Part shown: positions 1 through 64,000 of the stretch, in pieces
How positions within the stretch are numbered: the stretch's first letter is position 1
Layout: the number at the start of each line of letters is the position of its first letter
Source of the DNA: Naegleria gruberi
Lineage: Eukaryota
Strand: one strand, 5' to 3'
NCBI GenBank assembly: GCA_000004985.1
Contig: GG738906.1
DNA: 64,000 nucleotides
Notes under the pieces: generated by a model
Seen by the model: only the letters and a program-made list of their open reading frames with translations
What the model was told of the DNA's origin: nothing
Databases searched by the model: none
Position numbers and translations under genes: made by a program

Positions 1-17
1 ACTTTTTGGGTTAGAAT

Positions 18-732
18 TTAAATAAATACAACAAACATACCGAAAAACTTTCTAAAGAAATCGATCATTTCTTCTTGTTGGACAGATCCGTCACCATTTA
101 CATCAATTAAACCGAATACAACTGAAAAAAAGTCAAATGCTTAATAATCGTTTTTTCATAAAAACACTTACATCTTAAAATATCTTTTTCTTCTCCATAC
201 AATAATGTACTCAAACCTGTTGCAAGCTCTACAAAGTCAATAGCTCCATTTCCGTCAAGATCAAAAGCTTCATAAATTCTATGGAAAGCAGGCATTGAGT
301 TTTGAATATCAAATTTTTGGGAGAGAGTATTCTTAATAACATCAAAGAAGTTGTCCTTCTCCAACAAACCTTCTTCGTTACTTGCGTTTCTGAATTCTTC
401 CAATAGAATTTTTAACTCGATTTCTCCCACTAATTAGTTCATGTCTTGTAGATAACATACTTTGAAAACTTACTTTTGAGACTTTTTGTGAGGTCCTTGG
501 TTAAACTAGTTGTAGAAGCGGAACAAGTTGAACCACATTCGCTCATTGTATCTCCAGAGTCATCTAATGTATTTGTAGCTTGGAGTGTTGAAAGTTTAGG
601 TTTGGCTCTTCTTTTACTATTCATAAGATCGGCCAACAACATCTCTGAGGAGATTTCCTCACCTGGTGCTCTCTGAGGTACTTCATGTACCGATGATGCG
701 CGAGAGGAACGAGAAGCATTGGATCTTGGCAT
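18..732 (-). CDS. EF-hand calcium-binding protein (calcineurin-B/CHP-like) with an 85-aa S/T-rich N-terminal extension. 3 exons: 474..732, 172..429, 18..121. It may continue past the window edge.
   Basis: Two canonical EF-hand loops, DLDGNGAIDFVE and DVNGDGSVQQEE. Minus-strand introns 430..473 (gtaagt...ttag) and 122..171 (gtaagtg...tttcag) are phase-compatible. A stop lies at 18-20, but a gtatgt just upstream of it could be a further donor. Confidence 0.65.
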
Positions 733-1307
733 TTTTTAATGTAGTTTTCTGGAGATGGTGTAAGCGCCAATTCTTTGACTTCTTCCCCAATCATTTGTGA
801 GAGACATTTGTTATTTTCCATCACCACAAGTTAATTGTATTCTTTTAATACACTTCCAACAAGACTTTCCAAACAACAACACCTTTCATTATTAGAGAGG
901 GGTTATGATTGTTCTTCTTCTTCTTTCTTTTGTCTAAGGTCATCAAAACTACAACAATAACATTTTTGGGCGGGCAATAGGTGATTTATCACATGTTCCT
1001 TAATCAATTTAATATTTACAAACTGAAAACACAAAAATGAAACGAAATAAAAATTTTAAATATCAATATATCTAGATTATTCAAGAGGAGAAAACTCTCA
1101 CAAAATGAGTACATCTTTTATTTCATCAAGTTTTAAAAAGGTCCATAATTCTTCTAGCACTGCAACTCTATTGAGGCTCAAAGTAATTGGAAGGAAAGTT
1201 TGCTAAAGGAACAATCAATTAATTAATGGATGTCTACCTAAACAAGAAGAAAACAAATCTCAAGTCATTGTCTATTATTGTTTTAAACGGATAACTCATA
1301 AAAAAAA

Positions 1308-3218
1308 ATGTCAGTTGCCAAAAGCCCCACTAAAAAATTAAAATTTATTTGCTCTACTTCGTGTTCGGGACAAGAGCAAGAACGTGAACTTCTTGGACAC
1401 TATGAAAATGTAGAAACAAATGATAGAAGATTATTAAAAAAGAAGAGACAAGTTGATGAAACAATGGTACAACCATTGGAAGCTTCTCTACATCAACAAC
1501 AAACAGAAATAATTCTTGATGCTACATCAGCTGATCATCAAAATAATCAAACCGATACAATAATAGGAAATGATATTGGAAAGCCAACAAATTTCAAAAG
1601 AGGTATTCACATTGCCATTGATCATGAAAATGGAATTTTAAAAGGTTTGTTTAAAATAATAATCATCTCTCTTACACTTTCACCTCTTTGAAACCCTACT
1701 CTCTATATATACACACACAAACTAATCATATATTTCTATTTTATATATACACACTCTGTGCTCATATATAGGTGTTCCTGAACAATGGAGAGCCAAAGTT
1801 GGTGATGCACACTCATATGACAATTATCGTAAAATGACTGAAGATGAACCAATTGCACCTTATTTAATTCCCGATTTAGATCTAAATGCCGATTCCAAGA
1901 AGAAGAAGAATGATACAACAAGAACAACAACAACAGCACTTATTATTTCTGAACCACGTGAATTTACACATCACATTCATGTTGATTATAACCCTGAAAC
2001 TGGGTTTACTGGTTTACCAGATACTTGGAAAGAGATTTTAACTTCTGGTGTTAATGCAGGTCAAATTACAGTTGACGATGTTATGAATAATAAGGAAGAT
2101 GCATTAAGAATTGCAGAGGTAAGTTTAATTTCAACACGTAATTATATTATCATTTTTCAATGAATAATAATTTATTACACATATTTATTACAGTTTATTG
2201 ACAGTGGAATGACATTAGCACCTCTTAAAATTGATAAATTTCAAGGAGTCAAACAAAAAAGATTACCTGATTTTATTTCAATTGAAGATCCAACAAAGAT
2301 TTTTGAAAACATGATGCCAATAGATGAAGGATCAACAGGTGTTGTCATGATTGGAACTCACATCAAAACAGGATTGAAATGTGCATTGAAAAAAATTGAA
2401 ATTCAACAAACAACGAAATTGGAAGCTCTAGAAAATGAATTAACAATGATGGAATCATGTAAACATAATAATATTGTAGCATATATGGGAGCTTATCAAC
2501 ACAATAGTCATTTGTGGATTTCAATGGAACTTATGGACTGTGGGAAATTAACTGATCTCATCTATAAAACTATTCTAAGAGAGGATGAGATTGCATACGT
2601 TTTGAGAGAGACACTCAAAGCTTTGAAATATTTACACGACAATAACAAAATGCATAGAGATATTAAGAGTGATAACATTCTTGTTAACTCAAAAGGTGAA
2701 ATTAAATTAGCAGATTTTGGATTTTGTGTCGAGTTGAGTACCAAGAAGGAAAAACACAAGAGTACCGTAGGTACACCATTTTGGATGGTAAGTTATTCTC
2801 TTTTTTTTTCAAAATTCATACAAGTATCTATTAGGCTCCAGAAGGTTAGTTTCTTATTATTTATAACACTGTATCAAATTTCAAAAAAATAGTAATAAGA
2901 GCCATCGAGTATGGTCCTAATGTTGATATTTGGAGCTTGGGTATTATGGCTTTAGAAATGGCAGAAGGTGAGCCTCCTCTTATTGAACTTCCTGTTCTTA
3001 GGGCACTGTTTATAATTGCAACCCAAGGCCCACCAACATTAAAGGAACCACACAAATGGTCAGCCAATTTTAGTGACTTTTTATCAAGATGTTTGGTTAA
3101 GGATCCTATGGAGAGAGCATCATCCTCAGAATTATTGGAACACCCATTTTTAAAGATTGCTTGTGAACCACAAAAGATGGCCGACTTGATGAAAAAGTAT
3201 CACTTGTCAAAACACTAA
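1308..3218 (+). CDS. p21-activated kinase (PAK/STE20 family) Ser/Thr kinase with two tandem CRIB/PBD motifs. 5 exons: 1308..1644, 1772..2118, 2194..2787, 2835..2844 (micro-exon), 2893..3218.
   Basis: CRIB-like motifs [29 protein letters not shown] and [28 protein letters not shown]. Kinase motifs VAIKK-like [21 protein letters not shown] and GTPFWMAPE. APE is encoded by the 10-nt exon gctccagaag, flanked by ...tattag and gttagt... All junctions are GT-AG and in frame, and the downstream exon gives [29 protein letters not shown]. Confidence 0.85.
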
Positions 3219-3277
3219 TGTATTTTTAATGTAAATTATGTCAGAAAACTATCCAACAAGTTCATTTTACAAAAGTT

Positions 3278-6200
3278 TTACATATTTGCTTTCTTTGAGG
3301 ACACCAATCTTCCCTCTGACCAAACTTCGTCAAAGGACATGGAAAGTGTTTTTGAGTTTGGTGTTGCCAACCTTTTTTCTACATTATCTTTTGTTTCTAA
3401 TATTCCTACCCCGTGCTTTTTTCCTTTAAACCACTCCCCTCTATATTTAACTCCTGATGATAGCCCTTCAAAGAAGTAAATTCCCTTTCCTTGCTTTTGG
3501 TCGTTCACCCATTCACCATCATAAATATCACCATTGGCATAGGTAAAAGTTCCATGGCCTTGTCTCTTTCCGTCAACCACTTCTCCTTCATAGACACCTT
3601 CGAGATAAGTAATGATAGCCTTACCAGTTTGTTTATCCTTAGCCCACTCTCCTTCATACTTTGTAACACCATCTCCATAAGTTAAGGTACCTTCACCATG
3701 TCTACATCCTTTTTCGAATTCACCACAATATACAGAACCATCCCTAAAAGTAAATGTTCCCTTGCCATCTGGGAAATTATCAACAAAGTTGCCTTCATAC
3801 TTGTCACCAAGAGAAGTGTATTCAATTATTGCTTGTCCATTTTTTTTATCTTTCTCCCAATCACCAACGTGTGTGTAATTTGGAGTAAAATAATAGCCTT
3901 GCCCATGCCTATTATCGTCCAAGAGTTCCCCAGTATAGACAGATCCATCTGGATACTCTATTCTACCATAACCTGATTTTTTACCATTTACCCAAGAACC
4001 GTCATATGTTAGATCCGAACCTTTGTAAAAACCTTTACCATTAGGTTGACCTTTTCTGTCTAGTTCTCCACTATATTGTCCTTTTGCAAAATTAATATCT
4101 CCTCTAATAGGAGAGCTTGGTTCCTCCGCTATCTCATTTATCTGTGCTGCACTTTGATTGCCTTCTGTTGCACTATCATTTTCCTTATTAGCATCTGCTA
4201 ATATTTCTGCTTTTGGGGATTCTTTTTTTTCTGGTGTAATTGACTCAAGTTGATTAGTTTCATCATTAGAGGAGTTAGTTTGCAATGGTGTTAAATCTGT
4301 TGAGGCAGAAGGGGATAATGATTTTGGATATGTTATTTTTAAATTTGAATATTCTGGAGGAGGAGATAGTTGAGATTTTCTATTACTCTCCTCTTCGTCA
4401 TCATCCTTAATTAAAAGATTCCACTTTTTTGGAGATTCAAACGCTTTAAGAGTATCCTTGTTTTGTTTAAATCCGAGTTTGTGTTTTTTCTTTTTTTCTT
4501 GATTAAGTGATTTAAGTCTGGATGCAATAGGGGATTCGCTCCTTGAAAAATCTTCCTTAGTTAGTTTAGGGCTCTCATAAACAGGCATTTCAAGCCTGGT
4601 ATTAAGCATCTTTTCAAATGTGGTCTCCTCTTCGCTCTCTTCTGTTATTGGTGTATCTATAATATCACTACCATCAATATTATCAAAAGAAGTATCTGCA
4701 ATAATTTGTACAACGTCCTTAGGTCTTTCAGAAAAGACTGTTTGTGAAATATCATCTACTACATCATTTTCTTCCCCGTAACTAGATTCTGAAGAATCGG
4801 AATCATCCCCCGATGAGTTTGATGAAGACAAAATTGCTTTTGATGATTCCGAGTCTACTTCTTTTGCAACATTGGGTTTGCTTTCCTCTTGATTGGCATA
4901 ATGTGGAGGCTCATCAAATTCCTTAAGCGTTTTTTTGGAGGCTTCCATAGATGGTTCTTTTGCAGAGCGTTGTGCAGCACTATCAATGCCATTTGTTTTT
5001 TCTAGCTCAGTTGTGATTGGATAGAACGGTTCCTTTTTAGTTGCAGCATTAGAGATGTTTTGGATTTCGTTAGAGTGCAAGTTTTCATCATAGGTTTTGA
5101 GTTCCTCATCATCTGAAGAGGAGGAATCATTACTTGGTCCCTCATTGCTAAAGACAGAGTTTGAAATTTCGTCTTTTGGAGACTCATTCTTTGCTTCATT
5201 AGGATGTGTAAATTGTTCAATTGGAATAGACTTGGGAATGATTAAATCTTCATTCATTTTAGCATTTCTAGAATCACTTACATCCTTTACTTTTTCTAAA
5301 TAAATTGTTGGCTCTTCTTTATGTTCCTTGCTTGGCACATATGTAGGGCAATTTTCTGTTAATAAGGGTTTGTTTTCAATACTTGAGCGGTCTGAATTGA
5401 CATCTTCTTGTGTCTGGTTATTTTGTTCCTGAACAACTTGTTTGGCAGGGTTAGGAGTCCTAGGACTGGAAGCTTCTCCCTTCTCAATTTCAGTAATATC
5501 TTGCTGAGAAATAGAAGTAACTTTTTGTTTAGACTGATCAGGATTAATTACTGAGTGAGATTGAATCTCTTCCGTAGCTGATTGGTTCTCCATAGAGCTT
5601 GGTTGTTGTGTTTCATCAGTTTGTTCCGAATGTTGTTTAACATCCATCAGATGGTTATGTTCATTAATTGATGTGTTTTTGGTTGAAAGGTATGTTTCTT
5701 GGGCTTGGGTTGAATTAATTACTGGATCTTGTCTTGATTCCTTTCTTGGTTTTGAGTCATCGAACGACATGGAGGCAACTTCGTGGTGAATGATTTGTTT
5801 TTCATCCTCAGATAGGTCGCTTGGTAACTCTGACAATGAATCAAGATCTAAATTTTGCGGTATATGGTTTTCTGAGCTTGAAGACTTACTCTCAGGTTCT
5901 TGCAATGAAACTTCCACTACTGTGGAAACTTTGTTCTTCTCTTGCAGATGTTCATCTTCGTTAATTGATACAGGAGGATCTTGTTTGACTTGAGGAGAGG
6001 AAGAATGGCTTTTAGCCTCAACAATTTTTAAAGTCTTTTCTTTTAACTTTTCAAAATTAGTTTTTGGTTTTGGTTGTGGAATTTCAGGTTCTGAAACAAT
6101 AGGATGTCCTACCCTTTCAGTATCTTGAGCTAGTGGTTCGTTGCATATATTCTCTTCCTCTGTTGAATAATCGCTCTCAGATGTAGATTCGCCATTGATA

Positions 6201-7810
6201 GCATCTTCATCTGTGATAGATTCCGAAGAATCAGAGATGATATTTTTCTTTGAATCTGTTTGAACAACAGGAGCAGACTGAGTTCCAGAGGAGACTTTAG
6301 ATGAGTTTTGTTTTTCAACTGGTGGATCAGATTGTTCTGTAGGCGATCTAGATGTTGGTTTCGAATGGAGAGGGATTGGTTTCGTTTCCTCCTCAATCTC
6401 TTCTATTTTACATACAGTTTCCTCCTCTCTAACAGGTTCCTCATAAATAATCTCAATACCCTTATATTGTTCAGATCTTGATTTTCTAGGTTCTTCAATG
6501 GTAATTTCATCTTGGTTTTCGAAATAGGTTTCATCAATATATTTGGACATGTCATCACTTTGAGATTTTACTGTCTTTTCCTTGTGAGTTGGTTTTTTGG
6601 GAATGGATTCCTTCTTTTTTGATTTTTTAGGTTCCTTCTTATTCTTGTTATATTTCTTTTTGTTTTGAGCTTCAGCAATGCTAATTGTGCTTCTGTTGCT
6701 GGTGGTAGGCTCTACTTGAGCTGAAGTTTGTAAATCACTATTTTTCTTTCTATTCTTTTTCTTTTTTGGTTTTTCAAGAGATTCTGAAGCTACTCTCATT
6801 GGAAGGTTTGGGACATATTCATATCGTTGATTTATCCATTCATCATCAAGTTTTTCTTCGTCTTTTTTTGAGATAACTTCAACAATGATTTCGTCTTCAT
6901 CAGTGCTTGTCAATGTTTCTTCAGCAATAGTAACTGTTCCCTTATCTCTTATTTTTACAATTCTCCTGGGATACATATCATCAGATTCCACATTTGGTAT
7001 GTAAGATTCTGGTTCAACAGGATCTGTTTGAGTGCTTGCATCGATTTCAAAATCTGGAGTTTGAGTTTGAACCTCTCTTTCATTCAAAGTTTGTCTAACA
7101 AGAAAAACTTCTTGCGAGGTTCTGTCGTAAACTACATCTACACTTGGCGATTTGAATCCTTGTTTGATCGCCTCTTTCATCAATTCAACTTCCTTAGCAT
7201 CCCCATGAATACGCTTCCCAAACATATTATCAATGACAGGAGGAATTTCTGTTCCTCTGGAATAAAGCTTAGTTTTGGAATAAATGAGACTCGGGTTAAT
7301 ATCTATTGATGTTTTCACCATTGCGTTTTTTCCTTGTTCAGCAACTTGCTGTTTCTTTTTCCTTTCTTCATCTTCCTCTCTCTGTGATATATAACTCATA
7401 TATTCTTGGGAGTGAAAAGTTGGTTTATCGGTAGGGTGATGAGAATCTACAAGTGGTTTGTAGGAAGAACCAGAAGAGAAAAACTTTTCTTTTAGTGGTG
7501 ACGAAATGGAAGGAAGTGTAAGGGAGAGCTCGGCTTGTCTCGATCTTAACGACTCATCAAAGGTGCTCACGTTTGAGTTTGGTGTATTCAAAGAACTCTT
7601 TGGCAAACTTGTTTTTGAGCCAGTAGTACTAAAACTAGAAAAGGGAGAATTTAAAATCGAAGAAAATGAAGGTGATAAATCCAATCTAGGTGGAGCAAAA
7701 TAAGATGATTCCTTCTTTCTTAAAATGTCATCCCTATTGTTCGTTGACGAGGAAAACGTTGAAAAGGGGGACGAAAAAGAAGGAGAGGAGAACTGATAGT
7801 CTCTGCTCAT
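3278..7810 (-). CDS. MORN-repeat protein, 1510 aa. About 1100 aa of S/E/K-rich disordered N-terminus precede 8 or more C-terminal MORN repeats.
   Basis: Single long ORF. The C-terminus carries repeated YxGxWxxGxxxGxG units (YEGEWAKDKQTGKA, YDGEWVNDQKQGKG, YRGEWFKGKKHGVG and others). The N-terminus is low-complexity with KKKK/EEE runs. Confidence 0.8.
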   Translation of the reverse strand: MSRDYQFSSPSFSSPFSTFSSSTNNRDDILRKKESSYFAPPRLDLSPSFSSILNSPFSSFSTTGSKTSLPKSSLNTPNSNVSTFDESLRSRQAELSLTLPSISSPLKEKFFSSGSSYKPLVDSHHPTDKPTFHSQEYMSYISQREEDEERKKKQQVAEQGKNAMVKTSIDINPSLIYSKTKLYSRGTEIPPVIDNMFGKRIHGDAKEVELMKEAIKQGFKSPSVDVVYDRTSQEVFLVRQTLNEREVQTQTPDFEIDASTQTDPVEPESYIPNVESDDMYPRRIVKIRDKGTVTIAEETLTSTDEDEIIVEVISKKDEEKLDDEWINQRYEYVPNLPMRVASESLEKPKKKKNRKKNSDLQTSAQVEPTTSNRSTISIAEAQNKKKYNKNKKEPKKSKKKESIPKKPTHKEKTVKSQSDDMSKYIDETYFENQDEITIEEPRKSRSEQYKGIEIIYEEPVREEETVCKIEEIEEETKPIPLHSKPTSRSPTEQSDPPVEKQNSSKVSSGTQSAPVVQTDSKKNIISDSSESITDEDAINGESTSESDYSTEEENICNEPLAQDTERVGHPIVSEPEIPQPKPKTNFEKLKEKTLKIVEAKSHSSSPQVKQDPPVSINEDEHLQEKNKVSTVVEVSLQEPESKSSSSENHIPQNLDLDSLSELPSDLSEDEKQIIHHEVASMSFDDSKPRKESRQDPVINSTQAQETYLSTKNTSINEHNHLMDVKQHSEQTDETQQPSSMENQSATEEIQSHSVINPDQSKQKVTSISQQDITEIEKGEASSPRTPNPAKQVVQEQNNQTQEDVNSDRSSIENKPLLTENCPTYVPSKEHKEEPTIYLEKVKDVSDSRNAKMNEDLIIPKSIPIEQFTHPNEAKNESPKDEISNSVFSNEGPSNDSSSSDDEELKTYDENLHSNEIQNISNAATKKEPFYPITTELEKTNGIDSAAQRSAKEPSMEASKKTLKEFDEPPHYANQEESKPNVAKEVDSESSKAILSSSNSSGDDSDSSESSYGEENDVVDDISQTVFSERPKDVVQIIADTSFDNIDGSDIIDTPITEESEEETTFEKMLNTRLEMPVYESPKLTKEDFSRSESPIASRLKSLNQEKKKKHKLGFKQNKDTLKAFESPKKWNLLIKDDDEEESNRKSQLSPPPEYSNLKITYPKSLSPSASTDLTPLQTNSSNDETNQLESITPEKKESPKAEILADANKENDSATEGNQSAAQINEIAEEPSSPIRGDINFAKGQYSGELDRKGQPNGKGFYKGSDLTYDGSWVNGKKSGYGRIEYPDGSVYTGELLDDNRHGQGYYFTPNYTHVGDWEKDKKNGQAIIEYTSLGDKYEGNFVDNFPDGKGTFTFRDGSVYCGEFEKGCRHGEGTLTYGDGVTKYEGEWAKDKQTGKAIITYLEGVYEGEVVDGKRQGHGTFTYANGDIYDGEWVNDQKQGKGIYFFEGLSSGVKYRGEWFKGKKHGVGILETKDNVEKRLATPNSKTLSMSFDEVWSEGRLVSSKKANM

Positions 7811-8010
7811 TTTTTTGGATAATATTAAGGTTAGTGGTGCTCCTTGTACGGCTACTATTGGCGCAAAATTGAAACTTAAAATTATTAATACAAATTATTA
7901 AAAAAAATATTACGTTAAAAAAGTCACAACAAGATTAAATTGATTCTAATGGATAATTATTAATCATCAAATATTAATTATTAATTATCTATCAACAGTC
8001 ATTTAAAATT
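7811..8010. promoter_or_regulatory. A 200-bp AT-rich divergent intergenic region between the MORN gene (-) and the Kelch-SAM gene (+). Presumed bidirectional promoter.
   Basis: The start codons of two oppositely oriented genes lie 200 bp apart. The composition is extremely AT-rich, with poly-A/T runs. Confidence 0.4.
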
Positions 8011-10776
8011 ATGATAAACTCAGCCACTGAAGAAGAGGAGGAGGAATACATTTTAGCCAACTCGGACACACCCACAAATGTTAGGAGGAGAAGACTATGG
8101 GCTATTCCAAGTCCTTCCTTAGGTATTTCACCATCTGCACGTTGGGGTCACTGCTCTGTGTTATTGCACCATCACAATATAAATTCTTTCCATCCAACTT
8201 TAATGATATTTGGAGGATTTGATGGTTCGAACATGTTGAATGACATACACCTCTTTGATTCTGTTACCAACACTTGGAGTCAACCATCTAAAACGTTTGG
8301 AACAATACCATCAGCAAGATCTGGACATTCCACAACACTATTGACAAAAGAGAAAGGGAAAATATTATTGATTGGAGGAGGTAATGGCGTCCATTATTTA
8401 GCAGATTTAGTTCTACTTGAAGTTGTTAGCGAGGAAGATGAAGAATGGAAGAAGGAATCACAATTATTAGGTAATAATTCAGGAATTAAATGTATGAATA
8501 TGTTTAGATGGTCTCGACCTAAAGTATCAAGTCGTGTTAGAGTTTACATTTCTGATGATGACATTATTCTAACAGAGGAACAGTTTCAAAAGTTACAAGA
8601 GGAAATTAACAATAGTAAGAATAACCCTTCTGAAATATCGGAAGATGATCAAAACCCACTTGTTTCATCGAAGGTTGTTGAACAGTATATTAAAGCAAAT
8701 CAATCTGGAACAACAGAAGATTTGATTGGTTTTGGAAATCCATCACATCACGAACAATTAGATTCTCTAAATTTTACTATGAAAGAAATATATCCAGCTC
8801 CTAGAAGCAGACATACAGCCGTTGCTACTGAAGATGGCAGCAAAGTTATTGTATTTGGTGGTGGTGGTAAAAATCGAATTTTTGATGATGTATGGGTATT
8901 TCATGTACAGGAAATGGAATGGAGTCAACCTCAAGATTCTACAAATAAGCCTTGCCCAAGATGGGGTCACTCTGCTTGTATACATTCAGGTAAAATGTTT
9001 GTGTATGGTGGAGTTTTCAAGTCAAGCATGTTGAATGATTTATATTCTCTAGATTTGAATACCTTTGTTTGGACTAAAATTGAATTACCAACTTCAGATC
9101 CCATTCCTTCTCCAAGAGCAGCTCATACTGCCAACTTGGTTCTCGGTAGATATTTGTTAATTTTATGGGGAGGTGATGATATGAAATATTTGGATGATAT
9201 ATATATTTTTGATCTAAAAACTAATAGTGGAAAGAGAATATCATTTAAAAGTCCAAAAGCAAGATGTGCACATACATCTTGTCTTGTTGATGATAATTAT
9301 CTATTTGTATTTGGAGGAGGAGGAAGCCATCAAAGATTTAAAGAGCTTTATTTGTTCGATATCAAGGCAGCACTTGAAAAGGTTGGAATTTATGAAAATT
9401 TTGGATATGAATCTGATGATGAGTTTGAAGAAAATTTCAGTACCGATTTTTCAGATTATCTATGCCTTTCTCAATATTTGGATAAAGCCTCTCAATCATT
9501 CTTGGAGGTGAGGAGCGATATAAAAGTAGAAGGAAATGTTAATAATTTGGAGGAGAGATCCGAAAACACTCCTAACGTAACTGGAGACCCTAATATACCC
9601 TCGAGTGCAACATCTGTCTCTTCTGGAAAATCATCAAAAACAAGAAGAAAGAGATCCAGTTCAAAGAAAAAAACTTTGAGTAATATTTCAAATGGTAGTA
9701 TTTCTAATGATATGATGGCTTTCAGTAGTAAGGATATTAAGGAAGTAACCAATTGGTTAGTTAACTTGGGTCTAGGTAGATATGCAAATATGTTTGTACA
9801 AGAGGAAATAGATTTAGAGTGTATACCACTTCTTACTGACACAGACTTATTCAAACTTGGAATTTCTAAATTCGGTCCAAGAAAGAAAATTCTAGACGCT
9901 GCAAAGAAAATTACAAAATCATCTGAATCCGAGTCGGCTAACCACCACATTCATTCTAGGTCAACAAGTAATTTAAGTGAGACGTTACATTTGGAAAATA
10001 ACTCTCATGCCATTATTCAAAGTATGAGCTCTCTGAATATTACCTGTGACGGTATTAAGGATACTCTAAAATCACTTTCCTCAAACATATCAAATCTCAC
10101 ACTCATTCTGTCTAACCCATTCTATGGTTTTAGACATCCAACAGCTGTTGCTATTTCAATGCATAACAATACTAATACCTCATTTTCAAATGGAATTCCT
10201 ACAAATGTTCCACCCCAGCCTTCAACCCCTTCTACATCTACAAACAGTCAACCACCACTTTCACCTAGACAATCCAATTACTCTGTATCAATGTTTAATC
10301 AAAATATTCCACCTCCACCACCTAATCTTAGTCCAGTGTTTATTTCAAGACCCAGAAACACATCAGCTGTTGTGACTCCAATAGCTACATCCACTAGTAC
10401 ACCATTCAAAAGAAGTAATCCTAATTCTACTAGTAATAGTATCCTCATTCCAACCAAAGAATACCCAAATAGTTCAGCCATAAAATCTGATTCCAATTCT
10501 TCTTCTTTTGGAGGAAATATGGTTGAACCACAATATTCCCCAATATCACCCCCTCTTACTGGTATTGTTCCAATACCCCCACCTCCAACTAATGTACCAA
10601 TTCTGAAAAAGAAACGTAAACGAAAACCAAGGAAAAATGGAACATTCTCACAACAATCAAAAGATTTTGAAAACACCAATGATGAATCTCCTGAATTACC
10701 GTCTTTCTCAGCAGGAGAAAGTTGGTTTGATGTGACAGAAAAAGATTTAGAACAAGATTCAGAAAATGAAAATTAA
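8011..10776 (+). CDS. Kelch-repeat beta-propeller plus SAM-domain protein, 921 aa, with a Pro/Ser-rich C-terminus and a basic NLS (KKKRKRKPRK).
   Basis: Multiple kelch-type blades (WGHCSVLL...IFGGFDG...LNDIHLFD, RSGHSTTLL, RSRHTAVAT, RWGHSAC, RAAHTAN, RCAHTSC). SAM-like VTNWLVNLGLGRYANMFVQEEIDLECIPLLTDTDLFKLGISKFGPRKKILDAAKKI. Confidence 0.8.
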   Translation: MINSATEEEEEEYILANSDTPTNVRRRRLWAIPSPSLGISPSARWGHCSVLLHHHNINSFHPTLMIFGGFDGSNMLNDIHLFDSVTNTWSQPSKTFGTIPSARSGHSTTLLTKEKGKILLIGGGNGVHYLADLVLLEVVSEEDEEWKKESQLLGNNSGIKCMNMFRWSRPKVSSRVRVYISDDDIILTEEQFQKLQEEINNSKNNPSEISEDDQNPLVSSKVVEQYIKANQSGTTEDLIGFGNPSHHEQLDSLNFTMKEIYPAPRSRHTAVATEDGSKVIVFGGGGKNRIFDDVWVFHVQEMEWSQPQDSTNKPCPRWGHSACIHSGKMFVYGGVFKSSMLNDLYSLDLNTFVWTKIELPTSDPIPSPRAAHTANLVLGRYLLILWGGDDMKYLDDIYIFDLKTNSGKRISFKSPKARCAHTSCLVDDNYLFVFGGGGSHQRFKELYLFDIKAALEKVGIYENFGYESDDEFEENFSTDFSDYLCLSQYLDKASQSFLEVRSDIKVEGNVNNLEERSENTPNVTGDPNIPSSATSVSSGKSSKTRRKRSSSKKKTLSNISNGSISNDMMAFSSKDIKEVTNWLVNLGLGRYANMFVQEEIDLECIPLLTDTDLFKLGISKFGPRKKILDAAKKITKSSESESANHHIHSRSTSNLSETLHLENNSHAIIQSMSSLNITCDGIKDTLKSLSSNISNLTLILSNPFYGFRHPTAVAISMHNNTNTSFSNGIPTNVPPQPSTPSTSTNSQPPLSPRQSNYSVSMFNQNIPPPPPNLSPVFISRPRNTSAVVTPIATSTSTPFKRSNPNSTSNSILIPTKEYPNSSAIKSDSNSSSFGGNMVEPQYSPISPPLTGIVPIPPPPTNVPILKKKRKRKPRKNGTFSQQSKDFENTNDESPELPSFSAGESWFDVTEKDLEQDSENEN

Positions 10777-10834
10777 AGATATTGTCATCATTTAATTTTT
10801 TTTAAATTAAAATTTTATTTATATTTTTAAAAAA

Positions 10835-12379
10835 ATGGGTCAAACGACAAGTAGCGGACAAAATACAACCCTACTCACAGCTGGTCACAATCATGCCGGA
10901 CAACTTGTGAGCGAAGATTTTGTTGATCACTATCAGCTGCACAAAGTAAAACTTCCCTTCCCTGATTGGCTTGAAACTGGTAATGCTCTAACAAGAAAAA
11001 TCAAAAAACCAATCACCATCAAAAGAGCCAGTTGTGGTGCTGCTCATATGATACTAAGAACAAACCGATTGAATGATCTTTATGTAGTTGGTAAAAATAG
11101 TGAATTTCAATTGGGTCTTTCTAACAACAAACCTGTAAAAGAATTAACCAAAATCGATACCAACAAATTCTTGTTAAAGAATGAAAAGATCACAGATGTA
11201 TTTGCTGGAACTCTAGTTTCCTATATTATTGCCAGAAAGATTAATCCATCATCCGAAGAGGGTGATTCGATATATTGGTGTGGTTCTCCACCACTACAAA
11301 ATTTATATGTTCATAATGGAACATCCTTAGGACAAGAATCTAACTCTCCTACGGGAGCTTCATCATCTAATAATTCTCAACCAATTTCTAATTTTTCTTT
11401 TATTCGTTGGACACCTGAAGAAGGATGGAAGAAAAACTTTAGAGTTAAATGTTTTGATTGTTCACGTATTGGAGATGATCACTGTATAGTTGTAAATCAA
11501 TATAATCAAATTTTCGGAAGAGGCTCTAATGCCTATCATCAGTAGGTTTTATTTACTATTTGATTTTTTGATAACATTAATAATATTTTAGATACGGAAG
11601 AAATTTTGATGGTCAAAACTTTGAAAGATTGACAGAAATAAAATTAAAGGGATATGAGAAACAACCACCAAATGTAAAATTAGTTGCCTGTGGAGGATTT
11701 CACAGTGTTATAGTATTGCAGAATAATGAGTTTTACTGCTCTGGATTGTAAGTTTAATTTATAGATTTCTCTAATAATTTTTGATAGAAATTGTCACGGA
11801 CAATTGGGTTATGATGTAGAAAAAACTCAGTACGATTTTATTGAACCTCCTAATTTACCATTTAAAGGTAAAGAAATTACCAATGTAGCTCTAGGCTTAT
11901 ATCATACTGTAGTAGTAGTAGAGCATTCAACGATATATGTATGTGGTGATGGACGATATGGACAATTAGGAAATGGAGAAAACAAATCTATTAATCCAGT
12001 GTTTAGTCGTCTTAAATTAGAAGCTGTTTCACCAGTCACAGGTAATTTTATTAGACATATGAATACATTTATAATTGGTGTTTCATGTGGTCTAACTCAT
12101 ACCGTGATTGTTACAAGTGACAGAAAAGTCTGGAGATGTGGAGGAAATGACTTTGGTCAAATATTTTTAAAGAATGAACTTCAAACCTGCAGTTTTAGTG
12201 TAACATTTGAACCGAGATGTGAAATTAATCAAGTTTCGTGTGGTGGTAAATTTACTGCATTATATTTGAGAAAAAGAGTACCAATTTATGCATTTAATAT
12301 TGAAAGACATTTGAATATTTGGGAAGATAAGGAGAATATGAAATCTTATAGTGATATTGTTGTAAAATGTTTGCATTAA
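10835..12379 (+). CDS. RCC1-repeat (regulator of chromosome condensation-like) protein. 3 exons: 10835..11541, 11592..11747, 11788..12379.
   Basis: Repeated GxNxxGQLG-type motifs (LNCHGQLGY, GDGRYGQLGNG, GGNDFGQIF, VACGGFHSVIV, VSCGLTHTVIV). Introns 11542..11591 and 11748..11787 are GTAGGT/GTAAGT...AG and frame-preserving. Confidence 0.8.
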
Positions 12380-12480
12380 ATTGAAAAAAGTCCTTTTTTG
12401 TTCTTGCTAATTTTTTAAAGCTGTTTTTCGTATCCAATGCATATCCATCAGTGAACCTCTCACAATCACAATTAAAAAAA

Positions 12481-14584
12481 ATGTTGCTCACGGTTGTCTT
12501 TTTATCGGCAGCAGCATATCTTGGCTACCAAGCTTTTTTGACATTTGTTGGAAGTAGGTATTTAATAATACAACAATATAAAATTAAAACTGGCAGGCAA
12601 AAGAACATCAGTGTATGACTTGATCAAAAATCCAAAGTATAACTTGAAGACAGTAGAAGCACCAAAGCTAGCAGGCAAATTATTCTTATTTTTTGTAAAT
12701 TTAGTTGAATTTTCACCAGTTGGCGATTTTTTGGTGCCAATAATTCTCAAATCATCTGGTTTTTCAATCCTTGAAGAAATTTCTGTCTATAACGCTCCTG
12801 CTTTGGATCCCATTCCAATGAGAAACGAAGAAGAACATTTTAATGATTTAAAGCATTTCGAAGAAAATGGTAAATTATCCTGCATGGAAATCCAAAAGAA
12901 AGAAATTGCTAGAATCATTGATGAATACTTTGCTTCTGACATGTCAAAGGAAAATTATGTTTACAATACCATTGCTTATATTCACAAGTTATATAAGGAA
13001 AAGAAAACAACTCCTCTCCAAGTTGCTAAAAATATTCTAAAGGCAATTAAAGAGATTGATGAACAAAATCCATCCTTAAAAGCTGTTATCAAATATGATG
13101 AAAGTTTACTTTTGAAACAAGCTGAAGAATCCACTAAAAGATATGAAGAAGGAAAGGAAATTTCTGTATTTGATGGTGTTCCTGTAACAATCAAGGATGA
13201 ACTTGACCTTGCAGGTTTCACTTCAACCAAAGGAATGAAAGTTACAGAATACACAGAACATGTAATTACTGAAGACGAAGAATCCAATGTTTCAAAATCT
13301 TTACGTGCACTTGGTGTCATGTTCGTTGGTAAGGCCAACCAAAATGAAATTGGTATTTGTGGTAAGTAGTTATATCATTTGATTTAGTCTTTAAAATTCT
13401 AAAATAATTAATATAATTTTGATTTATAATTGTAAAATTTTATCTAGCTCGTGGTATCAATGTAAACTTTGGCTCAGCAAGAAATCCGTACAACCTCCAA
13501 TGTGATACTGGTGGTAGCAGTAGTGGTTCAGGTGCTGGTGTTGGTAGTGGTTTGATTCCATTGAGTATTGGTACGGATGGTGGTGGTAGTGTTAGAATGT
13601 AAGTATGATGAGATCTATTATATTTGAATTAACATCTGGATTTGGTGAACTATTGTCACTAGCCCTTCTTCTTTGTGTGGCGTTTATGGATTAAAGCCAA
13701 CTCATTACAGAATTTCAACCAAGCAAAAGAGTGCCCCTGTTGCTTTTAGTACTTGTGTCGCTGGACCAATGACTGGATCTGCTATTGATTTGACATTGAG
13801 TTTTGCTGCAGTTGCTGGCAGAAGAAGCAATGATTTGAAATCTCTTACTCAACCAAGGGATTTAAGATTGAACGAGATTAGACTTATGGATCCAGATTAT
13901 TATAATCTAAATGAAAGAAAAATTGGAATTCATAACGACTATTTTAATGACGTAAAAGATAATAGAATTCCAAAACTTTGTAGAGACTTTATTGAGAAGG
14001 TATTTTGTAAGATTTATAATGCTCAAATAGATGACTCTATTGTAATCCCATTATTGGAGCCTTCGAGGGTATCCCACTTGGTTACTATTGCCGGTGAAAT
14101 GAGAAATGGTATGAAAGATTATGGATATTATGAATATGATAAGAGATCCAAGCTTTGTCCAGAAACTAGAATGTCTCTTTTATCTCAAAAATACGCCTCC
14201 TCATCCGATTACATTACAGCTCAAAGAGTTAGATCTCACCAAATGGACGAATTTGCAAAACTCTTCGAAAAGGTTGATGTTATTGCATTGCCCACAGTTG
14301 GATGTGTTGCACCTGAATTTGATGAAAGTCAAGTTAAGAAAGGAGGATTGGGTGTCAGCGATTATGATGTACTCTCAAGTATCATGAAATTCATTTTCAC
14401 TTCCAATTTTTGTGGATTCCCTTCAGTTTCAATTCCTATTGGTTTTATTGATAACAAACCAGTTGGCTTGCAACTCATGGCCAAATGGTGGGATGAAGTC
14501 ACCCTTTTGAAATTTTGTTTACTCGCTGAAAAATACACTGAGAAGAAGAAACCACAAAAATTTATTGATATCACATCCCAATAA
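12481..14584 (+). CDS. Fatty-acid amide hydrolase-like amidase (amidase-signature family) with an N-terminal TM anchor. 4 exons: 12481..12553, 12597..13361, 13448..13598, 13663..14584.
   Basis: Amidase signature GGSSSGSGAGVGSGLIPLSIGTDGGGSVR, the Ser-cis-Ser-Lys context (TIKDELDLAGFTSTKG), FAAH-like SSLCGVYGLKPT, and N-terminal MLLTVVFLSAAAYLGYQAFLTFVG. All three introns are GT-AG and restore the frame. Confidence 0.85.
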
Positions 14585-14829
14585 AAATAAAAAAGTTCCC
14601 TCATTTGTGTGAATTATTGAATTTTATTTACACCTCTACCACAGGCATTATACCTACTTTTACACTAATTGTCATCCCATCAACAATTTAACCAAAACAC
14701 GTGGTTATTTATACCATATACTAATCAATTAAAACACGTAAGAAAACTTTAATGTTCACCAAAAGTTTTTTACACAAAGTTCCCACAATTGTTCATCCAA
14801 GAATAACTCCAACATTTTGAAACAAAAAA

Positions 14830-17278
14830 ATGTTCAACAATGCTCCACCAAAAAACCTACTATCGATAACAACAAATACTAACCAGCAACTTCAACAACA
14901 ACTCATACCAACATTTAACATGTCCACAAATAATCAACCAACACACGCATCTTCTTTGACACCAAGTTTGAATAATATAGAAGTAGTTGGGAATGACAAC
15001 ATTCCCTCATCTGGAACAAATATAGATTTAATTAAGCAATTGCTCAATTCTAATCCACAACTACAAATGTACCTACATCAACTTGCCAATCAAACAGAAA
15101 ACAGTAACTCCATGTTGACAACATCCAATAATAATGTTAAAGTAGCAACAATTTCAGACCAAACAAATTCAACAATCGACAATATTCTTTCACTATTCAA
15201 TCAAAGCAATGAATCAAACAACATGTTACAACATCCTGGCAACTATGTATTAAATCACATGCCACAACTCCAAGAGCATAATATTACCTCCAATGCACAA
15301 CCAATGATGCATGGAGATTCTCAACATATTCTATCCCTCTATCTTTCATCAGAGGAAGTACAACAGTTGTTATTGTTGGATCAAGAAGCAACAAACAATA
15401 CTACCACCTTAAATCAACCCCAAATTACATCTCAAAGTTTTGTCAATCCATCAATTTTAAACAATAATTCACTAATAGTAGCAAACGAACAACCACCACT
15501 CTTTACATGCTCTAATTCTGGTACCAGAATCAATACGTGTGCATCTATTGAAGATCATAACAACGCATCCACACATTCTGACCATTTCCTTCATGATGTT
15601 TCTCCTTCGCTTCTTGCATCGCAACAAAATTTGCCTCACCATCAAAAACAAAATACTGCAAACATTGTTCGAAAGCATTCAATCCCCGATCTTCAACTTC
15701 ATCAACATCAACCTATCGTCAATCTCTTATATTCAACATCAACAACAATTAACCAAAATAATCATCACATGATTCAGCCACAAACAACAAATACACAATT
15801 TAATATGGAAATTTCTCCCTCTCCTTCACTTTCATTGCAAATTAATGAAATGGATTTTTATGATTTGCAATATATGAATCAGCCTTTAACGGATTTAGCT
15901 CCCCAACAATATAACAGATATATTTTTGATGGCTGTGAATTCATTCTACCCATCAGGTATTCACCAATAATGAGAGGTTCACAAGTAGTTTTTCTAGGAA
16001 GAGGAGCATACGGGCATGTAATTGCAGCAAATGACACTCAATCAGGAACAACAGTAGCTATTAAGAAAGTACAAAACGTATTTGATAAAGCTGCTTATAG
16101 AATGTTGAGAGGTTTGTGATTTTTATTTCAATAATTTTATTTATTATTTTTATTATTTAAAATAATAATTAATAATTATTTATTTTTATAATTTAATATT
16201 TTAGAGGTGAAAATAATGAGACATTTGAGAGGTCATCCAAATGTAAGTTTAAATTTAATTTTCCAAATTTTATCAATGTTTCAACTGTTATTTGAAAACA
16301 TTCATTATTTTGGATATAGATTGTGACATTAATTGATATTTTTATTCCTGGAAATACGTTAAATGAGTTTAAGGATTTGTATATAGTTTCAGAGTGTATG
16401 AATGGTGATTTAGGAAGAGTGATGACCAATCTATGCAATCAAAAGCAATGTTTATCAATAGATAATATTCGCGATATTATGGGGCAATTATTGAGTGCCA
16501 TGTACTATTTACAGAGTGCAGGAGTACTCCATAGAGATATGAAACCGAGCAATATTTTACTGTCACATAAATTCCAAGTTAAATTGAGCGATTTTGGAAT
16601 GAGTAGAAATGAGGCAACCAATCAACAAGTAACCAATCCTCAAAGTTTTGCTGTTGTAACTGAAATTTATCGACCTGTATGTACTTTACATTCTTTCCTT
16701 TATTGGAATTCGAAATGATCAATATTATACTTCAGCCTGAAGTTGTTTTGAATTATGAGATACAAACTTCTGCAATAGATTCGTGGTCTGTTGGATGTAT
16801 TTTTGCAGAGCTGTTATACATGTTACCGCCATCCTCAAAGAGAAGACCATTATTTGTAATTCTAAAGGATAGTGAAATTAGAGCGCCAAACCACTATGAA
16901 CATTTAAACTTGATGGCTTCTTTATTGGGAAAACCAAAGACAAATGAATTGAAAGGAAATCCACAATATGTACAAGAATTATTGGAATTATTGGAAAATT
17001 TCCCATCTCAAGGATATGATTTTTCTCTAATTTTCCCAGCAGCACCTCCGGAAGCCATTGATCTAATGAAAAGGTTTTTAACATGGAATCCAGAATCAAG
17101 GATATCCTTTGAGGAGGCTCTTAATCATCCCTTCATAAGGAGTAGTAATATGATAAACAGAATTAGGGCTGGCGAAAAAATTGGATCATTGGATGACGAT
17201 GTCAATGTGAGTTCGGAAAAGATAAAATTCCTCTTTTACAAGGAGATAGTGAGCTGGAAATTGGAAAATAAAAACTAA
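14830..17278 (+). CDS. MAPK-like (CMGC) Ser/Thr kinase. A 360-aa N/Q/S-rich N-terminus precedes a kinase domain with a shortened activation segment. 4 exons: 14830..16111, 16205..16242, 16320..16676, 16736..17278.
   Basis: GRGAYGHV...VAIKK, HRDMKPSNILL and DFGMSR. The activation loop is ...AVVTEIYRP|PEVVLNYEIQTSAIDSWSVGC, which has TEIY and lacks the VATRWY of canonical MAPKs. The C-terminal lobe reads LLGKP...DLMKRFLTWNPESRISFEEALNHPF. Confidence 0.8.
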
Positions 17279-17639
17279 TGGATTATTTTAGTGTACAATA
17301 TTCCACCAATTATTTTTCGGTTAAGGCTAATGAATAATCTTGCTTGTTGTTTTGCTAAATGGGCAACCCTTTTTCTAAGATCAACATTGTATCTAACAGT
17401 CGAATAATCCTTAGCTTCTCTAACACTGGCTGAATCTTTCCACATGCTATTCAATTCAAAAATATTACCAATGCAATCAAGAACCTCTTGATACTTTTTG
17501 TCACACAAACAATCTCTCACTCCCCATCAACATTGTAAACTTCGGTTGACTTTGATTTTCCTTTCGGTTTTTCTACAAAATACAAGCATAACTCTTAACA
17601 ATCTCATACATATTATTGCCTATTAGGAAGTCTGTTTCA

Positions 17640-18120
17640 TACCTCTAGTTTAGCATTTCTAAACGCCCTGCTGTGTTGACAGTGTCACCAATGGCAGTAT
17701 TGCACCTACCTTCATTAGATCCAATATTTCCAATAAGACAATTGCCAGTATTAATACCAGTTCTCACCAATGGAAGGTTTTCTTTTTGACAACTGGTCTT
17801 ATATTGCTCAATTCGGAATTAGCAAGCCATTGCTCTGGTGGCCTTTAAAGCATGATCAGGTTTTTAAAGGATGTGAAAAAAAACCATTTGACTCTATTGA
17901 GTATTCAGTATTGATTAAAATAATCAATGTTATCTATTACAACATACCGCCACCAATATATTTATCGAGCACTCCATCATTTTTCTCTACACTCTCTGTA
18001 ACTATGTTGAAATATTCAGTTAAAATCTTGAGAAGAATGGACAAACTGCAAGATTCAGAGCAAAGATCAGAATCAAATTTCATTTTATCAATTAATTACT
18101 AAAAGAACCCAATCTAAACC
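17640..18120 (-). pseudogene. Relic of a class III nucleotidyl (adenylyl/guanylyl) cyclase catalytic domain, disrupted by frameshifts and in-frame stops.
   Basis: Minus-strand segments, in order: KFDSDLCSESCSLSILLKILTEYFNIVTESVEKNDGVLDKYIGG (FSDIVGFT...IGD-like, with D->G), then ESNGFFSHP (SGLP-like), then KPDHALKATRAMAC (HAxxIAxMAL-like), then RTGINTGNCLIGNIGSNEGRCNTAIGDTVNTAGRLEML (RIGIHTGxVVAGVVG...GDTVNTASRME-like). The segments lie in different frames. The shift happens at an A5 run, and a TAA stop follows ...RAMAC. I could not find GT-AG introns that reconcile the frames. Confidence 0.45.
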
Positions 18121-18741
18121 GTGTGAATCATTAATAATATGAACTGAGTATTCCATAAAATAGAAGTTTGAAATGTCAGGATCTTCAGTATTAACATAGG
18201 AACAAGTCCAATGACACAGAAGAGGTATTCTTGAGAGCTGATTCTGGCATTGGATAAATTATCCTTCTTTCCAATACTTTAGCAGTCTGTAAAATAAAAA
18301 CAACAAACAATATATTTTGAAGACTTAAACATTGTGATATTTGAACTGTTGTCATCATTTGTTGATGAGGGATGAATCTTATTATCAGGTTGCTTATATA
18401 ACTTGAACTTCTTTGAGAGAAGTGGTTTGCAGTGATTGAGCTACCATCTTGAGAATTTTATTCTGTAAGTTTTTTGAAACTATTCGTGCTTGTTTCTATA
18501 TTTATTTGAACAATACACAAAATACACAAGGTAAACAGAATTAACTCCGCTAACAATTATCAAAAGTTGAGTAGAGTTTTAATATCACCTTACTCACTTT
18601 TGTACCATATTGTTTCTAACTTATTATAATACTCACAGGAAAGAAAATAACAACCTTTCCTTTAACACCAGATTAAACTTCAACAAAAATTTGTGCATCA
18701 AGTAAATCTAGAACATTTTGTGCTGCAAGCGAGCAAAAAAA

Positions 18742-21700
18742 ATGCCAAAAACTCCAACCTCTAAAAAGTCAAGCAGCAATAACGTGGCAACACCAAACAA
18801 CAATGGTAAACCATCAACAACAACAGGAAACCATGCCACTATAAGTAAAAAAATTACTTTCAAGGACCGATTATTTCAACATATTGAAAAATCTTTTACT
18901 CAACAACCACAACTCACACAAACACTCATCACTGAACTTCAACAACTTTTAACTTTGCCAAGTGTTACCAAAGAAGAAATTTTACACTTTTTCCTTTCCT
19001 TGTTTGATCAATGTGCTGAACAAACTCATTCAAAAAATCCAAGAAACAATTTTGCCGATTCAACCTTTTTTTCATCACTTTCAATAACATTACTTGGTAG
19101 TGTTGTTCCATCATCCATTCAACAAAATGTTAATTTATTCTCCCTTGATGAGTTGTACAAATTATTGAAACAAACACAACAACAATCTTCTTCCGGAGAT
19201 TTTTATGAACAAGTTAAAGTGAGACTCGTTTTCATTACAGGTTGTTTCTTTACAGGCTCTGTGTTTATGGGTCAAACTCAAAATGGGAAAAAACAAAAGT
19301 CTAATACTTTACTTTCAAAATTTGTTGAAGAAGTACAACAAGACTATCGTAGATTGTTAAAGAAAAAGAAGGAACAAGGAGAAAATGTTGAAGAAAAGAA
19401 GCAACAAGCAATCTTGTCTGTACTCTTTGCTGAAGCAATTGGTGCAATTTTAACCTGTATGAAACAAGCTTCTTTAAAGAAGAATTCATCAGTTACAAAG
19501 AAGGAATTGGACACTTTGTGTATGGAATTAGAAACCAGTTTCCTCCCAGAAATTGTGGACCGAACACCATCTCTTCCTGAATCTGATGACGATGACGAAG
19601 AAATGCAAGAAGGTGAGAAGAAAAAGACATTGAAAGATAGAGAAGTAGTTATGGATGGACCATTTTCGAGAAATATGCTCCAAAGCACATATACAGAACT
19701 TTCACTCTATCTTCTTCATTACTACATTCAAGAAAATAGTCCTTCCACTATGGTTGAACGTAATACTATTCTTACTGGTGGAAGATTTAGCTCTGAAGAT
19801 GAATCATCCCAATTTTCTGTGCTCCTTACCCGTTCCTTCATGGCATCTCTCATTGAACACATGAATGAATATCGCCATTTACCTATTCATTGCTTTACTA
19901 CACATTTCCTCAAACAATTGATTGAACCAATCATTCTCACTCATTTAAAGAAGAAGTCTAAAAAGACTAGCAATGTTGAGGATCAATTTGAACTTGCAAA
20001 GGAATTATTAGAATCATTCTTTATTCAACTCATTTCCCAAATGCAAGCACCTCCTTCACTTTTACAACAACCAAAGACTGGTAGCACAAGCGACATTATT
20101 GCTCAAATATCTTCTAGAAAAGCTTATTGGTGGGAAATTCAAGTCTTCCAATCTGTATTGGAATCATTGGATAAGGGATCCGATAAGACTGTTATGAATT
20201 TCATTCTTGATAATATTTTACCTTTGGGTGATATTGAAGGTGTTGTTAATCCATTCCTTGTTATGTGGGGAGCTGTTTTGAATGAATGTAAACAATTCCT
20301 CAAGAATGTTCCAACGAGCGGTTCATCAAGTCCAACAACAGGTAATACCCTTCTCAATTCTCTCTTAATGTTAGTTGTTAAAAAACAAGAGCAAAAGAAG
20401 AGAAAGAGAATTGCTGAAGCTGAAGAAAACAACACTGTCCCAAATGTGGAAACTGAAGCATTGAAGAATGAATACAAGATGAAACAAGTAAGAGAAGAGT
20501 TTTTCCAATATCAAATATGGTTAGGTACTCAATTGAGACCTAGAATAATGAGTTTAACATCATTAACTCCATCTCTTTCAAAGTACTTACTTTCCAGAGA
20601 ATCTGTTTTGTGCAAGGTTTCAAATACTTTGGGAACTTACACAGCTGAAAAACTCTCAACCTTTACTATTGAAGCAGATAAAAAGAAGAGAAAAGCTCAA
20701 GAAGACGATGAGGATATTATTTCTTTATCTCGTAGAACCTCTCGTTCACTTTTAAGAGGTCTGTCCTCATGGTTGAGAGACTCTATCAAACATAGAGTGG
20801 GTACAATTACTAGATCAATTCTTTTAATCTTGTCTCAATATGACGAGCAAATGGAACGATTCATCGCCAAGAAAAATCAGATGGATTTGGTACATGATAC
20901 CTTACTTCAAACCGAAGAAAAGGAAGAAGAATGGCTCAATGAAGAAGCACTCAGATTTTTATTGTCATGTTTCCCAACAAATGTCAGAGTTTATGATAAG
21001 AGTGAAGATTCTTTCACTACTGAAGATCTCACAATTCTTCTCAAAAAGTTATTTGAAGTGGGTTCATTAATGAACTATGTTAGCGATAAGCCACTCTTGA
21101 CAAAGAAATCAGACGAAGAGAGAGAAACTCTCATTAGACACAGATCATACTATGGAAAGGATATTGTTGATTTATCCTCTAATTTGGTAAAACTGATAAT
21201 TAATAATTTGGCAGTTCAAGAATTTAACTGGATGAGACAACAATTCCACACCAAGGAAGTCAAAGAAACTGAAAAACAACTAACAAGCTCAAAGAGCTGG
21301 AGTAATGAACTCTATTCTTATGCTATCAAGTTATTTGGTCTTGAAGAAAAGAGTAAACAAGAGAAGAGAAAGAGAATTTTTGAAACTAAGGATAACAACT
21401 CGAACTTTAAAAAACTTCAATCTCTCTTGGGATCTATTCAATCTGATTTGGACAAGTGCAGTATCGGAAGCTCATCAAAAGCTTGTATGGATTGGTCAAT
21501 CCTTTCATCTCTTGCTATTTATATTAGGCAAGTATTGGTAACTAGTTTCTTCGATCCTTGGATTATTGAATCTGAAGCTCAGGGTCAACCTATGGTTGAA
21601 GACTTGGCTAGAGTCTATGGAACCATTTCTAAACTTTCTTCCTCTGATCTTATTCTCATTTGCCAAAAGAAGGAAGATTCAATGCAAGATGAATCTATTC

Positions 21701-23748
21701 AACCTATGGAAGTGTTGACTGATGTATTGGTTGTAAATATCAACGTTGAACCTAATCTCACTCTTGCTTCTCGTATTGTATTCATGACTATTGCTAAATA
21801 CCTCAATGAAGAATGCTTGGATATTTTATTCAATTATTTAATGAAAGATGGCGAAGTGCAAGATATTGAGGATGAGAGCGACGAAGAGGAAGAGGAAGAA
21901 GAGGATGACGAAAGCGATGATGAAAAAACTGATACCCTTGATGAAGAACCATTAGAAAACGAAACTGAAGGATCAGTCATCATAAGAACTGATGAAGAGG
22001 AAGAAGAGGGTGGTATTGACCTTAACAATCCAGGTGATGTTTCCAAAGTATTGGAGATGCTCAAAGCACGTAATGAAGCTAAAAAGAAAAAGTCTGAAGA
22101 AAAACAGCAAAAATTGAAGCGTATGGAATTTGCCATGAATATTGTACAAGTATTGGAGGGATTATGTATTAAGAGCATTCCTCAACCAGTACTCATTCTC
22201 CTCTTATTCAAATCAACTCAATATATCCTTGAAAAGATTTGGTCCCAAAATGATGAAGAAGTAGCAGAACATTTAAAGAAGGCAACAGGATATGCTGTTA
22301 ATACTATCTTTAATAAGGTTCTTCAATTAGTCCAAATCTTAACCAGAGAATATCGTCAACAATTACTGACAGATTCAAACTCAAGCATATGTGCTATAGT
22401 TTTCGAACAAGAGGCAAAGGATGCATTGTTTGAAACAGCTAGAGTTTTTGCTTTAGAGTTTTCCAAGTATGGTATCTTGTTATCCTCTCTTCAAGGTAAA
22501 ACCAAAAAGTCTATCACCAATAAGAATTCTCCAAGTTTGAATATGGAACAATCTGCTCACATGTTGAGTATCTTTATTAGACTGATGTATGTATTAAAGA
22601 AGAGTGACAACACAGAGATGGACTCTCAAATTGAAAAGATGCTTTTTGGTTCTTCCGATAACGACGAAGAAATGGGAACTTCTATGGAATTATTAATTTC
22701 TTTGGCTCAATCAGATTCACACATTGCCAGTACTTTGGGTAGTAAGATTATAATGTTTGCTTTGGATAAGGTTATTAACTCTGGTGATAAGAAATATCGT
22801 GATAGAAAATCAGGTCGTGTTCTTGCCCAACAACCATATCAAAGAGAAATGTACGATAGAATTTTAGGAAGCCTAGTTAAACCATTTGTATTGTCATTAT
22901 CTGGAGAAAATAAGACATCTTCAACTGCTAATGCTGTTCTATTAATGGTTTTAGAATCATATGTGAAAGATATTTGTCCAGCTATGAAACTTATCAAATC
23001 AACTTCAATTAAGGCTAAAAATCTCAAGAAGAGTGCTAGTGTACTTTTAACCGTTTTGGAGTATTTAGCAAATCATTCATCAATGCAAAAAGATTTTACC
23101 GAGGTTCAATTCAGAGAATTATTAACATGTTTCTACTTTGTATTCCATCAACAAGAAAAGAAACAAGGTGAAGAAAAGAAGGAATCAATTTGGACTCAAG
23201 CGTTACCACTGTTTGAAGAATGGAGAAAGAGATGGAATTTAGGCTCAACTCTCGTCCAGGATTTTATTACATCAAACCAAGATTTGGACAAGTCTGCTAT
23301 TGAAATTATGAAACAAAGAAGAGAGGTTTTCAAAAAGGAAAGAAAGGAACGAGTGAAACAGTCAACCGAGCAAACTCCTGAAGAAAACAAGAAGAAGAGA
23401 AAGAGAAATGAAAAGAAGGAGTTAAATGAACCAGTAATCGAGAAGAAGGAAGAGGTCAAGAAGGAAAAGCCAATAGAAGAAGCTCCACAAAAGAAGAGAA
23501 AACAAACTCCATCAGCTTTTGTTTTTGAAACTGATGAAAAACCAGTCCAAACAATTGAAGAAATGAAAAAGAAGAGTGGTGATATTCCTGCTTCTAAAAA
23601 GGCTACAGCCACCTCTGTCAATCAAACAGATAAGAAGTCTTCCAACAAACAAGAATCTACTCTTTTCAACGAAACAGCTTCAAGTATTGCCAAGAAGAAT
23701 ACAAAGAAACCAACCAAAACAGCAACACAAAAGAAATCCAAACAATAA
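18742..23748 (+). CDS. Large (1668 aa) nuclear/nucleolar-type helical protein with a central poly-acidic tract and a K-rich C-terminal tail. Family unresolved; it possibly resembles DNA polymerase phi/MYBBP1A.
   Basis: Continuous ORF whose first ATG is at 18742. Acidic block DIEDESDEEEEEEEDDESDDEKTD...EEEEEGG, many KKRK NLS-like runs, and a lysine-rich C-terminus. Confidence 0.7.
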   Translation: MPKTPTSKKSSSNNVATPNNNGKPSTTTGNHATISKKITFKDRLFQHIEKSFTQQPQLTQTLITELQQLLTLPSVTKEEILHFFLSLFDQCAEQTHSKNPRNNFADSTFFSSLSITLLGSVVPSSIQQNVNLFSLDELYKLLKQTQQQSSSGDFYEQVKVRLVFITGCFFTGSVFMGQTQNGKKQKSNTLLSKFVEEVQQDYRRLLKKKKEQGENVEEKKQQAILSVLFAEAIGAILTCMKQASLKKNSSVTKKELDTLCMELETSFLPEIVDRTPSLPESDDDDEEMQEGEKKKTLKDREVVMDGPFSRNMLQSTYTELSLYLLHYYIQENSPSTMVERNTILTGGRFSSEDESSQFSVLLTRSFMASLIEHMNEYRHLPIHCFTTHFLKQLIEPIILTHLKKKSKKTSNVEDQFELAKELLESFFIQLISQMQAPPSLLQQPKTGSTSDIIAQISSRKAYWWEIQVFQSVLESLDKGSDKTVMNFILDNILPLGDIEGVVNPFLVMWGAVLNECKQFLKNVPTSGSSSPTTGNTLLNSLLMLVVKKQEQKKRKRIAEAEENNTVPNVETEALKNEYKMKQVREEFFQYQIWLGTQLRPRIMSLTSLTPSLSKYLLSRESVLCKVSNTLGTYTAEKLSTFTIEADKKKRKAQEDDEDIISLSRRTSRSLLRGLSSWLRDSIKHRVGTITRSILLILSQYDEQMERFIAKKNQMDLVHDTLLQTEEKEEEWLNEEALRFLLSCFPTNVRVYDKSEDSFTTEDLTILLKKLFEVGSLMNYVSDKPLLTKKSDEERETLIRHRSYYGKDIVDLSSNLVKLIINNLAVQEFNWMRQQFHTKEVKETEKQLTSSKSWSNELYSYAIKLFGLEEKSKQEKRKRIFETKDNNSNFKKLQSLLGSIQSDLDKCSIGSSSKACMDWSILSSLAIYIRQVLVTSFFDPWIIESEAQGQPMVEDLARVYGTISKLSSSDLILICQKKEDSMQDESIQPMEVLTDVLVVNINVEPNLTLASRIVFMTIAKYLNEECLDILFNYLMKDGEVQDIEDESDEEEEEEEDDESDDEKTDTLDEEPLENETEGSVIIRTDEEEEEGGIDLNNPGDVSKVLEMLKARNEAKKKKSEEKQQKLKRMEFAMNIVQVLEGLCIKSIPQPVLILLLFKSTQYILEKIWSQNDEEVAEHLKKATGYAVNTIFNKVLQLVQILTREYRQQLLTDSNSSICAIVFEQEAKDALFETARVFALEFSKYGILLSSLQGKTKKSITNKNSPSLNMEQSAHMLSIFIRLMYVLKKSDNTEMDSQIEKMLFGSSDNDEEMGTSMELLISLAQSDSHIASTLGSKIIMFALDKVINSGDKKYRDRKSGRVLAQQPYQREMYDRILGSLVKPFVLSLSGENKTSSTANAVLLMVLESYVKDICPAMKLIKSTSIKAKNLKKSASVLLTVLEYLANHSSMQKDFTEVQFRELLTCFYFVFHQQEKKQGEEKKESIWTQALPLFEEWRKRWNLGSTLVQDFITSNQDLDKSAIEIMKQRREVFKKERKERVKQSTEQTPEENKKKRKRNEKKELNEPVIEKKEEVKKEKPIEEAPQKKRKQTPSAFVFETDEKPVQTIEEMKKKSGDIPASKKATATSVNQTDKKSSNKQESTLFNETASSIAKKNTKKPTKTATQKKSKQ

Positions 23749-23790
23749 AAGACTCATTTCACCATTCAAACGTCATCTCTCATCAAAAAA

Positions 23791-24150
23791 ATGAACAAAC
23801 CACTGGCTTTTGTTTTAGTACTGTTGTTGGTGTGTTGTTTGATGCAATATGTTCAGTCATCATCACTGTCTTCTCTTCTATCCTATTCCGATTCTCTAAC
23901 ACTACATCAGAAAGAAAATACTCTTATTTTGGCTGATGAGGCTAAAGTTGGATCTATTGTGACATTGACTAATGAGGAGTTTGAAGATTTTTCTAATGCT
24001 GAAATATTTGGGGAGGATTTACAATTCGTGGAGAATGATGGAGAGTTGACTCTTTCAAATAATAATATACTGTCTGCCGATAAACAGAGTGTTTCTTCCA
24101 TTACCACATTGAACAAGGAAGAAGAAACCAATGTTTCTTGGTTGGCATAA
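23791..24150 (+). CDS. Small secreted protein, 119 aa, with a signal peptide. Hypothetical.
   Basis: N-terminal MNKPLAFVLVLLLVCCLMQYVQSSS fits a signal peptide. The ORF fits exactly between two flanking genes. No homology recognised. Confidence 0.4.
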   Translation: MNKPLAFVLVLLLVCCLMQYVQSSSLSSLLSYSDSLTLHQKENTLILADEAKVGSIVTLTNEEFEDFSNAEIFGEDLQFVENDGELTLSNNNILSADKQSVSSITTLNKEEETNVSWLA

Positions 24151-24159
24151 TAATAAACT

Positions 24160-26703
24160 TTAAAAATGGTTTTTATTTGGCTTTTTGTTTTGAGCAATAA
24201 CAGCTTGGGAATTGTAAAGGTCAGCTATTTGCTCTGCTGAGGTGGCTTGTTCTGGCTTTTTGTCTTCTCTTGTTCTAACAAATCTTGGAAATCTTAGGGC
24301 AATACCTTTAGATTCATCAACTAGTCCTATTGCAGCCATGTGAGCAGGCGAAATGGTAAGATCAGCTGCCTTAATCTCCCAAACAACATTGGCATCAAAC
24401 CATACATCAGGTCTTTGACTTTCTCTAAAGCTAAAGTAGGATTTTGGTGCAGAAATTATGTGTTCATTCATTTTATCTGCACATTCCTTCAGCATTTCGT
24501 CTGAAAATCCTGTTCCTATCTTACATATAGATTGGTATTGGTCGGATTCTGGATCAAAGCATGCAAGTAAAAAGCCACCATAAACACCAGTACGTTTACC
24601 TCTTCCCTTGTAGCCTCCGATAACTACCAAGTCAACCGAGTCACCTAACCCTTCAATATAATCCTTCTTAAGCTTTAACCAGTTGAAAGACCTTTTTGAG
24701 GGTTCATAAGTGGCATCTACCTCTAAAGTTTTAACCATCAAACCTTCACAGTTACCCTTGATTGAATCTTCCAAAAACACTTGAATGTCATTAAGGTCGT
24801 TTGTATCTCTGTGGGATGCAAACATGAATTTATCGTCAGAGGTAGCGAAAGAATCATGAAGTATTCCTCTTCTTTCCTTAAGATTCTTCTTGAGGCATGA
24901 CTCACCATTAATGTACAGAATATCAAAGGCAAATAGACAAACCTGAACCTTGATATCATTAATATTAATATTTTTTCTTCCTCTTGTGCTTAGTACCTGG
25001 AAAGGTTTAATCTTTTTTTCAATAGGATCAAAGGCAACAACCTCACAGTCAATAATGAAACTCTTGACATGTTCTTTAGTAACTTGAGGAAGCATTTGAA
25101 TCAAGTCAGGATATTTGCTGGTGTGGTTTTCCATATTTCTACTGAAAATTTTGATAGACTTATCTGGAAGCATGTGTATTTGGGCTCTCTCTCCATCATA
25201 TTTGAATTCACAGGTAAATTCTTTTTCTCCAAACCTGTCAAATAATTCTTGAACACCTTTTGCGCTCTTAGCCAACATTGGACGAACTGGAAATCCAGGT
25301 TTCAAATGGCAAATATCATGTAACTTTTCGAAACCATGTTCTAATAAAGCTGGTATAATGTCATCATAACTTGGAAGTTCAGAGTAGACAGATTTAAGAG
25401 TTTCCTTAGCAAACTTAAGGTCTGCTTCATCTAGAACTTTTTTACCACCCCTACTCAATAAAATCGCATGGGAAAGAGCAATTAGCACTGTCTCTTCACC
25501 AAGTCCTATTCTCAATTTACCTTGTAAGGACCTTATGATAAACATTGGCTCAACATCAACTGAGGAAACGAGCAATAATTTAATCTTCTCTACTTTTGTG
25601 TTCATACTCTTCTTACCTTCTGTTGTGGCAATAAATTTGAACGAATCATAAACACTCTTAAGGGTTAATGATTTAGGTTTGAACATGGTTTTTTGTGTAC
25701 TTCTAGCTACATTTGCCACTAGACCAAGATCACCTTCTTTAACACTCAATTCTTTGATTTTCTTCAATGTCTTTCCGGTTGCCTCTGCTAGAGCTTTCAT
25801 AATTAAACTTTCACCAACACCCAACTCGATACCAAAGTGGGAAGGCGCTAATTTGTTAATAGATAAATAGACAGAATAAAGCAAATCACTTGGTGATGTA
25901 GCAATAATACTTCTAAAACAATTACATAACAGTTCAGTTTTTTTGATAGAAGAACCAATTTTTGAAATTTCATCTAAAGTTTTGGCAAGAAAAAGGTATG
26001 GTGCACTTTTAAATTTAGACAAAATTAGAGTAGTAAAAACAAACCTATTTCCAGTCTTCCAGGTTGCAGAGGCGATTGGGTCGTATGAGTTGTATTCATA
26101 GTTTGGAGCTTTAGAATTCTTTTTAACACTCGTTGAAACTTTACAAGAAACCGAATCATTTTCTTCTTCAATCTCATCATGATCTTCTTCCTCTTCTTCA
26201 TCGGAAGAGTATGATGTAGTATCCATTAATGTAGAGGTTTTTTCCTCCTCCTCTTCTTCTATTGTTTCGTCATCAATTTCATCATCTATTATTTTTCTTT
26301 TTTTTGTTTCATCGGATTGTTCAACTTTTTCTTTTCTCTCCTCATCGTTTCTTTTTCTTTTCTCTGTTTGTTGCGAATTTTTTGATCCAAAGAATGATCT
26401 GTTTTTACGGTAATTATGGCTTTGCTCCAGATTTGTGAAACTTACGTCAAGGAAGATTGTTCTTTTTTCATTTTTTTTTATTTTTAACAACAATTTTTGG
26501 CGCGATGTCGTTTCATTAATTCTGGTTGAGACAGTAACATTGTTAACTTGATTCAAACAATCAAAAAGTAAATCCCAAAAGGCTGACACATTCATTTTCA
26601 TAGTAACATGAACATTCTTTGGAAGATTTGTCATGTGATAAATGTCACACACAGTTCTTCCATCACAAAACCTGGAGTTACATTCAATATCAACCCTCAT
26701 CAA
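24160..26703 (-). CDS. lig1: ATP-dependent DNA ligase I.
   Basis: Adenylation motif EFTCEFKYDGERAQIH (KxDGxR). DNA-binding, adenylation and OB-fold domains lie in the canonical order (…EGLMVKTL…, …VYGGFLLACFD…, …PRFVRTREDK…). There is an acidic N-terminal linker. Confidence 0.9.
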   Translation of the reverse strand: MMRVDIECNSRFCDGRTVCDIYHMTNLPKNVHVTMKMNVSAFWDLLFDCLNQVNNVTVSTRINETTSRQKLLLKIKKNEKRTIFLDVSFTNLEQSHNYRKNRSFFGSKNSQQTEKRKRNDEERKEKVEQSDETKKRKIIDDEIDDETIEEEEEEKTSTLMDTTSYSSDEEEEEDHDEIEEENDSVSCKVSTSVKKNSKAPNYEYNSYDPIASATWKTGNRFVFTTLILSKFKSAPYLFLAKTLDEISKIGSSIKKTELLCNCFRSIIATSPSDLLYSVYLSINKLAPSHFGIELGVGESLIMKALAEATGKTLKKIKELSVKEGDLGLVANVARSTQKTMFKPKSLTLKSVYDSFKFIATTEGKKSMNTKVEKIKLLLVSSVDVEPMFIIRSLQGKLRIGLGEETVLIALSHAILLSRGGKKVLDEADLKFAKETLKSVYSELPSYDDIIPALLEHGFEKLHDICHLKPGFPVRPMLAKSAKGVQELFDRFGEKEFTCEFKYDGERAQIHMLPDKSIKIFSRNMENHTSKYPDLIQMLPQVTKEHVKSFIIDCEVVAFDPIEKKIKPFQVLSTRGRKNININDIKVQVCLFAFDILYINGESCLKKNLKERRGILHDSFATSDDKFMFASHRDTNDLNDIQVFLEDSIKGNCEGLMVKTLEVDATYEPSKRSFNWLKLKKDYIEGLGDSVDLVVIGGYKGRGKRTGVYGGFLLACFDPESDQYQSICKIGTGFSDEMLKECADKMNEHIISAPKSYFSFRESQRPDVWFDANVVWEIKAADLTISPAHMAAIGLVDESKGIALRFPRFVRTREDKKPEQATSAEQIADLYNSQAVIAQNKKPNKNHF

Positions 26704-26807
26704 TTCACATTCAAAGAGGGATGGATTAATGAGATAGGCTATTGTGCATGGATCGTGGAGTGGGGGATTTCTTTTGATTTTGTATTAATATAGAGTATTT
26801 GAAATAC

Positions 26808-27647
26808 TTACTCCATGTAAAACACTCTCTTATAAGTTTGCTTGAAAAAGAGCAACAACTGTTTACAAATAGTTCCAAAATTTGAGTTCATATCTTCACA
26901 TCTTTTGATAATTTCTGGTGTGGCTAAGGCTGTGTGAGTAACTTCCAATGGTACCATTACAACTTTCAAGCCTGATTCAAATAGGACTTGGGCAGCTTCT
27001 GGATCTCCTTCCACATTAAATTCAGCAGCCCTACCAGTATTTCCAAAATTAATGGCTCCTCCCATAACAATAATTTGTGAAATGTATTGTTTAACTTCTG
27101 GATATAATATCAATAAAAGAGCAGCATTGGTAAATTGACCTGTACATACAAGATTGACAGGTCTTTTTTGAGATGAAATAACCTTGTACATATAGTTGAC
27201 TGCTTTTTCATCAGCTATTGGGCTCTTATTTGGGATAGGAAATGTTGGTCCATCAAAGTCTAAACCAGACTCACCATGAATTTCCGCACAACTTTAAATA
27301 AATCAAAATAAATAATCATAATTTCAATTTTCATAAATAAACATTGTGAAAACCTACTGCTTGGCAGGTCGAATGATCGGTTTGCTTTGTCCTCTAACAA
27401 CAGGGATGTCAGCAAAATTTGGTCCCATAGATGATATGGCCTTCAAACAATTGATTGTAGTCTTGTCAACAGATTGATTACCTCCTACTGATGAAATTCC
27501 TAACAATTTAATGGATGGATGAATACACATCAAAATAGCAAAAAAATCATCGTGACCAGGGTCACAGTCAAGCCTTAACTTGTTCAAAATACATCGGACA
27601 ATGTCAAATACATACCACACGAGTGAAGGATCTTCATAGGTAGCCAT
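26808..27647 (-). CDS. Inosine-uridine preferring nucleoside hydrolase (IU-NH family). 2 exons: 27358..27647 and 26808..27291.
   Basis: N-terminal DCDPGHDD (DxDxxxDD Ca-binding motif), then ...HGESGLDFDG and IVMGGAINFGNTGRAAEFNVEGDPEAAQVLF. The intron at 27292..27357 (gtaggt...aaag) removes the in-frame TAG and yields ...RPAKHCAEIHGESGLD. Confidence 0.8.
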
Positions 27648-27930
27648 TTTTTAAATAATTAATTTTTTAAATATTAATTTTTTAATGACCTTGGATCTCC
27701 TACCAATAGAACAAAAACGTCTCCTTTCGTTGATTAGATTGATAAAAAAAAGTAATGGTACAACAACCCTCTTCCTTTGATAGAACATTTAACGCTTGTG
27801 GAATTTTGTGTGTGACACAAACTAGCCGCCCAAAAACAGGGGCACCTTTTACTGTTCAAGTCAAAATTTATTCAAAAAGAAAATCCAAACACCACGTAAC
27901 TATTTTTTGAAGGAGTGTTTAGGTGGCAAG

Positions 27931-30900
27931 ATGAAGCAATATTTGTTAAATGTGGCGCTTTTGTTATTAATTTTCTGTGTTTGTGTTTCTTCTTCGGTTG
28001 CTACAAGAAGCAGTACAGAGATTTGTGGATTATTAAGAAGTTTTTCATCGTTCAAGCCTAATGCAGATCCAGATTACTTGGTCGGATTAGATGATTTATC
28101 TTGGGTGAGCACAGCTTGCCAATCCTTAAATACCAACGATACGGAGTGGACTTTCAGTACAGGATGGTTGGAATCTAAAACCATCAAGCCAACTTTTCTG
28201 CCTTCCCAACTCTCTACAATTAACACCAATATATTAAGAAACACTACATTTTCCTACAATATGGAAAATGATACCATCTATTTGGAGGTTACCTTTTCGA
28301 TCAATTCAATTGTGAAGGGAAAAGTTGATGTTATCAATGTGGATGCAGAAGAATTGATCTATACATTTAAGAAATCTACCAGGGATTACATCGATTTTTC
28401 TTCCCTTTCCTTTTCCCCAATTTCTTGGGAGGGAAGCTTAACTTCAAATTCTTGCAACGCTTCAAATATTAATTCCTTCACGAGAACTATATGTTTTTTC
28501 GATTCAAACCTCTTTGATGGCTCTAAGCCTGTTATTTTGGCCATAGGTAATTCTACTAATGATGTTGAGAATGGACTCAGCCAAGAAATTACTTCAAGTT
28601 TCATGTATTTGGCGACTCAATTTGGTGTCAACACACACTTTACTCAAATATCTCCATATAGTTTTAGTTCACCTTCGGTGAGAGGGGTTTTTTTGGATAG
28701 CTCCATGATGTTGAGGCACTTTACAAATGCTACCTACATTCCAAAATCAAAACTTTTTGATTATGAGAAAAACGTCTTCTTTTCAAATCAAGGAGAACTT
28801 TATCAATTATCTGTAGAATGTATAGCAGAAAACTGTTTAGGATCAACCATTGAAGCTCTTAAAGAACTTTTAGAAGAGTCAACTAGAGCTACAAACTGCT
28901 CTATTTCATTCGAAAGAGCTAAATCAAGTTTGACAGCAGCTATTTTTATTACTGATACATCCATCCACCCTCTTGCTTACTCTGGATATAGTGAAGGATT
29001 CGCATTTTGTAGAAATATCAATGATAGTGCGGTTAGTGTTAGAATCGCTGTTAGGGCAACACCAGTAAATGAAATATGGCCTGTCAAACTATATACCCAA
29101 AACGCAAAGAGTGCTTCTACCTTATTACGTTCTATACCTCTATCTTTGAATGGGTATATTTCAGGAAAAATACATTATAATGGTGATTTGTACTATTCTT
29201 ATCCATCAAACATTTATTCCAGTTTGCCTAATAGTGGAGTTTTTATAAGAGATTTGTCCATCAATACCAAATTGATTCATAACGTTATGGGAAAGGTTAG
29301 AAATTCATTATTTACAAACGTATCTGTTCTTGATCAATATGTACTTGGTTTAATGAGTGAAACAAATGTAGATTCAATAATTGCAGATTATTCGAGTGGC
29401 ACAATGTTTCCAACCTTTATTGGATTTTTTAAACATTTTTCTGAGAAATATTATGATAGTATCAGATTCTTGATTAAGAATGACACTGAGTCAACTGTTG
29501 AAGTTTCCATAATTTGCTCCAACAAAGAGTCAATTAATATTACTGATTATGGCATTTCTTCCATAAATTCTCAATTAGAAATCTTTAGAACCAAGGTGTT
29601 AGAAAAATATCCAGAATTATCAAACCTTAAAACCAATACTATTTCCGAAGTTACCCTACTTTCAAAACAACTCTTTACTGGTGCTGTTACTTCCATGATC
29701 CACATTACTGGCTTTTCAACAGAAGATGTATCAGTTTTTGTTGGTTCTCAATTGGATTATTCTGCATCTTTATATTTGAAGGCAAACTTTGAGCAAAGCT
29801 TATTTTCGGAAATTTACGCCTCCCATGATTACAAGACTAATAGTAGTGCGATAAAAGGAAAAATCACAAGAAATGGAGAAGCATTTTTTGTTGGATTGAG
29901 TGAAGGAAATGTAATAGTGGGATCCTCCCCTGCAGGTGTTTCTTTCATGAAGTATTCTGACGCAATTTCTATTCTTTCTAGTAGAGTAGATTCTATTCCT
30001 AACATTAACAGAACAATACCCCTCATTTCAAACGTTCTAACTCTAGTAACGGACAAGTTCAGTATTGAAAATATGCTAATCGTTTTAGCAGCCAAATTGA
30101 GATCTACACAACAAGCTAATACTATTGAAGTTTCTGCAGTAATAGAAGAATTTTTATACTCATTCTGCTTTGATTATGGTTGTAGTGGTTCTATCACAGC
30201 CAATGTTTCTCCAAAAGATGGTTCTAATTTGGGAATGTCACTGTCTATTGTGAAAATGCAACATCTGCACATTGTTGAAAATAATTTGGAGATGTTGCCA
30301 ATAACTCCTACAGTAGGTGTATCTTCATTAATTAGAATGGATACGTTTATCCATTTATCCTTAATTAATCCTTCATTCGAGTCATTCACTATTAAAGGGA
30401 AAGGAGAATTAGATAATTGGGCAGTTCCCTTCAGATATAATATGCAATCAGGAAGAGTTTTACAAAGTTTTATATCATTTGATATTAATATGCCATCTTA
30501 TGTTAATTTTGAAATTATTATGGGAATAGAAATTGAACATAACAATGAATCAATCTTTTTCAATTTTAAATCAGGAAATTTGCTGTTATCAAATAACATT
30601 CCATCTATTCAATTTTCAGGTGATGGCCAAGATAGCTTTGTTCCACCTCAAAATGTGATGTACACGCTTAAGGATGTGTTTAAAGTTTTAACACCAATCA
30701 AGAATGGTCCTCTTAATTTTAAAGTTCCGTTTTTAACTGACGATTTCAACCAGTTTGTTGAATGGGATGGTTATGTTGATACACTCACAGACATGTTACT
30801 TTATCCTAAAATGTTGAGAGGGTCAGACCCACTAGTTTCATTTACTTTAGCAGAAGAGCAGACCCTACTAGATGATTTGAATATCACTATTAATGGTATT

Positions 30901-33900
30901 ATATATCACTGTGCTGGATTTAGTATTGATAACAATTCCACAAATACCACTATTAATAGTTTTAACAGAGGTTTGGAAAAGTGTAATTTAGGCTCTATTT
31001 TATGTGCCAAAGAGTTTAAAAATGAAGTGTCTGATTTTTTAATTGGTATTTTCCCTTTCAATCATTATGGAATCTATCAAATGGAACTAAAGTTTTCTTC
31101 CAATATAAGGGCACCTCAATTTTTTGAATACCAAGTTCCATTTTATCCAATATTCTCTTCATGGAGTGAATTAAGTTGGTTACTCCACATTACCACAAAT
31201 GAGGTTCTCAAAAAACCAGTTGTTTCTACAGTAGATAGGAAATTCCTTCCTATCCCAGAAGAGATGCAAAATGTTTACCCAGCTCAATTTAAAACAATAT
31301 CAGTAGATTTTACATTGAAAAATAATGTTATGAAACCTTCTACATTTGTAAAATTTTTGGAGGACTCTGGAAGTAAGATTTCTTTAGAAACTACTGGTAC
31401 AGCCAATGTGCACAATAATATCCAATTTAACGGAAAGTATGGTTACGTTTTTTCCATTCCTGGTTTATATAATATTACACTACTTACTAACGCTGATTCT
31501 AATTTTACAATTTATAAGAACATTACAGAGTTAGGTTCTTCATTCTCAATGTCCATTAAGGCACAATTAAGGACAGCCACTGAAACAAAGACAGTAACAT
31601 CTAATTTACATATTAGTCTTCCAATTGGAAGAAATTTCTCAGATATCATGATGAATTGGTTACCTGAGCAAGTAGACTACGATATCAGACCAATGTTTTT
31701 TGTTGATGTTAATACAGGTAGCGAAATTTTAGGGACACAAGATCAAATTCAAATAACCCTTAGAAGAGTTATGCTAGAAACTGACAAATTCCTTGTACCT
31801 CTATCATTATTTATTTATGATAGCAATGTACCAATTATTTCAATGACATCACAAATACCTCCAACATCTTTACCAATTTCTTCAGAAATTTCTATCACTT
31901 CACTGCTGAATTTAACTTCTAATGACGATCTTTCATTAAAATCTGGTTCATTGGGTTTATTTGGAGTGAAACCTACTTCAGAGATGGATGGGTCTGGAAT
32001 TATCACACTTGCTTTGAACTTACCTGATGAACACGTTCCTTTGTACAAGTTAATGAGGGCAACTACTGACATTTCATTATTATTTGATCTCTTTGACATT
32101 ACCATAGCAACAGATAACAGTCTTTCTGTACAAAATCCAACAATGAATATCAACAGTTCAATTCCAAGGTTGAACACTATGTCAGTAGTTTCAAAAAAGA
32201 GTTGGAAAATCAACTCTCAAAGCATTCTTGATAATATTGCTTCTGTAATCCACAATCTAGAGGCTAAATTTGATTCTGTTGAGGATACTGTAAAAGAAAC
32301 ATATTATGGACTTTCCCAAACAAACGCAAGTTCATTATGTTCTTTCCTTGACGAAATTATGAAATCAACCAATGACCTTGGAAGGAAATCTGTCCTTCAA
32401 ACACCGTTACCATTCGTAAAGAAGACATTTAAACATTTACTTGAAAGGGCTATAGTTGATAAGTTCCAGTCAGCAAAACAAAGCGTTTGCAATGGTATTG
32501 TTGAATTTTCTTTGGAAAAGTTTTGCGATTTATTAGAGCATAGATGGGGTCAAAAAGTTTGCTACGATTCTCTAATAGCTGACAAGAGTTTTATTGTAAC
32601 CTTAAAGCTTATGAACTATGAGTTAGTTTCGAATGAAGAGCTTTTTGTTGAACCAAATATTTTCGGTACTACCAAAATACCTGCCATAATGGGAATGGAA
32701 GATTCTGTTTCACTTAATTCTAATGCAAATTTTGAAATTAGAATTAAGTGTTCTTGGAAAGATGGCTTTGTGTTTGATATCCTTGATGGAACAACATTTT
32801 ATATTAGTTCTGACTTTGCTGTAAATGGAAATATGAAAGCTTCTCTAGGGCCTATTAATTTAATGCTTGGAAGTGCAAACGTTTTTGTTGGTAAACCAGC
32901 AGTTCTTTCAGCAACACTTGTAAATGGGCTTATTGATCTTTCGCTCACTGGCAATGCTGGTTTCAATTCATTGATATCATTTTTCGATCTATCATCTTGC
33001 CAATTATCAATCGATATACCTGATATAGCCAAATTTTTGGGTGGTAGTTCAAATTCTCTAGTGATAGACCAACATACATGTAAAGGAGGGTCTTTTGTAA
33101 ATTCTGTTACACAAATATTGAAAGACCATACCTTACTAGATTTCTTCAAAGATCCTAGTACTTTCCTTAATCAATTCCAAAATCATTTTTCTGACTTGTT
33201 AAAGAAAATCTTTGATGGACCAAATGGTTTATTGAATAATGTTGTAGTACCAGTTGTGGATAAAGAAATCCAAAAGATATTACAAAAAGAATTAGGGTCA
33301 ATAATTGGCCCAGAAATGACCAATGATTTGACAAATTCTATCACAGTTATGGTAAATAGTGTAATCTCTGGAAAGTCAGTCACTGGAGATGAGCTTACTA
33401 GAGTTATTTTAACAGAATTTACTCAAATAATGTGTCAGAAGTTTAAACCTGTTGAATGTCCAAAAGTACCAGATATCCACAGTGCCGAATATGTTTGGGG
33501 ATTTGAGCTCAAGAGGGTACTGAAACATGGAGTTGCCAATCTTGGTTTTGATATGGGTTCCTCTGCAAAAGGTACTCACTTAACTTCTGAGGTTGAATTA
33601 GATTTTGAAATGGACTATAAACTCAGATTTAATTTGGTATTTTCAAAATCAAATGGTGCTAGTATTACTTTCAATGAAGGTTATGTCTTGGAAGGAATTA
33701 CTGACTTGAAATTGGATGGAACTCAAAAAGTTGAGGGTGAGATTGGTTTTTTAGGAGCAGAAATTATTTTAGATCCTACAAGTTCCTTCCACGCAGAGTT
33801 TGGTGTAGATAATCAGTGGAAAGCATTCATGAAAGCAAACTCAATTTTAACAGGAAAAGCAGAAATGGGATTTGCTGGAATTATTACTAAATTATTGAAA

Positions 33901-36900
33901 AATGTTGAAGACCCTCTTGATGCTCTTCCTCATTTTGAATCAATTATTGAATTCAAATGGAATTGGGAAATGGGAACTTCATCATCCACTACTCCTGAAT
34001 TCTCTCTATCAGAACCTAGTTTATGTATTGGTACTCTTTTATCTAGAATGGCAGAAGGGGTAAGAAAACAAGCAGAAAAGGTTATTGGAAATTTAGATAA
34101 GATTGTTGGTCCTGCTTCATTCCTTACAAAGGATGTGGGAGTACTATCTAGAATATTTGGTAGAGAAATGTCTATTGCAGAGCTAGGAATATTTTTGGCT
34201 AGACACTATTGTTCTGGTGAATGTGATGCGGTTAATGTTGAGGAATTAATTAGTGCCTACAAAAAATTGCACATTCTAATGAACAAGCTTCAAGTTGTCC
34301 GTAACTTTTTATCAACAATGAATGGGTGTGGAATTAGAAGAAAATTCAGCAAATTCGTTGTTGATTTGCAAAAATCGGACGATCCCATTATTCATGATGT
34401 TCCTGACCAAGCATTGATTTTTGAACAAGATATTCCTCCAAGTATGAAGCCAGAAATTGAACAAACATTTTCTATGATTCAATCAAGAACTTACAACTTA
34501 CATATTCCTTTATTTGAGGAACCAAAGAAAATACCATCAGCTCTTATTGGCTTAATGCTAGGAAAAGACTTCAATTTAGTTGAAATTGAAATGCCAAAAA
34601 TGGTACTTTCATTTTCAGCTCATTTTGGATTCCCTATTTGGGCATTCCCTTACGTAGAACTTTACATTCAAGCTTCTGCTGGTCTTGTTGTAGATTTACC
34701 AACAATTGCTTATACTACTAAAGGTATACGAGATGCTGTGCAAACAAAGAAAATAACTAATTTATTTAAAGGTGTTGGAATGATCACTAGAAAACCAGAC
34801 GGATCTCCTATTTGGATTGTATCTGGTTATGTTAGATTAACAGGTGGAGTTTCTGTCAGTGTGGTAAGTTGTAATTAATTTGTGCTCTATTTTTTTACTT
34901 ACAATATTTAGTTTATTTTCAGTGGAAATGCATATGCATTCTTGGAAGCAGAGGCAAGAGTTACTGTATTAGATATAAATGGAAATCAAGTGGTTACTTT
35001 TGATGAATTGTTCTATTTAATTCAAAAGAATGGAATTCAAAACACCGTAACATTTGAAATGCAATTATCTGCAGGATTTGGATTTAATATCAAAGCTTGC
35101 ATTAAAGTTTGGTTTGCAAAGAAATGTTGGACCATTGTAAGCCAAGAGATTAAGGTTCCAATTTTCCCTAAACTTACTTTTGGAGGCAAAAGAATTGCAC
35201 CAGTAGCAGATAGAAATAGTAATTTGAATTTAGATTATGTGAATGAATTTGGTTCATCAAATTCTGACAAACCAGTTTTCATAGTTTATCCTTCAACGAG
35301 TAATGCCGATAGACACACTATTGGCTTCAGTCCATCCAGCAGTATGACAACAAATCTTCCACCACTTTCTTTTCCTAATCAAGGAACAAATTCTGTTGCT
35401 TTTTATGGCAATGCAGGAGGAAAACCTTTCGAAATTAAATCTTTAGGTTATCAAGGGCTTGTTACAGTTCCACCTCTAAACACTGTAACATCCAGAATCC
35501 CATGTGATTCTTATAGAAATACTGATTCTTTTACCATATCCCCAACCTTCATTACACCAAACAATTATTTAGGACTACAATACACACCTGGTATGTGTTC
35601 TCAAGCAATTCTAGAGAATGTAAAATATGGAACAAAGTTTAACTTGCAAGGAACACCATGTCATGTTGTACTAAATGCAGCTTACAAGTCACAAATAGAA
35701 ATTGGTACTGATTCTCAAAATTACAAAGGACCAGTTACAATTAATGGACCTGGAGAACTGACATTTAGTGTTCCTTCTCCAAAATATCATGTTACATCAT
35801 CATCTATTTCAATTGATGGTTCAAGTAATTTACTTAGACTTGAAAATGATATGCCATCTATCACAGTAGTAGGTGACAACCAACCAACAAGTTTTTCTTT
35901 CAGTAATATTGTCAAAACATCAGCTATTACTGCTCTAGGTAGTGAGTCAGATGATGAATTCTTGGTATCTGATGTTACATCAGTTTATGGAGGTTTAATG
36001 TTGAATGGTGGTAGTGGTATCAATAGAGGTACTTTTATTATTCCTGCTTCTAGTGATAATATGAATATTATGATCACTAGCTCATCATTATCTATTGACA
36101 ACACCAATACAATCAGATGGGCAAATCTTGACCACAGAAGCTATAGAGTTTTGAACAGAAATAATCATACAAATATCAAGGTTTCATATTTCTCTCCAGA
36201 TGATTTTAATTCATTCCATGTGGAGACTGAAAATAATCCTACAGGTGTTATTTACCATAATATCTCTTCTTGTTCAACACGAAATGAAATTAGACTTGAT
36301 CTCAAAGGAGGAGGTGAACAAGTGGTGTTACTTTCTCAAAATGGTGAATTCTCTCCTCTTCAATGTTCAATGTACATCCAAGGTGTAGATGGACAAAATA
36401 GTGGATATACTATTCTTATTGACGCAACAAACGAAAAAAGAAATCTCAGATATTCAATAGAAAATGGAAGAGTTACAGTGGATGATCCTGATAACACTGA
36501 TTTTATGACAAACCTTTATATACGTCAGATCTCAAGAGTTAAACTCATTGTTTCAGAAAAGCAATACTCTGATATAAAATTGGTACAAGGAGCTCCAAAC
36601 ACTGAATACCATTTCCAATTTGCGGAAAATACTACAGATTATGGAGTTAAAAAGCCAACTTTGACTTTGTGTAACTTACCTTCAAAATCAACAACTCTTG
36701 TTACTGGAAGTGCTGATATCAATCTAGGTCCAAAAACAGGCATTTGTAGTAATAAGTTTATTAATCCTTTGGAAAATTTGAGAAGTTTGATTGTGGTTGC
36801 TGGCCAAAATTCAAAGGTCACAATGAATTCTGGAAATGATGGGTCACAACACTTTAATATGACCGATAGATGTTTATTTGCCACAGATGACAGAGGTGTT

Positions 36901-39900
36901 AGTTTGGTTGATGTTGACACACCAACCCCATGGATGCAACAATTATTGTTAGAATATGGATTTAATCGTTCTGATTGTCATATTGCTTACTACCCTCAAA
37001 GAACATCATTTGAAATAACAACAGGAAAGGGGGATGATTCATTCTATGGAAGATATGTTACTGCCTCTAGCATTGATATTAATTTGGGTGAAGGAAGAGA
37101 CACCATATTTTATGGAGAAACAGCTACCCCCGCAAACTTTAAAACAGAAAGAGGAGCCAGCAAGTTTGTCCAAGTCAGTCCAACAGGCCCTATCAATCTG
37201 TCAATGAAAAGTAGTACAACAGAAAGAAATATTATTGATTTCTTTACTGGTGATTTAGTTTCTTCCATGACTGGAAATACAGTTATTTATCCAACAGGGC
37301 CTAACCCATATGATTATTCCACAATCTCTTGCTCTAGTAGTGACCTCATAACGTTGCATCATTCTTTCCCTCTTAATTATGATCACAGTACCAAGATGTC
37401 ACTGTTTACAACAAGAGCAATCAACCAGGATATTGTTTATATTAATGTCACTGAAATTTCTACCTCCAGACAAGTGGAATTAAGATCGGATACTAAATTT
37501 ATTGTTTCTCTCCTTGGCTGGGATTCAACAATTGTATTCTTAGGAACAAATCAACAAGGTGAATATGCTAAGAACTTTGTTATTGAATTGAATTTGGATA
37601 TTTCTTCACCTGGCAGAATATTTATTGATACAATATCCAGTACAAACGGTGAATTAGTAGTTAATGTTCCAAATTATGATGCTCAGTCATTCCCACTCCG
37701 TATTGCATCACTAGGACCTGTCAGCTATGGATTCCTTTCTATAGGTGTATTAAGAGTTGAAACTTTAGGAATGAATCATGTTACTGTTAATAGCCCTTCA
37801 ACCCGTGTGAGTGCAGTTATTGAAAATACTCCATCCACTATGGAAGTTGTTTTGAATTTGAGACCACTTTCTACAGTAGATTTGCAAGGGTTGGGTGGTT
37901 TAATGATAATATCAAATGCAGCAGTTACAGTTAGCAGAAATTATTTTATCAAACCAAGTTCTGTTATGGTTGTTGGTAGTTCTTCTGTTACTGTTGTTCT
38001 TGAATCTGACACTTCTTATTTAAATGACAGGTGTATGAATATTCAAGGAATACTTAATACAAGAGTAGTTGCCAGTGAGTGGTTCGCACAGATTATGCAA
38101 GGATTTAATATTCCTTCCACTGCAGTATCTTGTCCATTGTATCTTTTTAGAATTCCATCATTAGATTTTACTGGTCCATTCTTTATTGTTTCTAACTTGG
38201 ATAGCTCATCCAATGTTAGAGCATTATCCATGAAAAATGGTGATCTTTTCCTATCTGACACTATCAGAGATTGGACCAATACTGCAGTATCTGGCGGTGT
38301 TTTAGGTGTGGACGGTAGGTTTGAAGTCCATCTCACAAAATCCAATCTAATTGTTGCCAATAGATTTTCCTCTCCATCTAGTCTTACACATTCTACTTCT
38401 AATCCAGGTACAATCACAAGTATCAGATTTAATCATAATAACTTTAAAGACAAGCCTGTTTATTATTGGGAAACCGACACCTACAACACCTATTTGAATC
38501 CCTCTCCATCAAATATGAATATTCCAGTAATTTATGTAGACAGTGTACCAATTAACAAATTGAATGTTGATTTTTCAAGCTTACCCTTTAATAACTTTAA
38601 TGTCAACCTCGAAAAGAATCAGTTTTTAACTACTGATAATAATGGCATTCAAAAACTAAAAATTTTATGGACCAATCATCCTTTGGACATGGATATTAAT
38701 CTTAACGGTAAACAAAACTCTATTGTTCAACTAACAGAAGAAATAAGTGAAGAGAGAACATATAATATTAGGTCAACAAAAAATTCCAATACCATTATCA
38801 CTTTGAAAGAGTCATCCCCTTATCCAACTTATTCCATTTTTACTAACAGTGAGAGAATACAATTTGGTAATTCTACAATAACTTGCACACCTGATAGAAT
38901 AGTTTTGGACCTATTGAGTCAAGTTCACATTGATGTTAATGAGATACCAGGATCCGCAGAAAGTATATTCTTAACCAAGACTACTAGCTCAATGACCATT
39001 CAAAAATCTTCCGGAAATATGATAGTCTCTAACTACTTGATAGATGTTGTTGATAACTATCTAATTAATCATCAATTCCTTCTTTTTGTTACTGGCGACT
39101 CAGTCGTCACTAAATTGAGAACCAACCAAGCAATCACCTATGATGGTGGATGCTTAGTAAGATCTTCTGGGCTTAACGCTTTGATATCAACATGGTTCCA
39201 TGACTCTCTTACCAAATATTATCCTTCTGAAATTAATTTCCTTTATCCGTGCTCCCTGTTTTCATTCAATACCAAGAGATTAGATGTATTAAACTCTCCA
39301 TACAGTTATCTGAAAAATCTTAATTTAATTAACAATATGGAACTACATGTAAACACTGGTATTGTGAAACTTTTGGACAACAAGGTGAGATGGAAATCAG
39401 TATCACTTCTTCCATCCTCTCTAAGAGTAGATTCATTATTCTACTTAACTATTAAGGACGGGCTCGAAGTTTTTGTGGACACCACCTATCATAATGACAG
39501 TCAGATACTTTATAGAGGTAACAATGTAAATGAATCATCTGTTTGGCATTTTGGATGTCCAGACAATAGCACCAAACCGTTATTGAACATAACTGCACAT
39601 CAAGAATCCAATATCAAATTCTGTTTAGATTATATTCAACTCTCAACCCCGTCACTTTCACTCAATACTCGTAGAGTAGTTGATGTTGGAATATTGTCGA
39701 CTGATCAAACATTACCTACTGACAATACCACAATTTTATTGAATTCTAATAATTTGACTTTATCACAAGCCAACCCGCTCATAGTAAGTTGGACCAACAA
39801 CACTCTTGTTTCAGTAGAAATATTTGTTTCAGTGCTACCTCATTTAGTAATTGTTGAAAGTATTGAAGGAATGAATAATATTCCAATTCTCCATGACCTC

Positions 39901-41877
39901 AATAATACAATAATTAGTCTTTTAATTCCACACGATGAGGGTGTCAGCATGATAAACACAGCTCTCTCGTTCTATTCAAAGACTAGAACAATAACAACAC
40001 GTACATCCAAAAGAAACACTTGCTTCTTACCAGAAATCCAATGCACAAATCAGTTCTGGGAAGATGTGAACGTTCTAGGAAAGGATGCTTTTATGACTAA
40101 ACCTTTGAGAGAAGAATGTGAGGAAGACACTATATTACTGTTAGACACAAGAAATTCATTCTCTTGCGGTTTGAATCATGATTTTGCTAGTCTTAGTTTA
40201 CCAAGCAATCAATATCAAGTTCAATATCCAGAATATTTAGAAAATATTATTTACGCATGGTACTCTCTTACTTTGGTACTGTCCTCAGTGTTGTTTGTAT
40301 TATTTGGCATGTTGGATCCAGGATTATCTAATTTCTTAAACTTGGCAATGTTGGATAAAGTGTCTCCAAGCCCTGTTGTTTGGAGTTGGGATACTAGAGC
40401 TCTTATTACTGCATGTAGAAATGCTGTTCAACACATTAGTACAGGTTGGGTGAAATATGACATGAATGATAAGCATCAAATTCCCCATGTTTTGCTATAT
40501 GTTGTAACATTCTTTGCTGTTTGCATTGCAATACCGTTTGTACTAACAAGAAACAAGAAGAAAGGAAGAGCCAGACCAGTTCTTATGGTATTGTACAAAA
40601 TCTTCCAAATTTGTATATGTCTTTTGTTTTTACCAATGTTTTCTCAAACAACTGAGATAGCATATTTTGTTCCAACCCTCTTGTGTTACTTGATTGTACT
40701 TACCCTAACAATTTCTTTCAATATTTGGAGTCCATCATATCTGATTGCCAATCAATCCGTTACAAAATATTTGAGAGTTTTCAGTAACATTTATTTAATA
40801 GTAATTGTTTCCATTGTAATGATACAAACAGGAGTTACATACTTTGATTTTAACATATTTGGAGTTGAAGTGTGGGTAATTGATCTTCTGTCTGTAATAG
40901 TGCAGCAAGTACTTAGACTTGTTTACATAGTACCATTGTTTGTGATTTCAGGTAAAAGATGGTTCCATTATTTCTTCCTTATATTATCTGTATTACTTTG
41001 GATTGCCTCATTTGTTATTGGATTAGTTTCCTTGGTGTTCAATCCACTATTCTATGACATTGATTTATTCCCATATTGGATCACTTTTAACTGTACATGT
41101 ATTGTATATTCAGTTCTTGTTTGCTTCATTTGGCCTAAAATGATTCCACCAAGAAAATCATCTATTATTAACTCTCTAAATAGTAATACATTAGGTATTA
41201 GAAGAAGCTTAGGTATTGATGGAAACAGAAACAGTCTTAATGCTTCACAAGAAGAATATGAGGAGTCAATTAAGCTTATTAAATCTGACAGACAGAACCA
41301 AGGTTACGAAAATATCTCCAACTCTCTGTTGAAACAACCATTAGTTAGTCATGATGATTATGAGGAATATAATGATTCTGGATATACTAATTTTGTAGAA
41401 ATGGAAAATATGAAAAATGAAAACTACGCCCAACAAGACTATCATCATGCACCAGAATCAGATAAACAAAAATATGAAGAAAGACAAGAAGGAACAGCAA
41501 CAGGTTCTGTTTATTATACCAATGAAGAAGTGAACGAAAATAATAATCAACAAACAGATTATTACGAGGAGAGTTATGATAATTATGAAAATGACCAACC
41601 AAACCTCACTCTTAATCGACAAGTTAATGAACCACAATCATTCCCAATTATTCCACCTCCACCTGCTTATGAAGAACCTACCTATTACACAAACGATGAA
41701 TATCGCTCCACCTCACCAACTAGCAACAATAACAACAGAAGTGATTACAAGTATGACGAAGATGAAGAAGAAACCAATGAAGAACGAAAGTATTACAAGG
41801 AAATGCTCAGAAAAATTATTGTTGAATCTACGGATCCAAGCACATCAATTGAACCTGGTTCCTTCAATCAAGTTTAA
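27931..41877 (+). CDS. Giant (about 4630 aa) secreted multi-pass membrane receptor-like protein. It has a signal peptide, an ectodomain of about 4100 aa, a GPS-like juxtamembrane motif, 8-9 TM helices and a Tyr/Asn/Glu-rich cytoplasmic tail with a PPxY. 2 exons: 27931..34863 and 34912..41877.
   Basis: MKQYLLNVALLLLIFCVCVSSSVA signal peptide. Two very long ORFs are joined in frame by a 48-nt GTAAGT...TTTAG intron (34864..34911). The second ORF has no ATG or signal peptide of its own. Hydrophobic helices run from YAWYSLTLVLSSVLFVLF through ITFNCTCIVYSVLVCFIW (about 40260..41150). Just upstream is C..C..W...C...C-GLNHDFASL. The tail contains IIPPPPAYEEP. Confidence 0.75.
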
Positions 41878-41893
41878 GTAATAAATACCAATA

Positions 41894-43884
41894 TTGATTG
41901 AAAAAATGAGAACAAGCGTAAAAGCAGACCTTTCAAAAATCTTTCACAATGCTATTTTAAATTCACCTCTGCAAAAATTCATCGGAACCAACAATACATC
42001 TTCCCTTCAATGTATTAGCAATGGCCGTATTCCATTTCAACCAGTGCCATCTCAAAATAAGACAAAAAAAACAACTTTTTTAGGTGACTATCAAACACCT
42101 ATTGCCATGCAGTTGGGAAATCAATTGAAACAATCACCAATTGATGTAGCAAAATCGCTTGGAGAATCAATTCTAAATAATAGTGAAATTGTTGAAAAAA
42201 TTGATATTATTAATAATGGAGTCATTTCTCTCTCCCTTTGTGATGAATATGTGAAACGTAAAATTTCTGAAATATTCAATCAACAACCTTTAAATGTAAA
42301 GGATAAAATCAGAGTCATTGTTGACTTTTCAAGTCCAAACATGGCCAAGAGAATGCATGTTGGACATTTACGCTCAACAATTATTGGTGATTGCATTTGT
42401 AGAATTTTAGAGTATGATGGAAGGTTTGAAGTGGAAAGAATTAATCATGTTGGAGATTTTGGTACACAATTTGGAATGTTGTTAGCTTTTATTGAAAGAA
42501 ATTCAATAGATTTGGAAAAATTACAAACACAAAACCCTCCTGAACAGCTAGAAACTGTTGAAAAATACTATAAGGACTCAAAGAAACTTTTTGATAGTGA
42601 TCCCTTATTCAAAGATCTTGCACACCAAAAAGTGATTGCACTCCAACAGGGAAATGATGAATCTATACACAAAATATGGAAGTATCTGTTAGAATGCAGT
42701 AGATATGAATTCGATTCCATATACGAAAGGTTAGATGTTCGATTAGTTGAAAAGGGCGAATCATACTACAGGGATTTTATTCCAAAAACATTAGAAATTT
42801 TAAATCCACTGATACAGGAGAGTAATGGTGCCAAGTGTATTTTCACAGAAAAAGAACAAGAAACAATAACTGAAGACCAAAAAGAACCCCCTCTCATGGT
42901 ACAAAAGGCAGATGGAGGTTATACATACGATACCACTGATCTGGCAACATTGTGGTATAGACTTTTTGTTTCAAAGGGAAAATGGCTTATTTATGTTACT
43001 GATTTTGGCCAAGCCTCTCACTTTAACAAAGTCTTTAAGGTTGGAGAAATGATGAAATGGATTGATCCTCTCGAAAATAGTAGGGATCTAGTGTGGAGTG
43101 AAAATGCTACTAGTTTAACCTCATCCAAAGTTAGAATAGATCACGTTGGATTTGGTGTGGTACTCGATGAAGAAAAAAAGAAATTTAGAACTAGATCTGG
43201 TGATACAGTGAAATTACATGATTTATTAGATGAAGCTATCAAAAGATCTTACGAAATCATAAAGCTGAAGAGTAAGTATTTTTTCATATTTTTGGAGAAT
43301 TGTTGAATTTTATAGATGATGAAAGATGCAAAGAAAATGAGGAAATATCCAGTTTAACTGATGAACAAATTATGGCAGCTTCTAAAATTGTTGGATACGG
43401 TGCTGTTAAGTATGCCGACCTGAGAACTAATAGAACAACCAATTACACCTTTTCATTTGATAAAATGTTGGACTTTAGAGGAAACACTGCTGTATATTTA
43501 CTTTATGCATATGCTAGAATTTCCTCAATCATTGAAAAATCAGGTGAAAGAGAACTAATGAAAGAATACAAGGATCAAGTTGCAAAGGGTGATTTGTCTC
43601 TTTTTACTAATTTAAAACAATCAGAATCAGAATGGAGACTTGCACTTAAAATTATTGAATTTAAGGATGTGTTAAATTTGGTAATGGACAAACTGGAACC
43701 ACATTATCTTTGTGAGTACCTATTTGATTTATCGAATAACTTTAGCGCCTTTTTCCGTGACTGTAAAGTTATTCAAGAAGACAAACAACTCCAAAGAAGT
43801 AGATTACTTTTGTGTGAAGCAACTGCACAAACTATGAAGCAATGTTTTGATTTACTTGGTCTAAAAACATTGAATAGGCTTTAG
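41894..43884 (+). CDS. Arginyl-tRNA synthetase (class I). 2 exons: 41894..43271 and 43316..43884.
   Basis: HIGH-type motif PNMAKRMHVGHLRSTIIGD. A DALR anticodon-binding C-terminus (AVYLLYAYARISSII). The intron at 43272..43315 (gtaagt...tatag) keeps the frame (…KLKNDERCKEN…). Confidence 0.85.
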
Positions 43885-43891
43885 CTTTTAT

Positions 43892-46800
43892 TTACAAATA
43901 AAGGGAACTACTGAAAACAATGTCACGTCTCATTTTCTCCAAACCAATCAATAATTTCTTTTCAATAGTTTCTTCACCTATGGCCTTAGCAGCAGCACAC
44001 ATTTGTCTTACAATTTCTTCACATCGTCTCATTGATCTTACAATAGATCCTTCAAAAATCTCTGTCATTTTACAAATATCTACAAACTTGGCACCGTTGC
44101 ACCAGGCAAATGTTAAATTCATCATATTACAAGGGAACGATTGTAAATACTTGTCGGTATCCAACTCTAATTTTGACTCGATTGATACTTCAGCAACTCT
44201 TCTAGCTGCTTTTTCTAACTCTTCATAAGGTTTTTTCAATTCATCAACTAGGGCGTCTTTATCATCTTGTCTGTTTTGAGAGGATGTAACTTCAGAAGCA
44301 AAACATGATAAGACTGCAATACATTGTTCTGGAGTTAAATCAGAAAATGCACCATTATAAATCATTTCAGTAATAACTAAACTATCTGCGCTGCTCAATT
44401 CGCAGGCAACTCTACCTTTTGCTGTAATTACGTTATCTTCCGTGGCAAAACCTAACCTTCTTAATACACGCATCATATTCTTGAGTTCCTCCTTCATAAC
44501 CACTTGACCAGTTGTTTTAATTTGTTTCTTAAGAGCTTCAATTTCATTTTCGATTTCTAATTTGCTTTCAAAGAGAGCAATTTGATTCTTGTAATTAATA
44601 TCATCTTTTGAAGCATTTCCATTTGAAGCATTAAGTTCATATTGATAAAATGGACTATAGGATAATCTTGATTCCAATTGTTGAATGGTATCTACTACAT
44701 TTTTAACCTGAGCTCTTGCAATACCCATTTCTTCAACCAAATCTAGTCTTGGTACGTCTCCATACTTGTAAACAGACAATTTATCAATACTCATCATACC
44801 ATCAGTCGTTTCGGTGGTAGGTTGAGATTTGAATCTTGAAATTGTTTCCAAAAGCTTTAAAATAGTAGATTTAGCTTCTCCAGAGTTTGCATCTGGCCTG
44901 GACTTCATTTCCTTAGACAAGTAAACTTTAACAGAGCTGTAACATTCAATCAAGTCAACTGATAATGTCTTGATTATTGGCTTTGGCTCTAAAGACTTTT
45001 TGTATTCCTTAACAGGGTATGGCTCATTTGGCTTATCTGGATGTGATGGCAGTAAAATATCAATCAAGTAGTCTGAAGATTTAGTTTGGTTAATTTGCAA
45101 TTTTTCTGCGTGTTTCTTCTTGGTAAACTTGATCAAAATACCCCAACCAAAGCCATTAATTCTTAAAAGGCGACCTGCACTAAGTACAGGAATTGAATAT
45201 TTAGGTGTTGTAATGAGTTTTCTCAAATTATTGTACTCGTTTTCCAATTCTTTTTTCATGTTATAGTAGGATGATAATTGTGGCTCATTTTCAATCTTCA
45301 TTGAATCTCTCTTTACAATTGTTTCATTCAATGTTTGTTCAAAAGCAAGTCGTTTCTTTTCAGATTGGTATTGGAAAAATGATCTTTCCATAATATACTC
45401 CGGAGTAATTTCTTCTACTCTCAACAAGTTAAGCACCATGTAATAGCTCAAATGGAATGAAGAGTTTAAGCAATCAGCAATACCATTCATAAGTTGTTTG
45501 GCATCTTCCTCTCTCAAATCTGGATCGTCCATAATTAAAATAACAATACCTTTGTCATCCAAACCTCTACGACCAGCACGGCCACTCATCTGAATATATT
45601 CACCTGAAGTTAAACGTCTGGTGATTTGACCATCATACTTTTCAATACCTGTAAACAAAACAGTTTTTGCAGGCATGTTCAATCCCATAGCAAATGTCTC
45701 TGTGGCAAATAAAACTTTGATTAAACCTTCCTGGAATAGAATTTCAATAACTTCCTTCATAATTGGTAACAATCCAGAATGGTGAACTCCAATACCTTTC
45801 TGTAATAGTGGTAACATTGTTTCTACTTGTGGTAATTTACGATCTTCATCAGATAAAGAATCAATAGCATTATTAAATACCTCTGCAACCAAACTCATTT
45901 CTTCCTCGTCATTGAAATTGGACTTGGAGAGAGAGACAGCTCTTGTTTCACATTCTTTTCTGGAAAAACTGAAAACAATGACTGGTTGGAAATTTCTCTT
46001 CATAATCATATTTACCAATTTAACAAGAGATGTGTCGACTCTCTTTTTACGATCTCCACCACTCACTTTTCCTGAACTGTTTACATTTCCTGACCCTGAT
46101 CCACCAGATGTCACATTTTTTGATGCATTATTCAATTCTTCAACTGCCTTTTTCCAATTATCTTGTTTGAATGTATGTTTATCTACAACCAAGTGTATTC
46201 CCTGTCCACCAACAGGATAAATATAATGTTGTAATGGTGTTGGTCTGTAGTCTGTGTAAACCACATGAACTGGTTGTCCTTTCAATTTTGCAATCCAACC
46301 AGCAAATTCTGTTGCGTTTGGCATTGTAGCAGATAAGAAGACATATTTAACAGAATTTGGAAGTAAAATTAAAGTTTCTTCCCAAACTACACCTCTCTCC
46401 TTATCACGCATATAGTGAACTTCATCGAAAATAACCCATTGCACTTCATTCAAAATTTCAGATCCTCTATAGAGCATACTTCTCAAAATTTCTGTTGTCA
46501 TAACTATACAACTAGAGTTAGGATTGATAGTAACGTCACCAGTCATAAGTCCAACATCTGTAAATTCTTCTTGTAATTCTCTGAATTTCTGATTTGATAA
46601 AGCTTTAATAGGTGATGTATAGATGACTCTGCTTCCATCCTTTAATGACTTTGCAATAGCATATTCGGCTACTGCTGTTTTACCAGCACTAGTGTGGGCA
46701 CTGACAAGAACACTTTGTGATAATTCAATGGCACGAACGGCTTGTCTTTGAAATGCATCAAGAGTAAATGGGTATTCCTTTGCAGCTTGTTTTAATCCTA

Positions 46801-47284
46801 ATTCAACCTGTGTTTTTTGTTCCATCATAAAATTAACAATTTCGCTTGGATTCGATAAAACATTACTTGAAACTTCCGAACCATCAACACTACCCACTCC
46901 TGTCTGGGAATTAATAGAATAATTTGGAGGTAGAGCAATTTCGTGTAAACAATCGTTCTTCTCACCTAATTTACCAATAGATTTTGATGCAGAATTATTC
47001 ACAGAAACAATTGTTGGTGTACTTGTGGTTCTTGTAAGTTGTGTAGAATCATCAATAATTGTTGGTGTTGGTATGTATAAAGCTTCTTCAGGTAATGATG
47101 TTTCCGAAGTTTCCTCCGATGAAGTGATATCAACAATGACAGGCTTTAATTTCTTATTTTCTCTCAGTTCAACATCACGCTCAGCAATTTTTATTGATTC
47201 TTCTAGTGTTCTCTTTTTTGATTGTTGTTGATTGGTGGATGTTCCAAACACATTGAACAAGTCATCTTGTGAGAATGGATCCAT
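43892..47284 (-). CDS. Mtr4/Ski2-family DExH RNA helicase (exosome cofactor).
   Basis: Helicase motifs SAHTSAGKT, DEVHY and SATMPN, plus FATETFAMGLNMPAKTV and MSGRAGRRG. It also has an arch/DSHCT-type C-terminal region. The 1130-aa single ORF length fits Mtr4. Confidence 0.85.
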   Translation of the reverse strand: MDPFSQDDLFNVFGTSTNQQQSKKRTLEESIKIAERDVELRENKKLKPVIVDITSSEETSETSLPEEALYIPTPTIIDDSTQLTRTTSTPTIVSVNNSASKSIGKLGEKNDCLHEIALPPNYSINSQTGVGSVDGSEVSSNVLSNPSEIVNFMMEQKTQVELGLKQAAKEYPFTLDAFQRQAVRAIELSQSVLVSAHTSAGKTAVAEYAIAKSLKDGSRVIYTSPIKALSNQKFRELQEEFTDVGLMTGDVTINPNSSCIVMTTEILRSMLYRGSEILNEVQWVIFDEVHYMRDKERGVVWEETLILLPNSVKYVFLSATMPNATEFAGWIAKLKGQPVHVVYTDYRPTPLQHYIYPVGGQGIHLVVDKHTFKQDNWKKAVEELNNASKNVTSGGSGSGNVNSSGKVSGGDRKKRVDTSLVKLVNMIMKRNFQPVIVFSFSRKECETRAVSLSKSNFNDEEEMSLVAEVFNNAIDSLSDEDRKLPQVETMLPLLQKGIGVHHSGLLPIMKEVIEILFQEGLIKVLFATETFAMGLNMPAKTVLFTGIEKYDGQITRRLTSGEYIQMSGRAGRRGLDDKGIVILIMDDPDLREEDAKQLMNGIADCLNSSFHLSYYMVLNLLRVEEITPEYIMERSFFQYQSEKKRLAFEQTLNETIVKRDSMKIENEPQLSSYYNMKKELENEYNNLRKLITTPKYSIPVLSAGRLLRINGFGWGILIKFTKKKHAEKLQINQTKSSDYLIDILLPSHPDKPNEPYPVKEYKKSLEPKPIIKTLSVDLIECYSSVKVYLSKEMKSRPDANSGEAKSTILKLLETISRFKSQPTTETTDGMMSIDKLSVYKYGDVPRLDLVEEMGIARAQVKNVVDTIQQLESRLSYSPFYQYELNASNGNASKDDINYKNQIALFESKLEIENEIEALKKQIKTTGQVVMKEELKNMMRVLRRLGFATEDNVITAKGRVACELSSADSLVITEMIYNGAFSDLTPEQCIAVLSCFASEVTSSQNRQDDKDALVDELKKPYEELEKAARRVAEVSIESKLELDTDKYLQSFPCNMMNLTFAWCNGAKFVDICKMTEIFEGSIVRSMRRCEEIVRQMCAAAKAIGEETIEKKLLIGLEKMRRDIVFSSSLYL

Positions 47285-47577
47285 GACGATGAAATTTTTT
47301 TTTCAATTTAAATGTTGATAACAAGGTAAAGTTTTGCAACTTCGAAAAAGTTGATGATGATTGTTGTGCACATGAAATACTTTCTTATTTACATTGAAAA
47401 TTTTGGCTGTTATTTGTTTGGCAACATAGCCATGGCAGAGTGCTTGATGATATTGAAAGGAAATATTGTGCAACAAGACAAAAATAGGTTTGTAAACTTT
47501 TGTGTTGGGAAACAAAAAATTAACGACTTGTTTGATTGGTTGGGCTTGTTTGTGGCAGACACAAATCAAAAAAAAAT

Positions 47578-49081
47578 ATGAGTGTGTTAGACCTGCTTGG
47601 TGATGAAATCAACAATGCAGACGGAGAGGAGGTAAGTACCTCTGTCTCCAATATTATAGGGGAGCAAGGCAGTACAAACATCGTTTCCACAACTTCATCT
47701 TTGGCCACATCATCTACTCCACAACAATCATCTTCTGGTAATAGTACCACCATCCAACGACCTCCCTCCACCACTGCTAGCACCACTAAACCTTGGGGAA
47801 GATTAGTACTGGTAAGCACCGGATGTTCTGATATTCCAAAAGAATTCTTCCTCTCCGAAGATGTTATTAATATTGGCAGAATGCAAACCAACAATGTGAG
47901 AATTTTTTCGAAACAACAATCCAAATTTGTTTCAAGAAACCATGCCCAAATTAAAAAAATCAATGCTTTCACTTTTGAAATCGAAGATAAAGGGAGCATG
48001 AACGGTACACTGGTGAACGGCAAAAAGATTCAAACCTCCAAATTAAAGTAAGTACTACTTTTAATTCTCAATAATAACTATGCGCAGACATGGAGACTTG
48101 ATTATTATTACTGGAGGACCAACAGCCAATGTCAATGATTACATTACAGTTAATGACAAGAGGAGAGAAATGTTTCAAAACGAACAAGATTGGAAATATG
48201 AACTCACTACCCAACTCAAACAAGCCTTTATCTATAGATTTGAACTTTTAGATCAGAATGCTATAATGAAAAGTTTAAGCTCTGTTATCTCAGAGCCTGT
48301 TTCAAAACAAGAAGAAAAATCTGTAGAGAATATTAGTCGAGATATTTCTATAACACAAACACAAAAACCACTTCCAGATAATAAGAGAAAGATTGACGAC
48401 ACTGATTTAGCAACTAGTGAAACTGGAAAGAAATTTAAAGCACTTTCTGATTCTTGCACAAGCGAACTCACTTGTTGTATTTGTTATAATCTTTTCGTGG
48501 AACCAACAGTTCTTGAATGTGGTCATAATTTTTGTAAACGTTGCTTGTATGAATGGCTAGCAAAGAATCACTCTTGTCCACTATGTAGAAAGAAGCTATC
48601 AAAGGGGTCATACCCTAACAGATCTATAGAAACTATTCTAAATTCTTACGTTCAACATGTTTCCTGTACTGACGAACAAAAGCTAAGAGAAGACAGAATT
48701 AAACTCATTCAACAGAAATTCGATGAAGATTTAGCTAAATTACACGGAATGATTGAGAATGCCAAGGCTAAAAAGATTAAATTTTTAAATATTAAGGACA
48801 GATGGAAACTAGAAGAAAAGAGAACCTTCAAGAATGGTGTAAAACAGTACTTTGGAAAATGCAGAGAAGATTTTTGTAATTTAGTTGGTATGACTGAAAA
48901 TTTTGTCAATAATTGCACCAACGAGGAATTAATAATTGCATGTGATAATTTGGAAATACCTGTTGCTTACATGATTGTTGGACAAGAAATTAAAACAATG
49001 AGGCGAGTTGTTGACTTTGATCAGACTAGACAAAGATTGTTGAACTTTTGGAATGCTGCAGATAATTTATTTTTCATTTAA
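47578..49081 (+). CDS. FHA-domain plus RING-finger E3 ubiquitin ligase (CHFR/Dma1/RNF8-like). 2 exons: 47578..48047 and 48088..49081.
   Basis: FHA: WGRLVLVS...INIGRMQTNNVRI...SRNHAQI...SMNGTLVNG. RING: CCICYNLFVEPTVLECGHNFCKRCLYEWLAKNHSCPLCRKKL. The intron at 48048..48087 (gtaagt...gcag) is phase-2 compatible and yields ...TSKLKHGDLIIITGG. Confidence 0.8.
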
Positions 49082-50154
49082 TTACTTTTTTTCCTTTTTC
49101 TTTTTTGCTTTCTTTTTAGGTTTGTTTTTTTGTATGTGTGCTTTTAGGTTGGAGACCATTTGAGTGGTTAGAATCTTGTAAGCTGCCTTATCAACACGTT
49201 CGTACAATCTTATCCTAATTAAATTTTCCTTGGTTTTGGCTAGCTCTGCAAACATTAGCACCGCATTAGAGTCAACTACAATGTAATTTAAATCAATATT
49301 TTGTAAAGCATTAAATGTGTTTTGAGTGATCGATTCACAAAACTTGGCAACAATGTCAGTCCTTAGAGGTGTTCCTTCTCCACACCCTGATAAATTAAGT
49401 TGTTGAAGTTTTTGAGATGATAACAATGCAGTTGCAATTGCTTCAAATCCCCTTTCTCCAAATGTATTTCCTTGTAATTCAAGATTTTGAAGAGAGGGAG
49501 ATTTGCTGATTGCCTCTGATGCAAGTGCTACAGCTCCTTCATCCTGAATTCCACAATAATTTAGAGATAATTTAGACAGTGAAGGGCTCCAAGCTATTCC
49601 GACTGCTAAAAGACAAGCTCCTTCATCTCCAATTTCATTATGATCCAAAATTAACGTTGTAAGAGTTTCATTGTTTTGTAAAGCACGTGATAGAGCACTA
49701 CAACCCTTGGAACTAACTCGATTGTCAATTAATTCCAATTCTTTAAGTTTTGGATGAGGTTGTAACCACTTTTTGAAATGATAAGCATTGCCATTTTCCA
49801 ACATACCTTTCCGATTAATTGTACAGTTTTATCATTCATATTGTTTCTCCAAAACGACATTTTTTCATATCCTGGCATATTTACATCTAAATTTTCCAAT
49901 AATATTTGTATTGCTTCTGTAGAACATTCTTCCGTAATAAGGAATGGAATGTTTAATGTTGGAGGACCTTCCTCCGATTTTGATAGACGATTTAGTTTTT
50001 GAACAATAGAAGGGAGGGGCACAAGACTTTTATCTTGGCAGGCCTTTTCGTAGGATTTCAAAAACTTTTTAATTGCTTTTCTATTATTTTCAATTTCATC
50101 TCCTTCCTTTGCTGATGATGATTTTTTGGCACTTGAGCTAGGTTTTGGAGGCAT
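49082..50154 (-). CDS. Ribonuclease-inhibitor-type leucine-rich-repeat protein with an about 115-aa N-terminal domain. 2 exons: 49807..50154 and 49082..49768.
   Basis: RNI-like LRRs: ELELIDNRVSSKGCSALSRALQNNETLTTLILDHNEIGDEGACLLAVGI...LSLNYCGIQDEGAVALA...LELQGNTFGERGFEAIA. The intron at 49769..49806 has a GTATGT donor and is phase 0. Confidence 0.7.
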
Positions 50155-50367
50155 TAAGGGCAGTTTTTTTTCGGTTGAAAATTTGTATTTTACTGATTAC
50201 TTTTCCATTAATTTACGGTAACATTATTAGACCGCTTATTCCAATAACAAAAGAAATACAAACAAGGGTAAGCACGAATCAGAGGATGGGCGAAGTTGTC
50301 AATGAAAAAGTCTCGTATTTACATTATTTCATAACAGTTTCGATTTACTTTTGAAAAATAAAAAAAA

Positions 50368-51991
50368 ATGGAACAGCTCTTAACGGCTAGGTGGGCTCAA
50401 CAATCTAACTCTCCCCTAGAGTCAGCACCATCATCACCGTTAAAAACAAGATTGAGCGTTTCCAAAACAACTCTATCAACAACAATTAAAAATTTTGATG
50501 CTGTCGCTAGGATTAATCAAGAAAAAACTAGCAGCCTTAATGGATTGAATTACTTGTATGATACCGATGATAGTGAATCTGATTCGGGATCTTCATCAGA
50601 CTCTGAACAAAGTGAAGCTACAGAAAAACGGTATCCATTCACTAATGCTGTCGAAGAATACAAAAAGAAAACAATCCTTTTAGGCTCATCAAGAAAAAGC
50701 AATATTTCATCTCCTCAAAATCTGCCCTCATCTCACAGAGTCGCTTCTCCAAGAAATGATACTGGCTATCAAAGTGTAAAAACAACGAAGAAAATACTTG
50801 GAAAAAATCATATCGATGAGTTAAAATCTCAAGTAGTTGATGACACATGTTTTATTGCTAATATAATCAAGGGAAGCCCAACATCAAAGAAGGAAAACTC
50901 ATCAAAGACTCCAACGATTCTAAAAAAGGAGAATGAATCAAAAAATGTTACTCCAAGTGTTAAAGAAGGTAAGTGAAACATTAAACTTATTTTAACTTTG
51001 CATTTCACAAGATGGGCTAAAATCTATTTTGGACGAACATAAATTAGACATTGAAGAATTGGAGTTTTTAGAGGTTACTTCTTCTGAAGATGATGAAATT
51101 GAGATAACAAAAGAAAAAGTTGAAATAATTTCAGGAGAAGATTCTATCAGAATTGAAAAAGAATCTGCTCGTGAATATTTTGAACGACTGTTACAGGATG
51201 CCAAAAAGAAAGAGCCAAAGGAAGTTAGAGATTACGAGAGAATGGCAGACTATGCCCTGGAAAAGTCATTGGAATCTTTGAAAAAAACTATTGACGATGT
51301 TGATATCACAAAAACTGAGACCTTCCAACATGTTTCACAGAGAAGAAGAATGTACGACTCTCTCAAGAGAGGACTAGGTGCTAGAGATTTCATGGTGGGA
51401 GTAGCAGGATCAAGCGAAGCAGCTGATGAGTTGCTCTCTAAAATTGGGTTATCACCAATCGCACCCAAGACACCTTCCTCTCCTCATCCACCTAATTCTC
51501 CAAGTAGTACTCCTCAAACATCGTCACCAGTAAAGGATAAAAAATCTAAAAGAACTAAGGAAGAGGAAGATAAAGTTCTTGACAGATTATCAAAACCGAG
51601 AAGCCATCATTTGTACAGAAAAAATGATGAAAATAATAAGAGTATTACTCATTCAGTGGCCACATTAAGCGAAAAGTTTTTGGATAGGATGAAAAATTAT
51701 GAAGAAATGAAGAAATTGAAACTTGAAGAGTTACGATCTCAAATGAATCAAAAAAGAAATCAAGATATTAGCTTTTCTCCTAGGATTAACAATAATTCGA
51801 AATCAATACATAGAAATATTAACTCTCTTCTCTCATGGCACAAAGAAAAGAGCATGAAACATGAAAAGTTGCTCTTGAAGAAACAAGAAACCGATTCAAT
51901 AATTGATTGTACTTTTTCTCCTGAAATTAGTGAGCGATCTCAACGATTGGCAAAAAGAAAACCAAACATTCCTTTATCATTGCGCGATTAA
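50368..51991 (+). CDS. Hypothetical Ser-rich / charged coiled-coil protein. 2 exons: 50368..50968 and 51012..51991.
   Basis: Two ORFs are joined by a GTAAGT...CACAAG intron (50969..51011) in a compatible phase (…VKEGDGLKSILDEHKLDIEELE…). No recognisable domain. Confidence 0.55.
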
Positions 51992-52028
51992 AATGTATAT
52001 TAATTTCCAATAAATCAATTATTTACAA

Positions 52029-54683
52029 TTAATCATCTTGCTCATCTTCTTCATTAATGGAAACTCTCCTATTTGATTTGGGTTTTACAACAGAAAAGTC
52101 AGAAAAATCTGATCTACCTTCAAGCTCCAGATTCTGCTCATTACAAATATGAAGCATGCAAATAAAGCAAAAAGGAATAGAAGCTTCAGAAAAATCTGGT
52201 TTTCTTTCTCCTTCTTTTGGTTTTGTTGTATTAACAGTCGAGACAACGGAAGAGAAGTCAAGTTTCTTATCATCAGATGACCTTATTTCTTTCCATAAAT
52301 GTTCTTTGAGAGCTCTGACGTCAACCTGTTTGGCTTTGGATTCGTACTTGATATTTAATTTTGAGACCTTCTTTGGAGCTTCTATTAGCTTTTCACCTCC
52401 AACTGTATTTGCTGTAGAATTGAGATTTTGAGTAGCTACTTGAATTTCTTTTTCATCCAAAAGTGAGGCTGAATCATTGAGTTTGATAGTATCATATTGG
52501 AAAGTGTCTTGTTGTGTTTGATATGTTAAATTTGGATCTTGCATTATGATCTCTGTTGTCGGCTCAATAGTAGGCTCAATATTGGGTTGAGTGAGATCAT
52601 CTGTAATCATATCAAATCCACCCAAATCCATATCAAACCCACCAATTTCTGTCATTGGTTGATCGTTCTCATCATCACTTTCATCATAAAGCTGACTTGA
52701 ATGAATTACCTTCATTCCTCCTTCAGTGGTTTTCTGCCTTTTGCTCGTATCTATCACTACAGGTTGTTTAGATTTTTCAAAATTAAATCTTTGAGATCCT
52801 AATTCATTAATAGAAACAGCTTTCAACGATCTGTTTGTGAATATTGGTGGGAGTTTGAAAGGTTTCAGTAGGGTCGCCAGATCGTAGTGAAAATCTTCTG
52901 GTAAAAGTGTAGTCTTTTGAGCATTAATGGATTTTTCTGCCATTTGGTTCTTTTCTGGTTTACTACTAATTTTAAAATCTGTTGCAAAATCAATCTTGTC
53001 ACAATCTGTTAAAAAGTCAAATTTGAAAGCTTCTTTTTGAGTTCTCTTTTTTGTAGTCTTTTTGTTGGTATGAGTTGTGGATTTTACTGTTGGTTTCCAA
53101 TGGTCAATACCCGACCAATGTCTAATTTTTGTAACATCAAAGTATGCATAATCATCGTCAACAGTTAAAGATTCTGGATCCTTTTGCAACATATCAAGGA
53201 ATGAGAGTTGTTTGTCATTTTCAGATTCTTTTTGTTTTTCTTCTATTGTAACAATTTCTTCACCTGAATCTGAAGTTTGGGTTTCAATAGGCTCAGGATT
53301 GGCAAAATCAGTATCAAAAAGACCTCCCTCATCGTCATCATCATCTTCATGATCAACATTTTCAAAGTGGTCAGGAGCAAGTCCTCCAACTTCGTGTACT
53401 GCATTAATTAAGGCTGCTCCTTCACAGCCGATGGATATTTTGTGAGGAATTTCTTGTGTCATATTGAGACCAGCAATTTCATCAGGTACCATTGATTGAA
53501 TATCATCAATACCTGTTTCCAATCCCCCAAGCTCAATATCGAAATGTTGGTTTGGATTGATTTCTAGCTGTTGGAGTTGATCGGATTCCCCAACGAGAGA
53601 TGTTTTCTCCTCAGATTGAAGAGGTGGAGGTTGTTCATGATTGACTTCTTCCTCATCCTCCATCATTGATGAGTTATTAAAAGATTTAATGGTGCTCTTA
53701 TCTAGCGTAATATTATTTGCATGTTCTTCCACTTCTTCTTCTACCTGGAATGGAATTGGTTGCACAGATTGTTGTGGAATATTCTCAATAATTTTAGAAT
53801 ATTTGTAGTCCCAACTCTTTGAATCTATAATCACCTCACAACCTAACCCTAAACCCAAATTATTCAATAATAATGAGTGAGCACTCCCAACATCAAAATT
53901 ATTTGAAGAACCAGTAGAGTTATGGTATAGTGGCTCGATCATATAGTTGAGATCTAATTTTTTAACAGTAATATTGTTCACGTTTGTTTCTAATGTATTG
54001 ACTCCATATCTTACACGTTTTTTCTTTGTTTTTTCCTCTGACTTATCAGAATCCTTTCCTTCTTGGTTATTTTCTGTTTCGTCTGCTTTTCCTTTCTCCT
54101 GTGTTCGGGCAAAGCTGCCCAATACTTTATACGTCTCAGAGTGAATAGAATCCACACGAGTAGAGTAAATTTTAACGCCTGCATCCAAAGTGCAACTAGC
54201 TGTTTGAAATGTACCACCACCCAAGTTAGATCCTAATACTTCACCAATATAGTCAAGCAAGTTCAACTCCCAAGCATTTTTTGTAGTAATCTTATTCTCT
54301 GTTGAGAGTTTAATACAATTCATAAATAATTCTTCCAATTCTGAAGGAGAAACATGTCTGGAAGTTGTTGATGGTCTGTGTACTCCACTTTTCCGACTTG
54401 TTGCTCCTGCTAAAAATTTAGAAGATGCAGGAACAACACTTTTACGCTTCCTCCTATTATTCATCTTTTCTTCATCGTCATTGTTAATATCTAAATTAGC
54501 AGTTGGAGCAAATAATGTAGATTTTCTTCTGGACGATTGATTTTGTCGTACAGGAGCAGGACTTTCAATAGTGATCGATCCTGTTGAATTTCGTTTACTA
54601 GATTTTGGTGATAACGTTTCCTCTTCTTCATCTTCCTCATCTAAAAGATTATTGTCCTCTTCACTGCTATCTTGTCTTGGCAT
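52029..54683 (-). CDS. Condensin complex subunit 2 (kleisin CAP-H/Barren).
   Basis: Conserved N-terminal block ...NAWELNLLDYIGEVL...GGGTFQTASCTLDAGVKIYSTRVDSIHSETYKVLGSF. The C-terminal kleisin winged helix reads IPFCFICMLHICNEQNLELEG. Confidence 0.85.
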   Translation of the reverse strand: MPRQDSSEEDNNLLDEEDEEEETLSPKSSKRNSTGSITIESPAPVRQNQSSRRKSTLFAPTANLDINNDDEEKMNNRRKRKSVVPASSKFLAGATSRKSGVHRPSTTSRHVSPSELEELFMNCIKLSTENKITTKNAWELNLLDYIGEVLGSNLGGGTFQTASCTLDAGVKIYSTRVDSIHSETYKVLGSFARTQEKGKADETENNQEGKDSDKSEEKTKKKRVRYGVNTLETNVNNITVKKLDLNYMIEPLYHNSTGSSNNFDVGSAHSLLLNNLGLGLGCEVIIDSKSWDYKYSKIIENIPQQSVQPIPFQVEEEVEEHANNITLDKSTIKSFNNSSMMEDEEEVNHEQPPPLQSEEKTSLVGESDQLQQLEINPNQHFDIELGGLETGIDDIQSMVPDEIAGLNMTQEIPHKISIGCEGAALINAVHEVGGLAPDHFENVDHEDDDDDEGGLFDTDFANPEPIETQTSDSGEEIVTIEEKQKESENDKQLSFLDMLQKDPESLTVDDDYAYFDVTKIRHWSGIDHWKPTVKSTTHTNKKTTKKRTQKEAFKFDFLTDCDKIDFATDFKISSKPEKNQMAEKSINAQKTTLLPEDFHYDLATLLKPFKLPPIFTNRSLKAVSINELGSQRFNFEKSKQPVVIDTSKRQKTTEGGMKVIHSSQLYDESDDENDQPMTEIGGFDMDLGGFDMITDDLTQPNIEPTIEPTTEIIMQDPNLTYQTQQDTFQYDTIKLNDSASLLDEKEIQVATQNLNSTANTVGGEKLIEAPKKVSKLNIKYESKAKQVDVRALKEHLWKEIRSSDDKKLDFSSVVSTVNTTKPKEGERKPDFSEASIPFCFICMLHICNEQNLELEGRSDFSDFSVVKPKSNRRVSINEEDEQDD

Positions 54684-54965
54684 TCTTTTTTAATAAACTT
54701 TTTCAAACAAAAAATGGCGGGAAAACAAATATGCTTGTTCACAACTTTAATTTATTATTACTATGTGTTCTTTGAAATAATATTTGCTATCAGAGAAATA
54801 TAAGATTTAGTTCAGTATTATTTGGAATAATTTATGAAGATTTTTAGATAGAATTACTGTTTTATTTAATAATGTTATTATTATTAGATTAATAATTATC
54901 ATAATAAATTTTGAAATTGAAATTTAAAAAAATAAAATCCAACATCAATACTCTTCCTCTATTAA
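54684..54965. promoter_or_regulatory. Divergent promoter region between condensin CAP-H (-) and the eRF3/Hbs1 GTPase (+).
   Basis: A 282-bp AT-rich spacer between two divergent ATGs. Confidence 0.4.
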
Positions 54966-56339
54966 ATGTCTGAAGAAACAATTCACGACTCACCAGCCAT
55001 CTGTACTGATGAAGACGGAAACAAGGAACTTTTAACAACAACACCACCATTGAACGTTATTTTCCTTGGACACGTTGATGCTGGTAAATCAACACTTTCA
55101 GGTCGTATTTTGTTGGATACCGGAATGATTGATGATAGAGTTATCGAAAAATTCAAGATGGAAGCCAAAGAAAATAACAGAGAATCTTGGTATATCGCTT
55201 ATATTATGGATTGTAGTGAAGATGAAAAAGCTAAAGGTAAAACAATTGAAGTAGGTCGTGCTCACTTTGAAACACAAAAGAAGCGTTACACAATTTTGGA
55301 TGCTCCTGGTCACAAGGCCTATGTCCCAAACATGATTTCTGCTACTACCCAAGCTGATGTTGGTATTCTTGTTATTTCTGCAAGAAAGGGTGAATTCGAA
55401 GCTGGTCTTGAAAAAGGAGGTCAAACTATGGAACATACTGTTTTATCAAAGACTTTGGGTGTTGATCAATTGATTGTTGTTGTAAACAAGATTGACGATC
55501 CTTCTGTTGCTAAAGATAAGGTCAGATATGATGAAATTGTCACAAAAGTTAGTGCAACTTTGAAGGGTGTTGGTTGGAATTTAAAGACTCAAGTTCAATT
55601 TATTCCAATTGATGCATTGACTGGGCAAAATATTTCATCAAGAAATTTGAATGTTCCATGGTATTCTGGTCCATCTTTGATTGAAGCTTTGGATGATATT
55701 AAACTCACAGCTGTGCATGATGTCAATGCTCCTTTGCGTTTACCTATTATTGATAGATATAGAGATAAGGGTTGTACAGTAGTTTTGGGAAAAGTATTGA
55801 GTGGACAAATCAAAATTGGACAAAAGGTTGTTGTCATGCCTAATAAGTGTGTTTGTGAAGTTATTGCTTTAAAGAGTCACGAAATTAATATTCACGGTGG
55901 TGTTGTTTCTGCAGGTGAAAATGTTGAATTATATTTGAAGGGTGATGATGATAATATTGCTTCCGGACACACTGTTTGTGATCCTGAACACTTATTGGAA
56001 CCAGTTCAAGAATTTATTGGATCTTTCCACATTTTGGATAGCTCTGAACATGTCGATATTATTTCATCTGGTTTTAGTACAAATATGCACATTCACACAG
56101 CCATGGAAACTATTACCCTTACAAAATTGATAAGCAAGATGGATAAAAAGACAGGCAAACCACTCGCACAAGTTCCAAAGTTTGTTCAAAACAAGGATAC
56201 TGCTGAAGGAGTTTTCAGATTAGAAAAACCAATCTGTATTGAAAAGTTTGAATCTTTGAATGCTATGGGTAGATTTGTTTTACGTTCCGATAGAACTATT
56301 GCTGTTGGTAGAGTGAAGAAGGTAAAACCATTGAAGTAA
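54966..56339 (+). CDS. EF1A-like translational GTPase of the eRF3/Hbs1 family. Minimal form, with no long N-terminal extension.
   Basis: G motifs GHVDAGKST, DAPGH and NKID. eRF3/Hbs1-specific blocks RESWYIAYIMDCSEDEKAKGKTIEVGRAHFET and SARKGEFEAGLEKGGQTMEH. Only about 30 aa precede the G domain. Confidence 0.85.
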   Translation: MSEETIHDSPAICTDEDGNKELLTTTPPLNVIFLGHVDAGKSTLSGRILLDTGMIDDRVIEKFKMEAKENNRESWYIAYIMDCSEDEKAKGKTIEVGRAHFETQKKRYTILDAPGHKAYVPNMISATTQADVGILVISARKGEFEAGLEKGGQTMEHTVLSKTLGVDQLIVVVNKIDDPSVAKDKVRYDEIVTKVSATLKGVGWNLKTQVQFIPIDALTGQNISSRNLNVPWYSGPSLIEALDDIKLTAVHDVNAPLRLPIIDRYRDKGCTVVLGKVLSGQIKIGQKVVVMPNKCVCEVIALKSHEINIHGGVVSAGENVELYLKGDDDNIASGHTVCDPEHLLEPVQEFIGSFHILDSSEHVDIISSGFSTNMHIHTAMETITLTKLISKMDKKTGKPLAQVPKFVQNKDTAEGVFRLEKPICIEKFESLNAMGRFVLRSDRTIAVGRVKKVKPLK

Positions 56340-56529
56340 ATTTGGTCAAACCATTAAACTTTTTGTAAATTGAGCTGTTGATAGGTTTAAATCTTATTAA
56401 TTCCATATAGCTTCAACATTCACATAGCTCATGAAAAAACTTTTACTTTCGAATGAATTATTCTTAACCAATCTACGCATGCTTGTTATGAGAATCTGAG
56501 CTATGTTTTTTATTGTGGATCTACAATAG

Positions 56530-58125
56530 TTAGAATTTGGAAACCCCAAATGACAAAATCTCATTAGTCCAATCACTCAAAACGTGTACAGAACATAAAG
56601 AAATAAAAGTAATGAACAATACAAAGATCATTAGGTACTTTTTGTGATAAAGTCTGGAGAACACATTCCCATTGTATTCTTGAATTAAACTCATATTTTC
56701 CTCTTCGGAAACTCCATTGATTCTTCTTGATTTTCTTCTCTTAATTCTATCAGATTGAGAGGAACGAATTCCATCCCCTTGTTGAAGATCTGATACCAAC
56801 TCATTAATTTGTGCAATTCAGAAAAAAAAACTTACCTTCCATTTGTTTTTCAAATGATGAAAAGTTTTGGTTATCTGGTAATAATTTCATATTCATAAAC
56901 TGAATATCTTTTGGTGAGAGACGATAGAGTGACCACTTAAGCAAAATTCTTTTGAGAAAGGCCATCGAAAAACAAAGAACAAACATAACCACACAAAATA
57001 ATTGATAAATAATTCCTTCCCAAAAATAAGAAGTATAGGCAAAGTCAACTGTAATATAGAAATGTTTTGCAACAAACAAAGCCACAATACCACCAACAAG
57101 AGTTACCATAAAGTCCAAACTTCTCATAATCATTGGAGTTCTTGTTGAATAAAAATGATAAATCAATCCAATAGCAAGAGATGTGATCATTTGTCCCACA
57201 CTTGATTCACCTGCAAGAATGGCAGTACTATTTTTGTAAATTGTTGTTTGAATTAATTATTTCAATAACTCACCATGGTAACAATAAGAGAGCAGGAAGT
57301 CCTACAAATACTGAATATCTTTCCAAAACATGCAAAATTAAGACAGTTCCCATTAAAACTTCTTCTGAAGGCATACACCAACCAAGAGAATTTCCAAGAA
57401 CAAATGTTGTTCCAGTTGTTACATTCATTGGATTGAATGGCTCTTCCATAATATATTGTGTAGAAATGTCACTTTCATGTCTTAAACTACCTGAGCCTAC
57501 AAATCTACAAGAGCAAGGACATGGCTGTCTAATTGCCAATAAAAGTACCATGTTGAAAGATTGAACAATTGCAAGTCTGAAAAATAGGGAAAGAATTTGA
57601 AGAACATAATAAGCAAAGCTAGAGGCCAGCTCTTCTGTATAATGCTCCTCATCATAAACACTCAATACAAATGGGAGAATAAAACATAAAGCGAATAATA
57701 AAGGATTAACAAATTTGAACATATCAAACCATTGAAGAACATATTGAGAAAGTCTATAGAGAGCTTGTTTGGTATTTGATGGAATATAGGTTGAAGTTGG
57801 ATCACTGCATTATTCAACGCATTTACAATAACATTTTCAAATTTAAAACCTACAAATGACAACCATTCATGAACCATAAAAATCCTGTTGTTGGATCTCC
57901 ATTTGTTGGAAATTGACTATCTTGCAAACTTGGATTTGTAGCACATTGAAGTGTTAAAAACGTATTATTTGTATTATCTGTTTGTCCCATCAGAGAATTA
58001 AATCCATCTAAAATTGAAAATGCTTGTTGATTTTTCATTCCGATAATATTTGATCTTCCAAAGGTTGTTGATGAAAATAATAACACCAACAAAATGGTGC
58101 AATAAATGAATACAATTTGCTTCAT
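56530..58125 (-). CDS. Signal-peptide-bearing polytopic membrane protein of unassigned family. 4 exons: 57875..58125, 57274..57804, 56836..57227, 56530..56789.
   Basis: N-terminal MKQIVFIYCTILLVLLFSSTTFG, then multiple hydrophobic helices. Three minus-strand introns (57805..57874, 57228..57273, 56790..56835) restore one frame. The first donor (gttcat) is weak, so that junction is the least certain. Contains a VGLPALLLLP motif. Confidence 0.55.
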
Positions 58126-58237
58126 TTTTTTAAAGATTTTTTCAACAACTATTTCATAAACTCCGTGCTTTCATCACACAATTTAATAAATTAATAATTT
58201 TATAATAAATTAATTTATTTAAAGGAAATAATAACAA

Positions 58238-59644
58238 TTATAAATGATAAATAAAATCAGAGAGAGGATTAATTAATGTAGATTCTTCATAAAATGAAAT
58301 GGAATTTGCTCGAAGTTTTGGGTTGATTGTAAAAAGGGAAAAGCATTTGGAAAGATTATATTCCAGTTCCTTATTGGTTTTTACAATATCACTCTTTCCA
58401 ATACCTATAGAAAAGTTAAAACCATGACATTTCTTACTTGTAATTCTTTTTAAAAATTGTTCTAAATTATCAAATATTACTCTGTCATTAAACGTAATAC
58501 CACTATTATTTGATCTATCGTTAGAGGTTATTGGAACAGAAAGTATTCCCAAATCATATCTATTGGTTATTTTTAATATATCTACATGGAGTGAATATGG
58601 TGATGAATTTAGTATTAGTTTTTCTAATTCATAGAGAAGGTGGTGAGATATGGAAAATCTAGTCTTGTCCTTTTCAATAAATGATGAAATAATATTTAGA
58701 TCTGAAAGTAGTATATTTTGCAAAATGTATTGTGCAAATATATCCAAATTGATAATATCTTGATTTTCTTCATAAGGATTAGAATTCATAAGAAAATTGG
58801 AATTATTATTTAAATATTCACAACAATCGATAACTTGTTTTACACCGAGTAGGTAGGAAGGATTTCTTTTCAAATTTTGGTCATCCAATCTGATAAATCC
58901 CTGTCTTTGATGTAAATCTAGAATTTTTTCATTTTCTGAACTCCATACGGGAAGAATGCTTGAACGATTCATTCCCATTATTGACAATGTTACAATATTC
59001 GCAATATTATTTTCAGAGCCATTATTATCATTTGAAAAATTCCAAGATGATTGATTCTTTGCGTGAATATATGAAACATGAGCTTTCTTTACAATATTAT
59101 ACAAATCTTCAGTTTCCATAAATGAAAAATCAACAATAAATACATATTTTTCTACAGACGACAATCTAGTCTTATATGAAGCTGCCAATAAATCTTCTAA
59201 TTGTAATGTCAATGAGTGAGCTGGCTGAGGTTTTTTTTGGAAGGATATCGAGGAAGGAGAAGTAGCATTTCTAGGAGATGAATCTGTTGTTCTACTTCTT
59301 GGTGATGTAGAAGAAGAAGTTGAAACTCCAGATGGAAGGGGAACAAGATTTATACTAGTATTCTGTTGGGAATTTACGGTGGTAGAATTTCCAAGAATGT
59401 GCCGCTTGAAAGAGAGTCTCCTTGGTTTTGTATCAACAGTTTGTTGTTGTTGATCAGTTGATACTGTAGGTTCCGAATTGTTTGTTTGTTTAATTTCAAA
59501 ACTAGCATCATACTTGGTGGATGTATTTTCTTCCGAAATGATTGTGGTGTTGGTAGGGTTGATTACAAATCCTCCTGATGGTGGTTGACCAATATGAGGA
59601 TTGTCTAAGTGTTTGGAAGATTTTCTCTTGAAGAGCGATTTCAT
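58238..59644 (-). CDS. Hypothetical protein, 468 aa. The N-terminal third is S/T-rich.
   Basis: Uninterrupted ORF with typical codon usage. No domain recognised. Confidence 0.5.
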   Translation of the reverse strand: MKSLFKRKSSKHLDNPHIGQPPSGGFVINPTNTTIISEENTSTKYDASFEIKQTNNSEPTVSTDQQQQTVDTKPRRLSFKRHILGNSTTVNSQQNTSINLVPLPSGVSTSSSTSPRSRTTDSSPRNATSPSSISFQKKPQPAHSLTLQLEDLLAASYKTRLSSVEKYVFIVDFSFMETEDLYNIVKKAHVSYIHAKNQSSWNFSNDNNGSENNIANIVTLSIMGMNRSSILPVWSSENEKILDLHQRQGFIRLDDQNLKRNPSYLLGVKQVIDCCEYLNNNSNFLMNSNPYEENQDIINLDIFAQYILQNILLSDLNIISSFIEKDKTRFSISHHLLYELEKLILNSSPYSLHVDILKITNRYDLGILSVPITSNDRSNNSGITFNDRVIFDNLEQFLKRITSKKCHGFNFSIGIGKSDIVKTNKELEYNLSKCFSLFTINPKLRANSISFYEESTLINPLSDFIYHL

Positions 59645-59748
59645 TTTTTTTTAATTAATAAAAGGTGAGATTTAAGAGAAACTTTACAAGGATCAAACAA
59701 AGATATTAGAAGGTTTTGATTGAGAAAAGAAATTTAATAATTAACAAC

Positions 59749-60666
59749 CTAAACATGTGGTGATAAACTAATAGCATTCCAACCATATGGACTCTTTACA
59801 GGGCTATCTTCCAAACTTCCAGAGCCAACAGACATTCCCAAAATGCTACTATTATTTCTTCCACAGCTTCCTCCTGATTCTCTCCTTTTCTTAATATTAA
59901 TAGCTTTTGGAGGAGATCTTCCTCGTTGACCAATCATCATACCTGGATGAGAACCTTCATAGTATTCATCATCATCCAATTCAAATTGTTCCTCATCCCC
60001 ACTATCCAGGCTGCTATCATCATTATATTCTTCCTGTTCGTCTTCTGAGAGATCGAAAATTCCATTATCATCATCCATCATTTCATCCTCGTCATAAGAT
60101 TCTGGTCTTTTTTTCATCATGGCATGTAGTGGAGATTTTGATTGAGGAGAGTGTAGAGATTCAAAGAGAAAATTGTTTGCCTCCGAATTTCTGTGGTTAT
60201 TGGTTTTTGACATATTCCTCAATCTGTCCCATTCGTCCATCATACCAGAATTACCAGCAGATCCACAATAGAAATCTTGTCTTTGTGAATTGGAAGAAAA
60301 TTGTGAGTTAGTTCCAAAATCACTCGAATCATACCCAGTTGTTGGATTGATATTTGGATATTCCCATTTTTGATAGATTGGCAAAATATATTTTTCAGAT
60401 TTTCTTAACAAATATGGATCGAATGGGAAAAAGTTATTCTCAAGATAATTCACACCTCCATATCCACCACGAAGAGGAACAACAATGTTTTGGTTTTCCT
60501 CCAGAACATGATGGAAATCAAAGAGGTAGAAACGAGAAAAGGCATTAACAACTTCTTCAGCAACATCAGAAGCTACAATCTGTTGAAATGCACAATAGGT
60601 TTTGTTTGGAAATAATTTTCGTGTTGGGTAGGGAGAATGACATGTTGGAACCATTTGATTAACCAA
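59749..60666 (-). CDS. Hypothetical protein, 305 aa, with an acidic (D/E-rich) C-terminal half.
   Basis: Uninterrupted ORF. No domain recognised. Confidence 0.5.
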   Translation of the reverse strand: MVNQMVPTCHSPYPTRKLFPNKTYCAFQQIVASDVAEEVVNAFSRFYLFDFHHVLEENQNIVVPLRGGYGGVNYLENNFFPFDPYLLRKSEKYILPIYQKWEYPNINPTTGYDSSDFGTNSQFSSNSQRQDFYCGSAGNSGMMDEWDRLRNMSKTNNHRNSEANNFLFESLHSPQSKSPLHAMMKKRPESYDEDEMMDDDNGIFDLSEDEQEEYNDDSSLDSGDEEQFELDDDEYYEGSHPGMMIGQRGRSPPKAINIKKRRESGGSCGRNNSSILGMSVGSGSLEDSPVKSPYGWNAISLSPHV

Positions 60667-60919
60667 TCATTAACCAATTGGTACAGTCATTTGCAATACC
60701 GCAATTGGTTTATTCGAAGCAAGACACATCAAATCATTATGGTCGTAATGTTTGAATGTGATCGTGTAATAATAATATGTTTGACAAGAATTATTCACAA
60801 ATAAAAGCAATACCACCAATGGCGTTCGGTTGTTCATTGCATTCGTGAAAATTAATGTCAATTAAAAATTGATACAATAAATTTGAATTGTAACAATGTT
60901 AAATCCATTCCATTTAAAA

Positions 60920-62608
60920 TTATTTTGAATTTAAGATAAAGTAAATCTTGGTTGGATAGATTGTCATACTTACCTTAAGAGGATTAAATTTAGAATAAAT
61001 AATACGTTTGATAGGACTTTGGGAGAAAAATTGTCTACCTTCTGCCATTAGTTGTTTGACATCCTTTCTAATAGGTGAGGTTTCACCTCCTTCCCCATCT
61101 TCTGGTTTGAGCAATTGTTGTATTTTGAAACATAACACATAGAAAACTCCTTGGCAAATAGAATAAAACAAACTATGAGTTTCTACATCTAAGTATTGTA
61201 AACTTTGCTCAAAAGTTATAATATACTTTTCTGACCAGGCTAATAATTGACCCAAAGTTCTTAAAACAATGGTATTAGTAACATATTTTGCTCTTGATAA
61301 AAGACCGGATAAATAAGCAGCACAACATTTTCTAACCTCAACATGAAGTTGACTGTTGAATATATTTCCAAGTAAAAAACTGATAAATCTTTCCATATAA
61401 TTAACGTGAAAACTGCAAACGTAAAACATTAAAAATTGAATAGAGTGAAGTTGATATTGGTTAAGTACAAAGCTTCTGAATAAAACCATCATGGAGTGGA
61501 ATATGGAATCAAGAAATTCATTTTTTCCCTTAATTTCGCTATTGCCACTTTCTAGATACTTGTTATTTTGTCTTGGTGGATGTAAATGTACAGGAGAAGA
61601 AGGTGGAGCATTGGCACGTTCATTGATATATTCAAATAGAATGGTAACAATGGAATCAAGTTTTTCAGCACAGTAAATACGCATCTCTTCAGCATTGGAT
61701 TCATCAAATTCAAAATCAAATACAGCGTTTTCTAGATGTTTAACATCTGATGCTTCATTATTCATATTTCCAATATGCTTATTGGTTTGTGATGAGAAGG
61801 TATCATTTTGTGAATTCATTGCAACAAGTTGGGCATCCATTTCAATTAGACTTTGTACAACCGAGGAGAAACAGAAGCTAGTAAGTGAGGGAATATATCT
61901 ATCCAAACTTAAAGCATTATCAACAAATGCTCTATGAATTGAAAGTGAGTGTGAGGCATGAGGATAAACCTGTCTAATTCTATCTTTAAGTTGAGTAATG
62001 AACAAGTGTTGGTTGGTAGCTTTTTTTTGTATTTTGTAGAGGAGATTATGTACATTTTGTTTTCTTGTTCTTTCGAGCGTTTCTATGAGTTCTGCTGTTA
62101 ATTTTAATCCACCATTATTTTCTTCAATTCTCTTCAGCTCGAAATCTGGTATCGGAAGGAAATGTTCAACAAGGCAGGAAATTATCATTTCGTGAATACT
62201 TGTAGCAGTAGTATTGTTATTTGTTGTTGTTATGAGAGTACTATTAGTAGACGAAGATGTGGTATAAAGAGCCAAACACAATGTATCGAAACTAATTTGT
62301 AAATCCTTGTTATTAGAACACATTACTTTTGTGCTAGTGGAGAGGATGGCATGAATTAAATCTTTACAATTTGAATATTGACTATTATTGAGGGATCTTG
62401 AATGTACAATTTCGTTGGTTATCCTTGAGAGTGCTTTGAAAGTGAGTACAAGTTGGAGAGGACTGAGTTGATGGAATTTTTGTACGACACTCACATATTT
62501 TCGTGGATCATTATTTTCAAATAACTCTCGTAGCGCTGTTGAAAAAGCTTGTTTAATTACATTAATTTGTTGTTCTTGTTGGAGTTGTTGTGGATTTTGT
62601 TGCATCAT
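60920..62608 (-). CDS. Helical nuclear protein, 562 aa. Tentatively RRN3/TIF-IA-like (RNA polymerase I initiation factor).
   Basis: Long ORF with a helical-repeat character and an acidic patch (FDFEFDESNAEEM). The family assignment comes from overall resemblance only, not from a diagnostic motif. Confidence 0.45.
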   Translation of the reverse strand: MMQQNPQQLQQEQQINVIKQAFSTALRELFENNDPRKYVSVVQKFHQLSPLQLVLTFKALSRITNEIVHSRSLNNSQYSNCKDLIHAILSTSTKVMCSNNKDLQISFDTLCLALYTTSSSTNSTLITTTNNNTTATSIHEMIISCLVEHFLPIPDFELKRIEENNGGLKLTAELIETLERTRKQNVHNLLYKIQKKATNQHLFITQLKDRIRQVYPHASHSLSIHRAFVDNALSLDRYIPSLTSFCFSSVVQSLIEMDAQLVAMNSQNDTFSSQTNKHIGNMNNEASDVKHLENAVFDFEFDESNAEEMRIYCAEKLDSIVTILFEYINERANAPPSSPVHLHPPRQNNKYLESGNSEIKGKNEFLDSIFHSMMVLFRSFVLNQYQLHSIQFLMFYVCSFHVNYMERFISFLLGNIFNSQLHVEVRKCCAAYLSGLLSRAKYVTNTIVLRTLGQLLAWSEKYIITFEQSLQYLDVETHSLFYSICQGVFYVLCFKIQQLLKPEDGEGGETSPIRKDVKQLMAEGRQFFSQSPIKRIIYSKFNPLKVSMTIYPTKIYFILNSK

Positions 62609-62631
62609 TTTTAAAGGGAAGGAGTGAGAGG

Positions 62632-62931
62632 TTATTTTGGCAATTTTTTTATTTCGTTAAATTGTTTGATGATGGCTTGTTTAGATTCAATGCCACAATT
62701 TAACTTGTGCATAATAAAAAACAATTCATTTCTTTTAAAAATTTGAAAACTTTGGAATTGCACATGCCTTGCTACAAAATGTTTTTCGAATATGATTTCA
62801 ATTTTAAATGAAGGACATATGATGTCGATACTTGAACCGCAATAATTCGCACAAAAGTCCACCATAAAAGCCTGGTTCAAGTTGATCCAGTTGAGCTCTT
62901 CAAAAAAAAGCCAGTACTTCATTCTATCCAC
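62632..62931 (-). CDS. Small ORF (99 aa) directly upstream of the RRN3-like gene. It may be a small protein or a spurious/5'-leader ORF.
   Basis: ORF only. It lies 23 nt upstream of the next gene's ATG on the same strand. Confidence 0.2.
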   Translation of the reverse strand: MDRMKYWLFFEELNWINLNQAFMVDFCANYCGSSIDIICPSFKIEIIFEKHFVARHVQFQSFQIFKRNELFFIMHKLNCGIESKQAIIKQFNEIKKLPK

Positions 62932-62955
62932 AAACTTTGGTTTTTCTCATCAACT

Positions 62956-64000
62956 ATGGCCGAAACACAAGAAATACCACTAGAAATGATGAGTTATTGT
63001 CAATGTACATGCTGATCAGCATGGTCAACAAGAGGGATTTCACTTTAGAGAGGTTCCAAAAGTATTATTGGAATGGAAAAATTTGAGCTATGAAGTAAAA
63101 GTTAAAAAGTCACTTCCACCCTCTAAAACTACAACATCCAAAGAAAGAATAACCTTTCATTTAAAAAATTTATTTAAAAAAGTCCCAAAAACTATTCTTC
63201 ATTCAATGAGTGGATTTGTAAAGCCAGGTGAGGTATTAGCAATTATGGGACCATCTGGAGCTGTAAGTTTTTTTGGAAGGTTGACATTTTAATGACATTT
63301 GTTCGTTAAGGGAAAAACCTCACTCCTCAACATTCTCTCTCAAAGAGTTAAAGCTTCTGGAGGTGAAATTTTAGCCAATGGACAACATGTTGGAAAGGCA
63401 TTCAAAAGCATTAGTGCATTCGTTCAACAGGATGATGTACTTTTAGGTAATTTAACTGTAAGTGTCTAATTTTAATTATTGGAAAACAATAATGAAATAA
63501 GGTGAGAGAAACTTTGAGATATACAGCAATGCTTCGTTTAGGCAACGTTTCAATGAAGGAGAGAATGAAAAGAGTTGACAGTTTAATCCAAGAACTTGGT
63601 CTTTCTCGAGTTGCTGATACTCTGGTAGGTAGTCCAGGTTTGGTAAAGGGAATTTCTGGAGGTGAAAGAAAACGTCTGTGTATTGCTATTGAACTTCTTA
63701 CACAACCATCCGTATTATTTTTGGATGAGGTGAGAATAATTTAATAATTTCATTGAACGAGACATTAACAAAACCAGCCAACAACAGGCCTCGATGCAAA
63801 AACAAGTTTAAGTGTGATTAATACCATTAACAAACTAGCCCAGAATGGTAGAACAGTCGTATTGACTATTCATCAACCTAGATCAGATATTTTCCAATCA
63901 TTTGATAGATTGCTCCTATTAGCAAGAGGAAAAATTGCTTATTTTGGTAATGCTAAAAGTGTCATACCATACTTTTTAAAGCTTGGATATGATTGTCCAG
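62956..64000 (+). CDS. ABC transporter G-family (White/half-transporter) nucleotide-binding domain; partial. Exons 63311..63457, 63502..63729 and 63779..>64000 are clear. The 5' exon or exons (62956..63262) are not fully resolved.
   Basis: LEWKNLSYEVKV, Walker A GPSGAGKTSLLN, ABC signature ISGGERKRL, Walker B LFLDEPTTGLD and TIHQPRSDIF. The introns are GTAAGT/GTGAGA...AG. The ATG at 62956 is not splice-compatible with the downstream frame as I read it. Confidence 0.8.

Follow-up and report, generated by a model that had tools for sequence, protein, structure and literature searches.

PAKs are textbook effectors of Rho GTPases, and to our knowledge diagrams of how they are regulated always show one CRIB motif. 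In human PAK1, the first His of this motif is needed to bind Rac and Cdc42, as the H83L mutant illustrates. The semi-CRIB of Par6 departs from the His-x-x-His consensus yet engages Cdc42. Searching the literature for PAKs with two CRIB/PBD motifs, we found no natural tandem-CRIB PAK described, and none among the PAKs of animals, yeast or Dictyostelium.

A described parallel in layout is Dictyostelium GnrC (Q551I6), which has two consecutive N-terminal CRIBs in one polypeptide and has been called the only protein in Dictyostelium with such a pair; unlike the Naegleria protein described here, it is an actin-binding gelsolin homologue and not a kinase (PMC8847673). Coronin 7 and PLD2 are likewise each reported to contain more than one CRIB, namely two (PMC4585930; PMC3520882). 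Their CRIBs, however, lie far apart in unrelated domains, are weakly conserved and do not form a PBD-type tandem, and those of coronin prefer GDP-Rac (PMC4585930). A third parallel is artificial. Engineered Cdc42/Rac sensors move to active Cdc42 more efficiently when they carry two CRIBs instead of one, and two WASP CRIBs placed directly in tandem were pre-localised to the membrane (PMC10234108). The avidity logic of such sensors may also apply to the Naegleria protein, by analogy, although the sensors use identical CRIB copies and have no catalytic output.

The window, by which we mean the whole 64,000-nucleotide stretch of Naegleria gruberi contig GG738906.1 that was analysed, contains a gene whose predicted product features two CRIB motifs with a PAK1-like kinase domain downstream. 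Open reading frames next to this gene match N. gruberi proteins exactly, so a dictyostelid origin is rejected. Its parts, numbered from the first letter of the window, are as follows.

1308-3218, + strand: PAK gene, 537 aa, assembled and translated; ATG at 1308, stop codon TAA at 3216-3218
1308-1644, 1772-2118, 2194-2787, 2835-2844 and 2893-3218, + strand: exons 1 to 5 of the PAK gene
1575-1644, + strand: CRIB1, exon-1 part (aa 90-113), ending with the first base of Gly113
1645-1771, + strand: intron 1, GT..AG, phase 1, splitting the Gly113 codon
1772-1788, + strand: CRIB1, exon-2 part (aa 113-118), the remainder of Gly113 plus VPEQW, a PAK-type GxPxxW extension
1789-1872, + strand: conserved post-CRIB1 extension (aa 119-146, 28 aa), with a short helix, a strand and a hydrophobic-P-x-x-L-x-P motif
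1873-1938, + strand: variable linker (aa 147-168) upstream of CRIB2, with KKKK at aa 155-158 (1897-1908)
1945-2028, + strand: CRIB2 (aa 171-198), full consensus with both His
2029-2217, + strand: inhibitory-switch-like helical region (aa 199-236) after CRIB2
2119-2193, + strand: intron 2, interrupting the inhibitory-switch-like region
2308-3152, + strand: protein kinase domain (aa 267-516), in exons 3 to 5
2835-2844, + strand: predicted 10-nt microexon, GCTCCAGAAG; codes for Ala-Pro-Glu (the invariant APE motif) and supplies the first base of Val430

Much of this arrangement is that of the group I PAKs (human PAK1-3; structures 1F3M and 9M41). The kinase is nearest to PAK1, a both-His CRIB, a GxPxxW β-hairpin and an inhibitory-switch region follow in order, a basic run lies upstream of the inhibitory CRIB, and the activation-loop Thr is present. 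Unlike group I PAKs, the Naegleria protein adds an N-terminal CRIB-type module, which comes with a conserved extension of its own but lacks an inhibitory switch. We think it probable that this is a group-I-type PAK in which CRIB2 forms the canonical autoinhibitory switch and CRIB1 a predicted extra, exposed GTPase-docking module.

All four introns are GT..AG. CRIB1 (aa 90-118) is split by the first of them, confirming a proposal made when the letters were first read, and the position of this intron is also found in a related Naegleria contig (L001). The microexon, bordered by introns of 47 and 48 nt, is required for the reading frame because exon 5 would otherwise begin with TAA; the APE-region peptide that it restores is identical in the N. 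lovaniensis orthologue. Neither of two homology searches returned an N. gruberi-labelled protein with the sequence of this gene. The practical gain at the locus is a corrected model, including the 10-nt microexon, of a gene absent among N. gruberi-labelled protein matches. That absence could also be taken to mean that the model is an artefact, with the CRIB1-bearing exon 1 drawn from a different transcript or the first intron not removed as proposed. We regard this as extremely improbable, as the junction is in frame and canonical, the annotated N. lovaniensis and Willaertia proteins are continuous through ...LKGVPEQW..., and both CRIBs occur within single transcriptome-derived ORFs of Pharyngomonas, Percolomonas, Stygamoeba and Rhodelphis.

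The kinase domain scores 225 bits against Pfam Pkinase, and its closest solved relatives are human PAK1 kinase domains (E 1.8e-81), followed by PAK3, PAK2 and PAK4-6, with MST also behind. K294, HRD, DFG, APE and the activation-loop Ser-Thr are all present in the translation. Together with the PBD scores given below, these features assign the predicted protein to the PAK family within the STE20 group, as the sequence-only reading had it.

That reading had also claimed two tandem CRIB/PBD motifs and had proposed checking the first of them against the Pfam profile. Both segments, scanned separately, score above the curated PBD cut-off (PF00786, 21.3 bits): CRIB1 reaches 31.4 bits (E 2.5e-7) over profile positions 1-31 of 59, and CRIB2 reaches 47.6 bits (E 2.1e-12) over positions 2-57; the whole protein scores 71 bits in two stretches. 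A CRIB regular expression run on the six-frame translation of all 64 kb matched at exactly two sites, CRIB1 and CRIB2, and at none in 200 shuffles. The reading had located the pair at 1575-2031, where both peptides are indeed found (1575-1643 and, from VPEQW, 1774-2031), although the end at 2031 is one codon too far.

The idea that the two modules are equivalent copies does not survive closer comparison. CRIB2, spaced 81 aa from CRIB1, has both consensus His residues (H179 and H182), departs from the consensus only in its final G, which is D, and aligns with PAK1, PAK4 and PAK6 over their CRIB regions, as solved in complex with GTPases. Extended by the region that follows it (aa 170-237), it matches the PAK1 autoinhibitory fragment 1F3M_A over residues 6-70 of that chain (E 3.4e-5). 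CRIB1, checked against ISxPxxFxHxxHVG, has Arg98 at the first-His position, as had been noticed from the letters, and keeps the second His, His101. As it lacks one of the two His residues, we consider it a CRIB variant and not a consensus CRIB. Its profile coverage, ending at position 31, stops short of an inhibitory switch. Of the two motifs, only CRIB2 therefore carries a PAK1-type inhibitory-switch region, placed directly after it as in a group I PAK, an assignment that combines alignment with the models discussed below; CRIB1 belongs to a distinct, shorter class. Nor is CRIB1 a Par6-type semi-CRIB. Par6 lacks both His residues and needs an adjoining PDZ domain, whereas CRIB1 retains H101 and a PAK-type hairpin, and a Pfam scan of the protein gave no PDZ match. 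In alignments, the hydrophobic-P-x-x-L-x-P motif after CRIB1 recurs across taxa, and Lys-rich runs at the position of the linker are common to many family members. We take the KKKK run here to be analogous to the PAK1 basic region.

End-to-end alignments identify orthologues in N. lovaniensis (C9374_008282; 71% identity, 97% coverage) and Willaertia magna (ABK040_010790; 67% identity). A second N. lovaniensis protein, C9374_013725 (P0003), was considered and rejected as an orthologue; it is a paralogue, with no synteny, and the full-length search points instead to C9374_008282. Both orthologues retain both CRIBs, with the same Arg in CRIB1, so the comparison that had been suggested as a way to refute the first motif upholds it. 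Identity to the N. lovaniensis orthologue is 78% in CRIB1, 82% in the post-CRIB1 extension, 80% in CRIB2 and 86% in the kinase, and falls to 23% in the N-terminus and 9% in the linker (aa 147-168). A conserved CRIB1 between poorly conserved flanks argues for purifying selection on it.

The layout extends well beyond Naegleria. When PAK clusters are ranked by the whole protein, 40 of the nearest 101 have two CRIB sites, and about 45 of the best 150 representatives in a profile search match across both CRIBs. Carriers include Heterolobosea, a jakobid, fornicates, Amoebozoa, Rhodelphis, Nannochloropsis and fungi of the Mucoromycota/Glomeromycota. These taxa were identified from the clusters; a protein search with a profile of 22 tandem regions, covering 1,560 candidates, gave hardly any hits with a name. 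The earlier description of tandem modules as unusual for a PAK thus holds for the studied animal, yeast and Dictyostelium proteins but not for the nearest relatives of this one. We delimit a tandem-CRIB PAK branch by layout, as proteins in which a PAK kinase domain is preceded by a CRIB2-type module and this in turn, at a distance of 57-140 aa, by a CRIB1-type module; the Naegleria protein fits this description, and its orthologues and paralogues have the same layout. On the basis of sequence comparison, the tandem CRIB is a widespread and conserved PAK design in protists and early fungi that has apparently gone unstudied. Taken jointly with the roles proposed for CRIB1 and CRIB2, it is probable that tandem-CRIB PAKs form an old as well as widespread branch of the family.

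Across this branch the two CRIBs form separable classes. Leave-one-out HMM scoring assigned all 48 CRIB1s and all 48 CRIB2s to their own class; Naegleria CRIB1 scored 58.7 bits with the CRIB1-HMM versus 34.9 with the CRIB2-HMM, and its CRIB2 scored 54.1 bits with the CRIB2-HMM versus 51.8 with the CRIB1-HMM. Among 47 proteins with two motifs, 42 CRIB2s but 14 CRIB1s have H at the first-His position; in 31 CRIB1s it is replaced by R, Q or E, mostly R or Q. These data bear on whether CRIB1 could be a functionless, decaying relic of an internal duplication. A partial PBD, covering only profile positions 1-31 and missing one consensus His, might look like one. We nevertheless consider decay very unlikely, given that the module holds 78-82% identity between Naegleria species while neighbouring linkers drop to 9-23%, and that it has been kept, with a class-specific signature, in many deeply separated lineages.

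The same substitution raises the question of what CRIB1 binds. With Arg, Gln or Glu in place of the first His in most family members, its affinity could be low or its partner different. That partner might be GDP-bound Rac, a different small GTPase or another protein, with the change from His to Arg or Gln marking altered specificity. In keeping with such a shift, a residue that contacts the GTPase is replaced systematically and across lineages, and there is precedent in the preference of Dictyostelium coronin CRIBs for GDP-Rac (PMC8305917; PMC4585930). Against it, the motif is otherwise canonical, its PAK-type extension included, and scores as PBD, and about 30% of CRIB1s keep both His residues, so the module can do without the substitution. 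A partner other than GTP-loaded Rac/Cdc42 therefore seems doubtful to us.

Structural statements about the protein are all by proxy, drawn from AlphaFold2 models of the 45% identical paralogue P0003, as full length and as the N-terminus only. In these models, the region after CRIB2 forms three helices and superposes on 1F3M_A (59 columns, rmsd 2.5), and the best match of the full-length model is autoinhibited full-length PAK2 (9M41_B; 366 columns, spanning CRIB2/IS and the kinase). Both CRIB cores are of low confidence, which is expected for strands that become ordered only on the GTPase. The hairpin, helix and strand of CRIB1 have pLDDT values of 82-85 with the kinase and about 91 without it.

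Such a confidently folded, rather than disordered, module could also serve as an intramolecular or dimer-mimicking regulatory element and not bind a GTPase at all. CRIB1 might pair with the CRIB2/IS hairpin or occupy a surface of the regulatory region, replacing the partner strand that gives autoinhibited PAK1 dimers their stability, or act as a decoy that tunes the switch. The pattern of conservation would suit this role, as about 70% of CRIB1s have another residue in place of the first His and the hairpin and GxPxxW are strictly kept, and single-chain Rac/Cdc42 biosensors have reportedly been engineered with a second, binding-dead PBD that supplies autoinhibition. Against it, confidence in the module is independent of the kinase domain, and the N-terminal fragment has a pTM of only 0.35, so no confident packing of CRIB1 on CRIB2 is predicted. 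Further, the I-[SG]-x-P-x-x-F core, the GTPase-contacting strand, is as conserved as in CRIB2, which would be unnecessary in an element that served only for packing. We therefore see the intramolecular role as possible but unlikely, and of the two functions that had been floated for the tandem, dual GTPase input and intramolecular decoy regulation, we favour the former.

In the favoured reading, with CRIB1 as an additional dock, the protein would comprise two regulatory modules. The kinase-adjacent module consists of the polybasic run, CRIB2 and the inhibitory-switch helices, and at rest would fold onto the kinase domain; a GTP-bound Rac/Cdc42-type GTPase on CRIB2 would unfold the switch and free the kinase for activation-loop phosphorylation. 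The distal module consists of CRIB1 with its β-hairpin, short helix and 28-aa extension, elements of a minimal GTPase-binding fragment. As it has no inhibitory switch, this module should not be sequestered in the autoinhibited state, and CRIB1 most likely provides a second, constitutively exposed dock for an active Rho-family GTPase. It may recruit or hold the kinase on membrane rich in Rac-GTP, an avidity effect, or it may require another GTPase to be bound, perhaps a different paralogue, before CRIB2 opens or as it opens. Both the binding of a GTPase by CRIB1 and the order of recruitment followed by opening are what we infer from these features. The Rho GTPases of N. gruberi number at least 23 (PMC8305917).

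A more far-reaching version of this idea is that the two-CRIB layout is ancestral, present in LECA, with CRIB1 lost in animals, Dikarya and dictyostelids, and that Arg/Gln CRIB1s are adapted to another Rho-family paralogue than CRIB2 is, so that these kinases would act as coincidence detectors for two GTPases. The argument for a single origin of CRIB1 comes down to two things, that HMMs separate the classes and that the linker motif is shared, and we offer this scenario as a speculation with perhaps a slim chance of being right.

The tandem-CRIB PAK is a natural counterpart of multi-CRIB avidity biosensors. If CRIB1 does bind a GTPase, many of the PAKs of protists and early fungi would read two GTPase molecules and not one. 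Models of Rac/Cdc42 signalling would then have to change for amoeboid cells, among them the relatives of the pathogen N. fowleri, and there would be consequences for our picture of the ancestral eukaryotic PAK.

The PAK gene of the window encodes a kinase with two tandem CRIB motifs, the first (CRIB1) and second (CRIB2) in reading order, and the pair is real and far beyond chance. When all six reading frames of the 64-kb stretch were scanned with a CRIB regular expression, only these two sites matched, and 200 shuffles gave none; each segment, scanned alone, exceeded the 21.3-bit cut-off of the Pfam p21-binding domain (PBD; PF00786). CRIB1 scored 31.4 bits (E 2.5e-7, profile positions 1-31 of 59) and CRIB2 47.6 bits (positions 2-57 of 59). 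The sequence-only reading is thus borne out on both peptides and on the passage of CRIB1 from the end of exon 1 into exon 2, where intron 1 splits the codon for Gly113; the profile search that could have removed CRIB1 from the family retained it. The features of the gene and its surroundings, in AT-rich sequence of about 33% G+C, are as follows.

1308-3218, + strand: PAK open reading frame, ATG at 1308 to TAA at 3216-3218, four GT..AG introns, product of 537 aa
1308-1644, 1772-2118, 2194-2787, 2835-2844 and 2893-3218, + strand: PAK exons, from the traced open reading frame
1575-1643, then the split Gly113 codon and VPEQW at 1774-1788, + strand: CRIB1, aa 90-118, by direct translation
1645-1771, + strand: intron 1, interrupting CRIB1
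1945-2028, + strand: CRIB2, aa 171-198, by direct translation
2835-2844, + strand: 10-nt microexon, GCTCCAGAAG, encoding the kinase APE motif, with introns of 47 and 48 nt either side (2788-2892)
aa 267-516, + strand: protein kinase domain (Pkinase, 225 bits)
1-732, - strand: intron-containing EF-hand protein gene with canonical loop DLDGNGAIDFVE, upstream neighbour of PAK
3278-7810, - strand: 1510-aa open reading frame with C-terminal MORN repeats (Pfam MORN, 126 bits), downstream of PAK
18718-23748 and 27907-41877, + strand: very long open reading frames of 1676, 2323 and 2311 aa, read as ORFs; the 1676-aa one has no Pfam match at E<=1e-5

By its kinase domain, CRIB2 and the region of inhibitory-switch helices that follows, the protein belongs to the PAK family and is of group I type. 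The closest solved relatives of the kinase domain are human PAK1 (E 1.8e-81), then PAK3, PAK2 and PAK4-6, followed by MST kinases, and its activation loop has a Thr that we take to be the counterpart of the one phosphorylated in PAK1. Residues 170-237, from CRIB2 onward, align with residues 6-70 of 1F3M chain A (E 3.4e-5), the PAK1 autoinhibitory fragment bound to the PAK1 kinase domain, so CRIB2 heads a full PBD comprising CRIB, beta-hairpin and inhibitory-switch helices. CRIB1 amounts to the first half of a PBD only, made up of CRIB, hairpin and the beginning of the first helix. Upstream of CRIB2 there is a KKKK run (aa 155-158).

Both motifs persist in close relatives. Whole-protein searches identified orthologues in N. 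lovaniensis (C9374_008282, 71% identity over 97% of the length) and Willaertia magna (ABK040_010790, 67% identity), both with two CRIB motifs, so that CRIB1, whose loss was looked for, is kept in each. Paralogues of the same layout occur in Naegleria and Willaertia (C9374_006146, C9374_013725 and ABK040_011502). In L001, a contig of a further Naegleria-like organism, exon 1 also ends in GVLKG, VPEQW comes after an intron, and the upstream EF-hand gene is syntenic. Five neighbouring open reading frames of the window match exactly N. gruberi proteins encoded on a 286-kb scaffold, including EFC38571.1, EFC38620.1, EFC38619.1 and EFC38562.1; a dictyostelid origin is thereby rejected. For the PAK gene neither of two homology searches returned an N. 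gruberi-labelled protein, and the sole 100% match was a prokaryote-style ORF on a contig from a metagenome (P0004, ENA ERZ929261). It may be that the reference protein set lacks the gene or has it mis-modelled. That the two-CRIB protein is itself a gene-model artefact is scarcely credible.

Exon structure around the APE motif differs between N. gruberi and L001, where the WMAPEV stretch lies in a single exon and the intron is further upstream, after KST; intron positions thus vary between close relatives. The public model of the N. lovaniensis paralogue C9374_013725 (PYSW02000073.1, about 7300-7500) reads GTPYWMAEVIRG, where the invariant APE motif has no Pro; either a splice site seems to be mis-placed or a tiny exon missed, at the position of the N. 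gruberi microexon.

Between N. gruberi and N. lovaniensis, identity is 23% in the N-terminus, 78% in CRIB1, 82% in the 28 residues after it, 9% in the linker, 80% in CRIB2, 71% in the switch region and 86% in the kinase. CRIB1 and its extension are therefore conserved as strongly as parts known to matter, and we regard a functionless relic as very improbable.

CRIB1 departs from the strict consensus, ISxPxxFxHxxHVG, at one defining residue yet passes the PBD profile: Arg98 stands in place of the first His, as first read from the sequence, and His101 is kept. CRIB2 has both His residues. In PAK1, the first CRIB His is important for binding. The second motif of the Willaertia orthologue begins ITRPKDFTRHIHV, with Arg at the first His of CRIB2 as well, implying that His-to-Arg is tolerated even in the switch-bearing module.

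We modelled (AlphaFold2) the N. lovaniensis paralogue C9374_013725, a protein of the same layout that shares 45% identity with the window PAK. The full-length model (mean pLDDT 77.5) has a CRIB1 hairpin, short helix and one further strand at residues 41-70 (pLDDT 82-85), a linker below 50, and a CRIB2 hairpin with three helices (81-89). Its top PDB match is full-length autoinhibited PAK2 (9M41_B), with 366 columns versus about 289 for kinase-only entries, so the model places the switch region against the kinase in the docked arrangement of group I PAKs. Residues 1-185, modelled without the kinase, best match 1F3M_A (59 columns, rmsd 2.5 A, TM 0.69), and the CRIB1 module reaches a pLDDT of about 91, suggesting that its predicted fold is independent of the kinase. 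Both CRIB cores (I-S-x-P...H-V) are low-confidence in the models, which fits CRIB strands that order only on a GTPase. A role for CRIB1 within the molecule, or in a pseudo-dimer, seems to us unlikely, if the most plausible of the alternatives; the 1-185 model (pTM 0.35) gives no confident mutual placement of the two modules.

The layout is widespread. When a profile of the two-CRIB region was searched against 1.84 billion representative proteins, about 45 of the best 150 matches spanned both motifs, and scanning for the motif gave 47 proteins in which exactly two CRIBs occur, separated by 37-140 aa and typically by 57-105. An independent list, ranked by whole-protein score and so governed mainly by the kinase domain, had two sites in 40 of its 101 nearest clusters and a single site in 55, which was of CRIB2 type in all but one (54/55). 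Carriers include Heterolobosea (Naegleria, Willaertia, Pharyngomonas, Percolomonas), the jakobid Andalucia godoyi, fornicates (Kipferlia, Chilomastix), Amoebozoa (Stygamoeba, Vannella), Rhodelphis, stramenopiles (Nannochloropsis) and early-diverging fungi (Lichtheimia, Umbelopsis, Acaulospora, Entrophospora); the nearest dictyostelid matches are PH plus single-CRIB kinases. The suggestion that tandem modules are unusual in a PAK thus holds for studied PAKs but not overall. One EukProt transcriptome protein (P0039, GILJ01003155) joins a tandem-CRIB PAK to an N-terminal Cys-rich segment resembling a FYVE-type zinc finger (...RRHHCRRCGGVFC...), which suggests lipid targeting added to the two-CRIB core. 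Additionally, three kinase-less proteins on JGI metagenome contigs (P0012, P0017, P0123) contain about 4-8 head-to-tail PBD-like repeats (period about 68-72 aa, ISxPxNxxHxFSI...GxP plus a helical tail) and look like putative multivalent Rho-GTPase binders.

The two motifs form distinct classes. In leave-one-out scoring, CRIB1s preferred the CRIB1 HMM in 48/48 cases and CRIB2s the CRIB2 HMM in 48/48, a separation somewhat inflated by the few close relatives in the set. Of the 47 proteins with two motifs, 42 have H at the first-His position of CRIB2; in CRIB1 this position is occupied by R in 23 proteins, by H in 14, by Q in 5 and by E in 3, a distribution biased by the R/Q that the query profile had there; the kinase-ranked list shows the same classes. 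The linker after CRIB1 has a recurrent hydrophobic-P-x-x-L-x-P (IAPYLIP in the window; LPSHLAP, INPNLVP and similar elsewhere). Because such class-specific features are common to distant lineages, we favour one old duplication rather than many recent ones.

We consider it reasonably probable that CRIB2 and its switch are an ordinary Rac/Cdc42-released autoinhibitor and that CRIB1 is a second, always-exposed GTPase-docking site. Rac/Cdc42 would release the switch helices, and CRIB1 would recruit or retain the kinase on GTPase-rich membrane, or demand a second GTPase. Several observations point to docking: CRIB1 conserves the GTPase-contacting core and has the PAK-type hairpin, and it has no inhibitory function that would hide the module. 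Further, the Rho GTPases of N. gruberi number at least 23 (PMC8305917), and engineered sensors relocate better with two CRIBs than one (PMC10234108). The chief reservation concerns the first His, which CRIB1 lacks; we conjecture that Arg or Gln may pair with the Asp of switch I all the same. That CRIB1 instead has another partner, GDP-Rac for example, strikes us as improbable.

No account of a natural two-CRIB PAK came up in full-text literature searches. A review from 2022 on the CRIB proteins of protozoa, whose coverage does not extend to Naegleria, describes the gelsolin relative GnrC as the unique Dictyostelium protein with two consecutive CRIBs (PMC8847673). The layout is catalogued insofar as domain databases show both matches automatically, but it appears to have been neither discussed nor tested. 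It is no singular oddity of the N. gruberi gene: within a very well known kinase family, the two-CRIB PAK is a conserved variant that is common outside model organisms, and it is moderately interesting for how Rho-GTPase signalling evolved and for the logic by which it works.

Follow-up and report, generated by a model that had tools for sequence, protein, structure and literature searches.

A divergent Naegleria MAP kinase with a full-length activation loop in which the regulatory tyrosine and its binding arginine are replaced

We analyzed a 64,000-nucleotide stretch of Naegleria DNA (the window) that carries a spliced gene for a MAPK-like kinase, here called K3. The gene and its large-scale features are as follows.

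14830-17278, plus strand: whole K3 gene, four exons, 739-aa protein; ATG at 14830, TAA at 17276-17278; the spliced translation is open and in frame.
14830-16111, 16205-16242, 16320-16676 and 16736-17278, plus strand: the K3 exons.
16112-16204, plus strand: intron 1, 93 nt, GTTTGT..TTTTAG, phase 1, within the codon of the alphaC glutamate Glu428; position identical in N. lovaniensis.
16243-16319, plus strand: intron 2, 77 nt, GTAAGT..ATATAG, phase 0.
16677-16735, plus strand: intron 3, 59 nt, GTATGT..CTTCAG, phase 0, between the Pro559 and Pro560 codons of YRP/PE.
14830-15984, plus strand: N-terminal region of ~385 aa, N/Q/S/T-rich, low complexity and poorly conserved (N 15%, Q 11%, S 11%, T 9%).

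All K3 introns are GT..AG, and N. lovaniensis also has the 38-nt exon 2. The original prediction placed the 16676/16736 junction inside the activation segment, and this is where it lies, between the codons for Pro559 and Pro560; in the predicted transcript, ...TATCGACCT is joined to CCTGAAGTT. It also raised the idea that an alternative acceptor might restore canonical residues. Intron 3 has a single AG, its final two bases, read-through leads to a stop, and VATRW is not encoded in any frame between 16560 and 16800; alternative splicing that restores TEYVATRW is thus ruled out. Judged from this single AG, from the intron at the identical codon boundary in the N. lovaniensis orthologue, and from an alignment to MAPKs that crosses the junction without a gap, the junction is correct, and K3 is a real, spliced gene. 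There is a negligible chance that the odd loop reflects a wrong splice site or an assembly error at 16676/16736: the junction does sit within the motif of a sequence-based gene model, but exon 3 alone encodes the residues in question (S-F-A and T-E-I), the junction downstream of them joins only RP/PE, intron 3 offers one possible acceptor, the independently assembled N. lovaniensis genome has the same intron position and protein sequence, and independent metagenome contigs carry exon ORFs 98-99% identical to K3.

K3 had been counted as the third MAPK-like kinase of the window, which our scans do not support. Six-frame tblastn and phmmer searches, queried with K3 plus four diverse kinases, revealed no further MAPK-like kinase in the window. 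The only other kinase gene, at ~2164-3215 on the plus strand, scored best in the scan against a STE20-family (NIK-related) kinase.

The region preceding the kinase domain had been described as an N/Q-rich, prion-like N terminus of 360 aa. A polar low-complexity region of ~385 aa is indeed present, but the prion-like description is not supported: composition, window, and run statistics gave N plus Q of 26% overall and at most 33% per 60-aa window, with a longest N/Q run of 4, and so did not reveal the strong enrichment and runs by which such a region would be recognized. Only 60 of 223 alignable residues are identical in the N. lovaniensis orthologue. The last ~25 aa of the region, QQYNRYIFDGCEFILPIRY, are conserved and correspond to the MAPK-type N-terminal beta-hairpin, based on alignment and on the AF2 model (strands 3-8 and 11-16).

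The Pfam Pkinase domain spans residues 388-693 (E=1.9e-58). As had been predicted, the catalytic residues are intact: VAIKK (Lys412), HRDMKPSN (511-518), and DFG (531-533) were all found, along with the Gly-loop, Glu428, the APE glutamate, and the CMGC arginine. K3 is thus predicted to be a MAPK-family Ser/Thr kinase that is functional and competent for catalysis. It keeps the CMGC arginine, Arg558, and has Met at DFG+1; proline-directed specificity may be retained. C-terminal to the activation segment are three further features.

16817-16891, plus strand: family-specific insertion after helix F, YMLPPSSKRRPLFVILKDSEIRAPN, aa 587-611, in all Naegleria/Willaertia family members (alignment to ERK2 and the family).
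17141-17167, plus strand: CD-site equivalent SSNMINRIR, aa 695-703, without the acidic docking residues (D318 to M, D321 to R; alignment).
17210-17275, plus strand: L16-type C-terminal extension, SSEKIKFLFYKEIVSWKLENKN, aa 718-739, a MAPK-specific helix aligned to the L16 of AtMPK6 and ERK2.

Sequence and structure searches both returned MAPKs. The best 60 matches in a PDB sequence search were all MAPKs (2e-54 to 1e-46), as were the best 50 Foldseek PDB matches to an AF2 model of the kinase part (TM 0.78-0.91, with alignments of ~375-389 columns of the 381-aa model). The model has a pLDDT of 93.2, which drops to its minimum over the activation loop (64 and 80 as block means). In an exhaustive HMMER search, the neighbours of K3 were MAPKs with TxY, and MAK matches reached ~1e-25 versus 1e-54 for MAPKs. 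The MAPK/CMGC insert between helices G and H is present, aligns throughout, and is modelled with helices. L16 is unique to MAP kinases (bioRxiv 10.1101/2023.04.15.537040); the K3 extension, SSEKIKFLFYKEIVSW, aligns with the L16 of ERK2 and AtMPK6 and forms the helix at model residues 361-378. By sequence, fold, MAPK insert, and L16 helix, K3 is a divergent member of the MAPK family.

A neighbor-joining (NJ) tree with one CDK-like, two MAK-type, and one CK2-like sequence as a small outgroup agrees with the proposed MAPK/CMGC membership: K3 falls on the MAPK side, and the CDK-like and MAK sequences group together, apart from it, with 85% bootstrap. Deep branches within the MAPKs have bootstraps of 9-37%. 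K3 belongs to a Naegleria/Willaertia-specific clade (99.5% bootstrap) of three paralogue groups, which we label A, B, and C. Group A (100% bootstrap, stem branch 0.23) consists of K3 and its orthologue, N. lovaniensis C9374_010808; bootstraps for either grouping of A, B, and C are 21-25%. The other clade members carry S-x-Y (SMY/SLY) and VVTR[YNH]YRPPE, and the ancestral loop of the clade would likewise have read S-x-Y and then VVTR[YNH]YRPPE. A search of the accessible literature on Naegleria MAPK/CMGC kinases found nothing specific, and K3 draws attention to an undescribed clade of heterolobosean-specific MAPKs, characterized by an S-x-Y loop, the missing CD site, and a family insertion.

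The activation loop of K3 has three parts that bear on its regulation.

16590-16741, plus strand: activation segment DFGMSRNEATNQQVTNPQSFAVVTEIYRPPE, aa 531-561, 31 aa, split by intron 3; ERK-type length with gap-free alignment.
16644-16652, plus strand: Ser549-Phe550-Ala551 at the T-E-Y position; Tyr is replaced by Ala, and Ser is the likely sole phospho-acceptor (predicted).
16653-16741, plus strand: P+1 loop VVTEIYRPPE, aa 552-561; Arg191 to Glu555, Trp192 to Ile556, CMGC Arg558 kept.

The loop string given in the original prediction, VVTEIYRPPEVVL, is present in the K3 translation, where it had been read as a TEY expanded to T-E-I-Y, followed by a P+1 loop shortened by the loss of VATRW and therefore of new geometry. 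The letters T, E, and Y do occur in VVTEIY, the one point in favor of that reading, which the alignment refutes and which we judge highly improbable. From DFG to PPE, K3 has 31 aa, as does ERK2, and therefore no loop residues are missing. HMMER aligned K3 FAVVTEIYRPPEVVLN with AtMPK6 without a gap, MAFFT alignment to verified human ERK2 gave the same register, and the MAPK alignment is gap-free from FAVVT past PPE, pairing TEY with SFA and VATRW with VVTEI. The T and Y of the supposed motif are the near-invariant MAPK residues Thr190 (250 of 262 homologues) and Tyr193 (259 of 262). In the nearest paralogues, which read S-M-Y-V-V-T-R-Y-Y-R-P-P-E, the R-to-E and Y-to-I substitutions are directly visible. 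The look-alike thus exists because Arg191 is replaced by Glu and Trp192 by Ile, and with the register of the motif corrected, TEIY should not serve as a phospho-site hypothesis.

The same substitutions stand out against the MAPK signature, [TS]XX[LIVM]XT[RK][WY]YRXPEX[LIVM] (PMC3100106). K3 SFAVVTEIYRPPEVV is in register with it and fails only at [RK], which is Glu, and at [WY], which is Ile; 214 of the 262 homologues match fully. The T185 column holds Thr in 226 homologues and Ser in 28, and the Y187 column holds Tyr in 244. Ala at Tyr187, Glu at Arg191, and Ile at Trp192 each occur only in K3 and the N. lovaniensis orthologue (P0002), which differ at one residue across TNPQS[FL]AVVTEIYRPPE. 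In the same alignment, K3 keeps R67, R70, R148, R172, and R194. The T-x-Y dual-phosphorylation motif is absent from the K3 loop, and the predicted non-canonical activation is supported, because there is no TxY tyrosine. On these alignments, the loop is full length, and the regulatory tyrosine and its binding arginine were lost by substitution, not deletion. Another candidate phospho-site, in place of Ser549 or besides it, is the conserved Thr four positions upstream (T-N-P-x-S).

Docking was also expected to be non-canonical, and the residues agree. The alignment found neither the acidic CD site, with Met and Arg at Asp318 and Asp321, nor the hydrophobic D-motif groove, in which His125 is Asn and Tyr128 is Asp. 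No member of the Naegleria/Willaertia clade retains the CD site, and the canonical acidic site would be unusable for docking partners of K3 and its relatives alike.

In ERK2 (rat numbering), pT183 contacts R65, R68, R146, and R170, and pY185 contacts R189 and R192 (bioRxiv 10.1101/2023.04.15.537040). The four arginines that clamp phospho-Thr are all found in K3, as Arg424 and Arg427 in alphaC, the HRD Arg512, and Arg536 after DFG. We propose that in group A the phospho-tyrosine half of the dual switch was dismantled through the replacement of Tyr by Ala551, of the phospho-Tyr-binding Arg by Glu555, and of Trp by Ile556, and that the phospho-threonine half, Ser549 with the four arginines, would remain intact. 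Activation of K3 would then take only one phosphorylated residue, Ser549, modified either by an upstream kinase or by K3 itself. This is the most likely mode because the phospho-Thr-binding arginines are kept; on whether K3 in fact uses it we are evenly divided. Phospho-Ser549 would order the loop as in CDKs (T-H-E-V-V-T-L-W-Y-R-A-P-E) or in monophosphorylated atypical MAPKs, and the role of the phospho-Tyr phosphate may be taken by Glu555, paired with the retained CMGC Arg558. K3 is probably an atypical MAP kinase of the single-phosphorylation type. For the explanation as a whole (a competent, clade-specific MAPK with its phospho-Tyr half lost, Ser549 monophosphorylation, Glu555-Arg558 pairing, and docking other than through the CD site), our confidence is moderate. 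It is high for the gene model, family placement, loop register, residue states, purifying selection, and unique triple substitution.

K3 could instead be constitutively active, with the Glu555-Arg558 pair mimicking phospho-Tyr, no loop phosphorylation, and control through protein abundance or the long N-terminal region. The Arg-to-Glu charge reversal falls exactly at the phospho-Tyr-binding arginine, with Arg558 kept, and NLK-type T[HQ]E loops provide a precedent for a phosphomimetic Glu in place of the Tyr (PMC3100106). Active, phosphorylated forms of ERK2 and p38 are among the structural matches with the lowest rmsd (2erk, 2.5 A; 3py3, 2.4 A), but AF2 favors active-like states, so this match carries little weight. 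We consider constitutive activity unlikely, as the four-arginine phospho-Thr pocket and the Ser at the Thr position are conserved in both species and would be needless without a bound phosphate.

Slightly less likely still is that the dual switch has been split between Naegleria paralogues, with group A keeping the phospho-Ser/Thr clamp, Arg172 equivalent included, and a Glu555-Arg558 pair substituting for its erased phospho-Tyr half, and with groups B and C keeping the Tyr and two arginines without the Arg172 equivalent. If this were true, duplication would have resolved one two-input kinase into single-input kinases, and K3 would combine a MAPK fold with a CDK-style T-loop and provide a natural experiment on the separate contributions of the two phosphates to MAPK activation.

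The alternative that K3 is a pseudokinase or a decaying paralogue, with loop changes that mark the loss of regulated kinase function and at most a scaffold role, can be weighed against its conservation. Between the kinase parts of K3 and its N. lovaniensis orthologue, pN is 0.139 and pS is 0.783; synonymous sites are saturated, so that dN << dS is a qualitative statement only. This comparison indicates strong purifying selection on the K3 kinase part. The N. fowleri and N. gruberi annotations contain no group A orthologue, and group A comprises two species. Starting at the Metallophos gene, the N. fowleri Kelch/SAM locus is colinear with that of N. lovaniensis; no K3-like sequence was found in 23 kb of this locus, in which the expected position lies at or past the edge. 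The neighboring 921-aa Kelch/SAM ORF is 63% identical to that of N. lovaniensis and 55% to that of N. fowleri, and has 100% matches in ENA metagenome contigs only. The two missing annotations would fit a decaying gene, as would three radical substitutions within the best-conserved motif of MAPKs, the long group A stem branch, and the loss of CD-site and DEF-pocket residues. Against this, every catalytic residue is intact, pN is low relative to the saturated pS, and the ORF is intact and the introns conserved in two species whose Kelch/SAM neighbor is only 63% identical. A lost or decaying kinase is thus quite improbable.

Among known kinases, the best sequence matches to K3 are ERK-type MAPKs, namely human ERK2, Arabidopsis MPK6 and MPK4, and Magnaporthe Mps1 (E ~1e-54 to 1e-47); MAPK homologues are 31-41% identical to K3 (alignment A1), and the ERK-type fold matches with a TM of 0.8-0.9. 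K3 and the ERK-type MAPKs share the N-terminal hairpin, the MAPK insert, L16, the four phospho-Thr-binding arginines, the CMGC arginine, and a 31-aa DFG-APE segment. They differ in that K3 has S-F-A for TEY, Glu for Arg191, Ile for Trp192, no CD aspartates or groove His/Tyr, a 15-aa insertion after helix F, DFG-Met rather than DFG-Leu, and the 385-aa low-complexity N terminus.

Closer to K3 are the S-x-Y paralogues of the same clade, at 45-53% identity: N. gruberi XP_002675474 and XP_002676634, N. fowleri FDP41_012033 and FDP41_004265, N. lovaniensis C9374_000422, and several Willaertia magna proteins. Like K3, they have Ser for the TxY Thr, a YRPPE end, the family insertion, no CD site, and the L16 helix. 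They keep the Tyr and the phospho-Tyr-binding Arg (S-M/L-Y, VVTR[YNH]Y) and have lost the Arg172 equivalent (DFGLST or DFGLSN), whereas K3 shows the opposite pattern, with Arg536 kept and the Tyr and Arg191 lost.

The CDK T-loop has the same spacing as the K3 loop: a phospho-acceptor, two residues, V-V-T, a non-arginine, an aromatic or aliphatic residue, and Y-R-x-P-E, as in the CDK-like match P0058, which shows PLTHEVVTLWYRAPE. Its single phosphosite is clamped by the alphaC, HRD, and DFG+5 arginines, as proposed for K3. Unlike CDKs, K3 has no PSTAIRE-type cyclin-binding helix and does have the MAPK insert and L16, and CDK-like sequences fall outside its clade.

Several MAPKs share with K3 a MAPK fold without the TxY Tyr, with one loop phosphorylation possible: ERK3/4 (S-E-G), NLK (T-[HQ]-E), Pfmap-2/TgMAPK3 (T-S-H, T-G-H), and plant variants. 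NLK also lacks an equivalent of Arg191 (VVTQYY). Atypical MAPKs that are monophosphorylated (SEG, T[HQ]E, TGH, TSH) form a recognized class, and K3 has the features by which it is defined, a MAPK fold, Ser549, no Tyr (Ala551), and an intact catalytic core (PMC3100106); the plant loops T-E-M, T-Q-M, and T-E-C are also known (PMC4363184). K3 is probably not orthologous to any of these kinases: its motif matches neither S-E-G with S-P-R (ERK3/4), T-Q-E (NLK), nor T-E-Y with a long regulatory C terminus (ERK7/8), and K3 nests in a heterolobosean-only clade, in a tree that, like the alignments, contained no ERK3, NLK, or ERK7 sequences and no verified ERK3/4, NLK, or ERK7/8 references. Loss of the TxY tyrosine is thus familiar from animal, apicomplexan, and plant MAPKs, and the general principle is not new. 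S-F/L-A with Glu at Arg191 is found in no other of the 262 homologues, and in the conserved, selected K3 lineage the tyrosine and its binding arginine have been replaced together, offering a clean natural test of the coupling between the phospho-Tyr pocket and the P+1 loop and of glutamate as a stand-in for phosphate.

The kinase gene under study, K3, has an open reading frame at 14830-17278 (+) that starts with ATG and, after splicing of its four exons, encodes an uninterrupted product of 739 aa with a Pfam Pkinase domain at aa 388-693 (E=1.9e-58). Its introns are all short and bounded by GT..AG:
16112-16204 (+), intron 1
16243-16319 (+), intron 2
16677-16735 (+), intron 3

The motifs quoted in the original prediction were all found (VAIKK with Lys412, HRDMKPSN at aa 511-518, DFG at aa 531-533, and the string VVTEIYRPPEVVL), and junction 16676|16736 is the boundary between the Pro559 and Pro560 codons; its coordinates and literal observation were therefore correct. 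We searched this junction for an alternative acceptor that would restore VATRW, the block described as deleted. Intron 3 has one AG only, at its 3' end, read-through leads to a stop, and VATRW is encoded by no frame of 16560-16800. The residues that set the loop apart, S-F-A and T-E-I, precede the junction and lie wholly in exon 3. N. lovaniensis C9374_010808 (P0002), the closest annotated relative at about 75% identity over the kinase part, has the same loop, ITNPQSLAVVTEIYRPPEVVLNY, and its genomic locus carries a GT..AG intron at the identical codon boundary, RP|PE. We reconstructed the six exons of this orthologue from DNA: the three introns of K3 match its introns 1-3 in position, and the 38-nt exon 2 is shared. 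On four lines of sequence evidence, we take the K3 junction to be correct. In the region L001 7658-8436, the N. lovaniensis gene has two extra introns, at 7719-7816 and 8008-8127, where the window has the single exon 16736-17278, indicating gain or loss of introns between the two species.

The activation loop had been read as carrying TE-I-Y at the TEY position, with a truncated P+1 loop. HMMER aligned ...FAVVTEIYRPPEVVLN to the AtMPK6 stretch without a gap, a MAFFT alignment including human ERK2 (identical to PDB 3SA0_A) gave the identical register, and DFG-to-PPE in K3 spans 31 residues, as does DFG-to-APE in ERK-type MAPKs. In this register, T-E-Y corresponds to S549-F550-A551, and the ERK2 P+1 loop corresponds to V-V-T-E-I-Y-R-P-P-E. 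The column holding the T of TEIY is Thr in 250 of 262 homologous kinase domains, and the column holding the Y is Tyr in 259 of them. Given the gapless alignment, the equal length, and these counts, the truncation is a registration error. Rather than a regulatory motif, the T and Y are two structural residues found in every MAPK, Thr190 and Tyr193 (numbered as in human ERK2), and TEIY is a look-alike produced by replacement of Arg191 by Glu and Trp192 by Ile.

The best 60 PDB sequence matches of K3 are all MAPKs, led by AtMPK6 (2e-54) and followed by AtMPK4, Mps1, p38gamma, ERK5, ERK2, ERK1, and p38alpha; when 1.84 billion representatives were searched exhaustively with HMMER, its neighbours were TxY MAPKs. 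We modelled aa 359-739 with AlphaFold2 from a 60-sequence alignment (mean pLDDT 93.2, pTM 0.93). The model has the N-terminal hairpin and, at model residues 361-378, a C-terminal helix, and its best 50 Foldseek matches in the PDB are all MAPKs (TM 0.78-0.91, about 380 columns). This C-terminal helix corresponds to L16, described as unique to MAP kinases (bioRxiv 10.1101/2023.04.15.537040). K3 is a MAPK-family protein by descent and fold. Three textbook MAPK features are not present, as K3 lacks TxY and the CD site and two of its residues deviate from the strict signature. The fold-level features are present: K3 resembles MAPKs most closely and has the MAPK insert and L16. We therefore call K3 a divergent MAPK-family member, whose loop variant is new and whose kind of kinase is not. 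The prediction of a divergent MAPK with noncanonical activation and docking is supported, but the reason given for it, a truncated loop, was wrong. That K3 is the third MAPK-like kinase could not be confirmed, because the one further kinase that six-frame scans of the window revealed is most similar to the STE20 family. The genes around K3 are as follows:
2164-3215 (+), kinase in two ORF pieces, 2209-2892 and about 2850-3215 (Pkinase E=3.8e-42 and 6.3e-14), containing GTPFWM; best match in the scan a NIK-related (STE20-family) kinase, 2.4e-34
3278-7810 (-), 1510-aa ORF with C-terminal repeats resembling, by eye, MORN repeats (YxGxWxxGKxxGxG)
8011-10776, Kelch/SAM ORF
10835-12379 (+), RCC1-repeat protein (Pfam RCC1-like matches)
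12611-14584 (+), split amidase gene (Pfam Amidase E=2.1e-29), ending 245 nt upstream of the K3 start
17275-17520 (-), 81-aa ORF overlapping the K3 stop codon
17645-17770 (-), adenylate/guanylate cyclase catalytic domain fragment (Pfam Guanylate_cyc E=7.7e-5, GDTVNTAGRLE)

The kinase at 2164-3215 is the sole other protein kinase in the window and is not MAPK-like. The cyclase fragment, on the opposite strand immediately 3' of K3, probably extends over about 17300-18100 (-); since the 81-aa ORF overlaps the K3 stop codon, the two genes are convergent with almost no spacer. The Kelch/SAM ORF shares 55% identity with N. fowleri FDP41_008761 and 63% with N. lovaniensis C9374_010815; at 98-100%, its only matches are ENA metagenome contigs (ERZ929261, run ERR1078381, PRJEB11402), and the search gave no N. 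gruberi match to it. By homology, the window derives from a Naegleria-like heterolobosean other than N. fowleri and N. lovaniensis. Window GC is 33.8%.

The proteins nearest to K3's group are 45-54% identical and all from Naegleria or Willaertia, except P0053, an ENA metagenome protein. The clade comprises three paralogue groups:
Group A: K3 and N. lovaniensis C9374_010808; loop S-F/L-A, VVTEIYRPPE
Group B: N. gruberi XP_002675474, N. fowleri FDP41_012033, and three W. magna proteins; loop S-M/L-Y (S-L-F in one W. magna paralogue), VVTR[YNH]YRPPE
Group C: N. lovaniensis C9374_000422/_013218, N. fowleri FDP41_004265, N. gruberi XP_002676634, and one W. magna protein; loop S-M/L-Y, VVTRYYR[SP]PE in most members

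A bootstrapped NJ tree recovered A+B+C as monophyletic in 99.5% of its replicates and group A in all of them (100%), placed CDK-like and MAK sequences in a separate clade (85%), and settled no branching order among the three groups. A larger NJ tree left this picture unchanged; the trees, which left out ERK3, NLK, and ERK7 references, did not settle deep MAPK branching. The whole clade has an insertion of ~15 residues after helix F (LLYMLPP..RRPLF...) and the L16 helix, and most members have YRPPE. It lacks the groove residues His125 and Tyr128 and the acidic CD docking site, where ERK2 Asp318/Asp321 correspond to Met/Arg in K3; because the CD site is absent, the sequence implies that K3 docking must be noncanonical. 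In the literature that we searched, there was no paper on Naegleria MAPKs, and a 2011 review knew of none. Neither N. fowleri nor N. gruberi has an annotated group A orthologue, and the 23 kb retrieved of the N. fowleri syntenic locus holds no K3-like sequence, the expected position being at the locus edge; a K3-type gene may have been lost or relocated in that species. N. fowleri is colinear with N. lovaniensis from the Metallophos gene onward. In N. lovaniensis, C9374_010808 and the Kelch/SAM gene C9374_010815 are on one contig, seven genes apart, and another Pkinase gene is directly upstream of the K3 orthologue.

Only two of the 262 homologues, K3 and its N. lovaniensis orthologue, have Ala in the Tyr187 column, Glu in the Arg191 column, or Ile in the Trp192 column. 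In ERK2 (rat numbering), Arg189 and Arg192 hold pTyr185, and Arg65, Arg68, Arg146, and Arg170 hold pThr183 (bioRxiv 10.1101/2023.04.15.537040). K3 has lost the tyrosine together with the first of its two arginines and has kept the second, the CMGC arginine Arg558. Ser549 stands where ERK2 has the Thr, and all four pThr-binding arginines are kept (Arg424, Arg427, Arg512, and Arg536). Groups B and C have kept the tyrosine and both its arginines, and their Arg170/172 equivalent has become Thr or Asn (DFGLST, DFGLSN). This loss, in P0045, P0204-P0209, P0047, and P0051, mirrors K3, and it is possible that the dual-phosphorylation switch has been partitioned between these paralogues. Within group B, the loop of P0207 (Willaertia magna ABK040_006964), S-L-F-V-V-T-R-H-Y, has Phe for Tyr with the arginine kept, which points to an independent loss of the loop tyrosine. 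The DFG+1 residue, which affects the +1 substrate specificity of CMGC kinases (eLife 2014, PMC4228266), is Met534 (16599-16601) in K3 and its orthologue and Leu in 238 of 262 homologues; K3 substrate preference may therefore have shifted too.

K3 is probably an atypical MAPK of the monophosphorylation type. Ser549 would be phosphorylated by an upstream kinase or by K3 itself, and the intact basic pocket would recognize the phosphate, as it does in CDKs; the place of the pTyr phosphate may be taken by Glu555, paired with Arg558. That this Glu-Arg pair makes K3 constitutively active is rather unlikely. We doubt more strongly that K3 is a pseudokinase or decaying gene, as the catalytic residues are all intact and the gene is under purifying selection. 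Against the N. lovaniensis orthologue, the kinase part has 294 of 375 residues identical, with pN=0.139 versus a saturated pS=0.783, and a single position differs within TNPQS[FL]AVVTEIYRPPE. The neighbouring Kelch/SAM protein, only 63% identical between the window and N. lovaniensis, shows that the two species are well separated. The low pN, the near-identical loop, and this separation argue that the derived loop is held by purifying selection. The N-terminal ~364 aa are fast-evolving, with 60 identical of 223 alignable codons; they form a polar low-complexity region with 26% N+Q (at most 33% in any 60 aa, longest N/Q run 4), and the description as prion-like is not supported. With its T and Y at structural positions, TE-I-Y as the regulatory motif is barely credible, and a splice or assembly artefact, given the junction evidence, is the least probable of all.

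Monophosphorylatable MAPKs are an established class, with S-E-G in ERK3/4, T-[HQ]-E in NLK, and T-S-H and T-G-H in protozoa (PMC3100106), and plant MAPK variants carry T-E-M, T-Q-M, and T-E-C (PMC4363184). K3 would work like these; it nests in a heterolobosean-only clade and is probably an orthologue of none of them. K3 shares its spacing with the T-loop of CDKs, T-H-E-V-V-T-L-W-Y-R-A-P-E, which likewise lacks the first arginine; the CDK-like match P0058 has this pattern too.

What the first reader, a model, noticed from the sequence alone, without database searches (positions are those of the whole stretch)
17280..18480. Decayed class-III nucleotide cyclase gene (pseudogene) between the MAPK-like gene and a large nuclear-protein gene
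All the conserved blocks of an adenylyl/guanylyl cyclase catalytic domain are present on the minus strand, but in three different frames. The switch from the SGLP-like block to the HAxxIAxMAL-like block coincides with an A5 homopolymer, a 1-nt indel signature. A TAA interrupts ...RAMAC*FRIEQYK. The second metal-binding Asp is Gly (KYIGG). The downstream C-terminal region is also broken by stops. This region otherwise looks like 1.4 kb of non-coding spacer.
Basis: partly seen in the sequence, partly recalled or inferred. Interest (0 to 1): 0.5.

Follow-up and report, generated by a model that had tools for sequence, protein, structure and literature searches.

The report
Dead cyclase gene in Naegleria gruberi
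The spacer between a MAP-kinase gene and a large uncharacterised gene of the amoeboflagellate Naegleria gruberi holds the collapsed, unannotated remains of a receptor-type adenylate/guanylate cyclase gene; this is an ordinary pseudogene from a greatly expanded gene family.

Summary
The minus strand at about 18447-17310 carries a class III cyclase relic. A stitched translation scores 27.3 bits on Pfam PF00211 (cut-off 21.9). A family HMM run against all 4051 six-frame fragments of the window puts its seven best hits here, all collinear (best E 6e-22).

The organism is Naegleria gruberi NEG-M, not a dictyostelid, and it uses the standard code. The closest intact relative is the N. gruberi paralog NAEGRDRAFT_50277 (59% identity, 99% bootstrap as sister). 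That protein belongs to a heterolobosean family built as TM1, extracellular sensor, TM2, cyclase and a tail ending DYSLTLTEK.

The relic is that whole gene shrunk to about 1.1 kb:
- About 270 aa of the sensor are gone.
- About 120-130 aa covering TM2 and the linker are gone.
- The cyclase half has at least four frameshifts.
- It has in-frame TAA and TAG stops.
- An 18-aa deletion follows VDGE.
- A 54-nt intron-like insertion carries two further stops.
- The second metal-binding Asp is Gly.

The relic breaks 8 of 55 family-invariant positions, against 0-2 for each intact member. No gene is annotated here. Verdict: a real but ordinary unannotated, non-processed pseudogene. Transcription and read-level accuracy could not be tested.

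The parts
17310..18447 (-). Whole cyclase relic. It runs from a possible original ATG (18447-18445) to the family's C-terminal ...DYSLALTEK plus TAA stop (17312-17310). It is about 1.14 kb, against at least 2.1-2.5 kb for intact relatives of 687-862 aa.
   Evidence: The family HMM hits are collinear. tblastn supports the same layout, as does the frameshift-aware alignment. The ATG is read from the sequence only and has no homology support.
18369..18383 (-). NKIHP motif of the N-terminal cytoplasmic region. Weak evidence.
   Evidence: tblastn against P0102 residues 47-59 gives 54% over 13 aa, E 1.4 in a 1.7-kb database. The same NKIHP motif occurs in the N-terminal ORF of L002.
18284..18325 (-). 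Remnant of transmembrane helix 1 (SLQNILFVVFILQT). It is fused in frame to the end of the sensor domain, which implies loss of about 270 aa (about 810 nt) of the extracellular sensor.
   Evidence: 80% identity over 15 aa to Willaertia P0102 residues 89-103, E 0.098 against the whole window. Junction. The family HMM did not detect it on its own.
18097..18283 (-). C-terminal roughly 60 aa of the extracellular sensor domain (AKVLERRIIYP ... SVHIINDSHGLDWVLLV). It contains one frameshift near 18205-18211.
   Evidence: P0100 residues 137-177 match at 41% over 41 aa, E 8e-4 against the window. Family HMM positions 252-279 match at E 5.4e-4. QTAKVLERRII aligns with P0100 QASKVLENRHI.
18060..18101 (-). 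Junction of the second large deletion. About 120-130 family positions (TM2 and the juxtamembrane linker) are replaced by about 35 nt. TAG (18101-18099) and TAA (18098-18096) lie directly upstream of a vestigial beta-1 strand, LIDKMKFDSDL, which aligns with FTDIADFT.
   Evidence: The HMM jumps from position 279 to 410 between adjacent fragments. DP alignment. Coordinates read.
17948..18059 (-). N-terminal half of the cyclase catalytic domain: SESCSLSILLKILTEYFNIVTESVEKNDGVLDKYIGG.
   Evidence: 70% identity to P0264 residues 426-465. HMM E 3.5e-16.
17949..17951 (-). GGC (Gly) codon at the position of the second metal-binding Asp (IGD becomes IGG).
   Evidence: All 15 aligned relatives have D in this column. 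Coordinates.
17894..17947 (-). 54-nt AT-rich element, GTATGT...AATAG, a multiple of three, containing TAA and TAG. It is either a retained lineage-specific intron or an insertion.
   Evidence: coordinates; 18-codon insertion relative to P0264. Its size, donor and GC resemble local introns of 59-93 nt. There is no intron at this site in three N. lovaniensis homologs or in L002. It is unique in the window.
17861..17865 (-). A5 run at the frame switch between ...GFFSHPLK and PDHALK... The relic is also 2 aa shorter than the family here.
17594..17857 (-). C-terminal half of the cyclase domain: DHALKATRAMAC*FRIEQ...GNIGS...IGDTVNTAGRLEMLN*RYETDFLIGNNMYEIVK.
   Evidence: 65% identity to P0264 residues 477-568. 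HMM E 6e-22.
17819..17821 (-). In-frame TAA stop.
   Evidence: Relatives have L, V, S or T in this column.
17645..17647 (-). In-frame TAG stop at a family-invariant Lys (LNKRY).
17520..17593 (-). Last strand of the cyclase domain (LCLYFVEKPKGKSKSTEVYNVDGE). It is entered through a frameshift at about 17593-17592.
   Evidence: HMM positions 556-579.
17517..17519 (-). TGA at the junction of an 18-aa deletion plus frameshift. P0264 residues EIEDITSSQKVVSDRLLRI are missing.
17356..17516 (-). C-terminal extension of the family: RDCLCDKKYQEVLDC...YSTVRYNVDLRKRVAHL.
   Evidence: 39% identity over 56 aa to P0264 residues 613-668. HMM positions 598-659, E 8.8e-5.
17310..17339 (-). Family C-terminal signature DYSLALTEK plus TAA stop. 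It is reached through a further frameshift near 17355.
   Evidence: 8 of 9 residues identical to the C-termini of P0100 and P0104. All close relatives end ...(T/N/H/K)EK.

Best explanation
This is a non-functional, non-processed pseudogene. It is the remains of a Naegleria gruberi receptor-type class III nucleotidyl cyclase. The parent protein was built as N-terminal cytoplasmic region, TM1, extracellular (probably dCache-like) sensor, TM2, linker, cyclase homology domain and a roughly 100-aa tail.

The relic is the sister copy of the intact N. gruberi gene NAEGRDRAFT_50277. After it lost function, it decayed mainly by deletion, so the gene shrank to about half its length and now serves as the spacer between a convergent MAPK gene and a divergent 1668-aa gene.

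Shown: the homology, the collinearity, the lesions, the faster evolution and the position in the family tree. Inferred: that it makes no protein, that it arose by duplication rather than loss of an older ortholog, and the order of the decay events.
For: - **Organism and code.** Eight window proteins, seven single ORFs and one that I spliced, are exact matches to N. gruberi GenBank proteins. ORFs of up to 2350 aa are open under the standard code.
- **Homology.** Pfam PF00211 is above its cut-off. The best phmmer E is 1.5e-45, and the top named hits are Willaertia and Naegleria cyclases. The seven best family-HMM hits in the whole window all lie in the locus and are collinear.
- **Lesions.** There are four frameshifts, TAA and TAG stops, an 18-aa deletion and a 54-nt insertion carrying two stops within the cyclase and tail half alone. 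About 120-130 HMM positions are missing between 18097 and 18060. Most of the sensor is missing. The metal-binding Asp is Gly.
- **Relaxed constraint.** The relic changes 8 of 55 family-invariant columns, against 0-2 for each of 12 intact members. It has 39 unique changes against 19 in P0264, p about 0.01.
- **Placement.** Relic plus P0264 has 99% bootstrap support.
- **Annotation.** The kinase I assembled is exactly EFC38565/D2VX52, and the next gene, at 18742, is D2VX53. The accessions are consecutive, so no CDS is annotated between them (this step is inference).
- **Other features.** No Rfam family matches the region.
Against: - No expression data could be consulted, so a transcribed or regulatory role is not excluded.
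- No independent assembly or read set covering the locus could be recovered, so individual lesions are not verified one by one.
- 47 of 55 invariant residues survive, and identity to the paralog reaches 65-70% in the cyclase blocks. The decay by substitution is therefore modest compared with the number of indels.
- The 54-nt element looks like a good intron. A short spliced product therefore cannot be ruled out formally, though it would end after about 57 aa.
Confidence: 0.9

Rival explanations
1. It is a live gene whose apparent lesions come from sequencing or assembly errors, or from unrecognised introns.
For: One frame switch lies at an A5 run. One stop-bearing 54-nt segment has intron-like ends.
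Against: - At least four frameshifts, two stops outside any possible intron and three large deletions lie within 1.1 kb of a Sanger assembly.
- No GT lies between PDHALK and the TAA.
- TM2, the linker and most of the sensor are physically absent.
- The catalytic Asp is Gly.
- Flanking genes in the same window read cleanly. Their translations match GenBank exactly, and independent ENA contigs are 99.6-99.8% identical to other parts of the window, 13181-16120 and 43603-53786.
Confidence: 0.02
2. The relic has been taken over for another use. It might be a transcribed non-coding or antisense RNA converging on the MAPK 3' end, or promoter and UTR sequence of the divergent 1668-aa gene. It would be protein-dead but functionally retained.
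For: It fills the whole 1.46-kb interval between the two genes. Its 5' end lies about 295 nt from the neighbour's ATG. Conservation of cyclase-domain residues is higher than the indel load would suggest.
Against: There is no positive evidence. No Rfam hit was found. The residue conservation is explained by recent descent from a constrained gene. No second species was available to test conservation of the DNA itself.
Confidence: 0.05
3. It is a unitary loss, or one allele of a polymorphism, rather than a dead duplicate. The locus would be the N. gruberi ortholog of a gene still intact in sister species, or on the other NEG-M haplotype.
For: The relic differs from P0264 about as much as P0264 differs from P0100, which comes from another, unidentified organism (59.4% against 58.9%). 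The split from P0264 is therefore old.
Against: - The tree places the relic with P0264, inside the P0100 split (99% and 97% bootstrap).
- The P0100 locus L002 shares no neighbours with the window.
- The N. lovaniensis MAPK locus has no cyclase next to it.
- The heavy decay argues against a recent segregating null allele.
Confidence: 0.15

Closest known systems
Naegleria gruberi NAEGRDRAFT_50277 (EFC42674.1 / D2VKE8; P0264), an annotated 'predicted protein' with a Guanylate_cyc domain
   Same: - 59% amino-acid identity over about 240 alignable positions, rising to 65-70% in the cyclase blocks.
- Shared idiosyncratic motifs: KENLP, GNC.(M/I)GNIGS, LIGNN.YEIVK, KGKSK.TEVY.VDG, DKKY, and DY(A/S)LALTEK followed by a stop.
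- Sister in the tree with 99% bootstrap support.
   Different: P0264 is an intact 687-aa ORF on another scaffold (395 kb). The relic has lost most of the sensor, TM2 and the linker. It carries frameshifts and stops and has Gly at the second metal-binding Asp.
Heterolobosean receptor-type cyclase family (N. lovaniensis C9374_012253, C9374_010015 and C9374_010876; N. fowleri FDP41_008636; Willaertia magna ABK040_005169 and ABK040_010255; Acrasis kona 'cya1')
   Same: The domain order is the same, and so are the TM1 motif SLQNIL..F.LQT, the G.DWV.LV motif that ends the sensor, the cyclase domain and the C-terminal ...SLTL.EK.
   Different: Identity is 40-50%. All of these are intact proteins of 640-860 aa. 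None lies next to the MAPK ortholog in N. lovaniensis.
Bacterial dCache_1 / HAMP / class III adenylate cyclases (for example Bradyrhizobium 'adenylate cyclase', P0282)
   Same: These are the next-closest relatives of the heterolobosean family, at 30-35% identity over about 55% of the length. They share the sensor, TM, cyclase layout. P0264 gives a sub-threshold hit to the MCP-like PDC_1 sensor (E 0.002). The first word-indexed search returned only bacterial cyclases.
   Different: They are far more distant than the eukaryotic paralogs. The bacterial hits reflect the limits of the word index, not a bacterial origin of this locus.
   Same: They share the class III catalytic fold.
   Different: Wrong lineage. 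None appeared among the named top relatives. The window is from a heterolobosean.

Membership tests
Class III nucleotidyl cyclase catalytic domain (Pfam PF00211) | Sequence match above the curated Pfam threshold | tested here: met
   27.3 bits for the stitched translation and 24.6 bits for the single-frame piece, against a cut-off of 21.9.
Class III nucleotidyl cyclase catalytic domain (PF00211) | Two metal-binding aspartates (beta-1 F.D and IGD) | tested here: not met
   The second Asp is Gly (GGC 17951-17949), while all 15 relatives have D. The first is at best a vestigial 'LID' directly after TAG and TAA. The catalytic role of these residues comes from general knowledge of class III cyclases.
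Class III nucleotidyl cyclase catalytic domain (PF00211) | Transition-state Asn and Arg (..TVN.A.R(L/M)E) and the substrate-specifying Lys | tested here: met
   IGDTVNTAGRLE and DKYIG are present and align with the relatives. The Thr in NTAIGD, where class IIIa has Asp, suggests class IIIb. That subclass assignment is recalled from the literature and was not tested.
Class III nucleotidyl cyclase catalytic domain (PF00211) | Continuous open reading frame across the domain | tested here: not met
   There are three frames, TAA and TAG stops, and a 54-nt stop-bearing insertion.
Heterolobosean TM / sensor / TM / cyclase receptor family (P0264-like) | Cyclase domain followed by a roughly 100-aa tail ending D(Y/F)SL(T/A)L(T/N/H)EK plus stop | tested here: met
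   DYSLALTEK plus TAA at 17339-17310. The tail matches HMM positions 598-659 at E 8.8e-5.
Heterolobosean TM / sensor / TM / cyclase receptor family (P0264-like) | Complete extracellular sensor domain between TM1 and TM2 | tested here: not met
   Only about 60 aa of its C-terminal end remain. About 270 aa are missing.
Heterolobosean TM / sensor / TM / cyclase receptor family (P0264-like) | TM2 and juxtamembrane linker | tested here: not met
   HMM positions 280 to about 409 are absent between 18097 and 18060.
Pseudogene (non-processed) | Homology to a functional family together with multiple disabling lesions | tested here: met
Pseudogene (non-processed) | Relaxed constraint compared with intact relatives | tested here: met
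   8 of 55 invariant columns are broken, against 0-2 in intact members. The relative-rate test gives 39 against 19 unique changes, p about 0.01. dN/dS was not computable because no DNA of the paralog was available.
Pseudogene (non-processed) | Not a retrocopy: no poly(A) tract, and parental introns retained | tested here: inconclusive
   A 54-nt intron-like element is present. Relatives have no intron there, and the gene structure of P0264 could not be fetched.
Pseudogene (non-processed) | No functional transcript or protein | not testable with these tools
   No RNA-seq or proteome access.

The most novel reading that the evidence does not exclude
The relic is not inert. It could be kept as a minus-strand non-coding transcript that converges on the MAPK (D2VX52) 3' end, or that shares sequence with the paralogous cyclase mRNA, and so act as a regulator. 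Alternatively, an intact allele could survive on another NEG-M haplotype, which would make this a segregating null of a sensory receptor.
Probability: 0.05. Interest if true: 0.35.

Novelty: new member of a known kind. Interest (0 to 1): 0.1.

Why it matters
It matters little beyond annotation. It adds one unannotated pseudogene to the very large Naegleria cyclase repertoire; a Naegleria pangenome paper counts at least 81 cyclases (PMC9928731). It also gives one worked example of how a gene decays in this compact genome, mostly by deletion, with the remains serving as intergenic spacer.

The case also carries two cautions. The taxon guessed from base composition was wrong. The first word-indexed search pointed to bacteria only because of its limited sensitivity.

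Tried and rejected
1. **Ciliate code (TAA/TAG = Gln).** I first suspected that the stops were Gln codons. I rejected this because ORFs of 1500-2350 aa are open under the standard code and the window is N. gruberi.
2. **Bacterial origin or HGT.** One search returned only bacterial GAF-cyclases at about 35% identity. The exhaustive search found heterolobosean relatives at 44-59%, so I rejected this.
3. **Small introns to repair the frames.** A 20-nt GT..AG near 17590 and a 23-nt one after the TAG are far too short compared with local introns of 59-93 nt. Neither would remove the stops.
4. **Segmental duplication of a MAPK plus cyclase pair.** The paralogs P0378 and P0264 lie on the same 395-kb scaffold, but their UniProt accessions (D2VKQ2 and D2VKE8) are about 110 genes apart. 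I did not take this further.
5. **Synteny.**
   - Three N. lovaniensis cyclase loci and the P0100 contig L002 share no neighbours with the window.
   - The N. lovaniensis MAPK ortholog locus has no cyclase.
6. **Independent assembly of the locus.**
   - ENA metagenome ERZ929261 holds N. gruberi contigs 99.6-99.8% identical to the window.
   - Exact-protein look-ups for three ORFs in or next to the relic found nothing.
7. **DNA of P0264.** It is not on record, so I could not check the intron position or run a codon-level test.
8. **Cheap-gap DP alignment of the N-terminal half.** It produced many spurious islands. I kept only the anchors also supported by tblastn or the HMM.

Full report
**Source and genetic code**

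Eight proteins encoded in the window are exact matches to GenBank proteins of Naegleria gruberi NEG-M. Seven are single ORFs: EFC38562, EFC38566, EFC38571, EFC38617, EFC38619, EFC38620, and others on the same 286,411-bp scaffold. The eighth is the MAPK-like protein, which I spliced by hand from four exons. It equals EFC38565/D2VX52 residue for residue.

GC content is about 33%. ORFs of 1538-2350 aa are open under the standard code. TAA and TAG are therefore true stops. My first idea, that a ciliate-type code would read them as Gln, is rejected.

**Is the cyclase similarity real?**

Yes.
- The frame-0 piece alone scores 24.6 bits on Pfam PF00211, and a stitched translation scores 27.3 bits. The curated cut-off is 21.9.
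- tblastn with unrelated bacterial cyclases gives collinear HSPs in two frames, with combined E around 1e-11.
- An exhaustive phmmer search of 1.84 billion representative proteins gives a best hit at E 1.5e-45 and 56% identity.
- I built an HMM from 12 intact relatives and ran it against all 4051 six-frame fragments (8 aa or longer) of the 64-kb window. This is the least biased test. The seven best hits all lie on the minus strand between 18258 and 17278 and follow HMM order: positions 252-279, 410-449, 477-534, 536-553, 556-579, 598-659 and 663-674. Their E-values are 5.4e-4, 3.5e-16, 6e-22, 0.0096, 0.094, 8.8e-5 and 2.9.
- Nothing else in the window resembles the family.

**What family is it?**

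The first, word-indexed search returned only bacterial GAF-cyclases at about 35% identity. That result came from the tool's limited sensitivity.

The exhaustive search and a follow-up found much closer eukaryotic relatives:
- Two N. gruberi proteins: P0264 (EFC42674, NAEGRDRAFT_50277) and P0265 (EFC42541).
- N. lovaniensis C9374_012253, C9374_010015, C9374_010876 and C9374_004051.
- N. fowleri FDP41_008636.
- Several Willaertia magna proteins.
- Acrasis kona 'cya1'.
- Unnamed metagenomic or Logan proteins, including P0100 from SRR25266766.

The full-length members (800-860 aa) share one architecture:
- a cytoplasmic N-terminus;
- TM1 with the motif SLQNIL..F.LQT..CIG;
- an extracellular region of about 300-350 aa that ends ..G.DWV.LV;
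- TM2 and a linker of about 90 aa;
- the cyclase domain;
- a tail of about 100 aa that ends D(Y/F)SLTL(T/N)EK.

The next-closest proteins are bacterial dCache_1/HAMP cyclases. P0264 gives a sub-threshold match to the first PDC sensor domain (E 0.002). The sensor is therefore probably Cache-like, but this is an inference.

**Anatomy of the relic**

All coordinates are on the minus strand.
- **Possible start codon:** ATG at 18447-18445, read from the sequence only.
- **N-terminal motif:** NKIHP at 18383-18369 (weak).
- **TM1 remnant:** SLQNILFVVFILQT at 18325-18284, 80% identical over 15 aa to Willaertia P0102.
- **First large deletion:** TM1 is fused in frame to AKVLERRIIYP..., which matches P0100 residues 120-130 and P0264. 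About 270 aa of the sensor are therefore gone.
- **Sensor remnant:** the last roughly 60 aa of the sensor survive at 18283-18097, with one frameshift near 18205-18211. They end in SVHIINDSHGLDWVLLV (E 8e-4; E 5.4e-4).
- **Second large deletion:** between 18097 and 18060 the HMM jumps from position 279 to 410. TM2 and the linker (about 120-130 positions) are replaced by about 35 nt. This stretch holds TAG and TAA (18101-18096), followed by a vestigial beta-1 strand, LIDKMKFDSDL.

A frameshift-aware alignment of P0264 residues 405-687 to 18110-17313 gave 59.4% identity over 239 aligned codons. It shows these lesions:
- an 18-codon insertion at 17947-17894 that contains TAA and TAG;
- a frameshift at the A5 run (17865-17861), where the relic is also 2 aa shorter than the family;
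- TAA at 17821-17819;
- TAG at 17647-17645, replacing a family-invariant Lys;
- a frameshift at about 17593;
- an 18-aa deletion with a frameshift at about 17519, which creates the TGA at 17519-17517;
- a frameshift at about 17355.

The alignment ends at the family C-terminus, DYSLALTEK plus TAA, at 17339-17310. The second metal-binding Asp is Gly (GGC 17951-17949), while all 15 relatives have Asp. The transition-state motif IGDTVNTAGRLE and the Lys of DKYIG are retained.

**The 54-nt element**

It is 54 nt long, runs GTATGT...AATAG and has 22% GC. It resembles the three introns of the neighbouring kinase gene, which are 59-93 nt with GTATGT, GTAAGT or GTTTGT donors and 5-27% GC.

If it were spliced out, the protein would keep the family's length. 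But it is a multiple of three, so a simple insertion fits equally well. Three N. lovaniensis homologs and the P0100 gene have no intron at that site. The structure of the closest paralog could not be fetched.

I leave this question open. Either way the gene stays broken.

**Could it still be a gene?**

No plausible splicing removes the TAA. There is no GT between PDHALK and the stop, and the relic aligns residue for residue with its paralogs across both stops.

More than 1 kb of coding sequence is physically missing. Flanking genes in the same assembly translate exactly to their GenBank proteins. Independent metagenome contigs are 99.6-99.8% identical to other parts of the window, 13181-16120 and 43603-53786. 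Wholesale sequencing error confined to this 1.1 kb is therefore not credible. Even so, I could not recover an independent assembly of the locus itself.

**Evolutionary placement and constraint**
- On 226 alignable positions the relic is 59.4% identical to P0264, 49.8% to P0100, and 33-49% to the other twelve aligned relatives.
- Neighbour-joining with 300 bootstraps groups the relic with P0264 at 99%, and adds P0100 at 97%.
- The relic branch is the longer one. Tajima's relative-rate test with P0100 as outgroup gives 39 unique changes in the relic against 19 in P0264 (p about 0.01).
- The relic breaks 8 of 55 columns that are invariant in the 12 intact close relatives. Each intact member breaks 0-2 in a leave-one-out test.

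The relic is therefore a sister copy of an intact N. gruberi cyclase that has evolved under relaxed constraint. Most of its divergence from P0264 probably built up while it was still functional, because 47 of 55 invariant residues survive. This last point is inference.

**Context and annotation**

The relic fills the interval between the stop of the MAPK-like gene (D2VX52, plus strand, ending at 17278) and the ATG of a 1668-aa protein with no Pfam domain (D2VX53, starting at 18742).

The UniProt and GenBank accessions of these two genes are consecutive. The only unassigned minus-strand accession in the neighbourhood, EFC38618, falls after D2VX53. I conclude, by inference, that no CDS is annotated over the relic. 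Rfam finds nothing here.

The N. lovaniensis ortholog of the MAPK (75% identity) is followed by a serine carboxypeptidase gene, not a cyclase. Its 22-kb locus shares only the kinase with the window. The syntenic-position test is therefore uninformative at that evolutionary distance.

**Verdict**

I correct the taxon and the comparison set, and I extend the account with two large deletions, the N- and C-terminal remnants and the closest paralog.

This is an ordinary, unannotated, non-processed pseudogene from a much-expanded sensory cyclase family. A pangenome study counts at least 81 cyclases in Naegleria (PMC9928731). Interest is low.

Noticed in passing
L001:1-3494, compared with window 53786 onward: ENA metagenome contig ERZ929261 k127_139781 is 99.84% identical to window 43603-53786. 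It then leaves the N. gruberi sequence inside the condensin-subunit gene and continues into bacterial-looking genes (UDP-glucose dehydrogenase, and a glycosyltransferase with a GDSL lipase domain). It is probably a chimeric metagenome contig, though a structural variant is possible.
   Followed up: no
P0264 and P0265 (N. gruberi EFC42674 and EFC42541), not in the window: The annotated N. gruberi models (687 and 642 aa) start inside the sensor domain. They lack the N-terminal cytoplasmic region and TM1 that the N. lovaniensis, N. fowleri and Willaertia homologs (820-862 aa) have. They are likely N-terminally truncated gene models.
   Followed up: partly
window 27826-41874 (+): Two adjacent ORFs of 2350 and 2321 aa, separated by a single stop or short gap, probably form one gene of about 4700 aa. 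It starts with a signal-peptide-like sequence. I did not characterise it.
   Followed up: no
window 16112-16735 (+): The MAPK-like gene D2VX52 has a 429-aa Q/N-rich N-terminal extension, a 38-nt micro-exon (16205-16242) and three short introns of 59-93 nt. One intron has only 5% GC.
   Followed up: partly
L002 (Logan SRR25266766 contig, 5609 nt): It carries an intact cyclase (P0100). This is the closest relative of the relic and P0264 pair from another, unidentified organism (GC 35%; about 74% nucleotide identity within the cyclase blocks). Its neighbours are unrelated to the window.
   Followed up: partly
Nothing found here supports the 'nuclear' label.
   Followed up: partly

What the first reader, a model, noticed from the sequence alone, without database searches (positions are those of the whole stretch)
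27931..41877. One 14-kb gene encoding an about 4.6-kDa-residue secreted, multi-pass receptor-like giant protein
Two ORFs (2323 and 2311 codons) fuse in frame across a 48-nt GTAAGT..TTTAG intron (34864..34911), which I found by frame analysis. Only the first ORF has an ATG and a signal peptide. The product has about 4100 aa of Ser/Asn/Thr/Ile-rich ectodomain with few cysteines, possibly beta-rich. I recognise no repeat or domain in it. Then come 8-9 TM helices and a 240-aa tail. I know of no dictyostelid protein with this architecture.
Basis: partly seen in the sequence, partly recalled or inferred. Interest (0 to 1): 0.8.

Follow-up and report, generated by a model that had tools for sequence, protein, structure and literature searches.

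The report
Giant multi-pass surface protein of Naegleria
The two long reading frames are one Naegleria gruberi gene for a 4,632-residue membrane protein whose unstudied family is spread across amoebae, apusomonads, Capsaspora and choanoflagellates, and whose public gene model has wrongly lost its membrane domain.

Summary
ORFs 27907..34878 and 34942..41877 join across a 48-nt GTAAGT..TTTAG intron (34864..34911) into a 4,632-aa product. The N. fowleri orthologue is one uninterrupted 13.5-kb ORF and reads VSVSVFIF across the exact junction. The organism is Naegleria gruberi, not a dictyostelid.

The public N. gruberi model (4,231 aa) uses a donor 9 nt upstream.

The protein belongs to a collinear family of 3.8-5.5-kaa proteins in Naegleria, Balamuthia, Phalansterium, Thecamonas, Capsaspora and choanoflagellates. 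Members share a signal peptide, a roughly 4,000-aa ectodomain with conserved cysteine pairs, and a C-terminal helix bundle. All named members are labelled hypothetical. There are no Pfam hits and no matches to solved structures, by sequence or by fold.

A roughly 570-aa module also occurs in giant bacterial adhesin-like proteins.

Function is inferred, not shown. The most likely reading is a giant cell-surface adhesion or sensing protein held by a new polytopic domain. It fails the membership tests for adhesion GPCRs, polycystins and RTX proteins.

The parts
27931..34863 (+). Exon 1 (codons 1-2311), starting at the ATG
   Evidence: Identical to residues 1-2308 of NCBI N. gruberi predicted protein P0001.
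27931..28002 (+). Signal peptide (residues 1-24, MKQYLLNVALLLLIFCVCVSSSVA|TRS)
   Evidence: Hydrophobicity scan, (peak 2.52 at residues 5-23). Similar N-termini occur in N. lovaniensis, Balamuthia and choanoflagellate members.
34864..34911 (+). 48-nt spliceosomal intron, GTAAGT...TTTAG, with an in-frame TAA at 34876-34878
   Evidence: The junction product VSVSVFIF equals the intron-less N. fowleri and N. lovaniensis sequence. A 44-nt intron of the same type sits in the neighbouring ArgRS gene.
34912..41877 (+). Exon 2 (codons 2312-4632 plus the TAA stop)
   Evidence: Collinear with N. fowleri P0002 through to the end of the membrane domain near residue 4400, beyond which the tails no longer align.
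32251..35238 (+). Most conserved core (residues 1441-2420). It spans the intron and consists of three modules, each a helical bundle followed by a sheet of very long antiparallel strands.
   Evidence: 60-80% identity among Naegleria species and 25-39% to a metagenomic homologue. The HMMER profile gives 271 hits. AF2 model: pLDDT 76.9. No solved-fold match.
33463..35223 (+). Module of about 570 aa (residues about 1845-2415) shared with giant bacterial adhesin-like proteins (some with RTX repeats or a LEPR-XLL N-terminus) and with diplonemid giant proteins
   Evidence: hmmsearch with the family HMM, (i-Evalue 1e-13 to 5e-35). Bacterial partners carry HemolysinCabind, LEPR-XLL, Beta_helix, Cadherin-like and Big_9 domains.
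34972..35007 (+). EF-hand-like loop DINGNQVVTFDE (residues 2332-2343); family consensus DxNGxGxVTFDE
   Evidence: Read directly from the sequence. Consensus. Only a sub-threshold profile match to the NCS-1 EF-hand (E = 0.7), so Ca2+ binding is inferred.
35911..36993 (+). Membrane-proximal repeat 1 (residues about 2645-3005), ending in the C2965...W...C3000 loop
   Evidence: hhalign of family-alignment slices: 2844-3000 vs 3258-3385, prob 96.5%, E 7e-10. Motif shown.
36994..38418 (+). Repeat 2 (residues about 3006-3480), starting with GxGxD motifs (3016, 3037) and ending in the C3352...W...C3385 loop
   Evidence: The GxGxD motifs are a resemblance only: no HemolysinCabind hit and hhalign to a bacterial RTX-bearing relative gives prob 0.7%.
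38476..39588 (+). Repeat 3 (residues about 3500-3870) with the C3725...W...C3758 loop; an extra copy that most other family members lack
   Evidence: hhalign 3251-3463 vs 3625-3836, prob 98%, E 2.4e-13. Family-alignment occupancy is only 0.24-0.40 here.
39784..39981 (+). 198-nt stretch (residues 3936-4001) removed as an 'intron' in the public N. gruberi model; here read as coding
   Evidence: Open in frame; aligned to N. fowleri at weak identity (23/98 in the window 3901-4000).
40118..41115 (+). Stretch of about 1 kb (residues about 4047-4379) removed as an 'intron' in the public model; it encodes all the TM helices
   Evidence: Open in frame over about 333 codons. 33-45% identical to N. fowleri and alignable across 19 family members.
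40021..40167 (+). Juxtamembrane cysteine-rich module (residues 4015-4063; family pattern C-x-P-x3-C-x4-W...C...C...C)
   Evidence: Cys conserved in 83-96% of members. Small helical/hairpin module in the AF2 model.
40231..41130 (+). Polytopic membrane domain (residues 4085-4384): TM1 (4085-4109), a short hydrophobic helix (4116-4127), an amphipathic helix (4137-4155), then seven long helices (4164-4384)
41131..41874 (+). Acidic, Tyr/Asn-rich tail (residues 4385-4632), not conserved, with PPPPAY at 4559; inferred cytoplasmic
   Evidence: Not conserved: the N. fowleri tail is short. Family occupancy 0.12-0.27.

Best explanation
What it is (well supported). This is a single Naegleria gruberi gene, 27931..41877, with two exons and one 48-nt intron. 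It encodes a 4,632-aa type-I-like polytopic membrane glycoprotein.

A cleavable signal peptide sends about 4,060 residues into the ER lumen and on to the outside of the cell. This ectodomain is non-repetitive at BLAST level but modular:
- a variable N-terminal third;
- a highly conserved core of three 'helical bundle + long-stranded sheet' modules, the last two of which are homologous to a module found in giant bacterial adhesin-like proteins and include an EF-hand-like loop;
- two or three disulfide-looped repeats of about 400 aa;
- a small Cys-rich juxtamembrane module.

The chain is then held in the membrane by TM1 plus a short hydrophobic return helix, followed by a seven-helix bundle oriented N-out/C-in. 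It ends in a variable cytoplasmic tail.

It is the N. gruberi member of an old, collinear, unannotated family present in Discoba, Amoebozoa, apusomonads, filastereans and choanoflagellates.

How it most likely works (inferred). It would act as a very long cell-surface adhesion and/or contact-sensing protein of phagotrophic, substrate-associated protists. The disulfide-stabilised, probably Ca2+-binding ectodomain would bind substrate, prey or other cells. The conserved polytopic domain would anchor it and may pass force or ligand occupancy to the cytoplasm. In concept this resembles adhesion GPCRs or polycystin-1, but it uses unrelated domains.
For: One gene and the exact junction.

The membrane domain is coding: its sequence is open and conserved.

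Family and collinearity: the HMMER core profile gives 271 hits, 78 of them at E <= 1e-30, many 3,000-7,500 aa long. Named members are Balamuthia, Capsaspora, Salpingoeca, Monosiga, Acanthoeca, Thecamonas and Phalansterium. The signal peptide and C-terminal hydrophobic cluster recur in them. Phalansterium P0159, which was not used to build the model, matches family-HMM positions 9-4207 collinearly.

Extracellular location: a signal peptide, plus 34 Cys positions conserved in at least 70% of 24 members and arranged in pairs.

Adhesin link: the module at 1845-2415 is shared with bacterial giants that carry RTX, Beta_helix, Cadherin-like and Big_9 domains and a LEPR-XLL N-terminus.

Topology: loops TM2-3, TM6-7 and post-TM8 are net positive, while the TM1-TM2 region is acidic. 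AF2 helix map.

The ectodomain core is more conserved than the TM bundle, and the family-invariant residues are almost all C/G/P/L/W. This fits a binding or structural role rather than a catalytic one.
Against: There is no functional, localisation or expression data.

No membership in any adhesion or receptor family. There is no GAIN/GPS, 7tm, PKD/REJ, cadherin, Ig or RTX hit in the eukaryotic proteins.

The TM bundle and tail are poorly conserved (11-19% identity). The bundle may therefore be only an anchor.

N-glycosylation sequons are not enriched: 42 observed against about 57 expected.

The EF-hand-like and GxGxD motifs are below any significance threshold.

An odd number of membrane crossings depends on a 12-residue helix acting as a return segment. 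That is an inference from charge bias, not from coordinates.

The AF2 models rest on shallow alignments (19 and 22 sequences).
Confidence: 0.5

Rival explanations
1. A structural cell-coat or glycocalyx protein. The giant ectodomain builds or organises the surface coat, and the multi-pass domain is only a strong anchor with no signalling role.
For: The TM bundle and tail evolve faster than the ectodomain core. The tail is not conserved even within Naegleria. There is no signalling domain or motif with significant support.
Against: A single TM helix or a GPI anchor would be enough for anchoring. Yet the 1+7-helix architecture, the juxtamembrane Cys module and the conserved extracellular helix between TM1 and TM2 persist from Naegleria to choanoflagellates.
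Confidence: 0.2
2. A lumenal protein of an internal organelle (phagosome/lysosome, contractile vacuole or secretory granule) rather than a plasma-membrane protein. It might act, for example, in handling prey after uptake.
For: The signal peptide and conserved disulfides only show a lumenal or extracellular location. The N. gruberi tail has YxxPhi-like and PPxY-like sorting motifs. The named taxa appear to be phagotrophs, on background knowledge.
Against: The bacterial relatives of the shared module are adhesin-like proteins, predicted to be secreted or surface-exposed. The tail motifs are not conserved in orthologues.
Confidence: 0.15
3. A transporter, channel or lipid-handling machine. The helix bundle would form a conduit, and the long amphipathic sheets of the core would bind lipid or another hydrophobic cargo, as in polycystin/Patched-type or LptD/large-lipid-transfer-type systems.
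For: The core model consists of very long antiparallel strands. Its best, though insignificant, fold neighbours are outer-membrane barrels, LptD and microsomal triglyceride transfer protein.
Confidence: 0.1
4. Not one functional gene: either two adjacent genes, or a decaying pseudogene in which the stop at 34876 is real.
For: The in-frame stop at 34876-34878 separates the two ORFs if the 48 nt are not removed.
Against: The stop lies inside a consensus GTAAGT..TTTAG intron of the size typical for this window. Both halves are intact over 6.9 kb each. The orthologue is one continuous ORF with an identical junction peptide. ORF2 has no start or signal peptide of its own.
Confidence: 0.03

Closest known systems
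Uncharacterised giant proteins of other protists: N. fowleri FDP41_005715, N. lovaniensis C9374_011231, Balamuthia mandrillaris KAL6079658.1, Capsaspora CAOG_08011, Salpingoeca rosetta PTSG_02609 and PTSG_11386, Monosiga MONBRDRAFT_29887, Thecamonas AMSG_10070, and a Phalansterium transcript
   Same: End-to-end collinear homology (44-46% identity within Naegleria, 17-30% elsewhere). Same order of parts: signal peptide, core, Cys-loop repeats, juxtamembrane Cys module and C-terminal helix cluster.
   Different: Naegleria carries an extra third membrane-proximal repeat, and the tails are unrelated. None has a name, a Pfam domain or a paper. Searches for five locus tags (CAOG_08011, PTSG_02609, FDP41_005715, AMSG_10070, MONBRDRAFT_29887) found nothing.
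Giant bacterial adhesin-like surface proteins, some with RTX repeats or a LEPR-XLL N-terminus (e.g. MAG Chloroflexota MEW6094083.1; P0127, P0142, P0148)
   Same: They share a module of about 570 aa homologous to residues 1845-2415 (i-Evalue down to 5e-35). They are also giant and mostly beta-rich.
   Different: The bacterial proteins have true HemolysinCabind repeats, Beta_helix, Cadherin-like and Big_9 domains and a LEPR-XLL N-terminus. They show no C-terminal cluster of hydrophobic segments in the hydrophobicity scan. The eukaryotic protein has none of those domains, and the rest of its roughly 4,000 residues is unrelated.
Adhesion GPCRs with giant ectodomains (e.g. ADGRV1/VLGR1)
   Same: The concept: a very large, probably Ca2+-binding extracellular region followed by seven helices with N-out/C-in topology and a cytoplasmic tail.
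   Different: No GAIN/GPS, no 7tm_2 signature and no GPCR fold match. An extra TM helix and return segment precede the seven helices.
Polycystin-1 / REJ-family receptors
   Same: A multi-thousand-residue ectodomain joined to a multi-pass C-terminal domain.
   Different: No PKD, REJ, GPS, PLAT or PKD_channel domains. 8-9 helices rather than 11.
RSF ('Remi-sans-famille') orphan 7TM family of choanoflagellates and other protists (bioRxiv 10.1101/2025.04.15.649019)
   Same: A partly overlapping patchy distribution: both occur in choanoflagellates, filastereans and amoebozoans. RSF is reported as lost from animals, and no animal member turned up here (not tested exhaustively).
   Different: RSF proteins are 7TM-only, with an NxLQxxMNxL helix between TM6 and TM7. 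That motif is absent here, and this protein has a 4,000-aa ectodomain.

Membership tests
Unannotated giant-protein family (Naegleria-Balamuthia-Thecamonas-Capsaspora-choanoflagellates) | Collinear full-length homology including the core at residues 1441-2420 | tested here: met
Unannotated giant-protein family (Naegleria-Balamuthia-Thecamonas-Capsaspora-choanoflagellates) | N-terminal signal peptide plus a C-terminal cluster of 7-9 hydrophobic helices preceded by a Cys-rich module | tested here: met
Adhesion GPCR (class B2) | GAIN domain with a GPS cleavage motif directly before the 7TM | tested here: not met
   No Pfam GPS/GAIN hit. No GPS-type Cys/Trp pattern.
Adhesion GPCR (class B2) | Secretin-like 7tm_2 domain or GPCR fold | tested here: not met
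Adhesion GPCR (class B2) | Coupling to heterotrimeric G proteins | not testable with these tools
   Needs biochemical or cell assays.
Polycystin-1 / REJ receptors | PKD, REJ, GPS and PLAT domains and an 11-TM / PKD_channel region | tested here: not met
   No Pfam hits at E <= 1. 8-9 helices.
RTX / hemolysin-type Ca2+-binding proteins | Tandem GGxGxDxUx nonapeptides (Pfam HemolysinCabind) | tested here: not met
   No hit in N. gruberi or in 7 other members. hhalign of the region after the core against bacterial relative P0127, which carries RTX repeats, gives prob 0.7%. Only isolated GxGxD motifs, spaced about 20 residues apart.
LEPR-XLL giant bacterial proteins (NCBIfam NF012209) | N-terminal LEPR-XLL motif | tested here: not met
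   No LEP/LEPR string in the protein. It has a eukaryotic signal peptide instead.
LEPR-XLL giant bacterial proteins (NCBIfam NF012209) | Shared internal module of about 570 aa | tested here: met
   This is homology of a single domain, not membership.
Bridge-like lipid-transfer proteins (VPS13/BLTP1-type RBG proteins) | Cytosolic repeating beta-groove rod with a Chorein_N-type N-terminus | tested here: not met
   No Pfam hit. The signal peptide plus 34 conserved paired Cys positions argue for a lumenal or extracellular location. No fold match.
RSF orphan 7TM family | 7TM-only protein with an NxLQxxMNxL helix between TM6 and TM7 | tested here: not met

The most novel reading that the evidence does not exclude
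This family would be a previously unrecognised class of eukaryotic surface receptor, possibly as old as the last eukaryotic common ancestor. An ectodomain built partly from a bacterial adhesin module is joined to a polytopic (1+7-helix) domain with no solved relative. The receptor would couple contact with prey, substrate or other cells to intracellular responses in phagotrophic protists. It was apparently lost before or early in animal evolution. On this reading the core and the membrane domain are both new folds.
Probability: 0.3. Interest if true: 0.8.

Novelty: new variant of a known kind. Interest (0 to 1): 0.6.

Why it matters
Three reasons.

First, the reference annotation of N. gruberi appears to be wrong for this gene. 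Its model removes the whole membrane domain, which turns a polytopic membrane protein into an apparently soluble one. Any proteome-wide analysis of Naegleria surface proteins, including work on vaccine or drug targets that extrapolates to N. fowleri, would misfile it.

Second, the gene exposes a conserved family of 4-5.5-kaa membrane proteins with no name, no Pfam model and no solved relative. The family spans Discoba, Amoebozoa, apusomonads, filastereans and choanoflagellates. Two of its hosts, S. rosetta and Capsaspora, are genetically tractable (from general knowledge, not tested here), so function can be tested directly.

Third, one module is shared with giant bacterial adhesin-like proteins. 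That gives a concrete case for asking how eukaryotic surface receptors were assembled from bacterial parts.

Tried and rejected
- **Pfam scans.** Both halves of the protein, N. fowleri, the metagenomic homologue, Capsaspora, S. rosetta, 8 segments after the core and 19 TM segments gave nothing above noise.
- **PDB by sequence and profile.** Both halves, the core (A1), the region after the core (A8) and the TM region (A5) gave nothing significant.
- **AFDB Foldseek.** The library was unavailable.
- **Self-BLAST for repeats.** None found. Repeats appeared only with profile-profile comparison.
- **RTX idea for the GxGxD motifs.** Rejected as membership.
- **BLTP/VPS13-like cytosolic lipid-bridge idea.** Rejected because of the signal peptide and the conserved Cys pairs.
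- **RSF 7TM family.** Rejected.
- **N-glycosylation sequon enrichment as evidence for topology.** Not enriched, so not used.
- **The search for homologous proteins.** With large alignments or a full-length query (P0008) it failed. With the core alignment or a 600-aa core fragment as query it was unproductive. The taxon list therefore rests on the exhaustive HMMER search and cluster look-ups, which named only some of the hits. Absence from animals, fungi, plants or dictyostelids is not established.
- **Literature searches.** Searches for locus tags found nothing.


Full report
**Observation.**
The window has 33.8% G+C and is densely packed with eukaryotic housekeeping genes. The sequence between them reads GTAAGTTGTAATTAA...TACAATATTTAG. 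This has a consensus donor at 34864, an acceptor ending at 34911, a length of 48 nt and an in-frame TAA at 34876-34878. Joining 27931..34863 to 34912..41877 gives 4,632 codons and one terminal stop.

**Is the junction real?**
Three independent lines say yes.
- The best database match is an NCBI 'predicted protein' of Naegleria gruberi, 100% identical over 85% of the query. This fixes the organism. That model also joins the two ORFs.
- The N. fowleri orthologue (FDP41_005715, 4,512 aa, 44% identity over 95% of the query) is encoded by one uninterrupted 13,539-nt ORF. Across the junction it reads YARLTGGVSVSVFIFKGSAYAF, and N. lovaniensis reads the same. The public N. gruberi model uses a GTCAGT donor 9 nt upstream and lacks VSV.
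- Ultrashort introns of this type are normal here. The ArgRS gene that starts 29 nt after the giant gene's stop codon has a 44-nt GTAAGT..TATAG intron, and removing it restores a 644-aa ArgRS.

**The public model is worse at the 3' end.**
It removes residues 3936-4001 (nt 39784-39981) and about 4047-4379 (nt about 40118-41115). Both stretches are open in frame, the second over about 333 codons in a 66% A+T genome. The second stretch contains every predicted TM helix. It is 33-45% identical to N. fowleri and can be aligned across 19 family members.

**Anatomy.**
- Residues 1-24 form a signal peptide.
- Residues 25-4084 form the ectodomain.
- Self-BLAST finds no repeats. Profile-profile comparison of slices of a 24-member family alignment finds repeats of about 370-410 aa. 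Residues 3251-3463 match 3625-3836 (prob 98%, E 2e-13) and 2844-3000 match 3258-3385 (96.5%).
- Each repeat ends in a visibly similar loop: RCLFATDD...PWMQQ...DCHIAY, RCMNIQG...EWFAQ...SCPLYL and GCLVRSS...TWFHD...PCSLFS.
- The third copy lies where most other family members have gaps (occupancy 0.24-0.40), so it is an extra copy in Naegleria.
- Thirty-four cysteine positions are conserved in at least 70% of 24 members, mostly as nearby pairs. Together with the signal peptide this places the region outside the cytosol.
- The count of N-glycosylation sequons (42) is below the compositional expectation (about 57), so it carries no weight.

**The core.**

**The membrane domain.**
An AF2 model of residues 4008-4400 on 19 sequences has pLDDT 77.5 and pTM 0.72. 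In order it shows:
- a small Cys-rich juxtamembrane module;
- TM1 (4085-4109);
- a 12-residue hydrophobic helix (4116-4127);
- an amphipathic helix (4137-4155);
- seven long helices (4164-4384).

Across 19 sequences the TM2-3, TM6-7 and post-TM8 loops are net positive, and the TM1-TM2 region is acidic. This fits a seven-helix bundle oriented N-out/C-in, preceded by a TM1 hairpin, with a cytoplasmic tail. That topology also reconciles an outside N-terminus with an inside C-terminus. It is an inference, because no model coordinates were available.

The tail (4385-4632) is acidic and rich in Tyr and Asn, with PPPPAY at 4559. It is not conserved even within Naegleria.

**Relatives.**
An exhaustive HMMER profile search of the core against 1.84 billion representative proteins finds 271 hits. 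Of these, 78 have E <= 1e-30, and many are 3,000-7,500 aa long with the core at about residue 1,300-2,500.

Cluster look-ups name the following, all 'hypothetical':
- Balamuthia mandrillaris;
- Capsaspora owczarzaki CAOG_08011;
- Salpingoeca rosetta PTSG_02609 and PTSG_11386;
- Monosiga brevicollis;
- Acanthoeca and S. infusionum;
- Thecamonas trahens AMSG_10070;
- Phalansterium solitarium.

A hydrophobicity scan shows an N-terminal signal-like segment in members whose models start at the true N-terminus, and a C-terminal cluster of about 6-9 hydrophobic segments in the complete models. A family HMM matches Phalansterium P0159, which was not used to build it, collinearly over positions 9-4207.

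More distant hits are diplonemid and bacterial giants. They share only residues about 1845-2415. The bacterial ones carry RTX repeats, a LEPR-XLL N-terminus, and Beta_helix, Cadherin-like and Big_9 domains, so they look like surface adhesins.

The eukaryotic proteins have none of these domains. The GxGxD motifs at 3016 and 3037 do not amount to RTX membership. Literature searches for locus tags return nothing. The recently described orphan RSF 7TM family is a different thing.

**Interpretation.**
The anatomy is well supported. What the protein does is inferred. Several features point to a very long surface adhesion or contact-sensing protein:
- it is extracellular and disulfide-stabilised;
- it is probably Ca2+-binding;
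- part of it derives from a bacterial adhesin module;
- its invariant residues are almost all structural (C, G, P, L, W);
- the named hosts appear, on background knowledge, to be phagotrophic protists, many of them substrate-associated.

The conserved 1+7-helix domain suggests more than simple anchoring, but its low sequence conservation (11-19%) keeps the pure-anchor rival alive. Rivals involving a transport or lipid-handling role, or an internal organelle, cannot be excluded. The two-genes or pseudogene rival is effectively excluded.

**Novelty and score.**
The gene is already in GenBank, but mis-modelled and unnamed. The family has no Pfam model, no solved relative and no literature that I could find. 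The architecture resembles adhesion GPCRs and polycystin-1 in concept, but it fails every membership test run here. I rate it a new variant of a known kind (a giant ectodomain joined to a polytopic receptor-like anchor). I give a 0.3 chance that it is a truly new receptor class with two new folds. Interest is 0.6.

Noticed in passing
window 41878-43884 (+): An arginyl-tRNA synthetase gene starts (ATG 41906) only 29 nt after the giant gene's stop codon, on the same strand. The giant gene's 3' UTR and poly(A) signal must therefore overlap the ArgRS 5' end or coding region. ArgRS has a 44-nt GTAAGT..TATAG intron at 43272-43315.
   Followed up: partly
window 39784-39981 and 40118-41115: The public N. 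gruberi protein model removes these open, conserved stretches as introns. The first begins with a perfect GTAAGT. Whether either is ever used as an alternative intron, which would give a TM-less secreted isoform, is unknown.
   Followed up: partly
L001 (N. fowleri VFQX01000048.1) 6001-19539: The N. fowleri orthologue has no intron at the position of the N. gruberi 48-nt intron, so an intron was gained or lost within the genus. Its flanking genes (RGS-domain proteins, MPC) differ from the N. gruberi neighbours (DNA ligase I, ArgRS, an Mtr4/Ski2-like helicase), so local synteny is not kept. The annotated N. fowleri N-terminus (MTNSSSIIRNNNNN...) lacks a signal peptide and may be mis-started.
   Followed up: no
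window 18718-23748 (+): A 1,676-aa ORF with no Pfam hit at E <= 1e-5. It is Lys/Glu-rich with acidic and basic low-complexity tracts. Unidentified.
   Followed up: partly
window 23791-24150 (+): A 119-aa ORF with a clear N-terminal signal-like segment (MNKPLAFVLVLLLVCCLMQYVQS), lying between the 1,676-aa ORF and DNA ligase I. Possibly a small secreted protein; not examined.
   Followed up: no
L002 (JGI metagenome 3300062344, contig Ga0606058_0140) 9596-22405: A 4,269-aa collinear homologue sits as one uninterrupted ORF on a eukaryotic metagenome contig, next to fragmented STI1/HOP and mitochondrial-carrier genes. Its cytoplasmic tail has a long coiled-coil-like stretch that is absent in Naegleria. 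The organism is unknown.
   Followed up: no
L003 (ENA ERZ25039603 contig_6667) 8001-30692: A 7,563-aa bacterial protein shares the 1845-2415 module and combines it with RTX, NosD/Beta_helix, Cadherin-like and Big_9 domains. A PilZ-domain gene lies just upstream and a Somatomedin_B-domain gene downstream.
   Followed up: no
window 24160-26703 (-) and 43892-47284 (-): The flanking genes are DNA ligase I (DNA_ligase_A_N/M/C) and an Mtr4/Ski2-like exosome helicase (DEAD, MTR4 beta-barrel, DSHCT). Both are ordinary housekeeping genes.
   Followed up: yes
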